The notes under the pieces are model-generated. The model was not told where the DNA came from. It saw only the letters and a list, made by a program, of their open reading frames with translations, and ran no database searches. Below are positions 1 through 64,000 of a DNA stretch of 64,000 nt, in pieces (the first letter of the stretch is position 1; the number at the start of each line of letters is the position of its first letter). This DNA comes from an uncultured Thermoleophilia bacterium (lineage in GTDB: Bacteria; Actinomycetota; Thermoleophilia; UBA2241). Made by a program: the position numbers and the translations under genes. The DNA lies in NCBI GenBank assembly GCA_963702475.1, contig CAVPCT010000006.1, positions 256,001 through 320,000 of the forward strand, given 5' to 3'.

Positions 1-515
1 CCGGACGAAGGCTCTCTTTCGCCGACTTCGAGACCGGCACGGCCGCTCTGGCGCTGCTCGGCCAGGCGTACAGCGCGGGGGACTTCGCCGCCGCTCTCAA
101 CAACCTCCAGCGCGCGTCGCGGCGCATCGCCGGGTTCTTCGAGCGGTACGACGTCCTGCTCACGCCGACGCTCGCGCAGCCGCCGGTGCCCACGGGGTCG
201 CTGCAGCCGAGCGCTGCGGAGCGCCGCCAGATCGCCCTCGTCGGCCGGCTGAACGCGGCCTGGCTGCTCAAAGCGCTGCGGGTGGTCAAGCCGCTGGCCG
301 ACAAGACCTTCGACTTCATGCCCTACACGGCCGTCTTCAACGTCACCGGACAGCCGGCGATGTCCGTGCCGCTGCACTGGAACGCGCAGGGTCTGCCCAT
401 CGGCATGCAGTTCGCCGGCCGCTACGGTGCCGAGGCGGTGCTCTTCCGCCTGGCGGGGCAGCTCGAGCGCGCCAGGCCCTGGTTCGCCCACGTGCCGCCC
501 GCGTTCGCAGGCTGA
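1..515 (+). CDS. Amidase-signature family enzyme, C-terminal part (5' truncated by window edge)
   Basis: C-terminal amidase motifs YTAVFNVTGQPAMSVP and GLPIGMQFAGRYGAEAVLFRLAGQLE; frame appears open back to the window edge. Confidence 0.9.
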   Translation, partial: GRRLSFADFETGTAALALLGQAYSAGDFAAALNNLQRASRRIAGFFERYDVLLTPTLAQPPVPTGSLQPSAAERRQIALVGRLNAAWLLKALRVVKPLADKTFDFMPYTAVFNVTGQPAMSVPLHWNAQGLPIGMQFAGRYGAEAVLFRLAGQLERARPWFAHVPPAFAG

Positions 516-560
516 CCAGAGGGGGACCGACGTGACCGCGCTACCGACCGGGAGGCCATC

Positions 561-959
561 GTGACTAACGAGACGAGACACCTGCTGGGCTGGCTCGCTA
601 TGCCGGCGGCTGCCGTGGCGAACGGGGTGCTGCGCGACGTCACCTACGGCAGGCGGATGAGCCGCACGGCGTCCCACTCGCTCGCGGTCTGTCCGCTGGC
701 TGCCTTCATCCTTGTCTGGGCCGCGCTGCTGCAGCGGCGGTGGCCGCTTCCCGGGCGCGGCCCGGCGCTTCGTGTCGGGGCGCTCTGGCTGGCCTTCACC
801 CTGGCGTTCGAATTCGGCATGGGAGCCGCCCGCAAGGTCCCGGTGCGCGACATGCTCGCCCAGTACGACGTACGCCGCGGCAACCTGTGGCCGCTCGTCC
901 CGCTCGCGGTCGTCGCGGCGCCGCTGATCGTCTGGCGCCGGACGAGGGGCGGCGCATGA
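561..959 (+). CDS. Hypothetical membrane protein
   Basis: About 4 hydrophobic segments, motifs ANGVLRD and LAFEFG..YDVRRGNLW; GGGAGG RBS upstream. Confidence 0.75.
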   Translation: MTNETRHLLGWLAMPAAAVANGVLRDVTYGRRMSRTASHSLAVCPLAAFILVWAALLQRRWPLPGRGPALRVGALWLAFTLAFEFGMGAARKVPVRDMLAQYDVRRGNLWPLVPLAVVAAPLIVWRRTRGGA

Positions 960-1549
960 GGTCGCCCGCCCTCAGCATCCGGCCCGAGACCCCGGCCGAC
1001 GAGGCCGGCGTCCGTACGGTGGAGGAGCGCGCCTTCGGACGTCCGGTCGAGGCGCGCCTGGTCGACGCTTTGCGGGCCGCCTGCCCCGATCGGCTCTCGC
1101 TGGTCGCGGTCACCCCCGCCGGCGAGGTGGTCGGGCACGTGCTCTTCACGCCGGTCACCATCGGGCCCGGCGGACCAGCCGCGGCCGGCGCCCACGGCAC
1201 CGCCGTACCTCCGGGCATGGGGCTCGGCCCCCTGGCGGTGCTCCCCGAGCTCCAGCGACAGGGAATCGGCAGCGCCCTCATGGAGCGCAGCCTCCTGGAC
1301 CTTCGCGCCGCGGGGTGTCCCTTCGTTGCCGTGGTCGGCCATCCGGAGTACTATCCCCGGTTCGGGTTCGTCCTCGCCTCGGGCCTGGGTCTGAGGTCGC
1401 AGTGGGACGCTGTGCCGGACGAGGCCTGGATGGCTCTGGTCCTGGATCCCGCAGCGCCGCCGGCCGGGGGCGTCGTCCGCTTTCATCCGGAGTTCGACGC
1501 CGCCGCGCAGGACGCTCCGGCGGTTCAGACGCCGGCGACGACGGAGTAA
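956..1549 (+). CDS. GNAT N-acetyltransferase (YhbS-like)
   Basis: IRPETPAD, LGPLAVLPELQRQGIGSALM, VVGHPEYYPRFGF; ATGA overlap with the upstream stop. Confidence 0.9.
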   Translation: MRSPALSIRPETPADEAGVRTVEERAFGRPVEARLVDALRAACPDRLSLVAVTPAGEVVGHVLFTPVTIGPGGPAAAGAHGTAVPPGMGLGPLAVLPELQRQGIGSALMERSLLDLRAAGCPFVAVVGHPEYYPRFGFVLASGLGLRSQWDAVPDEAWMALVLDPAAPPAGGVVRFHPEFDAAAQDAPAVQTPATTE

Positions 1550-1560
1550 GGAGGCCCTAA

Positions 1561-1896
1561 ATGTTCGCGATCGCAGGTCCAGACGGCTTCGAGGACGTCC
1601 TCCCCGGCGTGCGCCGCAAGACCCTGTGCTACGGGCGCGAGACCCTCATCACCGAGTTCCGCCTGGTCGAGGGGCACGAGCTGTCGCAGCACAGCCATCC
1701 CCACGAACAGACCGGCTACCTGGTGAGCGGCCGACTGCGGTTCACGATCGACGACGAGACGCGCGAGGTCGGGCCCGGCGACAGCTGGTGCATCCTCTCC
1801 GGCGCGGTGCACGGGGCCGTCGTGCTCGAAGACGCGGTCGCAGTGGAGGTGTTCTCTCCGGTGCGAGAGGACTTCCTGCCGGACGACGGGGCCTGA
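1561..1896 (+). CDS. Cupin domain protein
   Basis: HSHPHEQTGYLVSG and HGA..VEVFSPVRED cupin motifs; AAGGAGG RBS. Confidence 0.9.
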   Translation: MFAIAGPDGFEDVLPGVRRKTLCYGRETLITEFRLVEGHELSQHSHPHEQTGYLVSGRLRFTIDDETREVGPGDSWCILSGAVHGAVVLEDAVAVEVFSPVREDFLPDDGA

Positions 1897-1897
1897 C

Positions 1898-2080
1898 GTG
1901 CGCGAGGCGCGCCGAGAGGACGTGCTCGCGCTGCTCGCGATGATGGAGGAGTTCTCCGCCGAGGCCGGGTTCGTCCTCGACCGGTACGCGGCGCGCGAGT
2001 CGTTCGAGACGCTCCTCGCGGACTCCCGCCTCGGGCGCGTGTGGCTGGTCGAGGCGGACGACGACGCTGTCAGCGGCTGC
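1898..2080 (+). pseudogene. Truncated GNAT acetyltransferase (N-terminal third only)
   Basis: REARREDVLALLAMMEEF...LLADSRLGRVWLVE resembles a GNAT N-terminus; the frame then runs out of register into the next gene with no acetyl-CoA motif. Confidence 0.5.
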
Positions 2081-2123
2081 GACCGACGAGCCGCCCAAGG
2101 CGTGACCACGAGAGGAGCAGGTG

Positions 2124-2510
2124 ATGGGCAGAGTCATCCACTTCGAGATACACGCGACCGACCCGGAGGCGCTGGCCGCCTACTACGTCGGTCTGCTCGG
2201 CTGGGAGCTCGACCTTCAGCCGGGCATCGAGTACTGGCTCATCCGCACGGGGCCTGAGGACCAGCCGGGCATCAACGGCGGGCTGCTACGCAGACACGTG
2301 CCCGGCCCGGCGGGCGGACCGGTCGTCAACGCGTTCGTCTGCACGGTGCAGGTCGAGTCGCTGGCCGACACGCTGGCGCGCAACGAGGAGCTCGGCGGCG
2401 AGGTCGCGTTGCCGCGCATGCCGGTGACGGGGATGGGCTGGCTGGCGTACATCAGGGACCCCGACGGGAACACCCTGGGCCTGCTCGAGACGGACCCCTC
2501 GGCCGCCTGA
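2124..2510 (+). CDS. VOC/glyoxalase family protein
   Basis: VIHFEIHATDPE, PGINGGL, GWLAYIRDPDGNTLGL. Confidence 0.9.
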   Translation: MGRVIHFEIHATDPEALAAYYVGLLGWELDLQPGIEYWLIRTGPEDQPGINGGLLRRHVPGPAGGPVVNAFVCTVQVESLADTLARNEELGGEVALPRMPVTGMGWLAYIRDPDGNTLGLLETDPSAA

Positions 2511-2538
2511 AGGGGCAGCCCGGCGAGACGAGGCGGCG

Positions 2539-2568
2539 CGGGCGTGGCTGGCCGATCTGCCACGCCCG
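2539..2568 (+). terminator. GC-rich stem-loop after the VOC gene
   Basis: CGGGCGTGGC-N10-GCCACGCCCG perfect 10-bp stem, no U-tract. Confidence 0.45.
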
Positions 2569-2602
2569 AGCTGGCGCCCGGCGTCGTGCGCCCGGCCGGG
2601 AG

Positions 2603-2662
2603 TTGACGCCTGCCGCCACCGTTGATATGTTTTCTCACCTCGGGATGAGAGCGATTCTCAAT
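2603..2662 (+). promoter_or_regulatory. Sigma70-type promoter overlapped by two Fur-box-like operators
   Basis: TTGACG(2603)-N17-TATGTT(2626); 15-bp 7-1-7-like boxes TGATATGTTTTCTCA (2623-2637) and TGAGAGCGATTCTCA (2646-2660) just upstream of a fur-family gene. Confidence 0.7.
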
Positions 2663-2681
2663 ACGCTGCAGGAGGCTCGAG

Positions 2682-3128
2682 GTGAGCAACCGGGAGCCCG
2701 AACACGACATCGCGGCGGTCTTCCACGAGAAGGGCATCCCCTTCACGCGGCAACGTCGTTTGGTATGGGACTTCTTCGCGAGCGCCGACCGTGCCGCCAC
2801 CATCACCGAGGCGGCCGAGGCGCTGCGTCCCGAGGGCGTTGGCCAGGCCACCGTCTACCGCACCGTCACACTGCTGGGTGACCTGGGCCTGCTGGCCCGC
2901 GTGCAGGACCGGCGCGGCGAGATCTGCTACACCGCGCCGCCCATCGGGCACAGCCACCCGCTGATCTGCGGCGTCTGCCGGCGCATCGTCCGCTTCGACG
3001 GCAACGGCGACGTCAAGGATCTGGAGAAGCGTCTGGAGCGCGAGACCGGCTTCAGCATCTACGGGCACCACCTCGAGGTGTACGGCATCTGCCCCGAGTG
3101 TGCCGCACTGGGAGGTCGGGATGAGTGA
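2682..3128 (+). CDS. Fur-family transcriptional repressor
   Basis: FTRQR, GQATVYRTVTLL helix, HSHPLICGVC and YGICPEC metal motifs. Confidence 0.92.
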   Translation: MSNREPEHDIAAVFHEKGIPFTRQRRLVWDFFASADRAATITEAAEALRPEGVGQATVYRTVTLLGDLGLLARVQDRRGEICYTAPPIGHSHPLICGVCRRIVRFDGNGDVKDLEKRLERETGFSIYGHHLEVYGICPECAALGGRDE

Positions 3129-3849
3129 CGTGACGGCGACCGACACCGCCGCGCCGGCGCCCGACGGCGCCGGGGAGATCTGGTCCGGCGCCGCCGAGCT
3201 TGCGGGGCGCCGCTTCTTCGTCTCCTGGAGCGGCGGCAAGGACGCCTGCCTGGCGCTGCAGCGGGCCGTGGCCGCAGGCGGACGACCCGCTGCCCTGGTC
3301 TGCATGCTCCATGAAGGCGGCCGCGTGAGCCGCGGACACGGCCTGCCGCTTAGCCTGTTGCAGGCGCAGGCCGCGGCGCTCGGCATCCCTCTCGTCACGC
3401 GTACCACCACCTGGGACGACTACGAGGCAACCCTCGTCTCGCTGCTCCACGAGCTTCGCGACCAGGGTGTAGAGGCCGGCGTGTTCGGCGACATCGACCT
3501 GCAGGCGCACCGCGACTGGGTGGAGAACGTCTGCGAGATCTGCGGCCTGAGCTGCCATCTGCCGCTGTGGCTGGAGCCTCGGCGCCGCCTGCTCGAGGAG
3601 TTCCTCGGCGCCGGCGGCGTGGCCACCATCGTCGCCGTCGACCAGTCGAAGCTCGGCCGGGAGTTCCTCGGTCTCGTCCTCGACAACGGCGTCATCTCCC
3701 GCCTCGAGGCCGCAGGCGCCGACGCCTGCGGTGAGGAGGGGGAGTACCACACCATGGTCACCGCCGGCCCGCTGTTCTCTGCGCCGGTCCCGCTCTCATG
3801 GACCGGTGTCGACGAGCGCGACGGCCACTGGGTCCTCACGTACGAGTAA
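3121..3849 (+). CDS. DUF71/Dph6-like PP-loop ATPase (diphthine-ammonia ligase family)
   Basis: SWSGGKDA PP-loop, VFGDID, LPLW, DACGEEGEYHTMV. Confidence 0.9.
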   Translation: MSDVTATDTAAPAPDGAGEIWSGAAELAGRRFFVSWSGGKDACLALQRAVAAGGRPAALVCMLHEGGRVSRGHGLPLSLLQAQAAALGIPLVTRTTTWDDYEATLVSLLHELRDQGVEAGVFGDIDLQAHRDWVENVCEICGLSCHLPLWLEPRRRLLEEFLGAGGVATIVAVDQSKLGREFLGLVLDNGVISRLEAAGADACGEEGEYHTMVTAGPLFSAPVPLSWTGVDERDGHWVLTYE

Positions 3850-3882
3850 CGGCGTTCTCACAGGAAGGGAGTCATTATCACC

Positions 3883-4851
3883 ATGAGTACCACCCGCACC
3901 CTGCGTCTTCTTTGGGCGCTCGTCCTGCTCGCCGCCTTCGTCGCCGGCGCCGGCGCTCTGGCCGCCTGCGGCTCGTCGGACGAGGCGACCGGCGAGACCG
4001 CGTCAGCATCCCCCTCGGCGGCCGCCGGCGGCGAGATCTCCGTGACCGACGGCACCGGCGCCACCGTCACCATGGCGCAGCCGGCCGAGCGCATCGTCAG
4101 CCTCGCGCCCGCCAATACCGAGATCGCCTTCGCCGTCGGCGCCGGCGCCAAGATGGTGGCCGGCACCAGCTACGACGACTATCCGGCTGAGGCCGCGGAT
4201 CTCCCCAAGATCGGCGACTTCGCCAACCCGAGCGTCGAGAAGATCGCCTCCTTCGAGCCGGATCTGGTGCTCGCCGCCGGCGGTATCCAGGAAGACCTGC
4301 GCAGCAAGCTCGAGGACCTGGGCATGACGGTCTACGTGGTGGACCCCAAGACCTACGCCGATGTCGTGACGGACGTGAAGAACGTCGGCCTGCTTGCGGG
4401 TACGTCCGAGCAGGCCCAGCCGGTCGTCGACACGATGGAGCAGGCGGCCGCCGAGGTCGCCGAGAAGGTCGGTGGCCTTGAGCCGGCCTCCACGTTCCTC
4501 GAGATCTACTCCAAGCCGCTCATGACCGCCGGGTCGGAGACGTTCATCGACGACATGATCACCATGGCCGGCGGCACGAACATCGGCGCCGAGGCCGGCA
4601 GCGGCTTTCCCGAGTTCAGTACCGAGGTCCTCGTGAACGACGATCCGCAGGTGTACATCGCCGACTCGGGCTCGATGAGCGAACCGGGCGCTATCTCCGA
4701 GCGTGCGGGGTTCGCCGACCTCACGGCCGTCAGAGACGGCAGGGTGTACGTGATCGAGGACAGCATCATCGCCCGTCCGGGTCCGCGTCTGGCCGACGGC
4801 CTCCGGCAGCTGGCCGAGATGATCCACCCCGAGGCGTACTCGGCGCAGTGA
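3883..4851 (+). CDS. ABC transporter substrate-binding lipoprotein, cobalamin/Fe-chelate (BtuF-like)
   Basis: Lipobox LAAC, RIVSLAPANTEI, EKIASFEPDLV, RPGPRL. Confidence 0.9.
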   Translation: MSTTRTLRLLWALVLLAAFVAGAGALAACGSSDEATGETASASPSAAAGGEISVTDGTGATVTMAQPAERIVSLAPANTEIAFAVGAGAKMVAGTSYDDYPAEAADLPKIGDFANPSVEKIASFEPDLVLAAGGIQEDLRSKLEDLGMTVYVVDPKTYADVVTDVKNVGLLAGTSEQAQPVVDTMEQAAAEVAEKVGGLEPASTFLEIYSKPLMTAGSETFIDDMITMAGGTNIGAEAGSGFPEFSTEVLVNDDPQVYIADSGSMSEPGAISERAGFADLTAVRDGRVYVIEDSIIARPGPRLADGLRQLAEMIHPEAYSAQ

Positions 4852-4911
4852 CGCCCGTGACAGACAGGGGCGCGCGGTGCTGAGCCGCCGCGCCGACAAG
4901 GGCGCGCGCAG

Positions 4912-5913
4912 GTGACGCGCATCGCGCGCGCCGGCGTGTGGCCGGGCATCGCCCTGGCCGCCGGCATCCTCGTCCTGTGCATGGTGCTGGCGCTCGTCCT
5001 CGGACCGGTCTCGCTGTCGCTCAGGGAGCTTTGGAGCCTGGTGACGGCGGGACCGGTCGACGGCGACCTGCAGAATGCGATCTTCTGGGACATCCGCCTG
5101 CCGCGCGTGCTCGTGGCCTGCCTGGTGGGCGCCGCGCTGGCCGTTGCCGGGGTCGTCCTGCAGGACCTCTTTCTGAACCCGCTCACCGACCCGTACGTCA
5201 CCGGCGTGTCGTCCGGCGCCGCGCTCGGCGCGACCATCGGCATCGTGCTCCACCTCTCCGGCCTGTACTGGACCACGGTGCTGGCTATCATCGGGGGTCT
5301 GGGCACCCTGCTGCTCGTGTGGGCGGCGGCGCGACGACGCGGTCGTATCGACGTGTTTGTCCTGCTCCTTGCGGGCGTCACCATCTCGTACCTCGCCAGC
5401 GCCGTGGTCACCGTCCTCATGATCAAGGCCAGCGCCGACATGCACGCGATCGTGTACTGGCTCATGGGCAGCTTCTCGGGGCGCGGCTGGCCCGACGTGA
5501 AGATCGCCCTCATCGTCGTCCCGTTCATGGTGGTGCCGCTCCTTTTCACCAGGGAGATGGACATCCTGCTGCAGGGCGAGAAGCGCGCTCTGGAGCTGGG
5601 GGTGGAGGTCGAGCGCACGAAGCGGCTGCTGCTGGTGACGGCGGGGGTGCTGACGGCCTTGGCGGTGTCGGTGAGCGGCATCATCGGCTTCGTGGGCCTC
5701 GTGGTGCCGCACATCGTGCGGCTGCTTGTCGGCCCCGGCCACCGGGGCCTGCTGCCGGTCTCGTTGCTGGCCGGCGCCTCCTTGATGGCCGTCGCCGACC
5801 TGCTCTCGCGCACCGTGGTCGCGCCCAACGAGATCCCCGTGGGGGTGGTCACGACCTTCGTGGGCGCGCCGCTGTTCGTGTATCTGCTGCGGCGCGGGAA
5901 GCGCTCGGGATGA
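4912..5913 (+). CDS. FecCD/BtuC-family ABC permease
   Basis: IRLPRV, NPLTDPYVTGVSSGA, GIIGFVGLVVPHIVR, EIPVGVVT. Confidence 0.93.
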   Translation: MTRIARAGVWPGIALAAGILVLCMVLALVLGPVSLSLRELWSLVTAGPVDGDLQNAIFWDIRLPRVLVACLVGAALAVAGVVLQDLFLNPLTDPYVTGVSSGAALGATIGIVLHLSGLYWTTVLAIIGGLGTLLLVWAAARRRGRIDVFVLLLAGVTISYLASAVVTVLMIKASADMHAIVYWLMGSFSGRGWPDVKIALIVVPFMVVPLLFTREMDILLQGEKRALELGVEVERTKRLLLVTAGVLTALAVSVSGIIGFVGLVVPHIVRLLVGPGHRGLLPVSLLAGASLMAVADLLSRTVVAPNEIPVGVVTTFVGAPLFVYLLRRGKRSG

Positions 5914-5956
5914 CGGCCCTGGTGGCAGTCGGGCCGCCGGCGCCGAGGAGCGCGTG

Positions 5957-7201
5957 ATGGCGCCCCTCGTCTCCGTCCGCGACGTGGCCTTCGCCTACGA
6001 CGAGCGCCCGGTGCTCCGGCGCGTGAGCTTCGATCTGGAGCCCGGCGGCTTTGTGGGCATCGTCGGTCCCAACGGGAGCGGCAAGTCAACGCTGATCGAC
6101 CTCGTCGACGGCATCCTGCGTCCGAACGAGGGTGACGTGCTCGTGGCCGGCCGCTCGACCGGCGCCTACCGGCGGCGCGACATGGCACGCGAGGTCGCGC
6201 TCGTGCCGCAGCACTTCGACCTGGACTTCGACCTCGCGGTGCGCGAGGTCGTGGAGATGGGCGCCTACTGCCACGGCAAGGGCGCGGCGGGATGCGACGA
6301 CGCGACCGGGACGCTGGCCCGCCTCGGCGTCGCCGACCTCGCCGACCGCCGCTTCGCCGAGCTCTCGGGCGGCGAGAAGCAGCTCGTCGTCCTGGCGCAG
6401 GCTCTCATGCAGCGGGCGCCGCTCCTGCTCCTCGACGAGCCGGCCTCGGCCCTGGACGTCTCGCACCAGCTGCGCCTCTTCGACCTGCTGCGCGAGCTCA
6501 ACGCCGACGGGCTCACCGTGCTCTGCATCTTGCACGACCTCAACCTGGCCCTGCATTACTTCGACAAGCTGCTGGTCCTGAGCGGCGGCGAGGTCGCGGC
6601 GTACGGGCCGCCCGACGACGTGCTGCGGCCCGAGATCCTCGAGGCCGTGTACGGCGTGCGGGCGTACATGCACCGGCATGCCGGACGCACCTTCCTCACG
6701 TTCTCGCCGCGGCTGCGCGGCGAGCGCCGCGGCCGCGTGCACGTGGTCTGCGGGGGCGGAACGGGCGCCGGTCTGATGCGCCGGCTCGTGGACGCCGGGT
6801 ACGAAGTGACCGCCGGCGTCCTCAACGCCCTCGACACCGACGAAGAGACCGGCCGCGAGCTGGGGCTGCAGATGGCGGTGGAGGCGCCGTTCTCGCCTGT
6901 GGGCGAGGAGGCGCACGCCGACAACCTGGAGCTGATGCACGCCGCCGACCTCATCCTCATCACCGCGGTGCCCATCAGCACCGGAAACGCGCGCAACGTG
7001 GAGGCGGCGCTGCAGATGGCCGCCGCCGGCACGCCGGTACTGGCCGACGCTGCGGTGCTGGACCAGGACCTCGCCGGCGTCACCGACCGGCTGGCCCCGG
7101 CCGGCGTGCGCCTGTGCGGTGGCGAGGCGGAGCTGCTCGCCGCGGTTCGTGGACTGCAGACTTCGGACGCGGACGCGCGGCCTGCGTCTGCCTGGGGCTG
7201 A
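5957..7201 (+). CDS. ABC ATP-binding protein (BtuD/FecE-like) with C-terminal extension
   Basis: GPNGSGKST, LSGGEKQ, LLLDEP, LHDLN; extra ~150-aa domain starting RVHVVCGGGTG. Confidence 0.9.
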   Translation: MAPLVSVRDVAFAYDERPVLRRVSFDLEPGGFVGIVGPNGSGKSTLIDLVDGILRPNEGDVLVAGRSTGAYRRRDMAREVALVPQHFDLDFDLAVREVVEMGAYCHGKGAAGCDDATGTLARLGVADLADRRFAELSGGEKQLVVLAQALMQRAPLLLLDEPASALDVSHQLRLFDLLRELNADGLTVLCILHDLNLALHYFDKLLVLSGGEVAAYGPPDDVLRPEILEAVYGVRAYMHRHAGRTFLTFSPRLRGERRGRVHVVCGGGTGAGLMRRLVDAGYEVTAGVLNALDTDEETGRELGLQMAVEAPFSPVGEEAHADNLELMHAADLILITAVPISTGNARNVEAALQMAAAGTPVLADAAVLDQDLAGVTDRLAPAGVRLCGGEAELLAAVRGLQTSDADARPASAWG

Positions 7202-7476
7202 TCCCTCAGGGGGAACTCGCCCTCTTCCGCCGGCGTGCTCGCCACAGGCTCCGCCTGCCACGGACGGCGACGGTTTACACAGCCCTGACACGCCCACGGC
7301 CCTCGCCTGACCTTCGTCCGGCAGCATCCTCGCAGCGGAGACCACGAGGAGGGCTCATGATCGTCACGGCTTCGGCTCGCGCCCGCGAGCGGCTTGATAG
7401 CATGCAGGATGCTGGCACACCAGTGCCGGCCATGCTGCGACGCGGGGCCTCTGCGACGCCCGCTCCGTGGAGGCGT

Positions 7477-8145
7477 ATGGACTCCACCATCCTCATCGTC
7501 GAGGACGACCGCAACATCGGCGACCTGGTCCGCCGGTACCTCGAGCGCGACGGGTATCGCGTCGCGTGGGTGCGCTCCGGCGAGGACGGCCTGGTCGAGC
7601 TGGGCAGGCAGCGTCCCGACCTCGTCGTGCTCGACGTGGGTCTGCCCGGCATGGACGGGTTCGAGGTCTGCCGGCGCATCCGTGCGGCCGGCGAGACGCC
7701 GGTCATCATGCTCACCGCGCGGGACGAGGAGGTGGACCGCGTCCTCGGGCTCGAGCTCGGTGCCGACGACTACGTGCCCAAGCCGTTCAGCCCGCGCGAG
7801 CTGGTCGCGCGCGTGAAGGCGGTGCTGCGCAGGACGCAGCCGAAGCCGTCGAGCGACGTGCTCGGCCTCGGCGGCGTGGAGCTGAAGCGCGGCGCCCGCG
7901 AGGCTACGGCCTCGGGCGCCGCGCTCGACCTCACCATGAAGGAGTTTGACCTGCTCGCCTGCTTCATGGAGCACGCCGGCCTCGTGCTCTCTCGCGAGCA
8001 GCTGCTCGAACAGGTCTGGGGCCTCGAGTTCCCCGGCGGCACGCGCACCGTCGACCAGCACGTCGCGCAGCTCCGCGCCAAGCTGGACGGCGCGCTGACC
8101 ATCGGGACACTCCGCGGCGTCGGCTACAAGCTGGTGCGGCCGTGA
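7477..8145 (+). CDS. OmpR/PhoB-family response regulator
   Basis: ILIVEDD, LDVGLPGMDG, GADDYVPKPF, RTVDQHVAQLR, RGVGYKL; GGAGG RBS before ATG 7477. Confidence 0.95.
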   Translation: MDSTILIVEDDRNIGDLVRRYLERDGYRVAWVRSGEDGLVELGRQRPDLVVLDVGLPGMDGFEVCRRIRAAGETPVIMLTARDEEVDRVLGLELGADDYVPKPFSPRELVARVKAVLRRTQPKPSSDVLGLGGVELKRGAREATASGAALDLTMKEFDLLACFMEHAGLVLSREQLLEQVWGLEFPGGTRTVDQHVAQLRAKLDGALTIGTLRGVGYKLVRP

Positions 8146-10259
8146 ACGCGCCTTTCTCCGCCCCGGCGCAGGAGCGGACGCCCGGCCTTACGCCGGCCTC
8201 GTCCACCGAGGAGCGACGCCGGACGCCCTGGCTCGCGATCGCGGGTGCCATCGCCGTCGCCGCCTTGCTGCTGCTCGTCCTCGCGGTGTTCGTCCGCGTC
8301 GCCCTCCGGTACTCCGACTTCGGTCTGGCGAGAGCCTACGGGTTCGTCCCCTTTCTCAGTACGGAGGGCGTCGCCGTGCTCGGCCTGGTGGGTCTCGGCG
8401 TTGCACTCGTCATCGCGATCATCGGCTGGCGGTCGGGCTCCCGTGCCCGTGCCGGCGCCGGGGGAGCAAGTGCGAGCGAAGGCCCGTCGCATCGCGCGGG
8501 GATGCTGTGGGCTGCCGGTGGCCTCGCGGTCGGCTCGGTGCTCCTGTTCATCGTGGTCTGGGAGCTGGGGCTGGGGTACGGAGTCACCGCCGGCCTGGCC
8601 CTGATCGCCGCGGCCTTGGTGATGGCGGCCGGACTGATCGCGGCCGCGATCCTGGGAGTGGGTGCGATGCGGCCCGGGCGGGCGACGTCGCTGCGCACCC
8701 GCGCCTTCGGCGTCATCGTTGCGTTGATCCTCGTCCCGAGCGTGTGTCTCTCCCTGCTCGGCGTGTACGCGTACTACGCGAGCTGGGAGCGCGCGACCCT
8801 GCTCAACACCGACCAGGCGTACTACCGTGCCGGCGAACTTGCCCGTGAGATCGAGTCGGTCCAGCGGCAGCGCGGCCGCTTCTCCGCGGAGGAGCGCGCC
8901 CGACTGGCCGCCACGATCGCCGCGGCGTACGGGAGCTGGGCACACCCGGAGGGAGCTCAGCTCGCAACGCTCGCACAGCTCCGTGCGACGAGCACGCTGC
9001 CCGCCTGGGCGATCAGGCAGCTCGAACGCGACGGCTACGCCATCGGCTCGGAGCGCGGACCGGCCGCGCTCGACGGGGCGACGAGCAAGCCTGTGGACAC
9101 CGTCGCCTGGCGCGTCGGCCCCGAGACGGTGCGCTACTACGTGCCGGTGTGGACGGACACGGGCAGCTTCACCGCGCCGACCCCCGGCGGTCCGTTGATC
9201 GCCCTCGCGCTCTCAGGTATCGCGCTGATCGTGGTGCTCGGCCTGCTCGGCGCCTGGATCCTCTCACGCAGCGTCGTCCGCCCGGTGCGCCGGCTGGCGG
9301 AGGCCAGTGGCCGGCTCGCCGAAGGCGAAGCCGGCGTCACCGTGAAGCCGGAGGGACCGCGCGAACTGCGCGACCTCGCGGTCTCGTTCAACGACATGAA
9401 CAGCAAGCTGACGAAGGCGCAGGAGACCGAGCAGGCGTTCCTCCTCTCGGTCAGCCACGAGCTCAAGACGCCGCTGACATCCATCCGCGGCTACGCCGAG
9501 GGCATCGGCGACGGGACGGTGCAGCCGGACGACGGCGCCGCCGTCATCGGCGCTGAGTCGAGCCGGCTGGAGCGTCTCGTCGGCGACCTGCTCGAGTCCG
9601 GCCGTATGCGCAAGAGCGCCTTCACCGTGCGCCGCGAGGCCGTTGACCTCGCCGCGGTCGCCGCGGACGTCGCGCGCCGCTGCGAGGCCACGGCGCGCGA
9701 CGCCGGCCTGACCCTGCTGGTGAACACGGACGCCGGCGGCGCAGCGGGCGCCGACCACGACCGCGTACTCCAGGTCGTCTCCAACCTGGTCGAGAACGCC
9801 ATCCGCTGCACCCCGGCGCCGGGCACGGTGACGATCACGACGGCGCCGGGAGTCGTCACGGTCGCCGATACCGGGCACGGCCTGACGAGCGACGATCTGC
9901 CGCGCGCCTTCGAGCGCTTCTACCTGTACACGCGGTACGGCACCGACCGGCCCGTGGGCACCGGCCTCGGCCTGGCCATCGTCAAGGAGCTCACCGAGGC
10001 GATGGGTGGCACGGTGAGCGTGGCCAGCGCCGTCGGCGTCGGCACGGCGTTCACCGTCACCCTGCCGGGCGACAGGGGCGCGGCTTCACCTGCGGCCGGG
10101 ACGACAGCCGCAACCGCCGCGCCGTCCTCCATCACCGCCGCCACGGAGACGGCTTCGCCGGACCCGGCGGCGGTCGTCACCGTGTCACCCGACGCGGGCG
10201 CCCCCGCCGCGACTGAGACGACAGCCGCCACCGCCGCGCCCAAGGACGATGTCTCGTGA
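8142..10259 (+). CDS. Membrane sensor histidine kinase (HAMP-HisKA-HATPase)
   Basis: Multiple TM helices, HAMP, SHELKTPLTSI, NLVENA, DTGHG, GTGLGL; Ala/Thr-rich tail. Confidence 0.93.
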   Translation: MNAPFSAPAQERTPGLTPASSTEERRRTPWLAIAGAIAVAALLLLVLAVFVRVALRYSDFGLARAYGFVPFLSTEGVAVLGLVGLGVALVIAIIGWRSGSRARAGAGGASASEGPSHRAGMLWAAGGLAVGSVLLFIVVWELGLGYGVTAGLALIAAALVMAAGLIAAAILGVGAMRPGRATSLRTRAFGVIVALILVPSVCLSLLGVYAYYASWERATLLNTDQAYYRAGELAREIESVQRQRGRFSAEERARLAATIAAAYGSWAHPEGAQLATLAQLRATSTLPAWAIRQLERDGYAIGSERGPAALDGATSKPVDTVAWRVGPETVRYYVPVWTDTGSFTAPTPGGPLIALALSGIALIVVLGLLGAWILSRSVVRPVRRLAEASGRLAEGEAGVTVKPEGPRELRDLAVSFNDMNSKLTKAQETEQAFLLSVSHELKTPLTSIRGYAEGIGDGTVQPDDGAAVIGAESSRLERLVGDLLESGRMRKSAFTVRREAVDLAAVAADVARRCEATARDAGLTLLVNTDAGGAAGADHDRVLQVVSNLVENAIRCTPAPGTVTITTAPGVVTVADTGHGLTSDDLPRAFERFYLYTRYGTDRPVGTGLGLAIVKELTEAMGGTVSVASAVGVGTAFTVTLPGDRGAASPAAGTTAATAAPSSITAATETASPDPAAVVTVSPDAGAPAATETTAATAAPKDDVS

Positions 10260-10905
10260 CGTGAGGCGCCGCCGCATCTACCACTCTCGGGCCGTGAGGC
10301 GGCGCCGGTCGGCGCTCGTGGTGTTCGTCGCGGCAGTTATGGCGCTCGGCGCTGTCGCCGCCGCGCAGGGCGGCGGCAGCGAACGCGTGCGGGTTGCCTA
10401 CGACCGCCGCGCCGCTGTCACGTACGCAGACACCTGGGCGCTGAAGGTGAATCCCGAGTACTGGTCGTCGCCGGACAACGACTGCGCCAACTTCGTCTCC
10501 CAGTGCCTCGCGGCCGGCGGGCTGCGGCCCACCTTCGACGCCGGCCTGGAGTGGCACGCCGACGGCACGGACTTCCCCACGGTGGCGTGGGTGAATTGCG
10601 GCGCGCAGAGACGTGCCCTCTCTGGCGAAGGCGCGGGCCGTTCGCGTGCCTTCGCCCGGGTCACGGATGCACTGCCCTCAGAATTGGCGCCGGGCGACGT
10701 CGTGTACCTGGGCAACATCGTGGCGGGCGAGGTCGTGTGGCAGCACGTCGTGATCTGCGTGGGCCGCAGGGGTGGCGAGTGGGTCTACGACAGTCACACC
10801 GCAGCTCATCGTCGGCGGCCGTTGAGCGTGTGGTACCCGGAGCACTTCTCGCTCGTCAGCTACTGCAGCGTCGCCGACACGGTGTACTACGACGCGCAGG
10901 AGTGA
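10249..10905 (+). CDS. Putative amidase-domain (Amidase_6-like) exported protein
   Basis: YDRRAAVTYA, DCANFVSQCLAAGG, PGDVV..HVVI..DSHT; N-terminal hydrophobic segment. Confidence 0.8.
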   Translation: MSRDVRRRRIYHSRAVRRRRSALVVFVAAVMALGAVAAAQGGGSERVRVAYDRRAAVTYADTWALKVNPEYWSSPDNDCANFVSQCLAAGGLRPTFDAGLEWHADGTDFPTVAWVNCGAQRRALSGEGAGRSRAFARVTDALPSELAPGDVVYLGNIVAGEVVWQHVVICVGRRGGEWVYDSHTAAHRRRPLSVWYPEHFSLVSYCSVADTVYYDAQE

Positions 10906-11041
10906 TTGCGGATCCCGGGCTGCCCTGCGGGGCCGGCGGGCGAAGCTCCAGCCGGCCCCGCGTCACCGGTGACCCTCTCGGCATAGGCGCGCCACGGCGC
11001 CGGGGTGAGTCCGCGCCGGTGCGCCCCACGCGGCCGTGCGG

Positions 11042-12613
11042 TCAGACGTCGTCCGGGTCCAGCGCTCGCACGTAGGCGACGAGCTCGCGGGTCTCGTCCG
11101 AGTCGATCTTCATGAGGTCGTAGTCCACGAGCACGCCGTTGAAGTACTCGAACGTGGCCAGGTCCGTCACCGGCCCCGCCGGCAGCACGCCGGTGAAGAG
11201 GAAGCCCAGCTCTTCGAGCTGGGATGCGGCCGCCGCGGCGCCGGGCCGCGCCATGTCCACGCTCGCCTCGATCACGCGCAGCTCGGACTCGCGCAGGCGG
11301 CGCAACTCGTCGTGCAGGCGACCGCGCAGGTCGCCGCCGACCCCGGTCACCCGAAGCGTGGCGACCGAGGTCGACGGGTCGAGGCGCACCGTGATGCTCG
11401 TCTCCGCCCGAAGGTCGCGCAGCGCGTCGAGGGCGCCAGGCGGGGACCCGTCCAGCCTGCCTGGCGCGCCTATCCACCCGTAGAGGCGCGCAATCGTGGA
11501 ACGGTGCCGCTCGGGCACGTCCAGCGGCACCGTCGACGGCGCACCGAAGTAGCGGTACATGGTGATCGCCGAGTTCCGATGGTGCGACTGGGCGTCCATG
11601 CCGCGGAACTCGCGGTCCGGCGGGATCGTGGCCAGGCGCACGCCGCAGGTGCCCATGCCGAGCTGCACGTTGAGGTGCTGCGTGAACGGGTGCACCGTGA
11701 TGGCCTCGGCGAAGACCCCGTAGAGGCCCCGGGAGGCAGCCTCCTCCATGAGCATGTCGGCGAGCCGCCGGGCCACGTGCTTGCCGCGCCACGCCCTGCG
11801 GGTCGCGGCGATGCCGAGCTCCGGGACGTCCCGGAGCTCGTCGGGGAACGAGAGGGCGAAGTGGCCGACCACCGTGCCATCGGGGGCTGTGGCCACCACC
11901 GAGATCATGGCCCCGCTCTCGTTCAGCTCGGCGATGCGCAGCGGGTGGTACATGTCCTCGTGCAGGTACGACAGCCGGTACGTGTCGAAGATGCACTCGC
12001 TCACTGAGGCGGCCTGCTCACGGCGCAGCAGGCCGTAAGTGATGCCGTCCGCGTCGGTCGCGGGCGGCGCCTCCCGGGCGTCATCCGGGTCGAGCTCCCA
12101 GAGCTGCTCCACGTCGCCGCCCTGCAGCTCCCAGGCCCCGCGGCCGCCGATCACCAGCGCGTCGTCGTCGCCCTCGGGAAGGTCGTCGTCCCCCACCTTG
12201 CGCGCCGCTGTGTGGTGATGGAACATCATGCGCACCGTCTTGCCGCCGCGCCCCTCGTTGCGGAACTCGACCCAGTCGGCCGAGCCCTCGTCCAGGAGGC
12301 TGCGGACGAACGAGTCGGCCTCGCCGGCCCGGGACGGGTCGAACGGCGGCCCGTCGTCGTGCAGCGTGACCGTGAGTCCGCCGGGGACGACCTCGCAGGT
12401 GACGTCCACCGTCAGCACCTCGTGCGTCGCCTCCAGCACGAGGATCGCCGCCAGCTGCTGCACCACCACCGCCACGCGCTTGCGGGCGTCGTCGCGGAAG
12501 CCGGCCAGGGCGGCGCCCCCTCGCGCCGTGTCGCGCACGAGCCCGAGGAACTCAGGCCGGCTCGGCACGCTGAGTGTCACCCGCCGTGATGCGGCCGTGT
12601 CCGACCCACTCAT
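11042..12613 (-). CDS. RsbW-like HATPase domain fused to a GNAT-fold domain
   Basis: N-terminal LSVPSRPEFL...TLHDDGPPFDP; C-terminal ELGIAATRRAWRGKHVA and EAITVHPFTQ. Confidence 0.75.
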   Translation of the reverse strand: MSGSDTAASRRVTLSVPSRPEFLGLVRDTARGGAALAGFRDDARKRVAVVVQQLAAILVLEATHEVLTVDVTCEVVPGGLTVTLHDDGPPFDPSRAGEADSFVRSLLDEGSADWVEFRNEGRGGKTVRMMFHHHTAARKVGDDDLPEGDDDALVIGGRGAWELQGGDVEQLWELDPDDAREAPPATDADGITYGLLRREQAASVSECIFDTYRLSYLHEDMYHPLRIAELNESGAMISVVATAPDGTVVGHFALSFPDELRDVPELGIAATRRAWRGKHVARRLADMLMEEAASRGLYGVFAEAITVHPFTQHLNVQLGMGTCGVRLATIPPDREFRGMDAQSHHRNSAITMYRYFGAPSTVPLDVPERHRSTIARLYGWIGAPGRLDGSPPGALDALRDLRAETSITVRLDPSTSVATLRVTGVGGDLRGRLHDELRRLRESELRVIEASVDMARPGAAAAASQLEELGFLFTGVLPAGPVTDLATFEYFNGVLVDYDLMKIDSDETRELVAYVRALDPDDV

Positions 12614-12640
12614 GCTGGACCGTTCATCAGCCGGCGGCCG

Positions 12641-13090
12641 TCAGGCAAGCCGGTCGCGAAGCTGTGCCGCCGCGGCACGGTCTTGAGTGGCGCTCTTCTC
12701 GAACGCCTTCTTGCGCGCGCCGAGCAGCTCGCCGCAGCTCGCCACGAACGCCTCGTGGAAGCCGGCGGCGTCTTCCTCAGCTCGGGCCAGCTGCTCCACG
12801 GCGCCCGGCCAGTGGACCTCGGGCTCGGCGTCCAGCGTGCCGAGATAGGCGCCGGCGTCCAGCACCACGGCCACGCCGGCGCTCGCCTCGGTCTCCTGCC
12901 GCGTGGCGGTGAGCTTCGCCACGCGGTCGTCGTGCGTGCAGACGATCTCCTCGAGCTTGTCGCGCCAGACCTGGTCCGGCGCAATGACGCCGGCGGCCGC
13001 CGCGAGGTCGGCGCAGGCCTGCTCGGCCTCCAGTGCGAACCGCAGGGCGGCGCCGTACGTCGTGATGTCGGGGAACTGGTGAGCCACCAC
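12641..13090 (-). CDS. Ferritin/rubrerythrin-like four-helix protein
   Basis: Repeated ALEAE..H and AEEDAAGFH helical pattern; AAAGGAGAGG RBS. Confidence 0.6.
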   Translation of the reverse strand: MVAHQFPDITTYGAALRFALEAEQACADLAAAAGVIAPDQVWRDKLEEIVCTHDDRVAKLTATRQETEASAGVAVVLDAGAYLGTLDAEPEVHWPGAVEQLARAEEDAAGFHEAFVASCGELLGARKKAFEKSATQDRAAAAQLRDRLA

Positions 13091-13162
13091 CTCTCCTTTG
13101 GTCGTGTCTTGTCGGGGCCGTCCTACCCGGCCGCGCAGTTCCCCTATCGGCTGCGTGGCACG

Positions 13163-13204
13163 AAAAGCGGAGGGTGGGGGAGCCGTGAAGCTCCCCCACC
13201 CTCC
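13163..13204 (-). terminator. Rho-independent terminator of the aldehyde dehydrogenase gene
   Basis: 15-bp perfect stem GGAGGGTGGGGGAGC/GCTCCCCCACCCTCC followed by TTTT on the minus strand. Confidence 0.8.
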
Positions 13205-13250
13205 TCCGGTCAGACGGTGCCGGCGGTCCGCGCCGCGCGCGGAACGTGCC

Positions 13251-14786
13251 TCACCACTGCTTGTTGACGGTGCCCTCCCAGGTGCCGACCTTCTTCTCCT
13301 TCTTCTCCGCCTCGGTGAACCAGCGCGAGGTGACGCACTTGCTCTCGGTGAAGAAGCGGATGCCGTCGAGGCCGAACACGTGGCTCTCGCCGAAGAACGA
13401 GTCCTTGTGGCCGGCGAACGGGAAGAAGCTCACCGGCACCGGGATGCCGACGTTGATGCCGACCATGCCGGCGTGCGTGCGCTTGGCGAACTCACGCGCA
13501 TAGTAGCCGCTCTCGGTGAAGATGCAGGAGCCGTTGGCGAAGCGGCTGTTGTTCATGATCGTGATGCCCTCTTCGAAATCCTCGACGCGCTTGATCCCGA
13601 GCACTGGGCCGAAGATCTCCTCGCGGCCGACCTCCATGTCTTCGGTCACGTGGTCGAAGATCGTCGGGCCGACGAAGAAGCCGTTCTCGAAGCCGGGGAC
13701 GACGAGGTCGCGACCGTCGAGGATGAGGTCGGCGCCCTCTGCGACGCCCTTGTCGATCCAGCCCTTGACGAAGGCCTGGTGGCCGGCCGAGACGACCGGG
13801 CCGAGCTCCGTCTTGGGATCGTAGGAGCAGCCGACGACGCGCTGCTTGGCGAACTTCATCATGTAGCCGATGAACTCGTCGGCGATGGAGTTCTCGACCA
13901 CGATCACGGGCAGCGCCATGCAGCGCATGCCGGCGCAGCCGAAGGTCGAGTTGATGATGCCCGCGGCGGCGCGTTCCAGGGAGGCGTCGGCCAGCACGAG
14001 GCCGTGGTTCTTGGCCTCGGTCTGCGCCTGGACGCGCTTGCCGTGCGCGGCCGCCAGCGAGTAGACGTGCTTGCCGACGCTGGTCGAGCCCACGAAGGAG
14101 ACGCCGCGCACCAGCGGGTGGGTCATCATGAGCTCGGCCTCGGTGCGCGAGCAGGTCACGACGTTGACGACGCCCTTGGGCAGGCCGGCCTCGTAGAGCA
14201 GCTCGAGCAGGCGCATGCCGGTCGTCGGCACCATGCTGGCCAGCTTCAGGACGAGGGTGTTGCCGGTGACGATGCACAGCGGCAGCATCCAGCCGAAGGG
14301 GATCATGCCAGGGAAGTTGAAGGGCGCGATGCCGGCGAACACGCCGATCGGCTCGCGGTAGCTCACGGTGTCGTGCCCGGTGGACACGTTCATGAGCGAC
14401 TCGCCCTTCATGGTCATCGGGGCGGAGACGCCGACCTCGCAGCCCTCGATGATCTTGATGACCTCGCCGCGCGCCTCGTCGAGGTTCTTGCCGAGCTCGC
14501 GCGAGCAGAGATAGGTGATCTCCTCGGCGTGCTCCTCGAGCAGGGCCTTCCAGCGGTAGAGCACCTGGGTGCGCTTCTGGATCGGCGTCGTCGACCAGGT
14601 CTGGAACGCCCTGTGGGCGCTCTCGATGGCGGCCTCGACCTCTTCGGCCGTGCAGCACGGAGCCTCGGCGAACACCTCGCCGGTGGAGGAGTCGGTGACC
14701 GGCATGTAGGTGTCGGTGGCCGATTCGCGCCACTCGCCGTCGATGCAGTACTTCAGGGTCTTCACTTCTGTCACTGCCTGGGCCAT
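13251..14786 (-). CDS. mmsA: CoA-acylating methylmalonate/malonate-semialdehyde dehydrogenase
   Basis: PFNFP, SFVGST, AKNH, FGCAGMRCMA, EEIFGPV, GMVGINVGIPVP. Confidence 0.93.
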   Translation of the reverse strand: MAQAVTEVKTLKYCIDGEWRESATDTYMPVTDSSTGEVFAEAPCCTAEEVEAAIESAHRAFQTWSTTPIQKRTQVLYRWKALLEEHAEEITYLCSRELGKNLDEARGEVIKIIEGCEVGVSAPMTMKGESLMNVSTGHDTVSYREPIGVFAGIAPFNFPGMIPFGWMLPLCIVTGNTLVLKLASMVPTTGMRLLELLYEAGLPKGVVNVVTCSRTEAELMMTHPLVRGVSFVGSTSVGKHVYSLAAAHGKRVQAQTEAKNHGLVLADASLERAAAGIINSTFGCAGMRCMALPVIVVENSIADEFIGYMMKFAKQRVVGCSYDPKTELGPVVSAGHQAFVKGWIDKGVAEGADLILDGRDLVVPGFENGFFVGPTIFDHVTEDMEVGREEIFGPVLGIKRVEDFEEGITIMNNSRFANGSCIFTESGYYAREFAKRTHAGMVGINVGIPVPVSFFPFAGHKDSFFGESHVFGLDGIRFFTESKCVTSRWFTEAEKKEKKVGTWEGTVNKQW

Positions 14787-14836
14787 CGTGGGTCCTCTCG
14801 TCTGTGTCCTCGCGGTTGCCTCAAAGGGTGGCACGT

Positions 14837-14865
14837 AGTCTAATCAATCGAATGATTAGTCTCAA
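14837..14865 (-). promoter_or_regulatory. mmsA promoter with TetR-type operator in the spacer
   Basis: Minus strand TTGAGA-N17-TAGACT; palindrome CTAATCAATCGAATGATTAG (14840-14859) between divergent mmsA and tetR. Confidence 0.75.
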
Positions 14866-14887
14866 CTCCCATGACGAGGATGCCTCG

Positions 14888-15598
14888 GTGAGCGGCGTGC
14901 TGCAAGCTACGGGCCGCGGCACGTCGGCGACGACCACACAGGGTCCCGCCGTCGCCGGTCCTCCCGTCGAAGACCCGCGGCCGAGCATGCCTCCCGCCGC
15001 CGCGCACCTGCTCGAGGCCGCCCAGCACGTGTTGCTCAGCAAGGGGTTCGGAGGCCTCACGCTGCGGGCCATCGCACAGGAGTCGGGCGAGAACTCGGCC
15101 ATGGTGCAGTACTACTTCGGCAACAAGGACGGCCTCGTCCGGGCGATGATCGACTCGGCGTTCCGCGACGACCAGCAGGACGCCGCCGCGGCCATGAACG
15201 CGGCCATGGGCGACGCCCGGTTGCCCGCGTTCGTGGACGCGCTCCGGACCATCGGGTCGTCGCGCTCGTTCCGTGTGTTCTTCGACATCCTGCCGTACGC
15301 CCTCCGCAACGAGACGCTGCGGGACCGCATGGCGCGGGTGTACGTCTGGTACCGGCGGATCAAGTGCGACTGGCTGAGCGGCGGGAGCGAGAGCGGCGAG
15401 CCCGCCGCCGCGGAGCGCGAGGCTCTGCAGGGCGTGGCCGAGCTCATGACGGCGGTGGTCGACGGGCTCGCCGTCCAGGAGGCGATCGACGACGACTTCG
15501 ACTCGAGCCGGGCCTACGCTGTGCTCGAGCTCATGCTGCAGCGCTCGCTGCCGGAGCTGATCGAGCGCGGTCTGCCCGAGGCTTCGTCCGCGGAGTGA
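14888..15598 (+). CDS. TetR/AcrR-family regulator
   Basis: LLEAAQHVLLSKGFGGLTLRAIAQESGENSAMVQYYFGNKDGL HTH; start uncertain. Confidence 0.9.
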   Translation: MSGVLQATGRGTSATTTQGPAVAGPPVEDPRPSMPPAAAHLLEAAQHVLLSKGFGGLTLRAIAQESGENSAMVQYYFGNKDGLVRAMIDSAFRDDQQDAAAAMNAAMGDARLPAFVDALRTIGSSRSFRVFFDILPYALRNETLRDRMARVYVWYRRIKCDWLSGGSESGEPAAAEREALQGVAELMTAVVDGLAVQEAIDDDFDSSRAYAVLELMLQRSLPELIERGLPEASSAE

Positions 15599-15637
15599 GA
15601 GCCGGGGGCCGGCGGGGCCCTGCGGGCCCGGCCCCCG

Positions 15638-17389
15638 TCACTGCCCGTCCGTCTTCCAGCACTCGAAGAAGTTGAACGTCCAGACTGGGTGCACGTAGAA
15701 GCCCCCGGTCGTGGGGCCGTGCATCGCGTTCCACACGGGCTGGTACAGCGGGGCGGCCGGCGCGTCACGCATGATGATCCGCTGCATCTCCTGGAACAAC
15801 GCGATGCGCTTCTGCCGGTCGAGCTCGCGCTTTGACGCTTCGAACAGCGCGTCCACCTGCGGGTCGCTGTAGAAGCTCGCGTTCGCGCCGCCGTCGCGGG
15901 GGTCGGTGAACAGGGGCCCGATCCAGTCGCTCGGGTCGGGGTAGTCCATGTACCAGTTGCCCAGACCGATGGCGATGTGCGCGCCGGAGAGGCCCACGGC
16001 GTTCCAGTACGAGGCTCTGTCCATCTCCTCGATCTCCGTCTCGATGCCGACGGCGGCGAGGTCCCGCTGGACGGCTTTGGCGAGCTGGGGGAAGGGATCG
16101 ACGTCGTGGGTCGCGAGCACCGTCTTGAAGCCGCTCGAGTAGCCGGCGAGCGCGAGCAGGCTCTCCGCGCGTTCGGGGAAGTAGCTGTAGAACCGGGCGG
16201 TGGTCTCGTGACCGGGCAGCCCCCGCGGGTAGAGCTGGTCGAGCGAGAGGCCCTGACCGCCGAGCGCCTCCTGGATCTTCTGCGTGTCGATCGCGTAGTT
16301 TATAGCGCGGCGCACGCGTGCGTCCTGGAACGGTCCCTCCCGCACGTTCATGAACACGTAGTACCAGGCGATCTGGGGGGCGTCGACCACGTACCTGCCC
16401 CAGGCCGGGTCCTGTTTGGTCCTCTGGTAGTCCGACGGGGGGATCGGGTCCCCGAGCACGTCCACCTCTCCGCGCTCGAGACCGGCGAGGGCGCTGCCGG
16501 GGCTCACGATGTCGAACTCCAGGCCGTCGAGCCACTGCCCGCCGGCGCCCGTCCAGTTCGGGTTTCGTTTGGCTGTGATGCTGGTGCCGGGCGTCCAGCC
16601 ATCTACGATGTAAGGGCCGGTGCCGAGTGGCCGGCGGCCGATCTGCCTGCCCACCTCGACGACCCACTCCTTGGGCAGCACCGACGTGAACGGCATGGTC
16701 ATGACGGTGAGAAAGGCGGCGTCGGGGGCATCCAGGGTGATGCGCACCGTGTGGTCGTCCATGACTTCGAAGCCCGTCACCTCATCGGCGGCGCCGTCCA
16801 GATACGCCTGGGCGCCGGCGATCCCCGTGTAGAACGACGTCGCCGGCGCCAGCGGCTCGCGCAGCATACGCTCGAAGCTGTACTTGAAGTCCGCGGCCGT
16901 GACCTCTCTGCTCACCGGCGGTGCGAAGCGGACGCCCTTCTTCAGATGGAAGGTGTACACCAGGCCGTTCCGGGAGATGCCCCCGTTGTCCACGGCCGGC
17001 ACCTCGGTCGCGAGGTCGGGCACGAGCGTGGTCCCGGCGGAGCCGGAGGCGCTCGCGTACGTGAGGAACGTCTGGTAGGTGAGTCGCTCGATGCCCCACG
17101 ACTCGGTCTCCCAGGCCACCGCCGGGTCGAGGGTCGCGGGCTCGTTCTCGAAGGTGACGACCAGGGTGCCGCCGCGCACGGGCTCGGTGGCGGGGATGCC
17201 GGCCGGGGGGTTCGCCGGTCCCGGTGTGGCGCGGTCGCGAGTGAGGAGCACGATCCCCGCCACGGTGGCGAAGATCAGCAGGGCTGCGACCAGGACGACG
17301 AGTCGCCGGTGGCGTACGTGAGGCGCTGTCCGCTCCTTCTCCGACGGGCGGCCGGGAGTGCCGTCCGGCTCAGGCTGCGGTGTCCCCAT
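15638..17389 (-). CDS. Family-5 ABC substrate-binding protein (peptide/nickel type)
   Basis: TLDPA, PDLA, YTFHLKKGVRF, GTGPY, VRRAINYAID; N-terminal TM anchor. Confidence 0.92.
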   Translation of the reverse strand: MGTPQPEPDGTPGRPSEKERTAPHVRHRRLVVLVAALLIFATVAGIVLLTRDRATPGPANPPAGIPATEPVRGGTLVVTFENEPATLDPAVAWETESWGIERLTYQTFLTYASASGSAGTTLVPDLATEVPAVDNGGISRNGLVYTFHLKKGVRFAPPVSREVTAADFKYSFERMLREPLAPATSFYTGIAGAQAYLDGAADEVTGFEVMDDHTVRITLDAPDAAFLTVMTMPFTSVLPKEWVVEVGRQIGRRPLGTGPYIVDGWTPGTSITAKRNPNWTGAGGQWLDGLEFDIVSPGSALAGLERGEVDVLGDPIPPSDYQRTKQDPAWGRYVVDAPQIAWYYVFMNVREGPFQDARVRRAINYAIDTQKIQEALGGQGLSLDQLYPRGLPGHETTARFYSYFPERAESLLALAGYSSGFKTVLATHDVDPFPQLAKAVQRDLAAVGIETEIEEMDRASYWNAVGLSGAHIAIGLGNWYMDYPDPSDWIGPLFTDPRDGGANASFYSDPQVDALFEASKRELDRQKRIALFQEMQRIIMRDAPAAPLYQPVWNAMHGPTTGGFYVHPVWTFNFFECWKTDGQ

Positions 17390-17493
17390 GTGTCCCTCCA
17401 TGGCCCGGAAGTCTACTTCCCGCGCTCGGTCGAACGCGACAGGGGGTCAGGCGGCGACGGTATGATCGCGAAGGAACGAACGTGAGGAGAAGC

Positions 17494-17955
17494 GTGGCGC
17501 ACGTGACGACCACCGCCGTGGATCCGGAGACCGCACGGCCGTTCGGCATCTCCCGGGAGATGCGCGCATTGTCCGCCAACTACGTCGTCGAGCTGCGCGA
17601 TGGCGGGCTCGTGGGCCGCGGTGAGGCGGCGCCGAACCCGCGCTTCGGCGAGGGGCGCGAAGAGGGCGAGGGGCTGCTCGTGGATCTCGCGCCCGAGATC
17701 GCCGACGCCGAGGGTCCGGCTGCCGTCGAGACCGCCTGCGCCTGCCGCGGCGTACCGGTGCTGCTCGGCTGCATGGTCGAGTCGAGTCTCGGTGTGGCCG
17801 CGGCCCTGCAGCTCGCGGGGTTGGTCGACCACGTGGACCTCGACGGCGCTCTCCTGCTGGCCCGCGACCCGTTCACCGGGATAGAGACACGAGGCGACGT
17901 CCTCAGCGCGACGGACGCGCCGGGCCTCGGCGTGCGCCCGGTGGGCACGAAGTAG
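17494..17955 (+). pseudogene. Dipeptide (L-Ala-D/L-Glu) epimerase with a large in-frame internal deletion
   Basis: N-terminal PFGISR..GRGEAAP joined directly to C-terminal LLGCMVESSLGVAAA..DLDGALLL..PGLG; central barrel with KxK and metal ligands is absent. Confidence 0.75.
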
Positions 17956-17970
17956 CGACCGGACGGCCGG

Positions 17971-18738
17971 TCACATCGCCGCGTGCGCCCCGGCGTCCAC
18001 GTGAAGCACTTCGCCGGTTATGGCCCGTGACAGGTCGCTGAGCAGGAACACGGTGGCGTCGGCCACCTCATCGCTGGTCACGTTGCGGCGCAGCGGCGTG
18101 TGGCTCTCCAGCAGCTCGAGCATGCCGCTGAAGTCCTTGATCGTGCGCGCGGCCACAGTGGCGATGGGGCCTGCGGACACCGCGTTCACGCGGATGCCCT
18201 GCGGTCCCAGGTCGGCCGCCAGGTAGCGTACCGCGCTCTCCAGGGACGCCTTGGCCGGCCCCATGACGTTGTAGTTGGGCACCACGCGCCAGGAGCCGGC
18301 GTACGTCATGGTGACGACGGCGCCCCCCTTCGTCATCAGGCGCCGCGTCTCCCGCGCCAGGGCGATGAGCGAGTAGGAGCTGATGTCGTTGGCCTGCGCG
18401 AAGCCGTCGCGTGTGGTCTCCACGAAGCTCCCCTGCAGGTCTTCCGCGGGCGCCCAGGCGATGCTGTGCACCAGGCCGTCGAGGACGGGCATGGAGTCCT
18501 CGAGCTCGGTGACGGCACGTCGCACAGCTTGGTCGCTGCTCACGTCCAGCTCGATCATGGGGGCTCCGTCCAGCTCGTCGGCGAGGCTCTGTACGCGCCT
18601 CCGCAGGCGCTGCGCCTGGTACGAGAGCGCGACGGCGCCGCCGTGGCGCTTGACGGCCAGGGCGACGGCCCAGGCTATGGAGCGCGGATTGGCGGCGCCG
18701 GTCACGAGGAAGTTCTTGCCGTCGAGCAGGCCGGTCAT
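17971..18738 (-). CDS. fabI: Enoyl-ACP reductase
   Basis: SIAWAVA, HSIAWAP, YNVMGPAKASLE, VNAVSAGPI, ITGEVLHVDAG. Confidence 0.93.
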   Translation of the reverse strand: MTGLLDGKNFLVTGAANPRSIAWAVALAVKRHGGAVALSYQAQRLRRRVQSLADELDGAPMIELDVSSDQAVRRAVTELEDSMPVLDGLVHSIAWAPAEDLQGSFVETTRDGFAQANDISSYSLIALARETRRLMTKGGAVVTMTYAGSWRVVPNYNVMGPAKASLESAVRYLAADLGPQGIRVNAVSAGPIATVAARTIKDFSGMLELLESHTPLRRNVTSDEVADATVFLLSDLSRAITGEVLHVDAGAHAAM

Positions 18739-18819
18739 GAGGTCCCCCTTTGCGACGGGGCCAGTGTATGCCTCGCCGCAGGGGCCGTCACGGACGGGGG
18801 CCGCGGCCGGCCCCGGCGT

Positions 18820-19479
18820 TCAGCGCGGCTTCTCGGCGAGCAGCAGGAACTGCCGCGCCCAGTAGTCGCGGAAGATGTAGAGCGACAGGATGAGACAGGC
18901 GGCGCGGACCGGTGCATAGCGCGTGAAGTACGGTTCCACGCGCAGTACGCGCAGGCCCGCGCCCTCGAGCAACCGCACCATGTCCCGCTTGCCGAACCAG
19001 CGCGCGTGGGTGCGGTCGAAGATGCCCGAGTCCCTGCGCGGCCAGTGCTGCAGGAGCAGGTTGGCGAACGTCCACACCTGTGCCACGTTGGGAAGGGAAA
19101 CGACCACCGCGCCGCCGGGCCGCAGGCGCTGCACGGCGCGCCCGAGCACCTGCTCCGCGTCGGCGAGGTGCTCGAGGACGTCGCTGGCGAGGATCGCGTC
19201 GAAGGGCTCGTCGCCGAGCTGCTCGGGTCGCAGCAGGGAGAGGTCGGCCTCCACGACCAGATCGAGGCGCCGGCGCGCTTCGGCGGCGGCGCCCGGGTCG
19301 CGCTCCACACCGACCACCTCGCGGGCGCCGGCGCGCTTGAGCAGCGCCCCGTTGTGACCACCCCCGCAGCCCAGGTCGAGGATGCGCAGGCCGCGTGGGT
19401 CGATCAGGGCGAGAAGGGCGGGCTTGGAGTCGCCGAAGTAGCGGCTGCGCCAGGAAGGAGCCGGGATGCCGTCGCTCAC
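18820..19479 (-). CDS. Class I SAM-dependent methyltransferase
   Basis: ILDLGCGGG, FDAILASDVLEHL, SLPNV, GIFDRTH. Confidence 0.9.
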   Translation of the reverse strand: MSDGIPAPSWRSRYFGDSKPALLALIDPRGLRILDLGCGGGHNGALLKRAGAREVVGVERDPGAAAEARRRLDLVVEADLSLLRPEQLGDEPFDAILASDVLEHLADAEQVLGRAVQRLRPGGAVVVSLPNVAQVWTFANLLLQHWPRRDSGIFDRTHARWFGKRDMVRLLEGAGLRVLRVEPYFTRYAPVRAACLILSLYIFRDYWARQFLLLAEKPR

Positions 19480-20523
19480 GGCAGCCGGACGGCGTAGGGA
19501 TCCGTTCCCTCAGGCAGCGCGCGAGCGATGGCCATTTCGCCGTCGAGCGTGTACACGACGGGCACGGACGAGGTGAAGAGCTCGGCCTCGGCCGTGGCCA
19601 CGATCGCCGTGGTCGTGGCCTCGCCCACCGGGCCGTCGCTCCGGCGTCGCTGTCGCGGCGGGCATCGGCGGAGCCACCGCGGAGAACGGCTGCAGCATCA
19701 CCAGGTGCAGCCGGCCGACGTCGGCCAGACGGCCGGCCATCCGGAGGTGCAGCGTGGCCGGGCTGTCGCCGCGCAGCACGCGCAGCACGACGAAGTCCTG
19801 GAAGCCGTCGGCGGCCTGCTGCGCCGTGGCCAGGACGATGACCGCGAAGTCGTTCATCTGCTCCTGGAGTGCGGACAGCCGCTCGAACGTGCCGGACGGA
19901 ACGGGGATGCCGCCGGCCATCACGACGGGACCGGCGGAGGCTGCGTCGAACGCGTCCGGACTCCGCAGCGGCGCGGTGGCCGCCACCGGCGTCGCGCCGG
20001 AGAGCGCGCCGCCGGAGGACGCGCCCTCCTGGGAGCCCCCGTCGGTCGCGCCGGAGCCTCCGGCCGACTCGTCGGACGCGCCTGCGGAGTCTGTGCTCTT
20101 GCCGCTGCGCTCGGCGACGCTCGTCTGGCTCACGTCGGCCTGGCGCTCGATCACGGAGACGCCGACCGCCACGGCCAGCGCGACGGCCGCCACCGGCGCG
20201 AGCACGCGGAGCCAGCGCCGCGAGCCGCGGCCGGCTTTTGCCGGCCGTTCCTGGCCCGGCGTGAAGTACTCCTGCAGGCCGGCCCAACGCGGGTCGCCCA
20301 GGTCGGTGTAGTCGTCGGCTGGGGTCGGCACGGCGGCGCGGACCCCCGCTGCGACCTGGTCGACCTCGGCGCGCACGGTCTCGAGTCGGCGGCCGAGCAC
20401 CGCATCGGCGTCGGCGGCCGCCTCGAGGTCGGGGTCGTCCTCGAGTCCGAGGACGTACGCCAGGAGACGGTTCTCGTCCATGTCGTCGCCGGGTTGCACG
20501 CCGTTCCAGACCTCGTCAGCCAT
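19476..20523 (-). CDS. Putative anti-sigma factor (single TM), with probable frameshift near 19650
   Basis: Overlaps the ECF sigma stop; LLAYVLGL N-terminus and TM segment; an alternative frame ending ...DPYAVRLP-TGA (19476) overlaps the next start as GTGA. Confidence 0.65.
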
Positions 20524-21094
20524 CGACGACCGCCTCGCTCTCGGGTAGGGGGGCCTCTCCGTCGCGGGCGTACGCGGCGTTCGCCGTCAGGGAGCGCTTG
20601 AGCTGGCGCATGGCGCCATGAAGGCGGGACTTCACGGTGCCGACGGGGATGCCCTGGGCCGCGGCGATCTCGTCGAGCGGCAGATCGGCGAAGAAGCGCA
20701 GCGCGACGCACTCCCGCAGTTCCGGCGACAGCGCCGCCAGTGCTTCTCGAAGGGCCGGGTCGGCCGGCTCCGACGGCGGGTCGACGGAGATATCCGGGGA
20801 GATGCGCTGCAACTTGTCCATGAGGCCCAGGCGTGTCTTGCGCCTGCGACCCGCATCGCGACCCGTGTTCAGGATGACGCGGTAGAACCAGGCCAGAAAC
20901 GTCTCCTCGGCCGGGATCTGGGCGCGATACACCTTGATGAACACCTCTTGCACGGCGTCGTCTACCTCCTCGCAGAACCCCTGGAGGAAGAGGATGCGGC
21001 GCACCTGAGGGGCGTACCGGCGGAAGAACTCTGCGCGCGCTTCCGGCTGGTTCCTGCGCAGCCGGTCGACCAGCCCCTGCGGCAGCTCTTCGAT
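20516..21094 (-). CDS. ECF RNA polymerase sigma factor
   Basis: DDAVQEVFIKVY, FLAWFYRVILN, EIAAAQGIPVGTVKSRLH; start uncertain (ORF track gives 21193). Confidence 0.9.
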   Translation of the reverse strand: MEELPQGLVDRLRRNQPEARAEFFRRYAPQVRRILFLQGFCEEVDDAVQEVFIKVYRAQIPAEETFLAWFYRVILNTGRDAGRRRKTRLGLMDKLQRISPDISVDPPSEPADPALREALAALSPELRECVALRFFADLPLDEIAAAQGIPVGTVKSRLHGAMRQLKRSLTANAAYARDGEAPLPESEAVVDG

Positions 21095-21237
21095 GAGTCT
21101 TCCTCCGCTGTGAGTGACGCCGATGCTTCCGGCGGCGTTCGGCGCGCCGGTTCGAGCAAGTATAGCGCGGTGCGCCGAGGCCGGTCGGGGCACGGCCGGA
21201 GGAGCGCGCGGCGCCTGTCCGGCCGCGCCCGGCGCCG

Positions 21238-22137
21238 TCAGGCGAAGCCGAGGCGGCGGACCTCTTCGACGAGCTCGTGGCCGCTTTGCTCGCGCACGCG
21301 GCGCCTGACCTCGTCGGCGAGCGCGACGATGTCCGCGGCCGTCGCGCCCGGCAGCGCGACGAGGAAGTTGGCGTGCTTCTCGCTGACGCGGACGCGGCCC
21401 TGCGTCAGCCCCTTGAGGCCGGCGTTCTCGATGAGGCGGGCCGCGGGCAGGTCGCGTGACGGGTTCTTGAAGTAGCTGCCGCAGGAGGCGTATTCGAGCG
21501 GGTGCTTGCTGCGGCGCAGGCCGGCATCGCCGGCGATCTCGGCGAGCAGTCCGCCCGGGTCGCCCGGCTCGAGGCGGAAGGTCGCCGAGAGCACCGTGAG
21601 CTCAGGGAGAAGCTTGAAGAGGCTGGTGCGGTAGCCGAACTCGAGATCCCGGGGTTCCTTGACGTGCTCGTTGACCCCGTCGAGCAGGTGCACGGCCATG
21701 AGCACGTCGCTCACCGAGCGGCCGTAGGCGCCGGCGTTGCCGACCACCGCGCCGCCGACAGAGCCGGGGATGTTGCCCGCGAACTCCAGCCCGGCGAGGC
21801 CTCGCGTCGCGAGCTCGGTCACGAGGGCCGGCAGCTCCACGCCGGCCTCGGCCATCAGGACGCCGTCGCCGACCGTGAACGCCTCGTTGCGGGCGAGCAC
21901 GGTGAGGCCGGGCAGCCCGGCGTCGGCGACGAGCACGTTGGTGGCGCGTCCCAGCACCGTGACGGACAGGCCGAGAGAGTGGCCCGTCTTCACGGCGTGC
22001 GCCAGCGCGCCGGTCGAGGCGGCCCGGTACAGGAGCTCCGCCGGGCCGCCGACGCCGTAGGCGCACAGCGGCGCGAGAGGTACGGCCTCTTCGAGGCCGG
22101 GCAGCTCGCGCCGCAGGATGTCCGCCGCCGCTTCCAT
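21238..22137 (-). CDS. murB: UDP-N-acetylmuramate dehydrogenase
   Basis: GVGGPA, IPGSVGGAVVGNAGAYG, FGYRTS, SCGSYFKNP, SEKHANF. Confidence 0.95.
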   Translation of the reverse strand: MEAAADILRRELPGLEEAVPLAPLCAYGVGGPAELLYRAASTGALAHAVKTGHSLGLSVTVLGRATNVLVADAGLPGLTVLARNEAFTVGDGVLMAEAGVELPALVTELATRGLAGLEFAGNIPGSVGGAVVGNAGAYGRSVSDVLMAVHLLDGVNEHVKEPRDLEFGYRTSLFKLLPELTVLSATFRLEPGDPGGLLAEIAGDAGLRRSKHPLEYASCGSYFKNPSRDLPAARLIENAGLKGLTQGRVRVSEKHANFLVALPGATAADIVALADEVRRRVREQSGHELVEEVRRLGFA

Positions 22138-22160
22138 GGCACAATGGTAGCAGCGGATGC

Positions 22161-22215
22161 TTGACGTGCCCTCCCGTCGACCATAACATCCCTAAACCTA
22201 GTGATAACTAGGATT
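22161..22215 (+). promoter_or_regulatory. Promoter and Rrf2-type operator of the rrf2-metY operon
   Basis: TTGACG(22161)-N17-TAACAT(22184); palindrome CCTAGT-GATA-ACTAGG (22197-22212) with A/T flanks. Confidence 0.75.
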
Positions 22216-22241
22216 TTGACACCGGGTGGTCCGGAGAGGTC

Positions 22242-23980
<1,739 letters not shown>

Positions 23981-24113
23981 TGACGCAGGCGGGGCGGCGG
24001 GGGGTCTCAGGGCGCCGGCCGCCGCCCGTCCGCTGCGCGCGGCCGGCGTCACGCTGCATCGTGCCGGTCGCTGCGGCACGCCACGGCCCTGCCTCGGCTA
24101 GAATCAGGCTCCC

Positions 24114-25316
24114 ATGACCGAGAACAAGCGCACAGCGAAAGAGATCGGCGACGTCGCCATGGGTCTCGACAGCGACGCCGGTTCCGCCGGTGTCGTCACG
24201 ACGAGGTACGTGACGTTCGACCAGCCCGGCCAGGAGCTTGCTCTCGAGGGCGGCGGCGCGCTGGCCCCGTTCACGCTCGCCTACGAGACCTACGGGTCCC
24301 TCAGCGAGGCGAAGGACAACGCCATCCTGGTGACGCACGCCCTGTCGGGCGATGCCCACGTCGCCGGTCGCCACAGCGTCGACGACAAGCGCCCGGGCTG
24401 GTGGGACATGCTCATCGGGCCCGGCAAGGGCCTGGACACCGACAGGTACTTCGTCATCTGCAGCAACGTCATCGGGGGCTGCAGCGGCTCGACCGGGCCG
24501 GCCGGCGATAACCCGGCCACCGGCCGGCCGTACGGCACCGACTTCCCCATGATCACCATCAGGGACATGGTGAACGCGCAGATCATGCTGCTCGACCACC
24601 TCGGCATCGGCAAGCTGCTGGCGGCGGTCGGTGGCTCCATGGGCGGCATGCAGGCCCTCGAACTGGCCATCTCGCACCCGGACCGCGCGCACCTGTGTCT
24701 GCCGCTCGCGACCGCAGCGCGCCAGCCCACCATGGCCATCGCCTTCAACGAGGTCGGCCGCCAGGCCATCATGGCCGATCCCAACTGGAAGGGCGGCCAC
24801 TACTACGGTGGCAAGGCGCCGGCCAAGGGTCTCAGCGTGGCGCGCATGGTCGGCCACATCACGTACCTCAGCGACGAGGCCATGGAGGAGAAGTTCGGGC
24901 GACGTCTCCAGGACATCCGCGACTACACGTTCACCTTCTCCGCCGACTTCGAGGTCGAGAGCTACCTGCGGCACCAGGGCCTGAGCTTCACCAACCGCTT
25001 CGACGCCAACACCTACCTGTACATCACGCGGGCGCTGGACTACTTCGATCTCACCCGGCAGCACGGGACGCTGGTGCGCGCCTTCCGCGACGTCAAGGCG
25101 CGCTTTCTCGTGATGGGATTCAGCAGCGACTGGTTGCACCCGCCGTACCAGCTCAAGGAGATCGTCAGCGCGCTGCGCGCGACCCACAAGCACGTGAGCT
25201 ACTACGAGGTGGAGAGCCACTACGGCCACGACGCGTTTCTGCTGGAGCGCGAGAAGATGGAGGGCATCATCGCCGCCTTTCTGGCCAGCGGCGCGCGTAC
25301 GTACGCGCTGGGCTGA
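24114..25316 (+). CDS. metX: Homoserine O-acetyltransferase
   Basis: HALSGDAH, GGSMGGMQ, RFDANTY, YGHDAFLLE. Confidence 0.95.
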   Translation: MTENKRTAKEIGDVAMGLDSDAGSAGVVTTRYVTFDQPGQELALEGGGALAPFTLAYETYGSLSEAKDNAILVTHALSGDAHVAGRHSVDDKRPGWWDMLIGPGKGLDTDRYFVICSNVIGGCSGSTGPAGDNPATGRPYGTDFPMITIRDMVNAQIMLLDHLGIGKLLAAVGGSMGGMQALELAISHPDRAHLCLPLATAARQPTMAIAFNEVGRQAIMADPNWKGGHYYGGKAPAKGLSVARMVGHITYLSDEAMEEKFGRRLQDIRDYTFTFSADFEVESYLRHQGLSFTNRFDANTYLYITRALDYFDLTRQHGTLVRAFRDVKARFLVMGFSSDWLHPPYQLKEIVSALRATHKHVSYYEVESHYGHDAFLLEREKMEGIIAAFLASGARTYALG

Positions 25317-25338
25317 GGCGGCGAGCCGGGGAAAGACC

Positions 25339-25935
25339 ATGCAGCGCATCGACTACAAGCTCATCGAGGGGCTGGTGCCCGAGAACGCCACGGTGCTTGA
25401 CCTGGCGTGCGGCGACGGTGAGCTGCTGGCGGAGCTCATCCGCGGGAAGCATGTGCACGGCAGCGGCGTGGAGATCGACCAGGCCGCGGTGGAGAAGTGC
25501 ATCGCCCGCGGCCTCAGCGTCTTCCACGGCGACCTCGACGCCGGCCTCGCCGACTTCATGGACCAGTCGCACGACGTCGTCATCCTGAGCCTGAGCCTGC
25601 AGCAGCTGCGCCGCCCGCGCATGATCGTGCGCGAGATGGTGCGTGTCGGGCATCTCGCCATCGTCAGCTTCCCCAACTTCGCTCATTGGAGCACGCGGCT
25701 GCAGCTCTTTGCGCAGGGCCGCATGCCGGTCACCAAGGAGCTGCCCTACAAGTGGTGGGACACGCCCAACATCCACCTCTGCACCATCGAGGACTTTCGC
25801 GCGCTCTGCCGCGCGGAGGGGCTGCGCATCGAACACGAGCTTTACCTGCGTTCCGTGGACCGGCCCGCCCCGGACCGGCCGATCCTGCCGAATCTGCTGG
25901 CGCGTCTGGCCATCTTCGTCGTGACGCGTTCCTGA
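25339..25935 (+). CDS. metW: Methionine biosynthesis protein MetW
   Basis: VLDLACGDG, SFPNFAHW, GRMPVT, WWDTPNIHLCT; follows metX. Confidence 0.93.
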   Translation: MQRIDYKLIEGLVPENATVLDLACGDGELLAELIRGKHVHGSGVEIDQAAVEKCIARGLSVFHGDLDAGLADFMDQSHDVVILSLSLQQLRRPRMIVREMVRVGHLAIVSFPNFAHWSTRLQLFAQGRMPVTKELPYKWWDTPNIHLCTIEDFRALCRAEGLRIEHELYLRSVDRPAPDRPILPNLLARLAIFVVTRS

Positions 25936-26185
25936 CGCCGTCCGCGACCGTCCGCGGTGTGCGCCTCCCGCGCTTCGGAAGGATGTGGCGCCCGGCCGAC
26001 CGACCGACTCTCCCGCGGGCAACTGCTGAGACCCGGCGTCGGGCTTACGGTTTCCGGCTTTCGGGCACGACGGGGAGCGAGTACACTGTCTGTGCGTCCG
26101 AGGCCCGGACCTCGGCGGCACAAGAATCGCCCACCGTCTTCACCGAGCGTCGGCGGAGGGCCAAGTCATCAAAGGAGTACCGAAA

Positions 26186-26582
26186 GTGCCTCAGGGTAAA
26201 GTCAAGTGGTTCTCGACGGAGAAGGCGTACGGCTTCATCGAGCAGGACAACGACAACGACATCTTCGTGCACGTCACCGGCCTGGCCGAGGGCGTGACCG
26301 CGATCGACAAAGACATGGTCGTCGAGTATGAGGTCGAGCAGGGCCGCAAAGGCCCGCAGGCTGCCAAGGTGCGTCCCGTCACCGCGTCGGCTGCGGCTGA
26401 TGCCCCGGCCGACGATGCGGCCGACGATGCGGCCGACGATGAGGCCGACGACCAGGCCGACGATGCAGGCCGACGACGCGGCCGACGATGCGGCCGACGA
26501 TGCGGCCGACGATGCGGCCGACGACCAGGCCGACGACGCGGCCGACGACGCGGCCGACGATGTGAGTGCCGAGGCCGAGTAA
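26186..26582 (+). CDS. Cold-shock protein with acidic repeat tail (1-nt insertion near 26465)
   Basis: GKVKWFSTEKAYGFI..DIFVH CSD; AAGGAG RBS; tail of ADDA repeats; the corrected frame ends TAA at 26582. Confidence 0.85.
26408..26563 (+). repeat. 12-bp coding tandem repeat GCCGACGA(T/C)(GCG/GAG/CAG) x13
   Basis: Direct reading; the fifth unit is 13 nt long. Confidence 0.9.
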
Positions 26583-26723
26583 CTCCAGCTCTCTCAGGGG
26601 GCCGACCGTCGGGGCAGTGCTCGGAGCCCGGCGGCCGGCCCCTTCTCTGCGTACGTCGGGGTGCCTTCGGCGCTCCGTGGGTACCACTGTGTGAAGACGG
26701 CGTCCGGATTCTGGAGGCAGACC

Positions 26724-27371
26724 ATGATGGCGACCACAGACGGCATCCACTGGCTCGGGCACGACTCGTTCCGGCTGGAAGGCTCCGTGACCGTGTACTT
26801 CGACCCGTGGGAGCTCGTCGAGGGGCTGCCTGCCGGTGACGTCATCCTCATCACGCACGACCACTTCGATCACCTGAGCCTGCCGGACATCGAACGCCTC
26901 TCCGGGCCGGACACCGTGGTCGTCGGTCCGGCGGCTGTGACGGCGCAGGTGCGGGGGCAGAAGACCGTGACGCTGGCGCCGGGCGGGAGCGCGCAGGTCC
27001 AAGGCGTGGGGATCACCGCGGTGCACGCCTACAACACGAGCAAGTTCAGGAAGCCGGGTGAGGTGTACCACCCGCGCGACGACGATCACGTGGGGTACGT
27101 GGTTGAGCTCGACGGGCGGCGCGTGTACCACGCCGGCGACACCGACCACATCCCGGAGATGGACGATGTCCAGTGCGACGTCGCCCTCGTGCCGGTGAGC
27201 GGGACGTTCGTGATGACCGCGGACGAGGCCGCCGGCGCGTGCGGCAGCATCTCCTCCGCCATCGTCGTCCCGATGCACTTCGACAAGATCGTCGGCAGCA
27301 GGGACGACGCCGAGAGACTCAGCGCTCTCCGCGGCGCCACCGTGGTGATCCTGCCGAACGAGAACAGATGA
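26724..27371 (+). CDS. MBL-fold metallo-hydrolase
   Basis: WLGHDSF, ITHDHFDH, YHAGDT, VPMH. Confidence 0.92.
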   Translation: MMATTDGIHWLGHDSFRLEGSVTVYFDPWELVEGLPAGDVILITHDHFDHLSLPDIERLSGPDTVVVGPAAVTAQVRGQKTVTLAPGGSAQVQGVGITAVHAYNTSKFRKPGEVYHPRDDDHVGYVVELDGRRVYHAGDTDHIPEMDDVQCDVALVPVSGTFVMTADEAAGACGSISSAIVVPMHFDKIVGSRDDAERLSALRGATVVILPNENR

Positions 27372-27381
27372 GCCGGGAGGG

Positions 27382-27600
27382 TCAGGCCTCCTCGGCCACC
27401 CACTCAAGTACCACCGCGTCTTCGGGGCACGCTTCTTCAGCGCGCTCGACGCACGGCCACAGCGTCTCGTGGGGCTCCGGCTCGAGCACGTCGGGCAAGC
27501 CGTCGTCGCGCATGAAGAAGACTTCCGGGCACACCGCCTCGCAGGCGCCTACTCCGGTGCAGCGGTCGTAGTCCACGCTCACTCTGAGTCGTCTGACCAT
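27382..27600 (-). CDS. Monocluster ferredoxin ([3Fe-4S]/[4Fe-4S])
   Basis: CTGVGACEAVCPEVF...ACPEDAV. Confidence 0.9.
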   Translation of the reverse strand: MVRRLRVSVDYDRCTGVGACEAVCPEVFFMRDDGLPDVLEPEPHETLWPCVERAEEACPEDAVVLEWVAEEA

Positions 27601-27679
27601 GGCCCGAGTGTACTACCTCGGACGTCCGGCTGGCGCGTCGTTTCCGACGACGGTCGTGTGGCAACAACTGGCGTGGGGA

Positions 27680-27870
27680 GCTGAGCGGGACGACCCTCAC
27701 CGCACGCTGTGCCGGTCGTTCGGGGTGATGGAGCTCACCGGTCGACACCGGACGCGTCCGGTGACGTTCCGGACGGACACGGCCGGCGTGGTGCGTCGGG
27801 TGTTCCAGGCGATCCCGCCGTGCGGGCATGCACGCGACGTTCTCGAGGCCGCGCGGGAGTCGTGGGCTGA
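27680..27870 (+). pseudogene. Relic C-terminal half of a BCP-type peroxiredoxin
   Basis: DPHRTLCRSFGV..RPVTF..D..GVVRRVF..GHARDVLEAARESW parallels the C-terminus of the adjacent Prx (DHTVAGAFGV..KRTTWLID.DGTLRKIY..GHAAQVLDDSQELW). Confidence 0.5.
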
Positions 27871-27913
27871 GGCGCCGCAGGCGGGCTCAGCCGGAGATCG
27901 AGAGGAGGGACGC

Positions 27914-28363
27914 GTGCTCAAAGAAGGGGACAAGGCGCCGGGAGTGACCGGCACGTCGTACGACGGGGCGACGTTCGACTTGGGGTCGCCGGGCAAGAGA
28001 ACGGTGCTGTTCTTCTACCCCAAGGCGACCACGGGCGGCTGAACCACCGAAGCCGTTGAGTTCAACGGCCTGCTGGACGAGTTCGCCGCGCTGGATGCGC
28101 AGGTGGTCGGCGCGAGTGTGGACAAGCCGGCGTCGAACGAGCGCTGGGCACAGAAGTACGACCTCAAGATGCCGCTGATAAGCGACCACGGTGACCACAC
28201 GGTGGCGGGCGCGTTCGGTGTGGCGCGCCCCATGGTGGGCGTGGCCAAGCGTACCACCTGGCTCATCGATCCCGATGGGACGTTGCGCAAGATCTACCTG
28301 AAGGTGACGGCGAAGGGGCACGCCGCCCAGGTGCTCGACGACAGCCAGGAGCTCTGGGGCTGA
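27914..28363 (+). CDS. Selenocysteine-containing peroxiredoxin (BCP/PrxQ family)
   Basis: GTG after GAGGAGG; FFYPKATTGG-[TGA 28040]-TTEA places UGA at the peroxidatic Cys of PxxxTxxC; the frame continues to 28363; hairpin follows the UGA. Confidence 0.88.
28052..28069 (+). promoter_or_regulatory. Candidate bacterial SECIS hairpin
   Basis: GCCGTTG-AGTT-CAACGGC stem-loop beginning 9 nt after the in-frame UGA. Confidence 0.65.
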
Positions 28364-28391
28364 CCTGAGTCCCGGACAGGCGTACGAATCG

Positions 28392-28429
28392 GCAGACGGC
28401 CGGGGCGGCGTGCCGCCCCGGCCGTCTGC
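28392..28429. terminator. Long perfect inverted repeat between convergent genes
   Basis: GCAGACGGCCGGGGCGGC-GT-GCCGCCCCGGCCGTCTGC. Confidence 0.7.
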
Positions 28430-28445
28430 GTCACCGACCCGTCGG

Positions 28446-29453
28446 TCAATCGCCGGCTACGGGCTGGTCGCGTGGGCCGAGGTACGCCGCCGTGTCTATC
28501 ATGAAGATGCGCGACGACCAGCTGTCGCCGGCCGGCGTGCCGCGCTCGGCGTCGTCGACGGCGCCGATGCGGGCCGTCATGTCGTCGCAGTAGTGCACGA
28601 TGATGGCCTCGCGCGTCTGCGGGATGACGGGGCTGCCCTTCTCGCGCATGCCGTGGTGCGACACGATGATGTGCCGCAGCTGTTTGGCTGTCTCGGGCGG
28701 GAAGCCGGGGACCTCGGCGATGAGGCCGCGCACGATGTCGTGACCGATGACGATCTCGCCGTGCAGGCGGCCCTCATCGGTGAGCAGCGGCGCCATGGCG
28801 TCGCTCGTGTACGCCTCGATCTTGCCGATGTCGTGCAGGAGCGCGCCGGTGAGGACGAGGTCGCGGTCGACGGTGTCGAAGTTGTCGGCCACGCCGGCCG
28901 CCGTCTCGGCCACGATCACCGAGTGCTCCAGCAGCCCGTGCCGGTACGCGTGGTGGTTACGCACCGCGGCGGGCGCGACGAGGAACGTGGCGCCCGGCTC
29001 TCGGGAGCCGTCCAGGGCACGCTCGAGCAGGGCTCGCAGCCAGGGATCTGCGACCGAATCGACGAGGGCCGCGAGACGCTCGCCGAGTTCCGCGATGCCG
29101 ACCGGCGACACGGGAACGAGGTCGGCGGCGTGGTACTCGTCGGTCGCGGCCGGGCGCAGACGACGCAACTGGACCTGGGCGCCGTACTGCGGGTGGACGC
29201 TGTAGGTGCCGCCGGCGACGACGACGTCGCCGGCACTGAGGCCACAGGCCTCGTCGGATGGGTCGAAGTGGATGGCGTTGACCTCGCCGCTGGCGTCGCG
29301 AAGCTTGAGGCGGAGGTAGGTCTTGCCGTTGCGGTCGGTGGCCGCGGTGATCTCCGAGCAGGTGAAGTAGGTGTCCACGGCCTGGCCGCTCTCGAGATCG
29401 GCGATGGGCACCCTGGGCATGGCGGCAGCGAGGCCGCGGAGGTCGTTCAGCAT
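28446..29453 (-). CDS. OB-fold + HD-domain 3'-5' exoribonuclease (YhaM-like)
   Basis: GKTYLRLKLRDASG, APAAVRNHHAY..GLLEHS, LLHDIGK, SHHG. Confidence 0.9.
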   Translation of the reverse strand: MLNDLRGLAAAMPRVPIADLESGQAVDTYFTCSEITAATDRNGKTYLRLKLRDASGEVNAIHFDPSDEACGLSAGDVVVAGGTYSVHPQYGAQVQLRRLRPAATDEYHAADLVPVSPVGIAELGERLAALVDSVADPWLRALLERALDGSREPGATFLVAPAAVRNHHAYRHGLLEHSVIVAETAAGVADNFDTVDRDLVLTGALLHDIGKIEAYTSDAMAPLLTDEGRLHGEIVIGHDIVRGLIAEVPGFPPETAKQLRHIIVSHHGMREKGSPVIPQTREAIIVHYCDDMTARIGAVDDAERGTPAGDSWSSRIFMIDTAAYLGPRDQPVAGD

Positions 29454-29557
29454 CAGCTCTCCTTGGTCATCGCTAGGCTACCAGACGGCCGGGACGAACG
29501 ACGTCGCCGGGCTGGTGGACGTTGGTGCGGGGGAGCGGCCCGCAAGGTGGCGAGGCG

Positions 29558-30013
29558 TCAGTGGGCCTCCGCGCCCGCCGCGCTCGAGGTCGCGCCGTCC
29601 GCGTCCGGCGAGTCCGGCGCCGTGGCCGCGTCAGCCTTCCCGGCCGCCGCCGCCCCGGCCGCTTCCGTCTCGGGCGTGGCGACCAGGACCGTCGTCGTCT
29701 CGGGGCGCGCCGGCGTGTCGCCCGGAGCCGAGGGCTCCGCGGCCTCGCCGCGCAACTCGGCGATCTCGCGCTCGTTCTGGGCCAGCGCCTCGCGCGCCGC
29801 GGCCACTGCCTCCACGGAAGCGTCCAAGTCCGTGTGTGGCCGCTCGCCCTGTTCCATCAAGTCGTACGCCGCTCGCCCCAGCTCGCGCTCGGCCCTGCGG
29901 ACGTCGTTCTGCAAGGCGACGGCGCGCGCCTGAGCCGCGGCCACCTTGCCGGCCCGCTCGGCGTCCGCGGCCAGTTCCCCGGCCTTCGCCTTGACTGTGT
30001 CGAAGAGCCCCAT
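29558..30013 (-). CDS. Hypothetical coiled-coil protein
   Basis: MGLFDTVKAKAGELA...ELGRAAY; GGGAGG RBS. Confidence 0.7.
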   Translation of the reverse strand: MGLFDTVKAKAGELAADAERAGKVAAAQARAVALQNDVRRAERELGRAAYDLMEQGERPHTDLDASVEAVAAAREALAQNEREIAELRGEAAEPSAPGDTPARPETTTVLVATPETEAAGAAAAGKADAATAPDSPDADGATSSAAGAEAH

Positions 30014-30097
30014 GCGGCCTCCCTGTGAGCTTCGCGTGTCGCAGTTCGCGGCCGACTGACGGCGCCGCCTCGCACCACCCCTCTGAGTCCCCTGTGT

Positions 30098-30564
30098 TCA
30101 GTCTGGCGCGCTGGGGGATCTGCGTCCACCGCGAGCGTGAGTGCCGCGGCTGCGCTGGACGGCGAGCAGGACGAGCAGCGCCGCCGCGTTCAGCATGACC
30201 GCCACGAACCGCAGAGCGTAGCCGCCCGGGACAACAGGCCGCCCACCACCGCGCCGCAGGCCATCGGCAACCCCATGATGGTGTCGAAGATCGCGAGTCC
30301 CCACGCCGTCGGCATGTCTCCGAAGGAGTCGTTCACCATGCCTGCCGCGACCAGGCGCAGCGATTCGTAAGCGCCGCAGCACGCCATCGCGACGCCCCAG
30401 ACGACCGGGCTCCAGCCGGCCGGGAGGAGGGCTGTGCCGGCGAGCAGGAAGATGAGCACTCCGGCCATCCCGGCACGCGTACCGTACCTGTCTGTCGCGT
30501 GCCCCATGGCGAACAACAGGTTGGCGATCGCGGTCAGGCGCAGGTCGCGGTGCAGGTGTCTGAC
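30098..30564 (-). pseudogene. MFS transporter remnant (internal deletion plus frameshift)
   Basis: HRDLRLTAIANLLFAMG joined to GHATDRYG (motif-A-like) and the last TM helices; frame change near 30230; no canonical start codon. Confidence 0.55.
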
Positions 30565-30741
30565 CGGTCTCCCTTCGCGGGAGCAGATTCTATCGTCACG
30601 CCGGAGGCGGTTTCGCCGCGCTGTCCGGGTGGTCCATACTGGGTATCCCGCGGGCGGCCCCGCGCGGGACGAGGAGTGTTCCCCGTGAAGTCCGCGGGGT
30701 GCGAAGGACGATCGAGGCAGTGGCCGCCTCCGGGTGAGGAG

Positions 30742-31608
30742 ATGAGAGACGTGCAGATCGGCGGGATGGCGCTGAGGGACGGGGTGCTGCTGCAGAGCGA
30801 GCGGTACTGGGCGGCGGCGGTCAGGGAGCCCGACGGGTCGGTCAAGGTGAGCTCGGGGGCGAAGACCCCCCTTCCGGGGGCAGAGGCGATGAGGCAGGTG
30901 CCGCTTGTCCGCGGCGTAGCGCGTCTGGCGGAGTCGCTGGCCGTGTTGCCGGCCGTGCGGCGCGCCACGGGAGGGCCGGTACTGCCGCAGGAGGATCCGC
31001 GTATGCTGGCCGCCACGGCGGCGTCGGCCGTGGCCACTCTGGCGCTGCGCAGCTCAGGCCGCGGGTCTCCCCTCCTCAAGGAGCTGGCCGTGGCCGGCGT
31101 CTCGCTGGCGCCTCTCCTCCTTCTGTTGCGCGATTCACGACTGGCCCGCTACCACGGCGCCGAGCACAAGAGCATCGCCGCCTACGAGAGCGGGCAGGAC
31201 GTCGTGGAGGCGCAGAAGGAGCACGCGCGCTGCGGCTCCAACCTGGTCGCGCCGATGGTCCTCACGTCGCTCGGCACGAACCTTGCCCTCCGCGCGCTGG
31301 GCCGGGAGCGCGAGCCGCTCGCCACGCTGGTGGCGGGACTCGTGAGCCTGGGAGCCGCCATGGAGCTGTTCGCCTGGATGGCGCGCCACCAGGACCACCC
31401 GCTCGCGAAGACGCTGCGGATGCCGGGCATCGAGCTCCAGCGGGCGTTCACGACGAGCGAGCCCACATCGGATCAGTTGGACGTCGCCGACGCAGCTCTC
31501 AAGGAGCTCCTGCGTCTTGAGGAGGCGTCAGCGGCGAACTGCGCGGGCAGGCCTGAGTGTGGCAGCGGTGCACCCGACGGAGAACCGCTCATCGAGCCCG
31601 CTACGTAG
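30742..31608 (+). CDS. DUF1385 family membrane protein
   Basis: IGGMALRDGV, YHGAEHK, HARCGS, PGIELQRAFTTSEP. Confidence 0.88.
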   Translation: MRDVQIGGMALRDGVLLQSERYWAAAVREPDGSVKVSSGAKTPLPGAEAMRQVPLVRGVARLAESLAVLPAVRRATGGPVLPQEDPRMLAATAASAVATLALRSSGRGSPLLKELAVAGVSLAPLLLLLRDSRLARYHGAEHKSIAAYESGQDVVEAQKEHARCGSNLVAPMVLTSLGTNLALRALGREREPLATLVAGLVSLGAAMELFAWMARHQDHPLAKTLRMPGIELQRAFTTSEPTSDQLDVADAALKELLRLEEASAANCAGRPECGSGAPDGEPLIEPAT

Positions 31609-32038
31609 CTCGATCGTCGGCGGGCTGACGCAGGGCGAGGCGGGCGCGGCGTCGCTCGGCCGCCTCCGCGAGCCACTGCTTCTGCTGGTCGGTCTGGGGG
31701 TCGAGGCGCGGGACCGGGATGGGTCGCCCGCTGCCGCTGAGTGCGACGAACACCAGGTAGGCCGAATTGGTGTGCGCGACCATGCCGGTGGTGAGGTCCT
31801 CCGCCTCCACGCGCACGCCCACCTCGAGCGAGGTCGTCCCGGTGTAGTTGACGTTCGCCATGAGCCGCACCAGGTCGCCGGGCTGCACGGGGTGGTGGAA
31901 GTCGATGCGGTCGATGGCGGCGGTGACCACGGCGGTGCGGCAGAAGCGGTAGGCGCAGGCGCCGGCGGCCTCGTCGATCAGCTTCATGATGATGCCGCCG
32001 TGGATGTTGCCCATGTAGTTGGCCTCGGCCGGCTGCAT
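31601..32038 (-). CDS. Acyl-CoA thioesterase (hotdog fold)
   Basis: ANYMGNIHGG..IDEAAG, VVTAAID, TSLEVGV; true start may lie about 20 codons upstream. Confidence 0.92.
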   Translation of the reverse strand: MQPAEANYMGNIHGGIIMKLIDEAAGACAYRFCRTAVVTAAIDRIDFHHPVQPGDLVRLMANVNYTGTTSLEVGVRVEAEDLTTGMVAHTNSAYLVFVALSGSGRPIPVPRLDPQTDQQKQWLAEAAERRRARLALRQPADDRAT

Positions 32039-32112
32039 GAGGTGCGTGAGGACGAGGCTCGTCTCAGTGCCTCTCGGCCGAGGTTCGAAGTCGTTCGTGA
32101 CAGACTCCCCCG

Positions 32113-32319
32113 TCAGTGGATGTCGGCGACGTTGCGGCCGCCGCGCTGTCGCCTGTCCCTGACCGTGCGGGCGCCGCCGCCTGCGCCCTCGGTCGCCTGG
32201 CGCCGGTCGCCCTGGCGCCGGTCGACGATCACGGTGACGTTGGCGTTGCCCTTGTAGTGTTCGACGAGGCGCGCGAAGGCTTCTTCACCCAGTTCGCGCG
32301 GGACGACACAGTAGATCAC
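32113..32319 (-). CDS. Small protein with three DRR motifs
   Basis: GAGGAGG RBS, GTG start; IYCVVPREL...VIVDRRQGDRR...RDRRQR. Confidence 0.75.
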   Translation of the reverse strand: MIYCVVPRELGEEAFARLVEHYKGNANVTVIVDRRQGDRRQATEGAGGGARTVRDRRQRGGRNVADIH

Positions 32320-32443
32320 ACCAGCCTCCTCTGGACCGCGCACACGGTAACACACCGACACAGCGCCCGACCACACCAATGAGCGAGGGCCGGGCCGGCC
32401 GCTCCTGCCGGTCCCGGCCCTCTGAAGGGGGTACCGGTGAGGA

Positions 32444-32472
32444 ATATCGGCAGCCCCTACCAGGACCTTTAG
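32444..32472 (-). promoter_or_regulatory. Sigma-28 (FliA/SigD/WhiG)-type promoter
   Basis: Minus strand CTAAA-N16-GCCGATAT, close to the sigma-28 family consensus. Confidence 0.7.
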
Positions 32473-32532
32473 CGCATCCTTGCGTTTCGCGGCTCTGCTA
32501 AGCCGGTTGGTGAAGGGCCGGCCGGCTGGCCG

Positions 32533-32922
32533 TCATACCACGGCGATGACCAGCGTCCTTGCTGTAGCCCTCACGCCGCCGGCCTCCCACACCGCGCGAT
32601 AGCGGCACAGGCTCATGGCGGGGTTCTTCACCTGGACGGTGACGGCGTACGTGCCCACGTCGCTGTCGGTCCACCTCGGCTTGGCCTTGGCGATGACCCG
32701 CCAGGCGCGGTCGAGCTTCTGCTGGACCACCACGTACATGGCGCCTTCGCCGCCGTTCGTGTTCACGACCGTGCCGCCCACCACGACCGTCTCGTTCGGC
32801 TCCGCCTGGCTTGGCCCTCTGAGGGTGACACGGGGCGCCATCGCGCCGTCCAGCACGGCGGGCGCGACGGCGAGCAGGGTGACCAGAGCGAGCGCCAACA
32901 CGCCTGGAGCCGCTCGCTTCAT
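32533..32922 (-). CDS. Small secreted beta-rich protein (paralog 1)
   Basis: Signal peptide; alternating beta-strand pattern; similar to 33090-33494. Confidence 0.7.
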   Translation of the reverse strand: MKRAAPGVLALALVTLLAVAPAVLDGAMAPRVTLRGPSQAEPNETVVVGGTVVNTNGGEGAMYVVVQQKLDRAWRVIAKAKPRWTDSDVGTYAVTVQVKNPAMSLCRYRAVWEAGGVRATARTLVIAVV

Positions 32923-33038
32923 GGCCTCTTCTCAGCTCGCCGGGGAGCACGCATGCTCGTCCCCGGCGTCGGCGCATCCGACGCAGTCCGCCTGTTCCCG
33001 TCATCGGCACGGTGTCGTGCGGGCCTGAACGGCGCCGT

Positions 33039-33092
33039 TCAGTGACCGGTGCCCTTGCGGTGCACCCGTCGTTGAGCCCACTACGTCGCTCA
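33039..33092. repeat. REP-like ~51-bp imperfect palindrome, single copy
   Basis: TCAGTGACCGGTGCCCTTGCGGTGCACCCGTCGTTGAGCCCACTACGTCGCTCA, similar to the 37643 unit. Confidence 0.75.
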
Positions 33093-33494
33093 CTCGATCT
33101 CCACGCGGCAGACGTTGCTGTACGTGTCGCCGCCGGGGTTCGTCCACTTGACGCGGTACTGGGCGATGCCCATGGCCGTAGGGGTCGGGTCGGAGACCGA
33201 GAAGACCGCCTTGCCTTCTGATCCACCGAGCCGCCAGTCGATCGTCTTGCTGGCGATGCGCCTGAGGTGACCGTCCTTGTTCTGGAGGAGCACCGCGACC
33301 CTGTCGCCGCCGCCGTACTTCAGCGAGTTCTCGAATGTCGCGGTCAGCTTTAACGTCGCACCCTCGGCCACGTTGCCGGGCCCCCTGAGCTTGATGCTAA
33401 CGCCTGTCTTCTCATTGGCGGCCGCGACGACGGCCGTGGCGGCCAGGAGGAGTGCCACGGCCAACGCAAGCAGGACCACTGACCTGAGTCTCAT
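33090..33494 (-). CDS. Small secreted beta-rich protein (paralog 2)
   Basis: Signal peptide; GGAGG RBS; LRGP..QNK..W..YRVKW pattern shared with paralog 1. Confidence 0.72.
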   Translation of the reverse strand: MRLRSVVLLALAVALLLAATAVVAAANEKTGVSIKLRGPGNVAEGATLKLTATFENSLKYGGGDRVAVLLQNKDGHLRRIASKTIDWRLGGSEGKAVFSVSDPTPTAMGIAQYRVKWTNPGGDTYSNVCRVEIE

Positions 33495-33599
33495 GTTCCA
33501 CCTCCGCATCGGGCTGTGCCACAGCCCGGCTGAGCCACACGCCGGGAGCGGCCTCACCCGCTATGTCGGCAGGTGAGCGGCCGAAGTGGAGAAAGGTCG

Positions 33600-33755
33600 C
33601 AGTGAGCGGTGACGCTACGCCGCACCACTCGTTGACCCACCTGCGGCGGTCAGTGACCGGTGCACCTGGCGGCCCACCGGTCGTTAGCGCCGCTACGTCG
33701 GCTAATGAGCGGTGACGCTACGCCGCACCACTCGTTGACCCACCTGCGGCGGTCA
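33600..33755. repeat. BIME-like A-B-A cluster of REP-like units
   Basis: Identical 50-mers at 33603-33652 and 33706-33755 flank a unit related to the 33039 and 37643 copies. Confidence 0.8.
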
Positions 33756-35540
33756 ATCGCGGGCGAGGGCGGCGAGGGCGTCCAGCAGGACCGGGTCGCC
33801 GGCCAGGACCTGCGCCGCCGCGCCCTCGACGCGCGCCGCCATGCCCTCCGTGAAGTACTGGGCCGCGAGGAGCTTGCGCGCGTCGTCCTGGGCTGCTCGC
33901 AGCACGAGGTAGCCGCAGGCCACGTCGATGCTCATCTCGGTGAGCCGGCGGGCGTGGAAGTCACGGAAGCGACTGTCGCCGAGGGAGCGCACGCGTTCGA
34001 TGGACTCGGCCAGGCGCGCGCGGGCGTGCCGCACGCGCGCCAGGAGTTCGGGGGTGGCTGAAAGCTCCTCGGCGTCGTACTCGTCGAGCCTCCCGGCCAG
34101 CGTGCCGCCGAGGATGCCGCCGATGGCGGCCACCACCTGCAGCTGCGTCGTGCCCTCGTAGATGTTGGTGATGCGCGCGTCGCGGGCGTGGCGCTCCACG
34201 GAGAAGTCGCGCATGTAGCCGGATCCGCCGTGCACCTGCAGCGACTCGTAGGCCACGGTGTTGGCCATCTCCGTCGCCAGCGCCTTCGAAAGCGGCGTGA
34301 ACAGGGCCGCCAGGCGCGTGTACTTCTTGAGCTCGGCGCGCAGCGCCTTGACGTCGTCGTCCTCGGGGTGGCGGCCGCGAGCCGGGCGGCCGTCGGGGGC
34401 GGCCGGCGAAGCCTCACCGCCCTCGGCCGCCTTCTGGAGCTGCTCGATGCGGTGCTCGAGCACCTCCTTGGTGTCGACGATGAGCGCGGTCTCGTAGAGC
34501 AGCGCGCGCGACGCCTCGATGCTCACCTTCATGTCGGCGAGCATGCCCTTGACGGCGGTGAGCTCGCCGATGGGCGCGCCGAACTGCACGCGTTCGGCGG
34601 CGTACTTCGCCGCCGCCCGGTACGCCGCCTCGGCGATGCCCTGCGCCTGTGCGGCGATCGCGATGCGGGCGCCGTTCATGAGACTCATGACGTAGGTCGT
34701 GAGCCCGCGCCGGCGCTCACCGACGAGCAGCGCCGGCGCGTCGTCGAACTGGAGCTCACACGTCGGCGACCCGTGGATGCCGAGCTTGTCCTCAAGGCGG
34801 CGGATACGCATGTGCTCGTCGCGCTCGTAGAGGAACATGCTGAGGCCGCGCGCGTCGGTGGTGCCCTCTTCCGAGCGCGCCAGCACGAGGCTGATGGCCC
34901 CGCAGCCGTTGGTGATGAAGCGCTTCACGCCGTTGAGGCGCCAGGTACCGTCCGGCTGCTCAGTGGCCTTGAGCTGCACGTTCTGCAGGTCGCTGCCGGC
35001 CTCGGGCTCCGTGAGCGCCATGCTGCCGGTGACCTCGCCGCTGGCGAAGCGCGGCAGGTAGGCGGCCTTCATCTCGTCGTCGGCGAACTTGTTGACCGTC
35101 TCGCTGATGTCCTGGAGGCCGAAGATGTTCATGAGCGCGGGGTCGGCCCGGCTGACCATCTCGACGATCATCACGCTGACCGACACGGGGAAGTTGAGCC
35201 CGCCGTACTTGCGCGGCAGGGTGATGCCCATGAGGTCGGCCTGTTTGAGGCGCTCCAGACCCTCGGCGATGCCGGGCGCGTAGCACACCTCGCCCTGCAC
35301 GAGCTCACTGCCGGCCCGGTCGATGCCCTCTGCGCGCGGCTCGATGTACTCGCCGGCCAGGTCGCCGACGATGTCGAGGGTGCGCTCGTAGGAGTCCAGC
35401 GCGTCCTCGTAGTCACGCGGCGCGTAGGCGAAGTCGCGCGCCTGGGCGTAGCCGTCCTCACGCAGGCGCACCACGCGCGCCAGGTCGATGCGGCGCAGGG
35501 CGGCCTGCAGGTCCGGGTTGTCGCGGTAGAAGTTGCTCAT
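33753..35540 (-). CDS. Acyl-CoA dehydrogenase (long, ETF-linked)
   Basis: MALTEPEAGSD, LNGVKRFITNG, KLGIHGSPT, QVHGGSGY, IYEGTTQLQ. Confidence 0.95.
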   Translation of the reverse strand: MSNFYRDNPDLQAALRRIDLARVVRLREDGYAQARDFAYAPRDYEDALDSYERTLDIVGDLAGEYIEPRAEGIDRAGSELVQGEVCYAPGIAEGLERLKQADLMGITLPRKYGGLNFPVSVSVMIVEMVSRADPALMNIFGLQDISETVNKFADDEMKAAYLPRFASGEVTGSMALTEPEAGSDLQNVQLKATEQPDGTWRLNGVKRFITNGCGAISLVLARSEEGTTDARGLSMFLYERDEHMRIRRLEDKLGIHGSPTCELQFDDAPALLVGERRRGLTTYVMSLMNGARIAIAAQAQGIAEAAYRAAAKYAAERVQFGAPIGELTAVKGMLADMKVSIEASRALLYETALIVDTKEVLEHRIEQLQKAAEGGEASPAAPDGRPARGRHPEDDDVKALRAELKKYTRLAALFTPLSKALATEMANTVAYESLQVHGGSGYMRDFSVERHARDARITNIYEGTTQLQVVAAIGGILGGTLAGRLDEYDAEELSATPELLARVRHARARLAESIERVRSLGDSRFRDFHARRLTEMSIDVACGYLVLRAAQDDARKLLAAQYFTEGMAARVEGAAAQVLAGDPVLLDALAALARD

Positions 35541-36649
35541 GCCGCCCCTCCGTCGTGGGAGGCCACGCCCTTTGTCCGGTAGGCCTTGATCAGCAGGGGG
35601 ATGACCTTGTGGAGGTCGCCGACGATGCCGTAGTGGGCGACCGAGAAGATGGGCGCCAGCGGGTCGCTGTTGATGGCGAGGATGCGGGCGCTCTGGTCCA
35701 TGCCGGCGCGGTGCTGCACCGAGCCGCTGATGCCGCAGGCGATGTAGAGCTTGGGGCGGACGGTGGTGCCCGTCTGGCCGACCTGGTGGTCGTGATCGAT
35801 CCAGCCGGCGTCCACGGCGGCGCGGCTGGCACCGACGACGCCGCCGAGCGAGCGTGCGAGCTCTTCGACGAGGCCGAACCCCTCGCGCGAGCCGACGCCG
35901 ACGCCGCCCGACACGACGATGCGCGCGCCTTTGAGGTCCACGCGCTTCTCCTCGCTGACACGCCTTACCAGCTTGACCGCGAAGTCGGCGTCGGTGAGGA
36001 CGACGCGGTCGGCAGGCGCGACCGCAGCCGACGAGCGCTCGACCGGCACGCGGAGGATCTCGCCGTTGCGCGTTGCGTCCGCCTGCGGCATGACCATGAC
36101 CCCCTCGCGCACTGTGGCCATCTGCGGCCTGTGCTCGGGGCTCACGATGGTCGCGATGATGTTGCCGCCGAAGGCCGGGCGGATCTGGTACAGGATGCTC
36201 TCCCAGGTCTCGCCCTTGGCGGTGAAGTCGCCGATGCGCAGGTCGGTGCAGTCGGCCGTGAGGCCGGTGCGCAGGGCGCTGGCGACGCGCGGCGCGAGGT
36301 CACGACCTGTGGTGGTCGCGCCGTAGAGGACGATCTGCGGCTCGTACTGACGCACGAGCGTGGTCACGAGCCGCGTGTACGGAAGGGCCAGGTAGTCGCC
36401 GAGGTCCTCGTGGCCGGCGAGGTACACGGTGTCGGCGCCGCGGGCGACGACTTCGGCGGCGAGGCCGTTCACGGCCTCGCCGGACCCGGCCAGCACGGCG
36501 CCGACACTCGCGCCGAGCGACGCCGCGAGCTCGCGGGCGCGGCCGAGCAGCTCGAGGCTGACCTCGGCCGCTTCGCCGTCGTGCTGCTCGATGAACACCC
36601 AGACCTCGCCGGCGCCGTTCACGGGGGCGCCTCCCGTCCGGTCAGCCAA
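35537..36649 (-). CDS. etfA: Electron transfer flavoprotein alpha subunit
   Basis: GLTADCT, RPAFGGNI, GASRAAVDAGW, QVGQTG, GISGSVQH. Confidence 0.95.
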   Translation of the reverse strand: MADRTGGAPVNGAGEVWVFIEQHDGEAAEVSLELLGRARELAASLGASVGAVLAGSGEAVNGLAAEVVARGADTVYLAGHEDLGDYLALPYTRLVTTLVRQYEPQIVLYGATTTGRDLAPRVASALRTGLTADCTDLRIGDFTAKGETWESILYQIRPAFGGNIIATIVSPEHRPQMATVREGVMVMPQADATRNGEILRVPVERSSAAVAPADRVVLTDADFAVKLVRRVSEEKRVDLKGARIVVSGGVGVGSREGFGLVEELARSLGGVVGASRAAVDAGWIDHDHQVGQTGTTVRPKLYIACGISGSVQHRAGMDQSARILAINSDPLAPIFSVAHYGIVGDLHKVIPLLIKAYRTKGVASHDGGAA

Positions 36650-37568
36650 GGATGTGCTCCTCGATCAGCTGGTGCACGAGCTCGGCGATGCCGGCCTCGT
36701 CGGGCTCGACCATGCGCGCCTCGCTCTGCGCGAGCACGACGCTCTCGATCTCCTTCACGCGCGTGGGTGAGCCGCGCAGGCCCAGGGCCTCGCGGTCGGC
36801 CTCGAGCGCCTCGTGGTCCCACTGGACGACCCGGGCGCGACAGACCGGCTTGCCGTCGCGCCCGATCATGCAGACCTCGGCGTCGTCGCTCTCGGGGTCC
36901 AGGTAGCTGTCGTCGTACTCGGGCATGGCCTCGGCGGCGATGTCCTTGTACGTCATGACGAGCTTCACGCTGGGTGGGCGCGGGTCGTTGGCCTCGCCGG
37001 CTACCGTGAGGAGGCACGGCAGCGAGCTGGTGAGCGTCTCGAAGCCGCCCTCGATGGAGCGCGTCGCCGTGACGCTGCCGATGGCGTCGCCGTCGGGCGG
37101 GGTCACGGCCTCGATGCGGCTGACGCAGGTGATCTGGGGCACGCCAAGCTTCTCGGCGGTCTGCGGGCCGACCTGGGCGGTGTCGCCGTCGATGGCCTGG
37201 CGGCCGCACAGGATGACGTCGACGCCGCCGAGCTTGCGCACGGCGAGCGAGAGGGCGTAGCTGGTTGCGAGCGTGTCGGCGCCGGCGAAGGCGCGGTCGG
37301 TGAGCAGCACGACCTCGTCGGCGCCGCGGAACAGGGAGTCGCGCAGCACCTGCACGGCGGCCGGCGGCCCCATGGTGATCACGGTGACGCGGCCGCCGTG
37401 GCGGTCCTTGAGCTTGAGCGCCTCCTCGAGGGCGCTGAGGTCCTCGGGGTTGAACACCGTCGGCAGCGCCGCCCGGTTGATGGTGCCGTCCTCTTTCATG
37501 GCCTCGCCGGTCACGTTCTGCGTGTCCGGGACCTGTTTGACGAGGACGACGATACGAAGCTGAGCCAT
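36642..37568 (-). CDS. etfB: Electron transfer flavoprotein beta subunit
   Basis: KQVPDT, TMGPP, FAGADTLATS, GRQAIDGDTAQVGP, GLRGSPT. Confidence 0.95.
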   Translation of the reverse strand: MAQLRIVVLVKQVPDTQNVTGEAMKEDGTINRAALPTVFNPEDLSALEEALKLKDRHGGRVTVITMGPPAAVQVLRDSLFRGADEVVLLTDRAFAGADTLATSYALSLAVRKLGGVDVILCGRQAIDGDTAQVGPQTAEKLGVPQITCVSRIEAVTPPDGDAIGSVTATRSIEGGFETLTSSLPCLLTVAGEANDPRPPSVKLVMTYKDIAAEAMPEYDDSYLDPESDDAEVCMIGRDGKPVCRARVVQWDHEALEADREALGLRGSPTRVKEIESVVLAQSEARMVEPDEAGIAELVHQLIEEHILG

Positions 37569-37642
37569 GAGCGTGGGACTTCCCGTCGTGGTCGATACCA
37601 GAGGCGGTACGCTACCAGAAAGTCGTCGCTTGCGGCAAAGCC

Positions 37643-37749
37643 GCTCACTGACGAGTGCCCCTGCGGCGCACCCGTCGCTGAGCCCGCTACGTAGCTCACT
37701 GACGAGTGCCCCTGCGGCGCACCCGTCGCTGAGCCCGCTACGTAGCTCA
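37643..37749. repeat. Two identical tandem 51-bp REP-like units
   Basis: GCTCACTGACGAGTGCCCCTGCGGCGCACCCGTCGCTGAGCCCGCTACGTA repeated with period 51. Confidence 0.9.
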
Positions 37750-37786
37750 GTCGACCTCATCGCCGTGCGCGTGGGAGAATCGGAGA

Positions 37787-39238
37787 ATGAGGGCCTTCCG
37801 CAGGAGAAACGGCGCCGCGCGGGCGCTGCGCACCGCGGCGCCGTTGCTCATGGCTGCGCTGGCCTCTCTGGCGCTGGCGGCGGGACCACGGGTGGGGCCG
37901 GCCGCGGCGGCTCCGCCGGGCGCGGCCACGCGAGGGGACGCCACGCCCGTGCGGGATGTCCTGCCTGTGCTCGACGACCTGCGCGGCCCGCTGGCGCGCT
38001 CGGCGGCTTTGCCGCTCTGGCAGGCGCGCGGCGCTCTGCCGAGCGCCAAGCAGGCGATGGTGTTCGCGGCCGGGTCGGTCGCGGTGTCCGTGATCTTCGT
38101 GGAGAGCGACGGTTCCATCGACCGGAGCCGCGAGAACTGGTCGCGGCGGGATCCCAGGTTCCCAGGCGACCGCCGCGCCAACGTGCTCGCCCAGGTCGAG
38201 GCGGCCCTCGACTGGTGGGAACAGCGCTCGCCGGACGAGTCCCTGCAGACCTTCCTCCCCGCGGCCGGCCGGTACGGGGCGCCGCGGACCGTGACCACCG
38301 GCTACGAGGCCATCACACGACCGACCGGCGACTTCGCCTTCGACTACCGCCAGAGTGACGCCGGCTGGCGCTGGCAGATCATGCGCAAGCTCGGTCTCAA
38401 GCACGACTCTGAGGACGACTCGCCGCCTCCCGAGCGTGCCTACGCAGAAAAGGTGCGGCGTGTGAACGGCGCGGACTGGGCCTTCGTGGTTTACGTGGTG
38501 GACAGCCTGAAGGATACCGACGGCATGTTCCCGGACGGGGCGATCGCTTACACCAACGACCTGTACGGCCCGTATACCGTGCTCACGTACGACAACGACG
38601 GCTACGGCTTCAGCAACTTCGCCGCGGTGCTCGCCCACGAGATGGGTCACCAGTTCGGCGCTCTCGACGAGTACCGCCCGCCGTACCCGGGGTACCCCAG
38701 TACCGGCGGCCTGTTCTCCGGCTATCTCGGCGTGAAGAACCGGAACGCCGTCGTGGGCGGCACCACCGACCACCCGTGCCTCATGCGCGGCTCCAAGGAG
38801 ACACTGGACGCCTTCTTCTACGGGGACCTCTGCCCTTCCACCGAGGGCCAGACTGGACTGCGGGTGACCAACGCCCACGGGCGGCCGGACGTGATCGACA
38901 CCCGCCCGGGATTCACGTCGGGCGCGCCGGCCGCCGCCGCAGGCGGTACCGTGACCGTCTCCGGCACGGTCGTCGAACAGCCGTGGCCACACGGCGTGAG
39001 CACGGTCGGCCCACTGTTCACGAAGGACGTGAGCATTTACGTGCCGCGCGACGTGCAGTACCGCGTGGACGGCGGCGAGTGGCTGTCGGTCACGGCGGTC
39101 GACGGCGCCTTCGACGAACCGAGCGAGAAGTGGACGCTGACGACGGCGCCACTCATGCAGGGACCGCACGTGATCGACATCCAGGGCACGACGGGCCTGA
39201 CCGTGGGCTTCTCGTTGCAGGTGACGGCGGCGCCGTGA
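37787..39238 (+). CDS. Secreted zinc metalloprotease (metzincin-like) with C-terminal beta domain
   Basis: Signal peptide; AHEMGHQFGALDEY (HExxHxxGxxD); CLM Met-turn. Confidence 0.82.
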   Translation: MRAFRRRNGAARALRTAAPLLMAALASLALAAGPRVGPAAAAPPGAATRGDATPVRDVLPVLDDLRGPLARSAALPLWQARGALPSAKQAMVFAAGSVAVSVIFVESDGSIDRSRENWSRRDPRFPGDRRANVLAQVEAALDWWEQRSPDESLQTFLPAAGRYGAPRTVTTGYEAITRPTGDFAFDYRQSDAGWRWQIMRKLGLKHDSEDDSPPPERAYAEKVRRVNGADWAFVVYVVDSLKDTDGMFPDGAIAYTNDLYGPYTVLTYDNDGYGFSNFAAVLAHEMGHQFGALDEYRPPYPGYPSTGGLFSGYLGVKNRNAVVGGTTDHPCLMRGSKETLDAFFYGDLCPSTEGQTGLRVTNAHGRPDVIDTRPGFTSGAPAAAAGGTVTVSGTVVEQPWPHGVSTVGPLFTKDVSIYVPRDVQYRVDGGEWLSVTAVDGAFDEPSEKWTLTTAPLMQGPHVIDIQGTTGLTVGFSLQVTAAP

Positions 39239-39271
39239 GGACTGACCGGCGCCGGGTCCGCGCGTCGCCGG

Positions 39272-39628
39272 TCAGTCCAGCGACTCCACGTGGTTCGAGG
39301 GCACCCAGCCGGTCAGGCCGGCGGCCGTGCGGCACAGCAGCCAGCCGCCGGCCTCATCGAGCACCTCGAGCCGTTCGCCGCGCGCGACAGTGAGTTCGGT
39401 GGCGTCGTAGTCGCGCAGGGCGATGGCCTCGGCCGGCCCGCTCGTCTGCAGGTATTCCTCCGGCACCCAGCCGGCGCGGCCGGCCTGGTCGGCGCCCCAC
39501 ACGTAGGAGGTCCACTGCTGGTCGTGACGACCCACGCACACGGCCTCACCCTCGCGAAAGCGCACGGGCTCGGGCGCGGAGGAGACGTACGACGCGACGA
39601 CGCGGACGGAGTGTGGCGGCTCGTTCAT
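39272..39628 (-). CDS. Tandem SH3-domain protein (paralog 1)
   Basis: GWVPEEYL; ALRDYDATELTVARGE..GWVP. Confidence 0.85.
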   Translation of the reverse strand: MNEPPHSVRVVASYVSSAPEPVRFREGEAVCVGRHDQQWTSYVWGADQAGRAGWVPEEYLQTSGPAEAIALRDYDATELTVARGERLEVLDEAGGWLLCRTAAGLTGWVPSNHVESLD

Positions 39629-39660
39629 TTCAGGAGGGAGGAGCGGGACGACCGCGGCGG

Positions 39661-40020
39661 TCAGCTCTCGACCGCCTCCAGGCAGGACGCCGGCACCCAG
39701 CCCTCGGCGCCGGCGGAGTTGCGACAGCGGATCCACACACCGATGCTCTCGAGGCCCTCCAGGAGCTCACCCTTCACCACCGTGAGCTGGGCCGCGTCGT
39801 AGTCACGCAGCGCCGTGGCCTCCTTGTCGGTGTCCATGTGGAGGAACTGCTCGGGGACCCACCCGGCGTGGCCGTCTTCGGCGGCGCACCACAGGAACTC
39901 CGGGTACTGCTGGTTGCGGTGCCCGACGACGATGGACTCGCCTTGGCGGATGCGGATGTTCTCTACGTGGTCGCGTGCCCTCGACGTGACGACGCGCACA
40001 GGCTGCGGGTAGGTGTCCAT
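39661..40020 (-). CDS. Tandem SH3-domain protein (paralog 2)
   Basis: GWVPEQFL; ALRDYDAAQLTVVKGE..GWVP. Confidence 0.85.
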   Translation of the reverse strand: MDTYPQPVRVVTSRARDHVENIRIRQGESIVVGHRNQQYPEFLWCAAEDGHAGWVPEQFLHMDTDKEATALRDYDAAQLTVVKGELLEGLESIGVWIRCRNSAGAEGWVPASCLEAVES

Positions 40021-40129
40021 CCGGTGATTGTAGACCTTTCGCGCGGGTTTCCTACCCGAGGTGGAGCGGCGTCCCATCCTTTGGACGGAGACGCGGCGTC
40101 GTCTCGGCTTGAGGTATCATGGGCGGCCG

Positions 40130-41698
40130 ATGAGCGAGCAGAGGACAGAGCGGGCTCCCGGGGGCGTGGTGGTGCGCTTCGCCCCGTCCCCGACGGGCTA
40201 CCTGCACTTGGGGAGCGCCCGCACGGGCCTGTACAACTACATCTTCGCGCGCAGCCGCGGCGGCCTCTTCATCCTCCGGATCGAGGACACCGACCCCTCC
40301 CGCAGCACCGACAAGGCGATCCTGCAGATCATCAGCTCCATGCGTGAGATGGGCCTCAAGTGGGACGAGGGTCCGGAGGTCCCGGGCCCGCACGGCCCCT
40401 ACCGGCAGACCGAGCGTCAGGGCATCTACCACGAGCACATCGCGCGCCTGCTGGCCAGCGGCCACCTGTACCCGTGCTTCTGCACACCCCAGGAGCTCGA
40501 GGCGGAGCGCCAGGTCGCCCAGGCGGCGAAGCGCGACTGGATCTACTCCGGGAGATGCCGGGCGCTCCCGGCGGAAGAGACGGAGCGCCGCGTGGCGGCT
40601 GGAGAGCCGTACACGCTGCGCATGCGTGTGCCCGACGGCGTCACCGTATTCCACGACCTGTTGCGCGGACCGGTGGAGTTCGCCAACGACACCATCGGCG
40701 ACTTCATCGTGCAGCGCAGCGACGGCACGGTGACCTACAACCTCGCCGTGGTGGTGGACGATGTCACCATGGAGATCACACACGTCATCCGCGGCGACGA
40801 TCACATCAGCAACACCCCGAAGCAGGTCGTCGTGTACGAAGCCCTCGGGGCCGCCGTGCCCGAGTTCCTGCACATGCCTTTGCTGTTCGGCACCGACCGC
40901 AAGAAGCTCTCCAAACGGCACGGCGCCACCAAGTTGGAGCAACTCACGGCCCAGGGCTACCTGGTCGACGTGGTGCGCAACTACCTCTGCTTCCTCAGCA
41001 CGGAGTTCGACGAGAGCATGATCGCGTGGACGCTGGACGACCTCGTCGAGAGGTTCGACGTGCTCGGCCTGGGCACCAGCGCGAGCATCTTCGACCCGGA
41101 GAAACTGCGCTGGATGAACGGGCGCTTCATCCGGCAGCTCGACGACGTGGCGCTCGGCGAGCGGCTCGAGGAGTACCTTACGCGGGTCGGCTTCTACGGC
41201 GAGCCGGCCGCGGTCGAGCAGCTCGCCCGTACCGGACCCGAGGCCCTCGCGGCCGTCGTCGAGGGCGCCGAGACGGCGCACGCGCTGCTCGTCGCCCCGG
41301 ACGAGGTCCAGGAGGCGCTCACCAGGCAGCTCGCGCCGCTGGTGCGCGAGAAGATGGACCTGCTCGCCGACTTCATCCCGCTCGCGGGCTGGTTCTTCCG
41401 GCCGCTCGCGTTCGCGCAGGACGCGCGCGAGCGGCTCGCCGCAGCGCCCGGCGCGGCGGAGACGCTGCGCGCCGCCGCGCTCGCCCTCGAGCAGCTCCCT
41501 GAGTGGACGCCCCAAGGCGTGGAGGACCTCGTCCGCGACCTTCCCTCGCGCCTTGAGCAGAAGCCCAAGGCCGTGTTCGCCGCCCTGCGCCTCGGCATGA
41601 GCGGTCAGGCCGTGACGCCCGGCCTGTTCGAGTCGCTCTGGGTGCTCGGCCGCGACGAGGCGGCCGGCCGGCTCGTCACCGCGGCCGCCGAGCTCTGA
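40130..41698 (+). CDS. gltX: Glutamate--tRNA ligase
   Basis: RFAPSPTGYLHLG, LRIEDTD, HVIRGDDH, KLSKRHG, full anticodon domain. Confidence 0.95.
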   Translation: MSEQRTERAPGGVVVRFAPSPTGYLHLGSARTGLYNYIFARSRGGLFILRIEDTDPSRSTDKAILQIISSMREMGLKWDEGPEVPGPHGPYRQTERQGIYHEHIARLLASGHLYPCFCTPQELEAERQVAQAAKRDWIYSGRCRALPAEETERRVAAGEPYTLRMRVPDGVTVFHDLLRGPVEFANDTIGDFIVQRSDGTVTYNLAVVVDDVTMEITHVIRGDDHISNTPKQVVVYEALGAAVPEFLHMPLLFGTDRKKLSKRHGATKLEQLTAQGYLVDVVRNYLCFLSTEFDESMIAWTLDDLVERFDVLGLGTSASIFDPEKLRWMNGRFIRQLDDVALGERLEEYLTRVGFYGEPAAVEQLARTGPEALAAVVEGAETAHALLVAPDEVQEALTRQLAPLVREKMDLLADFIPLAGWFFRPLAFAQDARERLAAAPGAAETLRAAALALEQLPEWTPQGVEDLVRDLPSRLEQKPKAVFAALRLGMSGQAVTPGLFESLWVLGRDEAAGRLVTAAAEL

Positions 41699-41826
41699 CG
41701 CTCCGCCGCCGCTGCCCGAGTCGGCCCACTCCCGCTTCCCTGCCTGGCCGGCGGCTGCCTGAGTGAGCCCGGACCGTCCTTCGGGGAACAACCCCTGCAG
41801 ATCCATCGACCAGAAGACAGGAGGGG

Positions 41827-42711
41827 GTGATCACCGTGAGCGACGATCAGGGTCTGGTCCTCGTGATCGGCGGCGCGGAGCACGAAGGGTCGGCCGCCGT
41901 TCGTCACCTGCGCCAGCGCGGCCGGCCCGTGCGGGCGCTGCTCAGGGAGGGCGAGGACATCGCGGCGGAGCGGCTGTACTCAGCCGGCGCATCTCCCGTG
42001 TTCGCCGACCCCGGGGACCTCGCCGCGGTCGAACGCGCCCTGGCGGGCGTGCGCTCCCTCGTCCTGAGCATCGACGAGGCCGACAACGGCCCGCGGGCGC
42101 GGTTGCATGAGGGCAGGGTCGTGGCGGAGGCAGCCGGCAGGGCACCCGACCTCGTCGAGCTGGTCTATATCGCGGGGTCCGGCACCGAGCACCACCAGAT
42201 CTCCTGCGACCGAAGCAGGGAGATCGAGGAGCTCCTGCGCAAGCTCGGGCTGCCGCTCACGGTGTTGCGTCCGGTCACGCTGATGGAGGAGATCCCCTGG
42301 TACTGGCTGCACCGGTACGACAGCGGGCTCGAGCTGGCCACGCCTTACGAGCCCGGCCTGCCTCTGCCGCTGGTCGCCGCCGACGACGTGGGCGCGCTGG
42401 CCGCGCTCGCCGTCATCGCGCCGGAGCAGTTCGCGGGACACCCCCAGGTGACCGTGGCCGGCGACGAGGCCACACCGCGGAGCATCGCCGACGAGCTGGC
42501 ACGCGATCTCGGAGAACCGGTGCGGCTGACCGAGGTACAGGTGGAAGGCGTCTTCATGTACCCGGATGCCGTGGGACACGCGCGCGATCTGGAGTGGCTG
42601 CGCAGCGTCCACCCGAGGCTCCAGACGCTGCGTGCCTGGCTGACGGAGTGCGGCTCAGACGTCTGCCGCAGCATGGTCGGTCTCGCCCCCGGCGGTCACA
42701 CCAGAGTCTGA
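41827..42711 (+). CDS. NmrA-family NAD(P)-binding protein
   Basis: LVIGGAEHEGSAAVRHL..VRALLR, TVLRPV.LME, DVGALAA. Confidence 0.8.
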   Translation: MITVSDDQGLVLVIGGAEHEGSAAVRHLRQRGRPVRALLREGEDIAAERLYSAGASPVFADPGDLAAVERALAGVRSLVLSIDEADNGPRARLHEGRVVAEAAGRAPDLVELVYIAGSGTEHHQISCDRSREIEELLRKLGLPLTVLRPVTLMEEIPWYWLHRYDSGLELATPYEPGLPLPLVAADDVGALAALAVIAPEQFAGHPQVTVAGDEATPRSIADELARDLGEPVRLTEVQVEGVFMYPDAVGHARDLEWLRSVHPRLQTLRAWLTECGSDVCRSMVGLAPGGHTRV

Positions 42712-43992
42712 CCCGGACCGCGCCTTCTCCGCGTCGAGCGGAAGGTAGTAGCGGATGACGATCAGCGCCGCCAGGGCGGCGCCGATCATGTTCGTCATGT
42801 CGAGGACGCGGTACGGCCACATGCGCAGCGACAGCAGCGTCGCGGCGGCCCCGAGGGCGATCGTCACCCCTTGACGGCCGCCGGGAGGCGGCGCCACGAG
42901 GACGAGCGCGAGCGGCACGATGACCCACACGTAGGCCATCTGCCACGCCAGGGGTGAGAAGAGGAGCGTCAGGAGCACGGCGAGGAGCAGCATGGCGTTG
43001 CGCTCGGCGCCGGCGTCGATGCTCCGCTTCTCCTGCGGCAGGCGTCGCGCGTTCCTCCCGGCCAGCCACGCAAGGAAGAGCAGCGCGGCGTAGCCCAGGG
43101 CTGAGCCGGCCTTGACAAGCGTGGGGTAGCGCGACCAGAACCGCAGCGGTGTCTGGTTGTAGGGCGATGGGTCGGACCCGGCGATGGCCGGAAGGATGTC
43201 GGCCACGTAGTCACGGTACAGAGAGATGTCGACCCAGACGAGCGACACGGCGAGGACCGCGAGACCGCAGACGAGCGTCTTCAGCACGAAGCGCCAGTCG
43301 CGGAAGTAGAGCACCACGACCAGCACGAGCAGCACCGGGGAGACCTTGACGGCCACGGCCACCGCGAACAGGGTCGCGGAGGGCCACCCCTTCCAGCGTG
43401 GGTAGAGCATGAAGCCGACGATGGAGAGAGCCGCGACGATCATGTCGATCTGGCCCTCGTGCACGTGGTAGAAGAACGGGAACGAGACCAGGGTGAGCAG
43501 GACGCAGGCGGTGAGCGTCTCCAGCCGCCGGCCGCGACGCACGAGCACGGCGACCGCGATCAGCAGGGCGAAGCACGTGACGTCCAGGGCCAGCCAGGCG
43601 GCGCGCGCGGCGTCGTAGTCGGCGCGCGCCAGCAGGCCCATCAGCGGGAGGACCGTGGGCGGGTAGATGAACCCGGAGATCGTGGGATCGTCGTGACGTG
43701 GGTGCTGGATCGCCCGGGCGTCGGCGGGGTGGTTGAGGTACGGATCGAGCCCGAGGTCCCAGTTGTGACCCCCCGCGTAGTACTGGAAGAAATCGTGCTG
43801 CGGGACGCCGATCCCCGAGTTCAGGTCGTCGTAGGTGCTGCGCACGATCGGCACCCAGAAGCCGACGGCCAGGGCGACAGCCGCCAGCAGGAGCAGCACG
43901 CAGACTGTGCGCCGGCTGAGCCAGGCGCCGGCCGCCGCGGGGCCGGCGTCAGGCGGCCCTTCGCCGGCCGGTCCGGGTGCGTCTCGGTGCAT
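42655..43992 (-). CDS. Glycosyltransferase family 87-like (GT-C) membrane protein
   Basis: DFFQYY, FIYPP, EGQID, AVKVSP, SPLAW; many TM helices. Confidence 0.85.
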   Translation of the reverse strand: MHRDAPGPAGEGPPDAGPAAAGAWLSRRTVCVLLLLAAVALAVGFWVPIVRSTYDDLNSGIGVPQHDFFQYYAGGHNWDLGLDPYLNHPADARAIQHPRHDDPTISGFIYPPTVLPLMGLLARADYDAARAAWLALDVTCFALLIAVAVLVRRGRRLETLTACVLLTLVSFPFFYHVHEGQIDMIVAALSIVGFMLYPRWKGWPSATLFAVAVAVKVSPVLLVLVVVLYFRDWRFVLKTLVCGLAVLAVSLVWVDISLYRDYVADILPAIAGSDPSPYNQTPLRFWSRYPTLVKAGSALGYAALLFLAWLAGRNARRLPQEKRSIDAGAERNAMLLLAVLLTLLFSPLAWQMAYVWVIVPLALVLVAPPPGGRQGVTIALGAAATLLSLRMWPYRVLDMTNMIGAALAALIVIRYYLPLDAEKARSGSDSGVTAGGETDHAAADV

Positions 43993-44133
43993 GCTGCTCC
44001 TCCGCGTGTGGGTGCGGCCGCCGCCGCCGCTCGCATCCCGGACCCTACGCGGCGAGGCCGGAGCGTGCAACGAAGCCTGTCGCTCGTGCGCGGTCTCCTG
44101 CGGTGCCGGCCTTACCCCCCGGGTCCCGGGACG

Positions 44134-45357
44134 TCACGGCCGGCTCTCGAGCGCGGCCACCGCCCGCGGCAGGTCAGCGAGCCACGAGACCTCTGCGTCC
44201 GGCGGAGCGGCCCCGGCTGGCCGGGCTGCGCGCACCCGGTTGAACCAGACCGCGCGCAGGCCGGCTTGCCTCGCGCCCTCGACGTCGTTGGCCCACGAGT
44301 CGCCGACCATCACCGCGTCGTGCGCTCCCAGGGGGACGCCGCCGTGCCCCGCACGCAGTAAGACGGCCCTGAAGAAGAACGGATCGGGCTTGGCGACACC
44401 CACGTCGCGCGAGCTCACGACGTCGTCCACCAGGTCTGCAAGGCCCACGCGCGCGAGCGCCGCGCGGACGTCGCGCGCGCTCGAGTCCTCGGCGTTGGTG
44501 GCGACGATGATGCGGTGGTCCGCGCGCAGCGACTCCAGCGCCTCTGCAGCTCCCTCGACCGCCGCGACGCGAGCCCACGTCGCCATGGGCCCCGGCTGCG
44601 TCCCGTCGTCCTCCATCAGGGTGCCGCCCCAGTCGACCAGAACGACAGCCGCAGATTCTCGCGTGGGGCCGACCCGCGCCGCCCGGATCTGCTTCCCCCC
44701 GGGGACTGGCCGGACGCTCGCCATGGCGTCCGGCCGCGGCGGAAGCAGGAGGGCCGCGGCGGCGACGATGACGACAGCCAGTGCCCAGGCGCCGAGCACG
44801 TCGGTCAGCCAGTGGACGCCCAGGTACAGGCGCGAGGCGCCCATGACGACGGCGAAGATGCCGACGAGCACCGACGCGGGCAGGCGCCACCTCGTCGGCC
44901 AGGCCACCACCGCGATGGCGAGCGCCAAGGTCGCCGAGGCCAGCGAGTGGCCGCTGGGGAACGCCAGGCCGCTCACGTGCAGGGCGGCGTCCTCTACCGG
45001 CGGCCGGATCCGCCCGAACGCCAGCTTGAGCAGCGGGTTGAGCGCGAGCGCGGTCACCAGTGCCGCGGCCAGGAACGCGGCCGCCCGCCGTCTGCTTGTG
45101 GCCGTCAGGCCGGCGACGACGGCCACACCGGCCGCCGCGATGGCGAGCCACTGACCGAGGCCGGTGTAGGCCTCGAAGAACCCGGTCAGCGCCGGTGTGC
45201 GGCGGGCGGCGAGCATCTCGTTGATGGCTACGTCCAGACCAGCGGACCCGCCGCTCAGGGCGATGGTCGCGATGGCCGCGAACGCGACCAGGCCGGCGAT
45301 GAGCGCCGTGAGGGCGGCGCGACGGTGCGGTCCGCCGCCGCTCAGCACCCCGGGCAT
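44134..45357 (-). CDS. PAP2 phosphatase fused to a HAD hydrolase domain
   Basis: K..FGRIRP, FPSGH, SRLYLGVHWLTDV, then DWGGTL, KPDP, MVGDSWANDV. Confidence 0.85.
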   Translation of the reverse strand: MPGVLSGGGPHRRAALTALIAGLVAFAAIATIALSGGSAGLDVAINEMLAARRTPALTGFFEAYTGLGQWLAIAAAGVAVVAGLTATSRRRAAAFLAAALVTALALNPLLKLAFGRIRPPVEDAALHVSGLAFPSGHSLASATLALAIAVVAWPTRWRLPASVLVGIFAVVMGASRLYLGVHWLTDVLGAWALAVVIVAAAALLLPPRPDAMASVRPVPGGKQIRAARVGPTRESAAVVLVDWGGTLMEDDGTQPGPMATWARVAAVEGAAEALESLRADHRIIVATNAEDSSARDVRAALARVGLADLVDDVVSSRDVGVAKPDPFFFRAVLLRAGHGGVPLGAHDAVMVGDSWANDVEGARQAGLRAVWFNRVRAARPAGAAPPDAEVSWLADLPRAVAALESRP

Positions 45358-46076
45358 ATGAGCCCGCCGAGCAGCTCGGGAAGCTCGTCGAAGCGGCGCA
45401 CGATGAGGTCGGCCGTCGAATGCCGCAGGTCGTGGTCGTTGACGGCCACGAAGTGGGCGGCGGCCATTCCGGCGGCCTGGGCCCCGGCGACGTCGGTGCG
45501 CTGGATGTCGCCGACGTGGGCCGCCTCCCCGGCGCGGACGCCCAGCTGTGCGAGCGTGTGCCGGAACACGCGCACGTCGGGCTTGCTGACGCCGTGCTCG
45601 TTGGAGAAGAAGAGGTACTCGAAGGACTCCAACATGTCGTACCGGGACAGCACCTGGCGCAGCACGCGTCCCGGAGACCACCCGGTATCGCAGATCACCG
45701 CGAGGTGGAAGCGTTCGCGGAGCCGCGGCAGGGTCGCCTGGGCCCCGGGCATGGGCTCCGGCGGCAGCTCCAGCACGAGGTCCTCGAAAGCCCCCACCAC
45801 CCGCTCGCCGACCTCGTCCGGGGGTGTGAACCCCAGGGCCATGAACATCGCGTCCACGAGCTCCGCGCACGGCGGCGTACGGTGCTCAACGATCCAGACG
45901 CGGTCGAAATGGTCGAAGGCGGTGCGCAGGGCCTCGTCGACGATCAGCGGCGAGCACTCCGTCCCGAGTCCGGCCAGCTCGTCGCGGACGATCTGCGCGC
46001 GGCGTGCCTCCCTCTCCCGACCGTGGGGGTCGGCGACCAGCGTGTTCCAGAAGTCGAACGTGACGGCGCGCAGCAT
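45342..46076 (-). CDS. HAD-family hydrolase
   Basis: VTFDFWNTL, SKPD, HVGDIQRTDVAGA. Confidence 0.9.
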   Translation of the reverse strand: MLRAVTFDFWNTLVADPHGREREARRAQIVRDELAGLGTECSPLIVDEALRTAFDHFDRVWIVEHRTPPCAELVDAMFMALGFTPPDEVGERVVGAFEDLVLELPPEPMPGAQATLPRLRERFHLAVICDTGWSPGRVLRQVLSRYDMLESFEYLFFSNEHGVSKPDVRVFRHTLAQLGVRAGEAAHVGDIQRTDVAGAQAAGMAAAHFVAVNDHDLRHSTADLIVRRFDELPELLGGLICPGC

Positions 46077-46181
46077 GGCGCAAGCGTACCAGAGGGCAGT
46101 GCGCAGGACGGCGGGCATCGTCGGCGTCGGCCCGCCCATCCCCGCGCCGGCACTCCCGGCTCCTGCTGTTAGACTGAACGC

Positions 46182-47174
46182 ATGGCGGCGGAATCGAAGA
46201 AGGCGATCGTCGCGGCGATCGTCGGCAACGCCGCGATCGCCGTGATCAAGTTCATCGCCGGTGCCATGACCGGCAGCTCGGCGATGATCTCCGAGGGTAT
46301 CCACTCGCTCGTGGACACGGGCAACGGCGGCCTGCTGTTCTATGGGCTGAAGCGGGGGGCCAGGCCCGCCGACCGCGAGCATCCCTTCGGCCACGGCGGC
46401 GAGGTCTACTTCTGGAGCCTCATCGTCGCCGTGAGCATCTTCGGCATCGGCGGCGGCATGTCGATCTACGAGGGCATCACGCACATGCAGCATCCCGTGA
46501 CCCTCAAAGACCCCACCGTCAACTACGTCGTGCTTGCGCTGGCTATGGCATTCGAGTCGCTCTCGTTCACCGTCGCCTGGCGCGCGTTCAAGCGCGCGAA
46601 GGGCAAACGCGGCGTGCTCTCCGCCATCCACCGCGGCAAGGACCCGAGCCTGTTCACGGTGCTGTTCGAGGACACAGCGGCACTGCTCGGCCTCGTGGTG
46701 GCCTTCTTCGGCGTGCTGCTCAGCCACACGCTGGACATGCCGGTGCTCGACGGGGCAGCGTCGGTGGGCATCGGGGCGATCCTCGTGTGTGCCGCACTCT
46801 GGCTGGCCTACGAGAGCAAGAGCCTTCTGGTGGGCGAGGCTGCGGACCCGGACGTGGTCGCCACGATCCGCGAAATCGCGCTGGCCGACCCCGATGTGGA
46901 AGGCCTCGGTGTGGTGCTGACCATGCACCTCGGCCCGGAGGACGTGTTGCTCAACATCGAGGTGCAGTTCACGCCGGGCCTGCCCGCGGAATCCGTTCAG
47001 GAGGCAGTGCTTCGCATCGAGGACCTCATCACTGAGAGGTACCCCGAGGTGAACCGCATCTTCATCGAGGTCCGGGCGTTGCGGCCCGGCGCGACCGGGG
47101 GCGAGCCCGGGGTCGCCGCGGGCGCGGCGTCCGGAGACGCGGCCGTCGCGGAGAGCGCAGGGTCTGCGACATGA
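46182..47174 (+). CDS. Cation diffusion facilitator (CDF) transporter
   Basis: SEGIHSLVD, HPFGHG, FEDTAA, TMHLGP. Confidence 0.92.
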   Translation: MAAESKKAIVAAIVGNAAIAVIKFIAGAMTGSSAMISEGIHSLVDTGNGGLLFYGLKRGARPADREHPFGHGGEVYFWSLIVAVSIFGIGGGMSIYEGITHMQHPVTLKDPTVNYVVLALAMAFESLSFTVAWRAFKRAKGKRGVLSAIHRGKDPSLFTVLFEDTAALLGLVVAFFGVLLSHTLDMPVLDGAASVGIGAILVCAALWLAYESKSLLVGEAADPDVVATIREIALADPDVEGLGVVLTMHLGPEDVLLNIEVQFTPGLPAESVQEAVLRIEDLITERYPEVNRIFIEVRALRPGATGGEPGVAAGAASGDAAVAESAGSAT

Positions 47175-47368
47175 CCTGGATCAACGCCGCCCTCATCGCC
47201 TGCGTGGTCGCCACCCTGTGTCTCGGCTTCTACCTCGTGTGGTTCATCGCACACCCAAACCGCCCGGAACAGGAGCAGCAGGAGAGCGACGAAGGCGCTG
47301 GCAGTCAGGGTCTCGAGGACCCTGACGACGGGCGTCGCGAGGAGGATCCGGCGGGTGAGCGTCGCTGA
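47171..47368 (+). CDS. Small single-TM protein
   Basis: ATGA overlap with the CDF stop; hydrophobic N-terminus and acidic tail. Confidence 0.5.
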   Translation: MTWINAALIACVVATLCLGFYLVWFIAHPNRPEQEQQESDEGAGSQGLEDPDDGRREEDPAGERR

Positions 47369-47493
47369 ACGTACGGCGGGCCGCGGGGCGCCGGTGCTCG
47401 AGTCGGAGTGTCCATGACGCCGAGATCGAGACCGGCGGCAGCGTCATGCTGCGGCGCGACCCGCGGCCTCACTCTCCCTGAGGATGAGGCGCC

Positions 47494-48108
47494 GTGACCT
47501 CACGAGCCGGCGGCCGGCGCCCTCGGGTGGTCCTGAACGAAGGCACGCGCATCGTGCTTGCCGGCCTCGGCCTGTACGTCGTGATCGCCGTCGTGATCTG
47601 GCTGTTCCCGGCCCTGCGCTTCACGCCGGCCCGCCCCGCGTGGGCCGCGATCGCGGGCTGGGGGCTTCTCCTGGCGTCGCTCGCCGTGTGGCTCGTGGCG
47701 GCGCGAAGCATGCGCGCCGCGTACGCGGCCGGGCAGTTCCCGACGGCCGGGCTGTTCGCGTGGGTGCGACACCCCATCTACACAGCCCTCATCTTCGTGC
47801 AGTGCCCGGGCCTGATTGTCTGGCTGTGGGGCTGGCCGGCGCTGGTCCTGCCGTTCGTCGCGTACGGACTGTCCCGCTGGGCGGTGCGGCGCGAGGAATC
47901 GCGCCTGTACGATCACTTCGGGCCGTCGTACGAGGCTTACCAGCGCACCGTCCCGGCGCTCTTCCCGCGCCTGCGCCGCCGGCCGCCGCCGGGTGTCGGC
48001 GGCGAACTCGTCAATCGCAGAGTGAAGACGCGCAAGGCCGCGGCGGCCCGCTCCGCCGCCCGCCGGGGCGGCAAGGACCGCTCGGACTCGCACCTCCGCG
48101 GGCTCTGA
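47494..48108 (+). CDS. PEMT/isoprenylcysteine methyltransferase-family membrane protein
   Basis: GLFAWVRHPIY, EESRL..HFG..YEAY..VP; start uncertain. Confidence 0.85.
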   Translation: MTSRAGGRRPRVVLNEGTRIVLAGLGLYVVIAVVIWLFPALRFTPARPAWAAIAGWGLLLASLAVWLVAARSMRAAYAAGQFPTAGLFAWVRHPIYTALIFVQCPGLIVWLWGWPALVLPFVAYGLSRWAVRREESRLYDHFGPSYEAYQRTVPALFPRLRRRPPPGVGGELVNRRVKTRKAAAARSAARRGGKDRSDSHLRGL

Positions 48109-48139
48109 GGGCGCGGAAAGCCGGAGGTCGCCCCGAAGC

Positions 48140-48907
48140 TCACCCGCCGAGCGGGCGCAGGTGCGCGCTCGCGACCCGCCGCTTGCAGCGGTCGCACAGG
48201 TCGTCGCTGCCGTCGATCCCGTGGGTCTGGGAAGCCGCCATGGCCGCGGCGTGCTCGCGCGTGGTGATCGGCCTGCCGCAGTGCTCGCAGGGCAAGAGCT
48301 CGAACGTGCGCCCCCAGATCGTGCGTGTGGTGGGTGTGTCCCCCATGCCGATGCACGCGGTGGGGCAGACTTCGTGACAGGATCCGCAGCCCACGCAGTT
48401 GAGGGCCGTCTCCTGCCCGTACGGCGGGCCGATGTACTTGTGGTCGCCGCGGCCGATCGCTGCGAGCGCGCTGTAGCCCAGGGCCGCGCACACGCGCACG
48501 CAGAGCTCGCAGAGGATGCAGTCCGGGAGAGGGGCGCCGGTCAGGGGCGCGAAGCGTGGCTCCGCGGCTCCGAGTCGGGCGGCCAGCCGCTGAAGGACGG
48601 GGGCCCGTGGCGCGCGACGCAGCAGGAGCTGCACGTTCATGAGCCGGTGCTTGCGGATGGCCGGCGAGTCGGTGACCACATCGAGGCCGTCGGACGCAGG
48701 GTAGTCGCACGAGGTGGTCAGCTGCGTCCAGTCGCGGCCCGGCCGCCGGATCTCGACCAGGCAGAGCCGGCACGACGCGACGGCCGGCACCCCCTCGTTG
48801 TGGCAGAGCGCCGGCACGTCGCGCCCGGCACGGCGAGCGGCGTCGAGGACGCTCGCGTCGGCGGGCGCCGTCACCTGTTCGCCGTCGATGATGAGCGATA
48901 CGTCCAC
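48140..48907 (-). CDS. Fe-S subunit, NuoG/HydA N-terminal-like, without catalytic domain
   Basis: [2Fe-2S] LCH..SCRLC..SC; CILCELCVRVC and CVGCGSCHEVCP; C-terminal CEHC..CDRC. Confidence 0.88.
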   Translation of the reverse strand: MDVSLIIDGEQVTAPADASVLDAARRAGRDVPALCHNEGVPAVASCRLCLVEIRRPGRDWTQLTTSCDYPASDGLDVVTDSPAIRKHRLMNVQLLLRRAPRAPVLQRLAARLGAAEPRFAPLTGAPLPDCILCELCVRVCAALGYSALAAIGRGDHKYIGPPYGQETALNCVGCGSCHEVCPTACIGMGDTPTTRTIWGRTFELLPCEHCGRPITTREHAAAMAASQTHGIDGSDDLCDRCKRRVASAHLRPLGG

Positions 48908-48916
48908 GGCGCCCTC

Positions 48917-50770
48917 CTACCGCACCAGCACGGCGTCGTACTTGCACACGTCTTTGCAGATGCCGCACTTGATGCAGAGCTCCTGGTCGATCGCGTGCGG
49001 CTGCTTCTTCTGGCCGGTGATCGCTTCCTGCGGGCAGCGGCGTGCGCACAGCATGCAGCCGGTGCACGACTCCGCGTCGATACTGAATGCGATGAGCGCC
49101 TTGCACACACCCGCGGGGCAGCGCTTCTCGTCCACGTGCGCGAGGTACTCGTCGCGGAAGTAGTGCAGCGTCGACAGCACCGGATTGACGGCGCTCGTGC
49201 CCAGGGCGCACAGCGAGGTGGCCTCCACCGTGTCTGCGAGCTCCTCTACCAGGGCGAGCGTCTCGCGCGTGCCGCGGCCTTCGGCGATCTCGCCAAGCAG
49301 CTCGTGCAGGCACTCGAGACCGTCGCGGCACGAGGTACAGTTGCCGCACGACTCCGAGGCCAGGAAGCGGAGGAAGTACCTGGCGACGTCCACCATGCAC
49401 GTGTCTTCGTCCATGACGATCATGCCGCCCGACCCCATCATGGAGCCCTCGGCCACGAGCGTGTCGAAGTCCACGGGCACGTCCAGCTTCTCCGCAGGCA
49501 GGCAGCCTCCGGACGGCCCGCCGGTCTGGACTGCCTTGAACGCCTTTCCCCCCGGGATGCCGCCGCCGGCGTCGAAGATGATCTCGCGCAGGCTCATGCC
49601 CATCGGGACCTCGACCAGGCCGGTGTTGTTCACCTTGCCGACCAGGGAGAAGATCTTCGTCCCCGGAGAGCCGTCTGTGCCGATCGCACGAAACCACCCG
49701 GCGCCGTTGAGCACGATGTGCGGCACGTTGGCCCAGGTCTCCACGTTGTTGACGTTGGTCGGCCGACCCCACAGCCCGTGTTCTGAGAGATGGATGAGCC
49801 GCCGGTGCGGCACGCCGCGGCGGCCCTCCAGCGACGCCATCATGGCGCTCGCCTCGCCGCACACGAACGCGCCGCCGCCGCGGCTCACGCGCACGTTGAG
49901 GCACAGACCGCTCCCGAGGATGTCGTCGCCGAGCAGGCCGAGCTCGCGCGCCTGACCGATGGCCACGTCGAGGTGCTCCACGGCCAGTGGGTACTCCTGA
50001 CGCACGTACACCACACCCTCTCGGGCCCCGATGGCGAAGGCCCCGATGGTCATGCCCTCGAGCACGCTGTGAGGGTTCCCCTCGAGGATCGAGCGATCCA
50101 TGAAGGCGCCCGGATCGCCCTCGTCGGCGTTGCACACCACGTACTTGAGGTCTCCCTCCGCCCTGCGGCAGGCCTCCCACTTGCGACCGGCGGGGAAGCC
50201 CGCTCCGCCCCTGCCCCGCAAGCCCGAGCGCTTGACCTCGTCCAGGACGGCCTCCGGGCCCAACTCCAATGCCTTGGCGAGCGCCGAATAGCCGCCGACG
50301 GCGATGTAGTCGTCGATCGAGGTGGGGTCGCGCCGGCCGGCGTCGCGCAAGAGGAGCCGCTCCTGGTAGCGGTAGAAGGGGATCTGGTCCTCGCGGGTGT
50401 GTCGCAGGCCGGTCGCCGGGTCCTCGTACAGCAGACGCTCGAGCACTTCGCCGTTCAGCAGGGCCTTCTCGACGAGCTCGGGCACGTCCTCCACGCGCAC
50501 GCGCTGGTAGAGGATACCCTTGGGGTAGAGGAGCACGAGCGGCCCGCGCTCACAGAACCCGTGGCAGCCGGTCGCCCGCATCGTGACCAGGCAGTCCGAG
50601 CCGAGTGCCTCGAGTTCGTCGCACAGGGCCCGGAACACCTTCATGGCGCCTTGCGCCCGGCAGCCCGTCCCGCCGCAGACGGCGACGACCGTAGCGGCGG
50701 CGTCCCGGCCCGCGACCAGCGCGTCGCGGTGGCTGCCCAGAGAGCCGGGGTCGGCGAACCGCGCGCTCAC
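48917..50770 (-). CDS. HydB/NuoF-like FMN/NAD-binding subunit (long form)
   Basis: N-terminal CGGTGC..GCHGFC; LRGRGGAGFP; CNADEGDPGAFMDR; GGPSGG; ESCGNCTSC; C-terminal 2x[4Fe-4S]. Confidence 0.93.
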   Translation of the reverse strand: MSARFADPGSLGSHRDALVAGRDAAATVVAVCGGTGCRAQGAMKVFRALCDELEALGSDCLVTMRATGCHGFCERGPLVLLYPKGILYQRVRVEDVPELVEKALLNGEVLERLLYEDPATGLRHTREDQIPFYRYQERLLLRDAGRRDPTSIDDYIAVGGYSALAKALELGPEAVLDEVKRSGLRGRGGAGFPAGRKWEACRRAEGDLKYVVCNADEGDPGAFMDRSILEGNPHSVLEGMTIGAFAIGAREGVVYVRQEYPLAVEHLDVAIGQARELGLLGDDILGSGLCLNVRVSRGGGAFVCGEASAMMASLEGRRGVPHRRLIHLSEHGLWGRPTNVNNVETWANVPHIVLNGAGWFRAIGTDGSPGTKIFSLVGKVNNTGLVEVPMGMSLREIIFDAGGGIPGGKAFKAVQTGGPSGGCLPAEKLDVPVDFDTLVAEGSMMGSGGMIVMDEDTCMVDVARYFLRFLASESCGNCTSCRDGLECLHELLGEIAEGRGTRETLALVEELADTVEATSLCALGTSAVNPVLSTLHYFRDEYLAHVDEKRCPAGVCKALIAFSIDAESCTGCMLCARRCPQEAITGQKKQPHAIDQELCIKCGICKDVCKYDAVLVR

Positions 50771-51282
50771 GACGGCTCCTCGGCAGCCAGGAGCTCGCCG
50801 ACCAGCCGGGAGAGACGCTCACTGGTCATGTGGCCGTGGTAGTCGTCGTCGAGGAGGACGAGCGGGCCGAGGGCGCAGGCGCCCACGCAGCTCACCTCCT
50901 CGACGGTCAGCGATGAGTCGGGTGCGGTGCCGCCGGCCGCCACACCGGTGTCGCGCTCCAGCTGCTCTAGCAGCCGCGGCGCACCTCGCACGTGGCAGGC
51001 GGTGCCCATGCAGACGGTACAGGTGTGCCTGCCGCGGGGCTCGGTGCGGAAGCCGTGGTAGAAGGTCGCCACCCCGTAGACCTGTGTCTCCGACAGCACG
51101 ACGTGGGACGCCGTCTCACGCATGGCCGCCTCCGGCAGGTAGCTGAACTCGGCCTGCAGGTCGTGCAGGATGTTCACGAGGTCGCCCGGGTCACGCCGGG
51201 GGTAGCGGGCAAGGACCGACGCGATCCGGCTCTGGTCGGTCGCCGCGTCGCTCACCGTCTCGTCCTTCCGGCGGTCCATCAT
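50767..51282 (-). CDS. HydC/NuoE-like [2Fe-2S] subunit
   Basis: VYGVATFY, VCMGTACHVRG, CVGACALGP. Confidence 0.93.
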   Translation of the reverse strand: MMDRRKDETVSDAATDQSRIASVLARYPRRDPGDLVNILHDLQAEFSYLPEAAMRETASHVVLSETQVYGVATFYHGFRTEPRGRHTCTVCMGTACHVRGAPRLLEQLERDTGVAAGGTAPDSSLTVEEVSCVGACALGPLVLLDDDYHGHMTSERLSRLVGELLAAEEPS

Positions 51283-51291
51283 GCCGTCCTC

Positions 51292-51564
51292 TCAGCCGCC
51301 GGCGATCATCGGGAAGACGGAGATCTCGTCGTCGTCCCCGAGCGGCGTGTCCAGCCCCTGCAGGTGCCGCACGTTGCGGCCGTTGACGAGGATGATGATC
51401 TCGGCGTGCAGAGCCTCCCCGTCGAACACGGTGCGCCGGAACAGCCGGCCGTAGCGCTCCGCGAGCTGCGTGAGCAGCTCGCGGAGATCGCTCGGTCGGC
51501 CGTCGATCCGGCGCTCCTGCTCCCTCGTGAGGGAGCGGATGGTGGCGAAGTACTTGACCGTCAT
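51292..51564 (-). CDS. MoaD/ThiS-family sulfur carrier
   Basis: VKYFATIR, ILVNGRN, C-terminal FPMIAGG; ATGA overlap with the aor stop. Confidence 0.92.
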   Translation of the reverse strand: MTVKYFATIRSLTREQERRIDGRPSDLRELLTQLAERYGRLFRRTVFDGEALHAEIIILVNGRNVRHLQGLDTPLGDDDEISVFPMIAGG

Positions 51565-53369
51565 GCCTTGAGCGAGAGCTCCTTCAGCTTCGCCTTGCTC
51601 GGCACGCCGTCCTCGTCCCAGCCCCGCTTCGCGTAGTAGTCGGGCACCATGTGGCCGAGCTTGCTCACGTGGCCCTTGGATGCGCCGCTCTTGATGGGCT
51701 CTTCGAGCAGCCGCCTGGGCAGCGTGTCGTCGTCCTTGGTGAACCCGGCGGCGATGTTCCAGAGCTTCTCCTGGTTCCAGATCCGATCGCCGATGAGCAG
51801 GAACTCCTGGAGCGTGTAGTCCTCGCCGGTGAGCGCGGACAGCATCTCCGTGAGCTCCTCGCCACCGATGCCGAAGGTCGAGAACAGGCACGCGCCGGTC
51901 GCGTCGAGCGCGGCCGTGAGGTTCTGGAAGGCGATGCCGAGGCCAGCCTTCTCGTCGGGGCTGTGCGGGTCTGAGCTGCCGCCGCTCTGCAGGATCTCGT
52001 GCGAGATGGTGTAGCCGCGCACGTGGCAGCCGCCGCGGTTGCTGGTCGCGTAGTTGAGGCCGATGCCCTGGATGGCGCGGGCGTCGTAGGCCGGCATCTC
52101 CTGCTTCTTGGCCGTCATGGAGTACTCGGGGTGGCCGTAGCCGTCCGCCAGGCGGTGGGAGCCCTGGGCGATCTTGGCGCCGAAGCCCTCGCCCTCGCCC
52201 GCCTTGCGCGTCATCTCGACGATCGCGGCGGCGTTGCCGAAGCTCAGGTCCACGCCGTCGGTGTCGGCGGTCGTGATGATGCCGCGCTGGAACAGCTCCA
52301 TCGCGCAGGCGATCGTGGAGCCCGTGGAGATGGTGTCCATGCCGTACTCGTTGCACAGGTAGTTGGCCTTGGTGATGGCGTCCAGGTCGTCGACGCCGCA
52401 GTCGGCGCCGTAGGCCCAGGCGGTCTCGTACTCGGGGCCTTCGCCGATGCCCTCGTAGCCGGGGGCGTCGACCTTGGTGACGCGGCCGCAGGAGATGATG
52501 CAGCTGAAGCAGCCCTTCTTGCGGATCAGCTGCTTGGCGGCCAGGGACTCGCCGCCGGTCTTGTCGGCCGTCGGGAAGTACGCGTCCTGCCAGTTGCGAG
52601 TGGGCAGGCCGCCGGACTGGTTGAGGATGTTGACGAGCACGTCCGTTCCGTAGGCCGGCAGGCCGGTGCCGCCGACGGGGTGGTCGAAGATCAGCTGGCG
52701 CGCCTTGAGCACGGCCGCCTTGAAGCCCTCGGGGTCGGCCACCTGGACGGCGCCGGTGCCGAGTACGGCGACCGCCTTGAGGTTCTTGGAGCCCATCACC
52801 GCGCCGACGCCGGTGCGTCCCGCGGCGCGGTGCATGTCGTTCATGATGTTGGCGACCAGCGCCAGGTGTTCGCCGGCCGGGCCGATGCAGGCGACCTTGG
52901 CGTCGTCGTCGGTCTCGGCCCTGACCAGGTCGGTGGTGTCGGGCACGGTGTGGCCCCAAAGGGCCGCCGCGTCGCGGATCTCGACCTGGTCGTCCTTGAT
53001 CCACAGGTACACGGGCTTGGCGGCCTTACCCTCGATGATGACGGCGTCGTAGCCGGCGTACTTGACCTCCGGGCCGAAGTTGCCGCCCGAGTTGGAGGCG
53101 GCCAGCGAGTCGTTGAGGGCGCCCTTGGTGACGACGTTGTAGCGCCCGGCGGACGGCGCGAAGGTGCCGGTCAGCGGCCCGGTCGCGAAGACGAGCTTGT
53201 TCTTGGGCCCGAGGGCGTCCGCCTTGGGGTCGACCTCGGCGCGGATGATGGCGCCGCCCAGGCCGCGCGCGCCGATGAAGTCACGGGCGAGCTTGCGGTC
53301 GAGGGCCTCGCGGGTGACGCTGCCGCTGGTGAGGTCGATGCGGAGGATCGTTCCGGTCCAGCCGTACAT
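51561..53369 (-). CDS. aor: Aldehyde:ferredoxin oxidoreductase family (tungstopterin) large subunit
   Basis: MYGWTGTILRIDL, GPLTG, IGPAGE, RAAGRTGVGAVMGSKNLKA, CFSCIISC, GPEYET, NRGGCH, YYAKRGWD. Confidence 0.95.
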   Translation of the reverse strand: MYGWTGTILRIDLTSGSVTREALDRKLARDFIGARGLGGAIIRAEVDPKADALGPKNKLVFATGPLTGTFAPSAGRYNVVTKGALNDSLAASNSGGNFGPEVKYAGYDAVIIEGKAAKPVYLWIKDDQVEIRDAAALWGHTVPDTTDLVRAETDDDAKVACIGPAGEHLALVANIMNDMHRAAGRTGVGAVMGSKNLKAVAVLGTGAVQVADPEGFKAAVLKARQLIFDHPVGGTGLPAYGTDVLVNILNQSGGLPTRNWQDAYFPTADKTGGESLAAKQLIRKKGCFSCIISCGRVTKVDAPGYEGIGEGPEYETAWAYGADCGVDDLDAITKANYLCNEYGMDTISTGSTIACAMELFQRGIITTADTDGVDLSFGNAAAIVEMTRKAGEGEGFGAKIAQGSHRLADGYGHPEYSMTAKKQEMPAYDARAIQGIGLNYATSNRGGCHVRGYTISHEILQSGGSSDPHSPDEKAGLGIAFQNLTAALDATGACLFSTFGIGGEELTEMLSALTGEDYTLQEFLLIGDRIWNQEKLWNIAAGFTKDDDTLPRRLLEEPIKSGASKGHVSKLGHMVPDYYAKRGWDEDGVPSKAKLKELSLKA

Positions 53370-53370
53370 C

Positions 53371-53853
53371 TCAGCTCACCTCCTGGAAGGCATCCTTGAA
53401 CTTCGCCGCGTAGGCCTTCTTGCGGGCCTTCACCTGGGCGTCGTCGTCCAGGTACTCCAGGGCCTTGGTGGGGCAGAAGGCGACGCACTCGGGCGCGCCC
53501 TGGCAGTTGTCGCACTTGAAGATGCTGCTGGAGGCCGCGTCGTAGCGGGCGTTGCCGAACGGGCAGGCGATCACGCACATCTTGCAGCGGATGCACTTGG
53601 CCTCGTCGTAGTCGATGAGGCCGGCGATCGTGTAGCTGGGGTGCATGGCTCCGGTGGGGCAGACGGTGACGCAGGCTGCGTCGTCGCACTGCTGGCACAT
53701 CATCGGCACCGAGATGCCCTCGCGCTCCCAGGTGAACGCCTGGACGCGCGAGGCTCCCGGACGGAACCTGCCCTCGTGCTCGAACGAGCACGCGAGCTCG
53801 CAGTTGCGGCACCCGGTGCACTTGTCCGGGTGGATCATCAGGACCTTGGCCAT
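53371..53853 (-). CDS. 4x[4Fe-4S] DmsB-like small subunit of AOR
   Basis: CTGCRNCELAC, CQQCDDAACVTVCP, CIRCKMCVIACP, KCDNC..CVAFCP; AGGAGG RBS. Confidence 0.93.
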   Translation of the reverse strand: MAKVLMIHPDKCTGCRNCELACSFEHEGRFRPGASRVQAFTWEREGISVPMMCQQCDDAACVTVCPTGAMHPSYTIAGLIDYDEAKCIRCKMCVIACPFGNARYDAASSSIFKCDNCQGAPECVAFCPTKALEYLDDDAQVKARKKAYAAKFKDAFQEVS

Positions 53854-53947
53854 GGCATCCTCCTGCTGGGAGCACTGTTGCCGCCGGCGCGGCCGGCCGG
53901 GAGCGCGCCGCTCTGCGTGTGCGGCGGACCGTCGATCCAGAGGATGC

Positions 53948-54014
53948 TGCACACGCCCCTGGGCGGCGAGTCGACGGGCGACCACTCTTGGCCGTGGCGG
54001 ATTGGGCGTGTGCA
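53948..54014. promoter_or_regulatory. Inverted repeat pair upstream of the AOR operon (candidate regulator site)
   Basis: TGCACACGCCC (53948-53958) and GGGCGTGTGCA (54004-54014), 45 nt apart. Confidence 0.5.
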
Positions 54015-54089
54015 CAGGCGCCGCTCTCGCGGGCTGCCGCGAGGGGCGGCCTCGCCCGACGCGTGCCGAGGCCGCACCGGGGGGTGCGG

Positions 54090-55574
54090 CTAGCTGGAAG
54101 GCTCGCCGAGCAGCTCGGCCGCGTGCAGACCGAGGCGCACGTCGACGACCGCGTCCAGGTCGCCGAGGTCGACACCGAGCAGCTGCTCGACGTGGGCGAG
54201 GCGTTTCTGCAGCGTGTTGCGGTGGATGTGGAGCGCGTCGGCCGTCTCCTGGACGGCGAGCCGGCGCTCGAAGTAGGTACGCAAGGTCGCGTACAGGCTG
54301 GCGCGGTGCTGCGCGTCGTAGTCCAGGACCGGGCCGAAGGTCCGCGCGACGATGCCGGTCAGCTCCTGCTCGTCGAGCGCGTCGAGGAGGCGGAAGTGGC
54401 CGCTCAACTCCTCGAAGACGCCGCCTTCGCCGGGGTTGTGCGCGAGGCGCGCGGCGATGCAGGCTGCCTTGGCCTGCTGCAGCCCGCGGGCGGCGCCGAT
54501 GACCCCACCGAGCGGCGCCGAGCAGCCTGCAACGACGCCGCCGTCGCTGACCGGCGCGGCGGCATCGCGTAGACCGGCGAGCAGGCCTCGCGCCGTGCCG
54601 GGCCCGGCGTCGGGCACGGCGGTGAGGATGACCGCCCTGTGGTCCACCGACGCCGTCAGATAGGGGACGCGGCGCGCGCTCAGCGCAGCGTCCAGCGCGT
54701 GCAGCAGGTCAGCCTCGCGACCGGCGGCCTTGTCCGTCCGCATGGTCCTGGCTGCCGGGTCGAGCGGCTCGACGACGGCCAGACGGAGCACGGCATCGTC
54801 GGCGAAGCCTTGGGCCTGCAGCCGCACCCGCAGCTCGTCGGGCGTGCCGTCGCCGTTGAGCACGTCGTGGAGCAGTCCGCGGCGCAACCTGCGCCGCATG
54901 CGCAGCTCGTCCTTGCCGCGCAGCAGGTCCAGGGCCACGAGCTGCTGCATGAAGACGAGCGAGGCGCCGGCGAACTCCGACGGCCGGTGCCGGCCGATCC
55001 TGGCCGCGAGGACCCGCTCGACCCTGCCCATCACGAGCACGTCGCGGAAGGACACGCGCTCGCCGGTGCTCGTGATGGATGCCGCGTCGGCCTGGCGGTC
55101 CCGCTCCTCGTAGGCGGCCCACAGGCTCCGCTCGAGTTCCGGTGCGGCGCCGGCGCTGCGCGAGGCGCACACCACGTGGCCCTGCGGGTCGAAGAGGACG
55201 AGGGGGACGTCGAGGATCGAGGCGACCCGCTCGACCAGTTCGGCCACGTCCTTCTGCTGGACGACGAGCTCGAGAAGCTGGATCTGCAGCGCGGCGGTGC
55301 GCCGCAGCGTCTGCATGTCGCCGGCGGCCGTAGCCGGCCCCCCATCCTCGTCGTGCTCCTGACGCCTGAGCGCCTCCTCGAGTTCCTCGGTGTGCAGGCG
55401 CACCTGGTCCTGCAGCATGATCGTCGTCTGAAAGAGGCCGAAGTCCGAGCCCTGGACCTTCGTCCCGGCCTCCGCACGGTCCATGAGTGCGTCGACCACC
55501 TTGTTGAGCCGCACGATCTCGGCCTTCAGGGCTTGAACGTCGTCGCCGGGGGCGTTGTGCGAGAGGTCAGTCAT
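54090..55574 (-). CDS. PucR/CdaR-family regulator with N-terminal FIST-partner coiled coil
   Basis: C-terminal LYATLRTYF..TADALHIHRNTLQKRL HTH; N-terminal LKAEIVRLNKVVDALMDRAE..FGLFQTTIMLQDQVR. Confidence 0.88.
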   Translation of the reverse strand: MTDLSHNAPGDDVQALKAEIVRLNKVVDALMDRAEAGTKVQGSDFGLFQTTIMLQDQVRLHTEELEEALRRQEHDEDGGPATAAGDMQTLRRTAALQIQLLELVVQQKDVAELVERVASILDVPLVLFDPQGHVVCASRSAGAAPELERSLWAAYEERDRQADAASITSTGERVSFRDVLVMGRVERVLAARIGRHRPSEFAGASLVFMQQLVALDLLRGKDELRMRRRLRRGLLHDVLNGDGTPDELRVRLQAQGFADDAVLRLAVVEPLDPAARTMRTDKAAGREADLLHALDAALSARRVPYLTASVDHRAVILTAVPDAGPGTARGLLAGLRDAAAPVSDGGVVAGCSAPLGGVIGAARGLQQAKAACIAARLAHNPGEGGVFEELSGHFRLLDALDEQELTGIVARTFGPVLDYDAQHRASLYATLRTYFERRLAVQETADALHIHRNTLQKRLAHVEQLLGVDLGDLDAVVDVRLGLHAAELLGEPSS

Positions 55575-56709
55575 CGTCCCGTCCGCCGCCGAAGGCGATC
55601 GCCGTGAGTGTCTGGTTCACGTGGACCCCGCAGAACTGCTCCCCGTAGGTGTTGAAGCCGATCGCGTTGTTCCGCCGCAGCACCTTGCTCACGGCGTCGC
55701 GCTGGCCGCTCTGGTCGATCTCGAGCTTGCGGAGGATGCAGTCGAACGTCAGCACGAGCTGGGGAGGCCCGACCTGGGCGCGAGCGCGGGCCAGGGCCGC
55801 CTCGAGGTTGTCGACCAGGTCGACGCCTCTGGCGATGCGCAGGACCACGCCACGGTCGATGGCGCAGTAGAGCTTGAGCCCGTCCGGCTCGACGCGCTGG
55901 ATGGAGCGCACGTACTCGCTCCCGTCTACGAGGACGACCATCGGCGAGGCGGCGAAGTGCGCCGGGCCCAGCTCGGCGGGGTCGATGCCGAGCAGGCGCG
56001 CGTATTCCTCGGCCGCCGGCAGCCCGTTGATCTCACGCACCAGGCGCCTGGCCGGGTCCGCCTCCGTCACCACGAGGCGCTCATCGGTGGCCGTGAAGTG
56101 CTGGGTCTTGAACTCGGCGATGGGCAGCGGCGTGGCGGCGAGCACGAGGACGGCCGCGTCGCGCGAGAAGCGGCCGTCGCAGTAGACGTAGGTCCCCTCG
56201 AAGTCCAGCGAGTCCCCCGCGGAGCCGCCGACGAGTGGGATGTCGCCGAGCCCCTCCTGCAGCGCGTGGGCGACCTGCTCCTCGTGCCCGAACAGGCCGT
56301 CGACGAGGAGGAAGGCGAAGGTGTTCCACGTGCCGTCCCCGACGAGGTCGCCCAGCCGGCGGCGCAGGTCCTGGGCGACGGCGACGCCGTCCGCGCTGCG
56401 GAAGGAGTCGAGCCCCTCGAGGCGCCCGATGACCGCGGTGCAGACACGCGCTGCGAAGCTCACGCCGGCGAGGCTGTGCTCCCGGCAGCCGGCCGGGCCG
56501 ATCTCGCCGGCGGTGGTGCAGCCGACCACGGGCACGCCGGCGAAGCGGACGGCCATCTCCGCCGCGAGCGCGTCGCGGTCGTAGCGGCTCGAGCAGAAGA
56601 ACAGCACCAGCGACGCGTCGGGCTGTGTGATGCTGTCGTGCAGCTCAGCCGCAGCCTCGCTGGGGTCGTGTGCGCATGACTGTGCGATGCGGATGGTCTC
56701 GTCGGCCAC
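55567..56709 (-). CDS. nosP: FIST-domain sensor, NosP-like
   Basis: LVLFFCSSRYD, GCTTAGEI, LLVDGL, GGSAGD, EINGLPAAEEYAR, YVRSIQ, YCAIDRG, DCILR, GFNTYGEQ..HVNQT. Confidence 0.88.
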   Translation of the reverse strand: MADETIRIAQSCAHDPSEAAAELHDSITQPDASLVLFFCSSRYDRDALAAEMAVRFAGVPVVGCTTAGEIGPAGCREHSLAGVSFAARVCTAVIGRLEGLDSFRSADGVAVAQDLRRRLGDLVGDGTWNTFAFLLVDGLFGHEEQVAHALQEGLGDIPLVGGSAGDSLDFEGTYVYCDGRFSRDAAVLVLAATPLPIAEFKTQHFTATDERLVVTEADPARRLVREINGLPAAEEYARLLGIDPAELGPAHFAASPMVVLVDGSEYVRSIQRVEPDGLKLYCAIDRGVVLRIARGVDLVDNLEAALARARAQVGPPQLVLTFDCILRKLEIDQSGQRDAVSKVLRRNNAIGFNTYGEQFCGVHVNQTLTAIAFGGGRDDD

Positions 56710-56839
56710 AAGCAGCCCCTGCTCGCCGTCGGTCCGGGGCTCTGCCCCGTGCGTAGTCAAGGGCCCATGATACTGCGGAGCCCTCCCTGCGGTGCTGCCT
56801 CGCGGCGTGCCGCTGAGTATGGGGTACAGTGGGGACCAG

Positions 56840-57052
56840 ATGGAGACGCTCGGCATTGTGGCTCTTGTCGTTGGACTCGCCTTGGTGGCGCTGCTGGCGG
56901 CTGCGCTGATCTGGTGGATCGCCAGGCGCATCGGTCGCGCCACGGGACTGGACCGCAAGGTCGACCAGTTCCTGGAGATCGATGGCGACGGCATGTCGCC
57001 GGAGGACCAGCTGAAGTTCCGCGAGCAGCACCCGGGCGGCGGGGGGGCGTGA
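56840..57052 (+). CDS. Small single-TM protein
   Basis: Hydrophobic N-terminal helix and GC3-biased codons. Confidence 0.55.
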   Translation: METLGIVALVVGLALVALLAAALIWWIARRIGRATGLDRKVDQFLEIDGDGMSPEDQLKFREQHPGGGGA

Positions 57053-57225
57053 CCCGAGGCTCGGCCGGCCGGCAGCGGCGGCCGTAGCCGCACGGGGCGC
57101 GGCGCGGGCGACGAAGCCGCTCCCGCGCGGTACACTAGGGTACGCCCGGCCGGCGAAGCCGCGCCGGGCCTTCGCGCCTCAGCGGCCTCATCACCGTCAT
57201 CCACTCCGACAGAAAGACCCCGACC

Positions 57226-59184
57226 GTGCACGCTGTCGACAAGATCCGCAACCTCGCCATCATCGCCCACATCGATCACGGCAAGACCACGCTGATCGAC
57301 AGCATCTTCCGCGCCGCCCACGTGTTTCGCGACAACGCGCGCGTCGAGGAGCGCGTGATGGACAGCAACGACCTGGAGCGGGAGCGCGGCATCACCATCC
57401 GCTCCAAGCACTGCACGGTGGAGTGGAAGGACTACCTCATCAACATCATCGACACGCCGGGCCACGCCGACTTCTCCGGCGAGGTGGAGCGCGTGCTCAG
57501 CATGGTCGACTCGGTGCTCCTTCTCGTGGACGCCAACGAGGGCCCCATGCCGCAGACGCGCTACGTGCTCATGCGGGCGCTCGGGTTCGGGCTGCGGCCC
57601 ATCGTCATCGTGAACAAGGCCGACCGGCCGAACGCCGACCCGTCCGGCGCCCTCGACAGGACCTTCGACCTCTTCGTGGAGCTGGGCGCCAGCAACGAGC
57701 AGCTGGACTTCCCAGTGCTCTACGGCTCGGGCCTCGAGGGTTGGATCGTCAACGACATCGACGAGTACAAGAAGGAAGAGCACGAGCGCGAGGAGCACCT
57801 CCACGACGGCGCCGGGCTCTCGCCGGCGCTGTTGCGGGAGCTGGCCGACGCCGGCATGAACGACCTCTTCGAGACGATCGTCGAGAAGGTGCCGGCGCCC
57901 CAGGTGGTCCAGGACGCGCCCTTCCTCATGCAGGTCAGCACGCTCGCCTGGAGCGACTACATCGGGCGCATCGGCTGTGGCCGCGTGCTGCAGGGCGGCC
58001 TGAAGGTCGGCGACGAGCTGCAGCGCATCACGACGCGGCACCTGGAGGTCGGCGATCCGGACGCCGGCTGGGAGATCACGGGTTCGCAGTCCGCCCGTGT
58101 GACCCACGTCTGGGTGACGCGCGGCCTCGAGAACCGCGAGGTGGACGAGGCGGTGGCCGGCGACATCGTCTGGCTCGCCGGCCCCGACGACATCACCCTC
58201 GGCGACACCCTGACCGCGCCCGGCCTGGAGCCGGACGCCGCGGCCCTGCCGCCACTCGAGATCGAAGAGCCCACGGTCTCCATGTTCTTTCTCGTGAACA
58301 ACGGCCCGTTCGCCGGCCAGGACGGCAAGGCCGCCACGCTGCGCCAGATCAAGGACCGTCTGGATCGAGAGCTGCGCGTCAACGTCGCGCTCCGTGTGGA
58401 GGACCTGGGGCGGCCGGACGGCGTCAAGGTGTCCGGCCGCGGCGAGCTGCACCTTGCCATCCTCATCGAGGAGATGCGCCGCGAGGGCATGGAGCTGTGC
58501 GTGAGCCGGCCCGAGGTCATCACCCACCGCGACTCGGCGGGCCACCTCATGGAGCCGATGGAGCAGCTGATCATCGACGTGCCCGAGGAGTACCAGGGCG
58601 CGATCATCCAGGAGATCAGCCTGCGTAAGGGCGAGCTCGTCGCCGTGGAGGCCACCGGCACCGGCCTGGTGCGACTGGAGTTCACGATCACGACACGCGG
58701 GCTCATCGGCTACCGCAACGACTTCCTCACGGAGACGCGCGGCCTGGGCGTGATGAGCTCGCGGTTCACCGGCTATGGCCGCTGGAAGGGCGAGCTCCCC
58801 GGGCGCGAGCGCGGATCGCTGGTGAGCCAGGCGGCCGGTGAAGCGGCGAGCTACTCGCTCGAGAACCTGCAGCAACGCGCGACCCTCTTCGTGACGAACA
58901 TGACGCCGGTCTACGAGGGCATGATCGTCGGTGAGAACTCGCGCGCCGACGACATGCTGTGCAACCCCACCAAGCGCAAGCAGCTTGGCAACTACCGCTC
59001 GTCCACCAAGGAGATCGACGCCGGCCTCAAGGTGCCGCGCCCGCTCACCCTGGAGTCGGCCCTCGAGTGGATCGCCGACGACGAGCTCGTCGAGGTGACG
59101 CCCAAGATCGTGCGCGTGCGCAAGCACATCCTCAGCTCAGAGCAGCGCAAGAAGTTCGAGAAGCACGGGGCGGCCGAGGCCTGA
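57226..59184 (+). CDS. typA: Translational GTPase TypA/BipA
   Basis: [49 protein letters not shown]. Confidence 0.96.
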
Positions 59185-59210
59185 GGCCGGGCTGGCCCTG
59201 TGCCGGACTG

Positions 59211-59396
59211 TCAGGGCTCCGTGATCTCGAGATCCCGGCAGATCTTACGGGCGAGGAAATCGTTGATCTCGCGATGCCTGGGCACCGCGGTCGCTTCGCC
59301 AACAGACCGATTCACGTCGACGGAGTGCCGGCCGCCCTCGCGGAGCAGTTCGCAGCCATGACTCTCGAGGTGGCGGACGAGATCGGCGTGCTTCAC
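59211..59396 (-). CDS. hicA: HicA-family toxin
   Basis: LLREGGRH..VPRHREI..ICRDL; GTGA overlap with hicB. Confidence 0.85.
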   Translation of the reverse strand: MKHADLVRHLESHGCELLREGGRHSVDVNRSVGEATAVPRHREINDFLARKICRDLEITEP

Positions 59397-59614
59397 GCGG
59401 AGATGCGCAACGGCTCGCGGATCACGTCCCGGTCGCCGAGCCGTTCTTCTGCCAGAAGGCGGTTGGCGTCCAGAACGAGCTCGACGGCCTCGACGAGGTT
59501 CTCTCGAGCCTCGTCCAGAGTAGCTCCCTGCGTGTTCGCCCCCGGGAGCTCCTCGACGTAGCCGATGTAGCCCTCAGGCACCTGTTCGAAGACCGCTGTC
59601 AACTCGAGCTGCAT
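59393..59614 (-). CDS. hicB: HicB-family antitoxin (short, no DNA-binding domain)
   Basis: YVEELPGANTQGATLDEARENLVEA; AAGGAGGT RBS. Confidence 0.88.
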   Translation of the reverse strand: MQLELTAVFEQVPEGYIGYVEELPGANTQGATLDEARENLVEAVELVLDANRLLAEERLGDRDVIREPLRISA

Positions 59615-59776
59615 GTGAACGCTACCTCCTTGATCCCACTGTAGCATGCGGCCGGCGAGTCACGACGGCTCCCCGCCTCACGCGGAGGTGACGTTGTCAT
59701 GGAGTCTCAGGCGTTCCGCCGGTCGCGCACCATCAGGCCGACCTCGCAGCCCAGCACCCGCAGCGGCGACAGCGCT

Positions 59777-60450
59777 TCAGAGCCTGCGCAGCTCCGCTAT
59801 GGCCTCTGCGATGATCGCCTGCTGCCGCTCGATCTCGTCGAGCAACTCCTCGGGCGTGCGCATGTCCTCCTCGATGATCCGGTGCGGGTTGACCGCCTTG
59901 AGGTCGTAGTTGCTCGTCTCGATGGCGTCGCGAGTCACCGTCCAACGCCGCTCGGAGTCCGGCCGTCCCACTGTCCCGGCCGCGCGACGATCGCCGACGA
60001 GTTCGAAGAACTCCTCCATGCGCACCAGCGTGAACGGCGTCTTCTTGCCGACCTTTAGGTCGCTCCGGTCGTGGTACCAGATGCGCTCGGTGGGCCGGCC
60101 CTTGTTGAATAACAGGAGGTTGGCCTTCACGCAGGCGCCGACCTGGCTGAACACGCCGGGCGGCACGCTGACGATGCACCGCAGGTCGCAGTCGTCGAGG
60201 AGCTTGCGCTTGGTCTGGACGAAGGCGGTCTCGTTGGTGCGGAGCAGGACGCCCTCGTCGATGACGAGGCCGCGGCGGCCGCCGGTGAGCGTGTTGCCGT
60301 GCCACAGGTGCGGCGCGTCGATGCCGTGCAGTACCACGTTGGCGAGCGCGATGGGGTAGTTGGCGTTGTCCTTCTCGCGGCCGTAGAGGGTGCGATCCTG
60401 CAGCGTGACGAGCTGGTCGGCGCAGGTGATCTTGCCGTTGCCGGCCCCTG
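59777..60450 (-). pseudogene. hsdM: Type I R-M methyltransferase (hsdM) fragments
   Basis: LYGREK..ALANVVLHG..GNTL, then VIDEGVLL..IVSVPPGVF..NYDLKAVNP; FxDPAxGT and NPPF motifs are missing. Confidence 0.78.
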
Positions 60451-60469
60451 CTCGTAGGACTGCGCAAGG

Positions 60470-60683
60470 AGACCGCCGGTGCCGCTACCGGCTGCGAGTC
60501 GGGGTGCGGCTTGATGCGCAGCGGGTAGTCGGTGCGGCCCTCGGCCTGCTTGAACGGCCGGCCGTCGATGATCTCGATGGCGCCGGCCGTCTCCTCGCGC
60601 GGGATCAGGTCCTCGGTCCAGCCGCGCGCGTGAATGGCCGGGTCGATGAGCCTGGCGCGAGTATCGGCCTCTGAGAGCCCCAT
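60470..60683 (-). pseudogene. hsdR: Type I R-M endonuclease (hsdR) N-terminal fragment
   Basis: MGLSEADTRARLIDPAIHARGW..GRTDY; stops resembling HsdR after about 67 codons. Confidence 0.72.
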
Positions 60684-60778
60684 GGCCGCCGCCCCGTTGG
60701 ATGCTTGCGTGGACCCGCAGGGCATCGCGTCTCGCGACGTTCGCCGTAGTCCACCCCGTAGGGTTGACGACTGGAGGA

Positions 60779-61051
60779 CTACGAAGACTCGGTCTGGCCT
60801 TCGTGCCCCGAATCGTCAGAGTCCACGGATTCGAGCGACTCCAGGACTTCTCGGGCCTCGGCGAGGCGGTGCTCCTCCACCAGCACCTGGACGAGGCCCA
60901 GCCCGCCGCCGGACCCGGCGAACAGCCAGCTGCCGTGCTGCTCGCCTCGGGTCATGGCGGGGATGCCGGCGGCCTCGAGCGCGCCCTTGACGGCCTCCGC
61001 AGCGAACGTACCCATGACCATCGTGACGACGACCAGGCGGTCCTCGGTCAC
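60779..61051 (-). CDS. DUF2007-like putative signal-transducing protein
   Basis: AEAVKGALEAAGIPA..VQVLVEE...AREVL; GTGA overlap with the upstream gene. Confidence 0.8.
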   Translation of the reverse strand: MTEDRLVVVTMVMGTFAAEAVKGALEAAGIPAMTRGEQHGSWLFAGSGGGLGLVQVLVEEHRLAEAREVLESLESVDSDDSGHEGQTESS

Positions 61052-62391
61052 GGCGTCTCCCGTTCGAGGTCGGCCACGATGAGGTTGACGTCGTCGGGCG
61101 TGGTGAGGGGGTTGATGAAGCAGAGGCGGAGGACCGTCTCGCCGTGGTGCTTGGTGGGGGTGATCATGCCGAGACCGCTGTGCAAGGCCTCGTCGCTCCA
61201 GCGGTCGTAGTCGGCTGCGCACCAGCCCAGCCGCCGGAAGACGACGACCGTGAGCGACGGCTCGAGCACGAGTTCGAGCACGGGGCTGCCTGCGATGCGT
61301 TCGGCCGCGTACGCGGAAATGTCGAGACAGTGCTCGACGGCCTGGACGTAGGCGTCGGTACCGTAGGCCAGGACCGACGCCCACAACGGCAGGCCGCGAG
61401 CTCGTCGCGTCAGGTGCACGGCGAGATCCGCGGGGTTGCCCGCCTCCTCTTCCGTCATGACGTCGAGGTAGTCCGCCCGCTGCGTGAACGCCTTTCGCGC
61501 CCTGCGTTCGTCACGGTACACGACCGTAGCGCAGTCGTACGGCAGGTACAGCCATTTGTGCGGGTTCACGATGAACGAGTCGGCGCGCTCGATGCCGGCG
61601 AACAGGTGGCGCACGCGCGGGGACAGCAGCGCGGCCCCGCCGTAGGCGCCGTCCACGTGCAACCAGAGGCCGAGCGCCGCGCAGACGTCGGCGACGGCGG
61701 CGAGGTCGTCCACGGCGCCGTTGTTGGTGGCGCCGGCTGTGGCCACGACCGCGACCACGTCGTCCGGGTCGTGGCCCTCGAGCGCCGCCCGCAAGACGCG
61801 CGCGTCGAGGCGGCCGTGATCGTCGGCCGGCTCTGCGAGCACGAGGTCGCACCCGAGGACGCGCGCGGCGGCCTCGACCGACGCGTGGGCCGAGTGGCCG
61901 GCGACGACGACCTGGCTGCGCAGGGAGGCGCGCCTGCCGCCCCTCGCCGCCACCAGCGCACTGAGGTTCGCGATCGTGCCGCAGCTGACGAACGTGCCGC
62001 CGGCGCCGGCGGGAAAGCCGGCCGCGCCGGCCAGCCAGCGCACCGTGGCCTCCTCAGCGTCCACGGCGGCGACCCCCTCCAGCCTGCTGCCCCCGAACAC
62101 CATCGCCGCTGACAGCGCCATGTCGGCCAGGGCCGCGGCCACCGACGGCGCTCCGGGGATGAACGCCAGGAAGCGCGGGTGATCGGGCGACACGGTCGTG
62201 GCGATCACGGTGTGCAGCAGCGCGTCGAGGGCGGCCTTCGTGCCGATGCCCTCGGGTGAGAAGGCCGGGAGCTCGACCGGCCCCCCGGCGGGCGGGAGGG
62301 TGGCGCGCCTGTCGGCGAGACGTGCCAGGGCCCAGTCCAGGAGGTCGTGGGCGGCGGCGACGTCGTCGGGGGTGGGCTGGTGCATGCTCAC
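61048..62391 (-). CDS. Group II PLP-dependent decarboxylase
   Basis: HPRFLAFIP, ATAGATNNGAVDD, WLHVDGAYGG, NPHKWL. Confidence 0.92.
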   Translation of the reverse strand: MSMHQPTPDDVAAAHDLLDWALARLADRRATLPPAGGPVELPAFSPEGIGTKAALDALLHTVIATTVSPDHPRFLAFIPGAPSVAAALADMALSAAMVFGGSRLEGVAAVDAEEATVRWLAGAAGFPAGAGGTFVSCGTIANLSALVAARGGRRASLRSQVVVAGHSAHASVEAAARVLGCDLVLAEPADDHGRLDARVLRAALEGHDPDDVVAVVATAGATNNGAVDDLAAVADVCAALGLWLHVDGAYGGAALLSPRVRHLFAGIERADSFIVNPHKWLYLPYDCATVVYRDERRARKAFTQRADYLDVMTEEEAGNPADLAVHLTRRARGLPLWASVLAYGTDAYVQAVEHCLDISAYAAERIAGSPVLELVLEPSLTVVVFRRLGWCAADYDRWSDEALHSGLGMITPTKHHGETVLRLCFINPLTTPDDVNLIVADLERETP

Positions 62392-62505
62392 GCCTACATC
62401 CTATCGCGGAGCGGCGTCGCGCCGAGCACGGTCTCACAAAGGCGGGCCGGCGTGCGCCGCCCGAGAACCCGCCTGAGAACCCCGCCGCCCGGGCATGACA
62501 GAGGC

Positions 62506-63255
62506 ATGGCGCACGAGGACCAGAAACGGGCCGCAGCCGAGGCGGCGCTCGAGTCCGTGCCGCCGGCCGCGGTGATCGGCGTCGGCACGGGCAGCACCGT
62601 CGCGTTCTTCATCGAGGCACTCGCAGGCCTGCCTTTCGGCAGAAGACCGGCGGCGGCGGTCGCGAGCTCAGAGGCCACGGCGACGGCGCTCGAGGCGGCC
62701 GGCATCCGCGTCGTCGATCTGGACCACGTCGCGGAGCGCGCGGGGCGAGAGCGCGCCGCCGCGCCGCCGCGCACCGAGGGCGGACCGGCGCTCCTGCCGG
62801 TCTACGTGGACGGCGCCGACGAGGTGGACCCCGAGCTCCGCCTCATCAAGGGCGGCGGCGGCGCGCACGCGCGCGAGAAGGTGCTCGCCGCGGCCTCAGG
62901 CCTCTTCGTGTGCATGGTCGATGAGAGCAAGCTCGTCGAACGGCTCGGGGCGTTCCCGCTGCCCGTAGAGGTGATCCCCATGGCGGCCGCGTTCGTCGGC
63001 GCGCGCCTCACGGAGACGGGCGCGCGCGTCGTGCCGCGGCCGGGTTACCTGACCGACAACGGCAACATGGTACTGGACGTGACCGGGCTCGACCTGGCAG
63101 ACCCGGAGGGTCTCGAGGTCGAGCTCGACGGCATCCCCGGCGTGGTGGAGTGCGGGATCTTCGCGCGCCGCGGGGCCGACATCGTGCTCGTCGGGGGCGA
63201 CCCCGTGCGGCGCATCAGCGCCGCGGGTCTGCACGGCGGGCCGCTCAGCTGGTAG
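62506..63255 (+). CDS. rpiA: Ribose-5-phosphate isomerase A
   Basis: GVGTGST, DGADEVD, IKGGGGAHAREK, LPVEV, TDNGN, PGVVECG. Confidence 0.95.
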   Translation: MAHEDQKRAAAEAALESVPPAAVIGVGTGSTVAFFIEALAGLPFGRRPAAAVASSEATATALEAAGIRVVDLDHVAERAGRERAAAPPRTEGGPALLPVYVDGADEVDPELRLIKGGGGAHAREKVLAAASGLFVCMVDESKLVERLGAFPLPVEVIPMAAAFVGARLTETGARVVPRPGYLTDNGNMVLDVTGLDLADPEGLEVELDGIPGVVECGIFARRGADIVLVGGDPVRRISAAGLHGGPLSW

Positions 63256-63414
63256 CGCGGCCCGCCGGCTCCGCGGAGTCCTGGCGGCCGGTGCGGGCCG
63301 GCGCCTGCTCGGCTGCCGGGTGGGTCCTTGATCCCGGCGAGGTGGCCCCACAGCGCGAACCCCGCATGCCAGGGCAGTACGCGCGGTCGTTGGCCCCATG
63401 GGGGAGCGGGACTC

Positions 63415-64000
63415 TCAACGCTGCGCGAACACCATGATGCTGCCGGTGTAGCAGCAGACCCAGACGCTCTTCGTCGGCGTGTCGTAGGTGATGCCGATGG
63501 GCAGCGCGTTCGTGCCCACGCTCTCGATCACCTTCATGTCCCTGGTGCGCACCTGGCTCATCGTGCTGGAGTCGTAGTTCACGACGAAGAGGGACGTGCC
63601 GTCAGTGGCCATCGCCATGCTGCGCGGCTGCTGGCCCGTGTTGACCTTCTTGACCACGCGCCCGGTCTTCGTGCTGATCTTGGCGACGCTGCCCTCGCCG
63701 TTCAGCGTAACGTACAGGTACTTGCCGTCGGGGCTCATGATGAGGTGACGCGGGCCCGAGCCCACGCCGCGGATCCAGCCCACAGAGAAGTCGGTGAGAT
63801 CAACCTTGGCGATGTCGTGGCTGCCCATGACCGACACGTAGGCGGTCCGCGAATCGGGCGAGACGGCGATGCCGCGCGGGTACGGCCCGAGGTAGACGTT
63901 CTCGACCCGCTCGCTGGTGTGCACGTCGACCACGCTCAGCGTGTACGAGATCCAGTTGCTCACCAGCAGGTACTTCTGGTCGGGCGTGACGGCGACGTAC
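63415..64000 (-). CDS. YncE/YVTN-type beta-propeller protein, C-terminal part (5' truncated by window edge)
   Basis: Repeated blades such as PRGIAVSPD, PRHLIMSPDGKYLYV and PRSMAMATDG. Confidence 0.85.
   Translation of the reverse strand, partial: YVAVTPDQKYLLVSNWISYTLSVVDVHTSERVENVYLGPYPRGIAVSPDSRTAYVSVMGSHDIAKVDLTDFSVGWIRGVGSGPRHLIMSPDGKYLYVTLNGEGSVAKISTKTGRVVKKVNTGQQPRSMAMATDGTSLFVVNYDSSTMSQVRTRDMKVIESVGTNALPIGITYDTPTKSVWVCCYTGSIMVFAQR

Follow-up and report, generated by a model that had tools for sequence, protein, structure and literature searches.

Layout of the eight-gene cluster

The window, by which we mean the whole stretch of 64,000 nucleotides that was analyzed, contains a cluster of eight genes. 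All eight are on the minus strand, and each has an intact start and stop. The original prediction had described these co-oriented genes at the same positions, and its domain labels agree with the Pfam and NCBIfam content. The genes and their two neighbors are as follows.

57226-59184, opposite strand to the cluster: typA, flanking gene (Pfam)
55567..56709, minus strand: NosP-like FIST sensor gene (380 aa, GTG start)
54090..55574, minus strand: hybrid PucR-type regulator gene (494 aa)
53371..53853, minus strand: worS, small subunit with four [4Fe-4S] clusters (160 aa)
51561..53369, minus strand: worL, tungstopterin aldehyde oxidoreductase large subunit (602 aa)
51292..51564, minus strand: worX, ThiS/MoaD-like protein (90 aa)
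50767..51282, minus strand: worC, NuoE/HydC-like [2Fe-2S] subunit (171 aa)
48917..50770, minus strand: worB, NuoF/HydB-like FMN/NAD subunit (617 aa)
48140..48907, minus strand: worA, truncated HydA-N-like subunit (255 aa)
47494-48108, opposite strand to the cluster: ICMT-like methyltransferase, flanking gene (Pfam)

The FIST and regulator genes overlap by 8 bp (ATGACTGA), and the regulator start is inside the FIST stop region. The FIST gene is predicted to be translationally coupled to the regulator gene. A gap of 236 bp (53854-54089) separates the regulator from worS. Beyond it, worL is 1 bp from worS and overlaps worX by 4 bp, worX and worC are 9 bp apart, worC and worB overlap by 4 bp, and 9 bp separate worB from worA. 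Because both flanking genes are on the opposite strand, the cluster is bounded as originally described. It probably comprises two transcription units, the FIST-regulator pair and worS-worL-worX-worC-worB-worA.

The tungsten oxidoreductase operon

By their homologies, the six downstream genes are a type-1 Class IV tungsten oxidoreductase (WOR) operon, worS-worL-worX-worC-worB-worA. This kind of enzyme is already known, and what is new at the locus is the FIST-PucR pair upstream of it. The subunit architecture is that of the Acetomicrobium mobile WorABCSL complex (PDB 9MQX; PMC12318220), the top solved-structure match for each of WorL, WorS, and WorA. This supports the earlier assignment to the electron-bifurcating type of tungsten aldehyde oxidoreductase, and we infer from homology that the enzyme uses tungsten and bifurcates electrons.

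WorL contains AFOR_N (7.2e-79) and AFOR_C (1.2e-143) in Pfam and is best matched by 9mqx_D (5.6e-227; residues 1-600 against 1-595). WorS has 16 cysteines that form four [4Fe-4S] binding motifs (Cys 12, 15, 18, 22; 53, 56, 61, 65; 87, 90, 93, 97; and 114, 117, 123, 127), with 9mqx_E as the first structural match (2e-47) and 8c0z_C as the next. WorX matches ThiS (4.5e-18, Pfam) and the MoaD family TIGR01687 of NCBIfam (76 bits, exceeding the cut-off of 49.5). The protein is described in PMC13328260, and it is thought to have a role in pterin processing and not to be an enzyme subunit. WorC is a 2Fe-2S_thioredx protein (5e-44, Pfam). Its structural matches are the C subunits of Bfu enzymes, with 9mqx_C ranking seventh (1.3e-30). 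WorB carries 2Fe-2S_thioredx, Complex1_51K, SLBB, NADH_4Fe-4S, and Fer4 (Pfam), the first being an additional N-terminal [2Fe-2S] domain and the last an additional C-terminal 2x[4Fe-4S] domain. Its best structural match is 7t2r_B (794 bits), followed by 9mqx_B (786 bits). WorA has Fer2_4 and Fer4; the Pfam scan found no H-cluster domain, and the catalytic C-terminal domain is absent. Its C terminus instead has a CxxC...CxxC putative zinc-finger motif and a terminal helix region. The best match is 9mqx_A (6.6e-48; residues 3-248 against 5-240), and both CxxC pairs align.

The window operon encodes counterparts of all five subunits of the two characterized enzymes, AmWOR1 and ElWOR1 (Eubacterium limosum), and their domains are the same. 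It also follows the type-1 SLCBA gene order that PMC13328260 gives for E. limosum, in which WorX sits between SL and CBA. For the window enzyme, the corresponding activity, metal content, and 1:3 stoichiometry are putative. The hosts differ: AmWOR1 and ElWOR1 come from gut or thermophilic anaerobes, and the window operon comes from a high-GC actinobacterium of Thermoleophilia type from soil or peat. Unlike those operons, the one in the window is adjoined by a FIST/PucR pair as its putative regulation; a word search of the WOR classification paper found no mention of a regulator. WorL and WorS are also homologous to their counterparts in AorABC of Aromatoleum aromaticum (Class III WOR, PDB 8C0Z), but the window operon has a BfuABC-type module where AorABC has an FAD subunit.

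Aldehyde oxidation that requires NAD+ and ferredoxin at once, by an enzyme with a tungsten cofactor, has been established solely for AmWOR1 and ElWOR1 (PMC12318220). By analogy with these A. mobile and E. limosum enzymes, WorL would oxidize aldehydes and pass electrons through the poly-[4Fe-4S] WorS and then WorA to the flavin/Fe-S core of WorBC, which would reduce NAD+ and ferredoxin together.

The FIST sensor and its PucR-type partner

The FIST protein is a stand-alone FIST_N plus FIST_C protein (Pfam: FIST, 2.9e-45; FIST_C, 3.3e-26). It matches the NCBIfam NosP equivalog model NF041558 over its full length at 427 bits, which is below the cut-off of 450. It is thus a close relative, yet the model does not name it NosP. 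In a sample of 24 Thermoleophilia and 8 proteobacterial homologs, three residues are invariant (C64, C324, and H363), and a fourth, H204, is present in 31 of 32. A search by sequence found no solved-structure match for the protein. Binding of heme and NO has been reported for NosP proteins (PMC12570481, PMC8846402), and one of these sources, a review, states that little is known of how FIST binds its ligand (PMC8846402). Given the near-equivalog score, the conserved candidate ligand residues, and the reported heme and NO binding, a gas or heme signal is entirely possible.

Upstream of the FIST gene there is a probable promoter of the FIST-regulator pair.

56767..56772, minus strand: TATCAT, a -10-like hexamer, 58-63 nt 5' of the FIST start

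The motif [ACG][CGT]TATCAT occurs at a comparable position 5' of FIST in the window and in all 17 related loci that were inspected. In one clade, operator-like half-sites lie close to this promoter.

The regulator has the core of the PucR/CdaR family (PucR, CdaR, AdeR, PmfR), namely, a C-terminal HTH (HTH_30, PF13556; residues 427-485, 9.1e-18) and a central GGDEF-like domain (GGDEF_2, PF17853; residues 241-371, 3.7e-08). Like members of that family, it adjoins a catabolic operon that is presumably under its control. However, the family's N-terminal domain, PF07905, is absent from it in Pfam at E<=10. Paralogous regulators in the same metagenome-assembled genomes (MAGs; L028, L030, and L034) have PF07905, and these paralogs have no FIST neighbor. 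A protein search found 165 homologs of the regulator, and every source that names an organism is from Thermoleophilia.

In place of the canonical PucR sensor domain, the regulator has a short N-terminal module of the kind found in FIST partners.

55323..55541, minus strand: N-terminal module of the regulator, about 70 residues (residues ~12-84)

No Pfam model covers this module. It weakly matches the NCBIfam NahK/ErcS' model at positions 8-64 (57 residues, E=8.5e-4), and the HisKA, HATPase, and REC core of the NahK/ErcS hybrid kinases is absent from the regulator (Pfam). A profile search with the module found 860 representative proteins. All 45 that were scanned are signaling proteins (18 histidine kinases, 22 GGDEF/EAL proteins, and 5 PAS-only proteins); none has an HTH output, and in four of them FIST_N-FIST_C is fused directly ahead of the module. 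On proteobacterial plasmids, the gene after FIST begins with the module in 8 of 8 loci. From these gene neighborhoods and domain fusions only, we propose that the module is a FIST-coupling element.

The arrangement resembles that of NosP-NahK (ErcS')/PedS1 and the other NosP-kinase-c-di-GMP systems of Proteobacteria. There too, a stand-alone FIST_N plus FIST_C gene directly precedes and overlaps its partner, and the partner begins with the same ~70-residue module; the partner kinase of one published NosP system has been described as having no recognized sensory domain. The NosP partner is a histidine kinase or c-di-GMP enzyme in Proteobacteria, whereas the partner here is a one-component DNA-binding regulator of PucR type in Actinomycetota. 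Unlike the NosP-kinase systems, the pair is predicted to act directly on the transcription of a metabolic operon. The closest plasmid homolog of the FIST protein, from Variovorax (57% identity), has a kinase and a REC-PAS-GGDEF-EAL protein as neighbors, and there are no aldehyde genes among the scanned open reading frames around it, which speaks against the aldehyde link proposed below.

The intergenic element and its putative targets in related loci

A search with the regulator profile led to 47 fetched loci, of which 27 were orthologous. FIST is directly 5' of the regulator in all 26 that have upstream DNA. The aligned intergenic regions identified a conserved putative operator/promoter in the 236-bp gap.

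53940..54016, minus strand: conserved putative operator/promoter element inside the regulator-worS gap
54010-54015, minus strand: GTGCAC of the element
54003-54009 and 53978-53984, minus strand: half-sites of the operator palindrome, consensus GCGACCA...TGGTCGC
53966-53973, minus strand: CGACTCG box
53941-53946, minus strand: -10-like CATCCT

All 25 intergenic regions that were aligned contain the element, 5' of either worS or an aldehyde dehydrogenase (ALDH) gene. Counted by locus, the ~80-nt element precedes one of these genes in the window and in 25 of 26 relatives; it is absent from L020. An nhmmer search of 883,418 nt with the element profile found 28 sites, all 5' of worS or ALDH, and no others below E=1e-3 except reverse-strand self-matches. 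Because the profile was built from the known sites, the E-values of those sites are circular. We suggest that the element is the binding site of the regulator. The FIST protein may dock on the N-terminal module, as gene neighborhoods and fusions indicate, and its ligand state would set the activity of the regulator. The regulator would then bind the imperfect palindrome GTGCAC-GCGACCA-N18-TGGTCGC, which is centered about 55-60 nt 5' of the weak CATCCT -10 element, and its binding would probably activate, rather than repress, the wor operon.

Among the 26 loci with DNA downstream of the regulator, the next gene is worS in 15 and ALDH in 10, and the remaining one is on a chimeric contig. In L007 and L025, which belong to one MAG, ALDH comes first and worS follows, with a copy of the element ahead of each operon. 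Two of three ALDHs tested score 894-895 bits against the ExaC model (cut-off 900), and DUF779 follows the NAD-type ALDH in 6 of the 10 ALDH loci. No orthologous AOR was found within the fetched flank in 8 of these 10. In L014 and L021, an AorC-like flavoprotein, matched best by 8c0z_E among solved structures, comes after worS-worL-worX, so that the unit of FIST, regulator, and operator there precedes exactly the three-subunit AorABC type. The same pair and operator would thus drive an ExaC-like NAD-type ALDH, often with DUF779, a Class III NAD-linked WOR, or two such systems together. These swaps point to a regulon of aldehyde oxidation.

The ALDH loci are basal on the regulator tree. Three to four changes of target type suffice on this tree, so there are few independent target associations. 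Moreover, typA is beside the FIST-regulator pair in 17 of 27 loci and is kept in wor-linked loci, and part of the synteny therefore reflects shared ancestry. Could the pair control something else, or only itself, and adjoin wor by chance within one actinobacterial lineage? The retention of the functionally unrelated typA would fit such inertia, as would the origin of every orthologous locus from one Thermoleophilia-like MAG group and the operator-like half-sites that one clade has close to the promoter of the pair. However, the downstream gene switches among three non-homologous aldehyde-oxidizing systems while the operator/promoter stays, the element is duplicated where there are two operons, and it is found nowhere else in the 883 kb. 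We consider chance adjacency very improbable. The conserved gene order and the conserved element in the gap tie the pair functionally to the wor operon, as originally predicted, and a regulatory link to the downstream operon is well supported.

The nature of the signal is a separate matter. According to the original prediction, a gas- or heme-sensing FIST protein gates an enzyme that is labile to O2 and NO, so that the tungsten/Fe-S enzyme is made only when it is safe; the link would then be enzyme fragility rather than substrate. This is consistent with the full-length NosP match, the Cys and His residues shared with proteobacterial homologs, the heme binding and NO response of published NosP proteins, and the oxygen sensitivity of WorABCSL, which is handled under strict anaerobiosis (PMC12318220). 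However, the same unit directly precedes a conventional NAD-type ALDH in 10 of 26 loci, which are basal on the regulator tree and of which 8 lack an orthologous AOR in the fetched flank. The NAD-type ALDH family is not known to be O2-labile. The FIST score below the NosP cut-off and the scant knowledge of FIST ligand binding also count against gating, as does the location of proteobacterial FIST-kinase pairs in clusters for PQQ-alcohol dehydrogenase and ALDH. Gating of a fragile enzyme is thus unlikely, and this part of the original prediction was not supported, although the enzyme's identity and its link to the regulator were. By the refuting condition that the original prediction set itself, the pair is unlinked from aor in the ALDH-only relatives. 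Since another aldehyde oxidizer replaces aor there, the link of the pair appears to be to aldehydes.

The proteobacterial systems point the same way. A review (PMC12997753) places nosP-nahK(ercS')/pedS1 within the Pseudomonas ped/exa alcohol-oxidation cluster and reports that deletion of pedS1 alters alcohol-dependent pedF promoter activity. The original prediction therefore overstated how far a metabolic role departs from the known outputs of NosP. Alcohol or aldehyde genes adjoin the FIST-kinase pair in seven of the eight sampled plasmid loci, two of which have the order ALDH-DUF779-FIST-NahK/ErcS. This association, including ExaC-type ALDH and DUF779, is common to the NosP-kinase systems and to loci of the window type. 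By analogy with the Pseudomonas ErcS'/PedS1 network, the signal most probably has to do with alcohol/aldehyde metabolism rather than with protection of an O2-labile enzyme.

The FIST protein might instead report a general metabolic or redox state, such as NADH/ferredoxin balance, iron or heme supply, or the load of thiol-reactive electrophiles, with the regulator tuning the capacity for aldehyde oxidation. Redox or electrophile sensing would fit the invariant Cys64, Cys324, and His363, the module links FIST to very diverse outputs, and heme itself has been proposed as a NosP/FIST ligand in published work. The regulon that we see, however, is narrowly aldehyde oxidation, and a general signal seems distinctly improbable. 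We favor, as a likely reading, a FIST sensor-PucR pair that activates an aldehyde-oxidation operon in response to a signal tied to alcohol/aldehyde metabolism, the enzyme in the window being a Class IV WOR.

With this locus, Actinomycetota of soil and peat join the organisms in which Class IV bifurcating tungsten oxidoreductases occur. These enzymes are rare; a 2026 classification paper counted 102 of them. The FIST-PucR pair also offers a genetically simple way into the sensing and signaling of FIST/NosP domains, with a single sensor, a single DNA-binding partner, and a single defined putative operator, compared with the multi-step phosphorelays of Proteobacteria. For the interface between sensor and partner, the shared N-terminal module is a concrete candidate. 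In two phyla, FIST-partner pairs repeatedly occur beside genes for alcohol/aldehyde oxidation, which suggests that the NO-centered view of NosP is incomplete. More tentatively, the main task of NosP-family FIST proteins across phyla may be to sense alcohol/aldehyde oxidation, rather than to serve as dedicated NO/biofilm sensors, with the so far undescribed module as a universal docking adaptor for kinases, c-di-GMP enzymes, and a PucR-type factor. If so, the factor described here would be the first direct plug-in of FIST to a transcription factor, and in this lineage it would have moved the regulon from an ExaC-like dehydrogenase to tungsten enzymes.

The gene cluster and its tungsten oxidoreductase

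The window has a G+C content of about 70%, so raw ORF lists are full of spurious frames. A third-position G+C gene caller, read together with the translations, placed eight co-oriented genes on the minus strand, confirming the arrangement and coordinates of the original prediction.

Genes of the cluster and its boundaries (cluster genes from the gene caller and translation, boundary genes from Pfam/NCBIfam)
57226-59184, plus strand, typA, cluster boundary
55567-56709, minus strand, FIST protein
54090-55574, minus strand, regulator, 494 aa
53371-53853, minus strand, Fe-S subunit (worS), 160 aa
51561-53369, minus strand, aldehyde oxidoreductase (AOR; worL), 602 aa
51292-51564, minus strand, ThiS/MoaD-like protein (worX), 90 aa
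50767-51282, minus strand, NuoE-like protein (worC), 171 aa
48917-50770, minus strand, NuoF-like protein (worB), 617 aa
48140-48907, minus strand, HydA-N-like protein (worA), 255 aa
47494-48108, plus strand, ICMT-like methyltransferase, cluster boundary

The end of the FIST gene runs 8 bp into the regulator gene (ATGACTGA), and the six structural genes are spaced by 1, -4, 9, -4, and 9 bp. A 236-bp gap (53854-54089) separates the regulator from worS.

By Pfam, the 602-aa protein consists of AFOR_N and AFOR_C, the 160-aa protein is a poly-ferredoxin, the 90-aa protein is a ThiS protein, and the 171-aa protein has a thioredoxin-like [2Fe-2S] fold. In the 617-aa protein, a NuoF core is flanked by an additional [2Fe-2S] domain at the N terminus and by a 2x[4Fe-4S] domain at the C terminus. 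The 255-aa protein is an N-terminal HydA/NuoG-type [2Fe-2S] plus [4Fe-4S] domain without the catalytic domain. We compared the subunits by sequence against all solved structures. The top matches of the large subunit (9mqx_D, 5.6e-227), the small subunit (9mqx_E, 2e-47), and the 255-aa protein (9mqx_A, 6.6e-48) all came from one complex. The NuoE-like protein matched 9mqx_C, and the NuoF-like protein matched 9mqx_B with 786 bits, second after a NiFe-Bfu B subunit with 794 bits. 9MQX is reported as a cryo-EM structure of the aldehyde oxidoreductase WorABCSL from Acetomicrobium mobile, which requires NAD and ferredoxin together, and the report highlights a WorA-specific C-terminal zinc finger and helix (PMC12318220). 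Both CxxC pairs of the window WorA align with those of 9mqx_A, and WorS carries four cluster motifs with 16 cysteines.

A 2026 classification describes the WorABCSL architecture as Class IV and its type-1 gene order as WorSLCBA, sometimes with a ThiS-like WorX between SL and CBA (PMC13328260). The window operon has this same order, with WorX in that position. By every sequence test, the window enzyme belongs to the Class IV WORs. Its kind is already known, and by homology the window operon adds another member. The 9MQX matches, the WorA CxxC alignment, the WorS motifs, the domains, and the gene order therefore bear out by homology the predicted electron-bifurcating tungsten aldehyde oxidoreductase.

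Elsewhere in the window (33753-37568, minus strand), EtfB- and EtfA-like genes are directly followed by the gene of an acyl-CoA dehydrogenase that is extended by a long C-terminal stretch; together they may form a second flavin-based electron-bifurcating system, of the Bcd/Etf type. Two adjacent small SH3-type-domain proteins of 118 and 119 aa are encoded at 39272-40020 (minus strand). A 186-aa ORF at 59777-60337 (minus strand) matches only C-terminal positions 175 to 302 of 311 of an N-6 DNA methylase family, and is possibly a gene remnant.

A regulator with an exchanged N-terminal module

The 494-aa regulator has a PucR-type HTH (residues 427 to 485) and a GGDEF-like middle domain (residues 241 to 371) in Pfam, and PF07905, the PucR N-terminal domain, is absent even with the cutoff relaxed to E<=10. 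Searching one-genome-per-species contigs with a regulator profile yielded 47 loci, of which 27 are orthologous. Another 14, from MAGs of the same kind, are paralogous and match the regulator only from residue ~81 on; none has a FIST match, and the three paralogs scanned all have the canonical PF07905-GGDEF_2-HTH_30 arrangement. The first ~85 residues are the best-conserved part of the regulator family, and they weakly match (E=8.5e-4) positions 8 to 64 of the NCBI model of NahK/ErcS', the NosP partner kinase. The window regulator thus fits the PucR family by its DNA-binding half but fails its N-terminal feature, and from sequence it is a domain swap in which the PucR N-terminal domain has been replaced.

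We built a module profile from residues 12 to 129 of the window regulator and 19 orthologs and searched 1.84 billion representative proteins with it. At E<=1e-3 there were 860 matching proteins, 209 of them at E<=1e-10. Of these 860, 150 were listed, and nearly all of them align over profile positions ~1 to 73 only, at the protein N terminus. We scanned 45 of the 150 with Pfam, namely, the 4 with an internal module and 41 chosen among the longer proteins. Histidine kinases account for 18, proteins with GGDEF and/or EAL domains for 22, and proteins with PAS domains only for 5; all four proteins with an internal module are FIST_N-FIST_C-module-output fusions. No Pfam model covers the module, the sole match (E=1.1) being due to chance.

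As an independent check, we searched the window FIST protein against plasmids, which gave 224 records, and opened eight loci from different genera, chosen by genus from a spread listing rather than at random and leaving out 54 Pantoea records (partial matches inside chemoreceptor genes). In all eight, the gene directly after FIST starts with the module (E 2.6e-26 to 9.2e-5), and no other module match occurs among all 1,123 six-frame ORFs of these loci. The fusions and the plasmid neighbors make the module a hallmark of FIST partners. One NosP partner kinase is reported to bind NosP and to have "no recognized sensory domain" (PMC12570481). We suggest, from gene neighborhood and fusions, that the module may be a FIST-docking element; it is all that the window regulator has in common with the NahK/ErcS kinases. 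None of the 45 scanned module proteins showed an HTH output; of the 150 representatives listed, the only ones known to have it are P0098 and P0119, the two full-length orthologs of the window regulator.

A conserved putative operator ahead of exchangeable operons

FIST lies directly upstream of the regulator in all 26 orthologous loci with upstream DNA; L022, which begins inside the regulator gene, was left out of this count, and L017, which ends inside it, was left out of the downstream count. The next gene is worS-worL in 15 of the 26 loci with downstream DNA and an aldehyde dehydrogenase (ALDH) in 10, six of which also have DUF779. In relatives, the linkage of nosP, regulator, and aor thus holds directly in the 15 wor loci; of the 10 with an ALDH as the next gene, eight lack an AOR ortholog within the DNA retrieved. 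L007 and L025, two contigs of one MAG, have the ALDH and then a complete wor operon, and the Class IV set occurs in fifteen loci in all. In L014 (7589-8851) and L021 (11154-12437), an FAD/NAD flavoprotein replaces worC-worB-worA behind worS-worL-worX. Its top solved relative is 8c0z_E, AorC of the Aromatoleum enzyme, so these loci are Class III, and Class III and Class IV enzymes have been exchanged under one regulator. On the NCBI ExaC acetaldehyde dehydrogenase model, two of three ALDHs tested scored 894 to 895 bits (cutoff, 900), and the third scored 620.

In the remaining locus, L022 (880-920), the next gene is unidentifiable. The contig carries the regulator 3' half, the operator, and the worS leader, and it diverges into unrelated DNA directly after the conserved leader, just before the worS ribosome-binding site. 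Its bin is labeled Alphaproteobacteria. L022 is probably an assembly chimera and was counted as uninformative. In L020, the regulator gene call is disrupted and the operator is absent. The wor-linked loci also retain typA as a neighbor (17 of the 27 loci), so that synteny by itself is in part a product of shared ancestry.

Across orthologous loci, the stretch separating the regulator from its downstream neighbor otherwise resists alignment, but all 25 aligned regions (23 loci, a second copy in L025, and the window) share an architecture of ~80 nt. It reads TGTGCACGCGaCCA-N13-AAGaGTGGTCnC-N4-CGAcTCGa-N~18-CATCcT and includes the inverted repeat GCGACCA/TGGTCGC. We scanned its profile over both strands of the window and all 47 loci (883,418 nt). 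It gave 28 sites, all between the regulator and worS or ALDH or, in L007 and L025, between DUF779 and worS; apart from reverse-strand images of the same palindromes, there was no other site at E<1e-3 in the 883,418 nt. The E-values are circular for the training sites. The informative points are that there are no other sites, that the element precedes two unrelated kinds of operon, and that it is duplicated where both occur.

The window element spans 53940-54016, with the palindrome center ~55 nt upstream of the CATCCT hexamer. A sigma-70/terminator scan found neither a consensus -35/-10 promoter in the gap nor a terminator downstream of the regulator. Such a layout would fit an activator-dependent promoter. 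Rfam gave no match in the whole window or the gap. Compared with shuffled sequences, the worS leader RNA shows no stronger folding (z = -0.18), and we therefore propose no riboswitch or attenuator. Upstream of FIST, a TATCAT hexamer (56767-56772), kept in all 17 loci inspected, is probably the own promoter of the FIST-regulator pair.

In one clade (L009, L018, L020, L025, and L026), an operator-like half-site, GTGTGCACGGGACCAC, lies ~20 to 45 nt upstream of the FIST start, just downstream of the TATCAT hexamer of the FIST-regulator pair, which points to autoregulation. The corresponding window stretch (56710-56766) has no clear half-site. Loci L028 to L041 carry a canonical PucR paralog of ~563 aa (PF07905+GGDEF_2+HTH_30; e.g., L030, 9605-11293) with no FIST neighbor. 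In nine of them, weak operator-profile matches (E 0.03 to 10) lie at a constant position just upstream of the paralog (e.g., L030, 9538-9581), which hints at a related binding site.

A second ALDH in the window (13251-14786, minus strand) was rejected as a regulon member, as it lacks the operator and adjoins a divergent TetR regulator gene (14987-15598, plus strand). Downstream of it, 11042-13090 (minus strand) encodes 512-aa and 149-aa proteins with a strong coding signal and no Pfam match. Among the related loci, L012 and L017, from one MAG (CAVPXV01), apparently represent two different FIST-regulator copies; their regulators share 59% and 71% identity with that of the window, and the L017 copy is cut by the contig end. 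In the ALDH-type loci L006 (778-3507, minus strand), L005 (2-211), and L027 (2630-2914), a formate-dehydrogenase-like molybdopterin enzyme with a NuoG-type N terminus is encoded a few kilobases upstream of FIST on the other strand. The L006 gene is apparently split into two ORFs.

For a quick maximum-likelihood tree we used 18 regulators, with 3 paralogs as the outgroup, leaving out ten orthologous loci with partial, frameshifted, or duplicate sequences (L004, L007, L011, L014, L017, L019, L020, L022, L023, and L027). The five ALDH-type loci are basal, with unresolved basal forks. All wor-type loci, including the ALDH-plus-wor locus and the Class III locus, form one derived clade (SH-aLRT, 97), and the tree needs 3 to 4 changes of target type. 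Most simply, the unit of sensor, regulator, and operator would have served an NAD-type (ExaC-like) ALDH at first, and a wor operon with an operator copy of its own would have been gained later.

The signal of the FIST protein

The window FIST protein is a near-member of NosP, scoring 427 bits on the NosP equivalog model, just below the cutoff of 450. No solved relative was found by sequence. Among 24 actinobacterial and 8 proteobacterial homologs, C64, C324, and H363 are invariant, and H204 is present in 31 of the 32. Binding of heme and NO has been reported for NosP proteins (PMC8846402, PMC12570481), and a census review describes FIST ligand binding and signal propagation as little understood (PMC8846402). 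Given this score, the conserved residues, and the reported binding, a heme or gas signal, as predicted, is plausible.

The genomic evidence points elsewhere. The predicted targets of the FIST-regulator pair here are always aldehyde oxidizers, NAD-type ALDHs included, and this ALDH family is not known to be O2-labile. In Proteobacteria, in seven of the eight genus-selected plasmid loci, the FIST-kinase pair adjoins alcohol or aldehyde genes; the neighbors include PQQ methanol/ethanol dehydrogenase, pedF, pqq, class III alcohol dehydrogenase, and formaldehyde genes, and two loci read ALDH-DUF779-FIST-NahK/ErcS kinase. The exception is the closest homolog (Variovorax, 57% identity), where the kinase is followed by a REC-PAS-GGDEF-EAL protein. 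These contexts and the regulon make a gas or heme gate for a fragile enzyme unlikely.

According to a 2026 review, the Pseudomonas pair nosP-nahK (ercS', pedS1) sits in the ped/exa cluster, and deletion of pedS1 alters alcohol-dependent pedF promoter activity; the review allows that the pair may sense NO "rather than (or in addition to)" alcohols (PMC12997753). Because of the aldehyde-oxidizer regulon, the plasmid contexts, and this cluster, we favor a signal linked to alcohol or aldehyde metabolism, at roughly an even chance of being right, over a gate by NO, O2, or heme for a fragile enzyme, which comes second. We rank a general redox or electrophile signal third.

A search of openly accessible papers returned nothing relevant on FIST or NosP together with PucR, or on a DUF779/ALDH/FIST association. 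As read from sequence, what is new here is that a NosP-type sensor would act through a one-component transcription factor, with a defined operator, and so control interchangeable aldehyde-oxidizing systems.

Follow-up and report, generated by a model that had tools for sequence, protein, structure and literature searches.

The best explanation for the locus analysed here, within a window of 64,000 nucleotides from an uncultured Thermoleophilia bacterium, is a signalling cassette of two proteins that works without phosphorylation and controls aldehyde oxidation; we give this reading a probability of roughly 0.6. A cytoplasmic NosP-like FIST sensor would be co-produced with a PucR-type activator whose gene overlaps its own by 8 nt. 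In the activator, a helix-loop-helix module of about 60 residues has replaced the usual N-terminal PF07905 domain; elsewhere this module couples histidine kinases and c-di-GMP enzymes to NosP-type FIST sensors. The sensor would bind the module and, depending on its ligand state, turn the regulator on or off. An inverted repeat has its centre some 60 nt before the likely start of an aorA-AOR-NuoEF-like operon; the regulator would bind there and activate a promoter whose -10 box is weak. The two genes and their elements are the following:

55567..56709, minus strand: gene of the NosP-like stand-alone FIST/FIST_C sensor, 380 aa (Pfam and the NCBIfam NosP model)
54090..55574, minus strand: gene of the PucR-type transcription regulator, ATG start, 494 aa (Pfam, AF2, Foldseek)
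55365..55541, minus strand: codons of the module, regulator residues 12-70 (NahK/ErcS' model, profile and sequence searches)
54120..54296, minus strand: codons of the PucR C-terminal HTH, residues 427-485 (Pfam HTH_30, E 9.1e-18)
56765..56776, minus strand: -10-like box GCAGTATCATGG, lying about 60 nt before the FIST start (conservation, uniqueness)

An earlier note on this DNA had described a full-length FIST gene overlapping the next gene by 8 nt, and this arrangement is indeed present, the two ORFs sharing positions 55567-55574. Of 27 systems (the window and 26 related loci), 21 show or imply the overlap, and the pair is kept in all 26 related loci that hold upstream DNA, which is therefore more than chance. 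The FIST ORF begins with GTG, a start supported by orthologues having ATG at the same place. The box GCAGTATCATGG is present in a single copy in the window and is matched by none of 100 shuffles; its degenerate form, RSTATCATRR, matches once in each of 21 loci, at the corresponding position before FIST, and just twice elsewhere in the 55 loci. The box is thus the probable promoter of this two-gene operon. At the end of the regulator gene lies a strong hairpin (-19.6 kcal/mol, z -3.7), so that this operon and the downstream one are probably separate transcripts.

Pfam places FIST at residues 34-229 of the sensor (E 2.9e-45) and FIST_C at residues 232-359 (E 3.3e-26), the composition of a NosP, a stand-alone FIST plus FIST_C protein of about 370-400 residues. 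The match to the NCBIfam NosP model (NF041558) spans model positions 1-368 of 368 and scores 427 bits (E 5.9e-128); since this is just under the equivalog cut-off of 450 bits, the protein is called NosP-like. As expected of a NosP, its gene lies directly upstream of a module-bearing partner, and the same is true in 26 of 26 relatives and in 16 of 16 plasmid records that contain the module. An alignment of 12 FISTs drawn from two phyla has 48 invariant positions, among them C64, C324, H363, R268 and D137. Searched by sequence against the PDB (E <= 0.01), the FIST protein had no solved relative.

The regulator consists of an N-terminal module, a linker, a GAF-like domain, a long helix, GGDEF_2 (residues 241-371, Pfam E 3.7e-8) and the C-terminal HTH_30 already listed, which bears out the PucR/CdaR HTH proposed from the sequence; the N-terminal segment MTDLSHNAPGDDVQALKAEIVRLNKVVDALMDRAE...FGLFQTTIMLQDQVRLHTEEL also reads as it had been quoted, from residue 16. 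A GGDEF-like domain followed by a C-terminal HTH_30 is the core found in PucR/CdaR regulators such as PucR, GabR, IppR, MabR/Rv2242 and BAD_0249, and papers on published members describe them as activators of catabolic operons (PMC7652997, PMC13599513). In the AF2 model (mean pLDDT 73.0, pTM 0.43) helices are predicted at residues 9-36, 44-74, 80-105 and 199-240, together with an alpha/beta domain (110-193), a GGDEF-like domain (245-377) and the HTH (402-488); the best Foldseek matches are 9f80 (the C-terminal fragment of Rv2242/MabR, E 5e-9), 3onq (BAD_0249) and CodY GAF domains. Differently from many family members, the regulator does not carry an N-terminal PF07905: with a threshold as loose as E <= 10, Pfam matches neither residues 1-110 nor residues 79-240, and no Pfam family covers the module. 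In the nearest paralogue, the stretch from residue 134 on aligns with the regulator from residue 83 (37% identity, E 4e-57), and the PF07905 PucR domain occupies residues 22-127, where the regulator carries the module. Because PF07905 occupies the place of the module in the paralogue, the suggestion that a helical segment was grafted onto a DNA-binding regulator holds. Thus, compared with PucR/CdaR proteins, the NosP-partner module has replaced PF07905 and a separate sensor is encoded upstream.

Positions 8-64 of the NCBIfam NahK/ErcS' model match regulator residues 13-69 (E 8.5e-4), and a search with residues 8-72 retrieved a hybrid kinase (P0123, 64% identity) and a PAS-GAF-GGDEF-EAL protein (P0124, 56% identity), both matching at their extreme N-terminus. 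A profile of the module matches 978 proteins at E <= 1e-3, 328 of them at E <= 1e-10; these are representatives of clusters at 50% identity, mostly kinases and GGDEF proteins. Among the best 150 of the 978 the match begins within the first 57 residues in 144, and the Pfam tally of the same 150 gives 38 proteins with GGDEF, 37 with a kinase, 25 with PAS/GAF only, 43 with no domain, 2 full PucR, 1 SpoIIE, 2 with FIST only and 2 odd partial transporter matches, three further FIST-bearing proteins being included in the GGDEF or kinase groups; blastp identifies 8 of the best 150 as PucR-type. The likeness to the N-termini of NosP partners, which the earlier note had given from recall, is thereby confirmed. 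Over 153 sequences the module keeps E19 (98%), R22 (100%), K25 (95%), L30 (99%), R33 (94%), E35 (100%), F48 (98%), Q49 (91%), L54 (98%) and T62 (97%).

The segment could also be a general coiled-coil helix for dimerisation or signalling, with the regulator sensing an effector, for instance an aldehyde or an acid, through its GAF-like domain and FIST merely co-expressed or acting elsewhere. The two long helices predicted, with a heptad-like hydrophobic seam, would fit this explanation, as would the GAF-like domain, which the regulator keeps and which could itself sense a ligand, and the poorly conserved linker between module and core. However, a plain coiled coil need not fix charged and polar positions such as E19, R22, K25, R33, E35 and Q49, kept in 91-100% of the 153 kinases, cyclases and PucR proteins, nor does it account for the strict association of the module with FIST: module and NosP-type FIST co-occur exactly, both in the same 34 of 55 loci and neither in the other 21, and the paralogue, which is without the module, has a FIST neighbour in 0 of 14 loci. 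We therefore regard it as quite unlikely.

The association extends to proteins in which sensor and output are fused. In long fusions whose FIST is at least 41% identical to the one studied here, the module comes right after FIST_C in 27 of 27, while in those with a distant FIST (<= 34% identical) it is present in 0 of 14. Fused FIST-module-kinase and FIST-module-PAS-GGDEF proteins (Halomonas, Billgrantia, named 'NosP' by NCBI) carry a FIST 55-57% identical to that of the window, followed by the same module; unlike the pair of the window they are single polypeptides with enzymatic outputs, and a PucR HTH occurs in 0 of 41 long fusions. By two-hybrid assay a NosP is reported to bind its kinase, whose approximately 130 N-terminal residues are described as having no recognised domain (PMC12570481); a review states that little is known on signal propagation from FIST-FIST_C (PMC8846402). 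The module may be the docking surface for the sensor.

In the known NosP-NahK/NosK systems (Pseudomonas PA1975-PA1976, the latter ErcS'; Burkholderia NosP-NosK-NosR; Legionella NosP-NahK-NarR) a stand-alone FIST/FIST_C gene is likewise directly upstream of, and translationally coupled to, a partner opened by the module. The partner in the window, which belongs to an actinobacterial (Thermoleophilia-like) lineage, differs from NahK and NosK: it shares their N-terminal helix-loop-helix module and is a PucR-type DNA-binding protein without kinase core, receiver or Hpt, so that no phosphotransfer or c-di-GMP step is needed. Indeed, Pfam finds only GGDEF_2 and HTH_30 in it, not HisKA or HATPase_c, and no kinase or receiver gene adjoins the pair, in agreement with the proposal that a PucR-type regulator takes the place of a kinase or cyclase. 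The regulator is not a NahK, though its control may resemble that of NahK. A point against the proposed relay is that the stretch joining module and core (residues 70-85) is weakly conserved and, in the AF2 model, not helical throughout; for this reason the rigid helical transmission expected in kinases and cyclases is not evident in the regulator. A further parallel is offered by H-NOX proteins, auxiliary gas/heme sensors encoded beside a separate output kinase or cyclase (PMC8846402); however, the sensor fold is unrelated and no transcription factor partner of this kind takes part. The architecture was new to the earlier note, and in the paper library searched no paper names both 'FIST domain' and 'PucR'.

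The earlier note did not mention a target operon. Downstream of the regulator gene lie:

53924..54018, minus strand: conserved promoter/operator block upstream of aorA (alignment of 24 promoters)
54003-54015 (left arm) and 53978-53986 (right arm), minus strand: inverted repeat of the block (promoter alignment)
53964-53969, minus strand: -35-like TCGCCG (promoter alignment)
53941-53946, minus strand: -10-like CATCCT (promoter alignment)
53371..53853, minus strand: aorA-like poly-[4Fe-4S] ferredoxin subunit, 160 aa, first gene of the proposed target operon (ORF, Pfam Fer4 families)
51561..53369, minus strand: aldehyde:ferredoxin oxidoreductase of the tungstopterin AOR family, 602 aa (Pfam AFOR_N E 7.2e-79, AFOR_C E 1.2e-143)
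50767-51282, minus strand: NuoE-like 2Fe-2S protein, after AOR (Pfam)
48917-50770, minus strand: NuoF-like FMN/NADH subunit (Pfam)
48140-48907, minus strand: 2Fe-2S/4Fe-4S protein (Pfam)

The window has the arrangement of a tungsten AOR operon, a catalytic subunit with AFOR_N and AFOR_C beside a poly-ferredoxin subunit. In the relatives with downstream DNA, what follows next on the same strand is in 25 of 25 either AOR (17) or Aldedh (8, mostly with DUF779); one genome holds both forms. The aorA-like subunit is 82-91% identical in the same 17 AOR-holding loci, and the three genes after AOR (48140..51282) are syntenic with it in related loci. Since every PucR-type locus belongs to a metagenome-assembled genome from a single actinobacterial lineage, common descent may account for some of the synteny. 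The likely regulated target of the pair is the aldehyde-oxidation operon that directly follows it.

The AOR and Aldedh operons are unrelated and yet have one promoter block in common. When an nhmmer model was built only from AOR promoters, it recovered 7 of the 8 Aldedh promoters (E 1.5e-12 to 1.8e-3); across the window and 47 loci (about 0.9 Mb) no other match fell below E 0.1. Complementarity of the repeat arms holds in 82% of cells and drops to 23-54% on sliding, and the repeat sits upstream of the -35-like hexamer, as expected of an activator site, suggesting activation rather than repression. We infer that the regulator binds this block. In the window the left arm deviates (ACGCCCA versus GCGACCA), and because of this degeneracy a profile was used in place of the exact repeat pattern; exact GACCA N10-24 TGGTC has 2 matches in the window versus 1.16 expected, neither in the promoter. 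Scanning 53800-54150 for sigma-70 and terminator consensus sequences gave no match. Operator-like matches inside FIST in two related loci (L016 and L021) were rejected as coding coincidences.

Another factor, or an RNA leader, might instead act at the block upstream of aorA or Aldedh, with the FIST-PucR pair regulating other genes; the hairpin that ends the regulator gene, and the probable separation of the transcripts, would be compatible with this. However, in 24 systems the block is found only directly downstream of the regulator gene (about 0.9 Mb, E < 0.1) and accompanies two unrelated target operons; moreover, no Rfam match was obtained in the window at gathering thresholds and the repeat has no covariation above shuffles, for which an RNA hairpin reading of it was rejected. 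Such an arrangement is therefore highly unlikely.

As for the signal of the proposed FIST-PucR relay, two lines of evidence are available: family precedent points to heme or NO, and the gene context points to a signal tied to alcohol/aldehyde metabolism or redox state. The relay might operate with a canonical NosP that binds heme and reports NO or heme availability, in which case Fe-S/tungsten enzymes or thiol-dependent aldehyde dehydrogenases would be made only when NO/heme conditions allow. Heme and NO responses have been published for NosP proteins (PMC12570481, PMC13259868, PMC8846402), and the full-length match near the NosP cut-off, the identity with fused proteins bearing this name and the invariant H363 are all consistent with heme or NO binding by the sensor. 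Conversely, the review cited above also considers ligand binding by FIST-FIST_C to be little known (PMC8846402), and NO alone does not explain the recurrent alcohol/aldehyde gene context; this version of the relay is possible, though somewhat doubtful.

Indeed, this context is not confined to one phylum: FIST-module pairs adjoin Aldedh with DUF779, PQQ alcohol dehydrogenases or AOR in Actinomycetota, Alpha- and Gammaproteobacteria, and the proteobacterial pairs lie in alcohol/aldehyde oxidation clusters in 14 of 16 plasmid records. The Pseudomonas pair is also reported in such a cluster (PMC12997753, PMC5812489), and ErcS' (PA1976) is listed in the control network of ethanol oxidation, with 'possible cytosolic metabolites' as the signal (PMC5812489). 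On this basis NosP-type FIST and module might even form a universal portable cassette reporting alcohol/aldehyde oxidation, NO and heme not being the primary signal; we consider this generalisation unlikely. The signal would then be an aldehyde, perhaps through the invariant C64 and C324, or a redox consequence; in the human FIST protein FBXO22 one cysteine is reportedly captured by aldehydes (PMC12583737). If this were true, the Thermoleophilia form would be the minimal version, where ligand state governs DNA binding without an intermediate, and every NosP partner, whatever the genome, could be predicted from the sequence of the module alone.

The locus ties NosP-type sensors to alcohol/aldehyde oxidation across phyla, which bears on what they detect in nature. 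It also isolates the element common to NosP partners, a module of about 60 residues with a sharp signature and outside all Pfam models, and joins it to another kind of output, a transcription factor with predictable operator and target. With two proteins and one DNA, sensing, docking and output should each be measurable in vitro, and the system bears on how NosP proteins recognise and control their partners.

The FIST gene, the PucR-type regulator gene and the genes for an aorA-like protein, an aldehyde:ferredoxin oxidoreductase (AOR) and NuoE/NuoF-like proteins form a single minus-strand array in a region of about 70% G+C, where genes were called from third-position G+C and Pfam matches:

57226-59184, plus strand (opposite to the array), bipA, upstream of FIST
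56840-57052, plus strand, small 70-codon ORF flanked by the FIST promoter and bipA
55567-56709, minus strand, FIST/FIST_C gene, 380 aa
54090-55574, minus strand, PucR-type regulator gene, 494 aa, overlapping the FIST gene by 8 nt
gap of 236 nt between the regulator and aorA-like genes
53371-53853, minus strand, aorA-like poly-ferredoxin
51561-53369, minus strand, AOR
48140-51282, minus strand, NuoE-like, NuoF-like and 2Fe-2S/4Fe-4S proteins

A Pfam scan of the neighbouring window genes found no kinase or receiver gene near the pair. As read from sequence, the small ORF has a hydrophobic N-terminal stretch resembling a single membrane helix. Further away, ORF 59777-60337 (minus strand) matches an N-6 DNA methylase model only at positions 175-302 of 311 and resembles a remnant or an ORF with a mis-called start.

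The FIST protein matches the NCBIfam NosP model over its full length with 427 bits; since the cut-off is 450, it is named here NosP-like, not NosP. Its identity is 55-57% to the FIST portion of kinase fusions that bear the NCBI name NosP, and 36-57% to FISTs encoded on proteobacterial plasmids. Among 12 aligned FISTs from two phyla 48 positions are invariant, including C64, C324 and H363; a PDB sequence search found no related solved structure. In the human FIST protein FBXO22, a FIST_C cysteine is reported to be captured by aldehydes (excerpt of PMC12583737), which makes the invariant C64 and C324 a tentative lead.

In the regulator, Pfam recognises GGDEF_2 and the PucR HTH_30. Modelled with AlphaFold2 (from 29 sequences; mean pLDDT 73.0, pTM 0.43), the protein opens with two N-terminal helices, 9-36 and 44-74, at low confidence (block means 44-61). 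After a short break come a further helix (80-105), an alpha/beta domain of GAF-like type (110-193), a long helix (199-240), a GGDEF-like domain and the HTH. By Foldseek, the regulator groups with the C-terminal fragment of Rv2242/MabR and with BAD_0249, and its sensor-like domain with CodY GAF domains.

No Pfam family covers the N-terminal helix-loop-helix module (residues 12-70), even at E <= 10. The NCBIfam NahK/ErcS' model matches weakly (E 8.5e-4) and in register, its positions 8-64 corresponding to regulator residues 13-69. When residues 8-72 were compared with longer proteins, two of 72 candidates matched, both within their first 70 residues: an 881-aa PAS-kinase-receiver-Hpt protein (64% identity) and a 969-aa PAS-GAF-GGDEF-EAL protein (56%). 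A profile of 12 module segments, scored against 1.84 billion representatives, retrieved 978 proteins at E <= 1e-3, 328 of them at E <= 1e-10. Among the best 150 of these 978, the match starts within the first 57 residues in 144, and Pfam assigns GGDEF to 38 (5 also with EAL), a kinase to 37, only PAS/GAF to 25 (many of them fragments) and no domain to 43; the others are two full PucR-type proteins, one SpoIIE phosphatase, two with FIST only and two odd partial transporter matches, FIST being present in five overall, three of which are tallied under GGDEF/kinase. Blastp to regulator residues 80-240 raises the PucR-type count to 8 of these best 150; thus DNA-binding output is a small minority among module proteins. 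In the SpoIIE protein (P0165, 357 aa, RsbU-type by its source name), the module is coupled to a SpoIIE/PP2C phosphatase domain, a further predicted non-kinase output. Across 153 sequences, conservation is 90-100% at each of E19, R22, L23, K25, L30, M31, R33, E35, S43, F45, F48, Q49, L54, V58, R61, T62 and L65; the window module deviates at position 61, with H instead of R.

Fourteen loci from the genome scan match regulator residues 81-491 only, at 34-50% identity, and none of the 14 has a FIST gene. All three of these paralogues checked contain PF07905 (the PucR N-terminal domain), GGDEF_2 and HTH_30. In the one from the genome bin of locus L004, the alignment starts at residue 134, opposite regulator residue 83, and runs on to the C-terminus with 37% identity (E 4e-57); therefore, the first 82 residues of the regulator occupy the place of PF07905. 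The earlier note had proposed that the N-terminus resembles those of NosP partners and was grafted onto a DNA-binding regulator: the likeness holds for the NahK/ErcS' model and for kinase and GGDEF-EAL N-termini, and the graft is supported by the paralogue alignment, in which the regulator N-terminus takes the place of PF07905.

By tblastn, module and FIST occur in the same 34 of 55 loci, and neither is found in the remaining 21 (14 with a PucR paralogue, 6 with a distant PucR, one truncated). The module also matched 16 plasmid records, and a FIST gene lies directly upstream in all 16; five of them, from Azospirillum, have the pair annotated as nosP and a NahK/ErcS family kinase. Of eight plasmid pairs measured, seven have a FIST-partner junction anywhere between an 8-nt overlap and a 4-nt gap; in the eighth (Halomonas) the sole start found is a TTG 32 nt inside the FIST gene. 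FIST fusions were collected as 41 longer proteins (E <= 1e-10, from 8000 scored candidates). The module stands straight after FIST_C in all 27 whose FIST is at least 41% identical to the window's, with a kinase or PAS-GGDEF as output, and in none of the 14 at or below 34% (HD-GYP and chemoreceptor types); a PucR HTH was found in 0 of 41. Some fusions lie on contigs of 4.7 and 5.1 Mb and are therefore no assembly artefacts. NosP binds its kinase by two-hybrid, and about 130 N-terminal residues of this partner are described as lacking a recognised domain (both from an excerpt of PMC12570481). Across these comparisons, the module is the sole part common to all partners of NosP-type FISTs, and we strongly infer that it would be the contact or transmission element between FIST and partner.

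Regulator relatives at E <= 1e-3 number 165 (8000 scored candidates); of the 120 listed, the majority extend over the full length at 47-84% identity, and the few with a source-named organism are Thermoleophilia. Loci of the orthologue type number 27 in the genome scan, every one from a metagenome-assembled genome, 26 labelled Thermoleophilia, Actinomycetes or Actinomycetota and one Alphaproteobacteria. The last (L022, CAWFJG010000021.1) holds the 3' end of a regulator (81% identity) at a contig end and a promoter block match of E 5.1e-21, and is probably mis-binned. FIST is directly upstream of the regulator in all 26 loci with upstream DNA, and 21 of 27 systems, the window included, show or imply the 8-nt overlap; the other six comprise one 4-nt overlap, one 6-nt gap and four without a clear junction. 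One genome bin carries two different systems (L012 and L017, whose regulators share 59% and 71% identity with that of the window); thus, the cassette can be duplicated.

Downstream genes were assessed in 25 of 26 loci, one ending inside the regulator, and in all 25 aldehyde-oxidising genes come next on the same strand: 17 have aorA and AOR with NuoE/NuoF-like genes, and 8 have a NAD-type aldehyde dehydrogenase, with DUF779 after it in those three whose next ORF was scanned (L005, L006, L020). In one genome the regulator is followed by an aldehyde dehydrogenase and then the AOR operon (L025, 11591-13315 and 13889 onward; also L007), with a weak second promoter-block copy (E 0.16) before the dehydrogenase. 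In the window operon (48140-53853, minus strand), aorA and the AOR catalytic gene are paired with NuoE-like, NuoF-like and 2Fe-2S/4Fe-4S genes. The bacterial AOR of Aromatoleum uses a FAD subunit; the NuoE/NuoF-like genes of the window may provide an electron module of another kind, either NAD(H)-linked or bifurcating.

The intergenic DNA between the regulator and aorA or the dehydrogenase contains a conserved block of about 95 nt. A profile trained solely on the 17 AOR promoters recovers seven of eight dehydrogenase-locus promoters (E 1.5e-12 to 1.8e-3; L020 missed) and the untrained L022 and L025, with no other match below E 0.1 in the 47 loci and the window. The block contains GTGC and the arm GCGACCA, with the arm TGGTCGC about 18 nt on, then a TCGAC-type hexamer with an invariant T and, after a further 17 nt, a CATNNT in which the C, A, T and last T never vary. 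The arms complement each other in 82% of cells, versus 23-54% when slid, and show no covariation above shuffles; therefore, a protein site suits the repeat better than an RNA stem does. If the hexamers are taken as predicted -35 and -10 boxes, the centre of the repeat would fall near -60, where activator sites are usual. A second conserved motif, RSTATCATRR, is found some 60 nt before FIST in the window and 21 loci, and probably marks the promoter of the pair. Six loci of one clade (L007, L009, L018, L020, L025, L026) carry an operator-like half site, TGTGCRCGGGACCACAC, downstream of the -10-like box and about 45 nt before the FIST start, which hints at autoregulation; the window has none. From the last base of the regulator stop codon, an 8-bp, G+C-rich hairpin (54071-54090, minus strand; -19.6 kcal/mol, z -3.7, 1 of 200 shuffles folding as well) without a U tract is possibly a terminator between the regulator and AOR transcripts.

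A close aldehyde dehydrogenase and/or PQQ alcohol dehydrogenase lies within 8 kb in 11 of the 16 plasmid records, a small and biased sample with five Azospirillum; these aldehyde dehydrogenases share 66-70% identity with that of Thermoleophilia and are usually accompanied by DUF779. Three records (Sinorhizobium) have just a 34-35% PQQ-family match at the locus edge, and two (Variovorax) neither dehydrogenase, one of these (L049) carrying an array of FIST, short kinase and receiver-PAS-GGDEF-EAL. The window FIST resembles the c-di-GMP-type FIST of Variovorax (57%) more closely than it does those of alphaproteobacteria (36-46%); thus, the link to aldehyde metabolism crosses FIST lineages and is no mark of a single subfamily. 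The ped/exa alcohol oxidation cluster of Pseudomonas includes nosP-nahK homologues (excerpt of PMC12997753), and PA1976 (ErcS') is listed as a member of the network governing ethanol oxidation, its signal being given as 'possible cytosolic metabolites' (excerpt of PMC5812489).

The earlier note described the two genes correctly, as ORFs and Pfam agree, and its observation of a FIST-PucR pair is confirmed; its interpretation, a relay through a candidate sensor-module contact, is supported by sequence comparison. The architecture was not found in the literature covered, which did not extend to the original NosP and FIST papers; it is lineage-restricted and uncharacterised. By its genes, the cassette is of the NosP sensor-partner type, with a putative transcription factor as the partner, and it brings with it a predicted operator and a predicted regulon.
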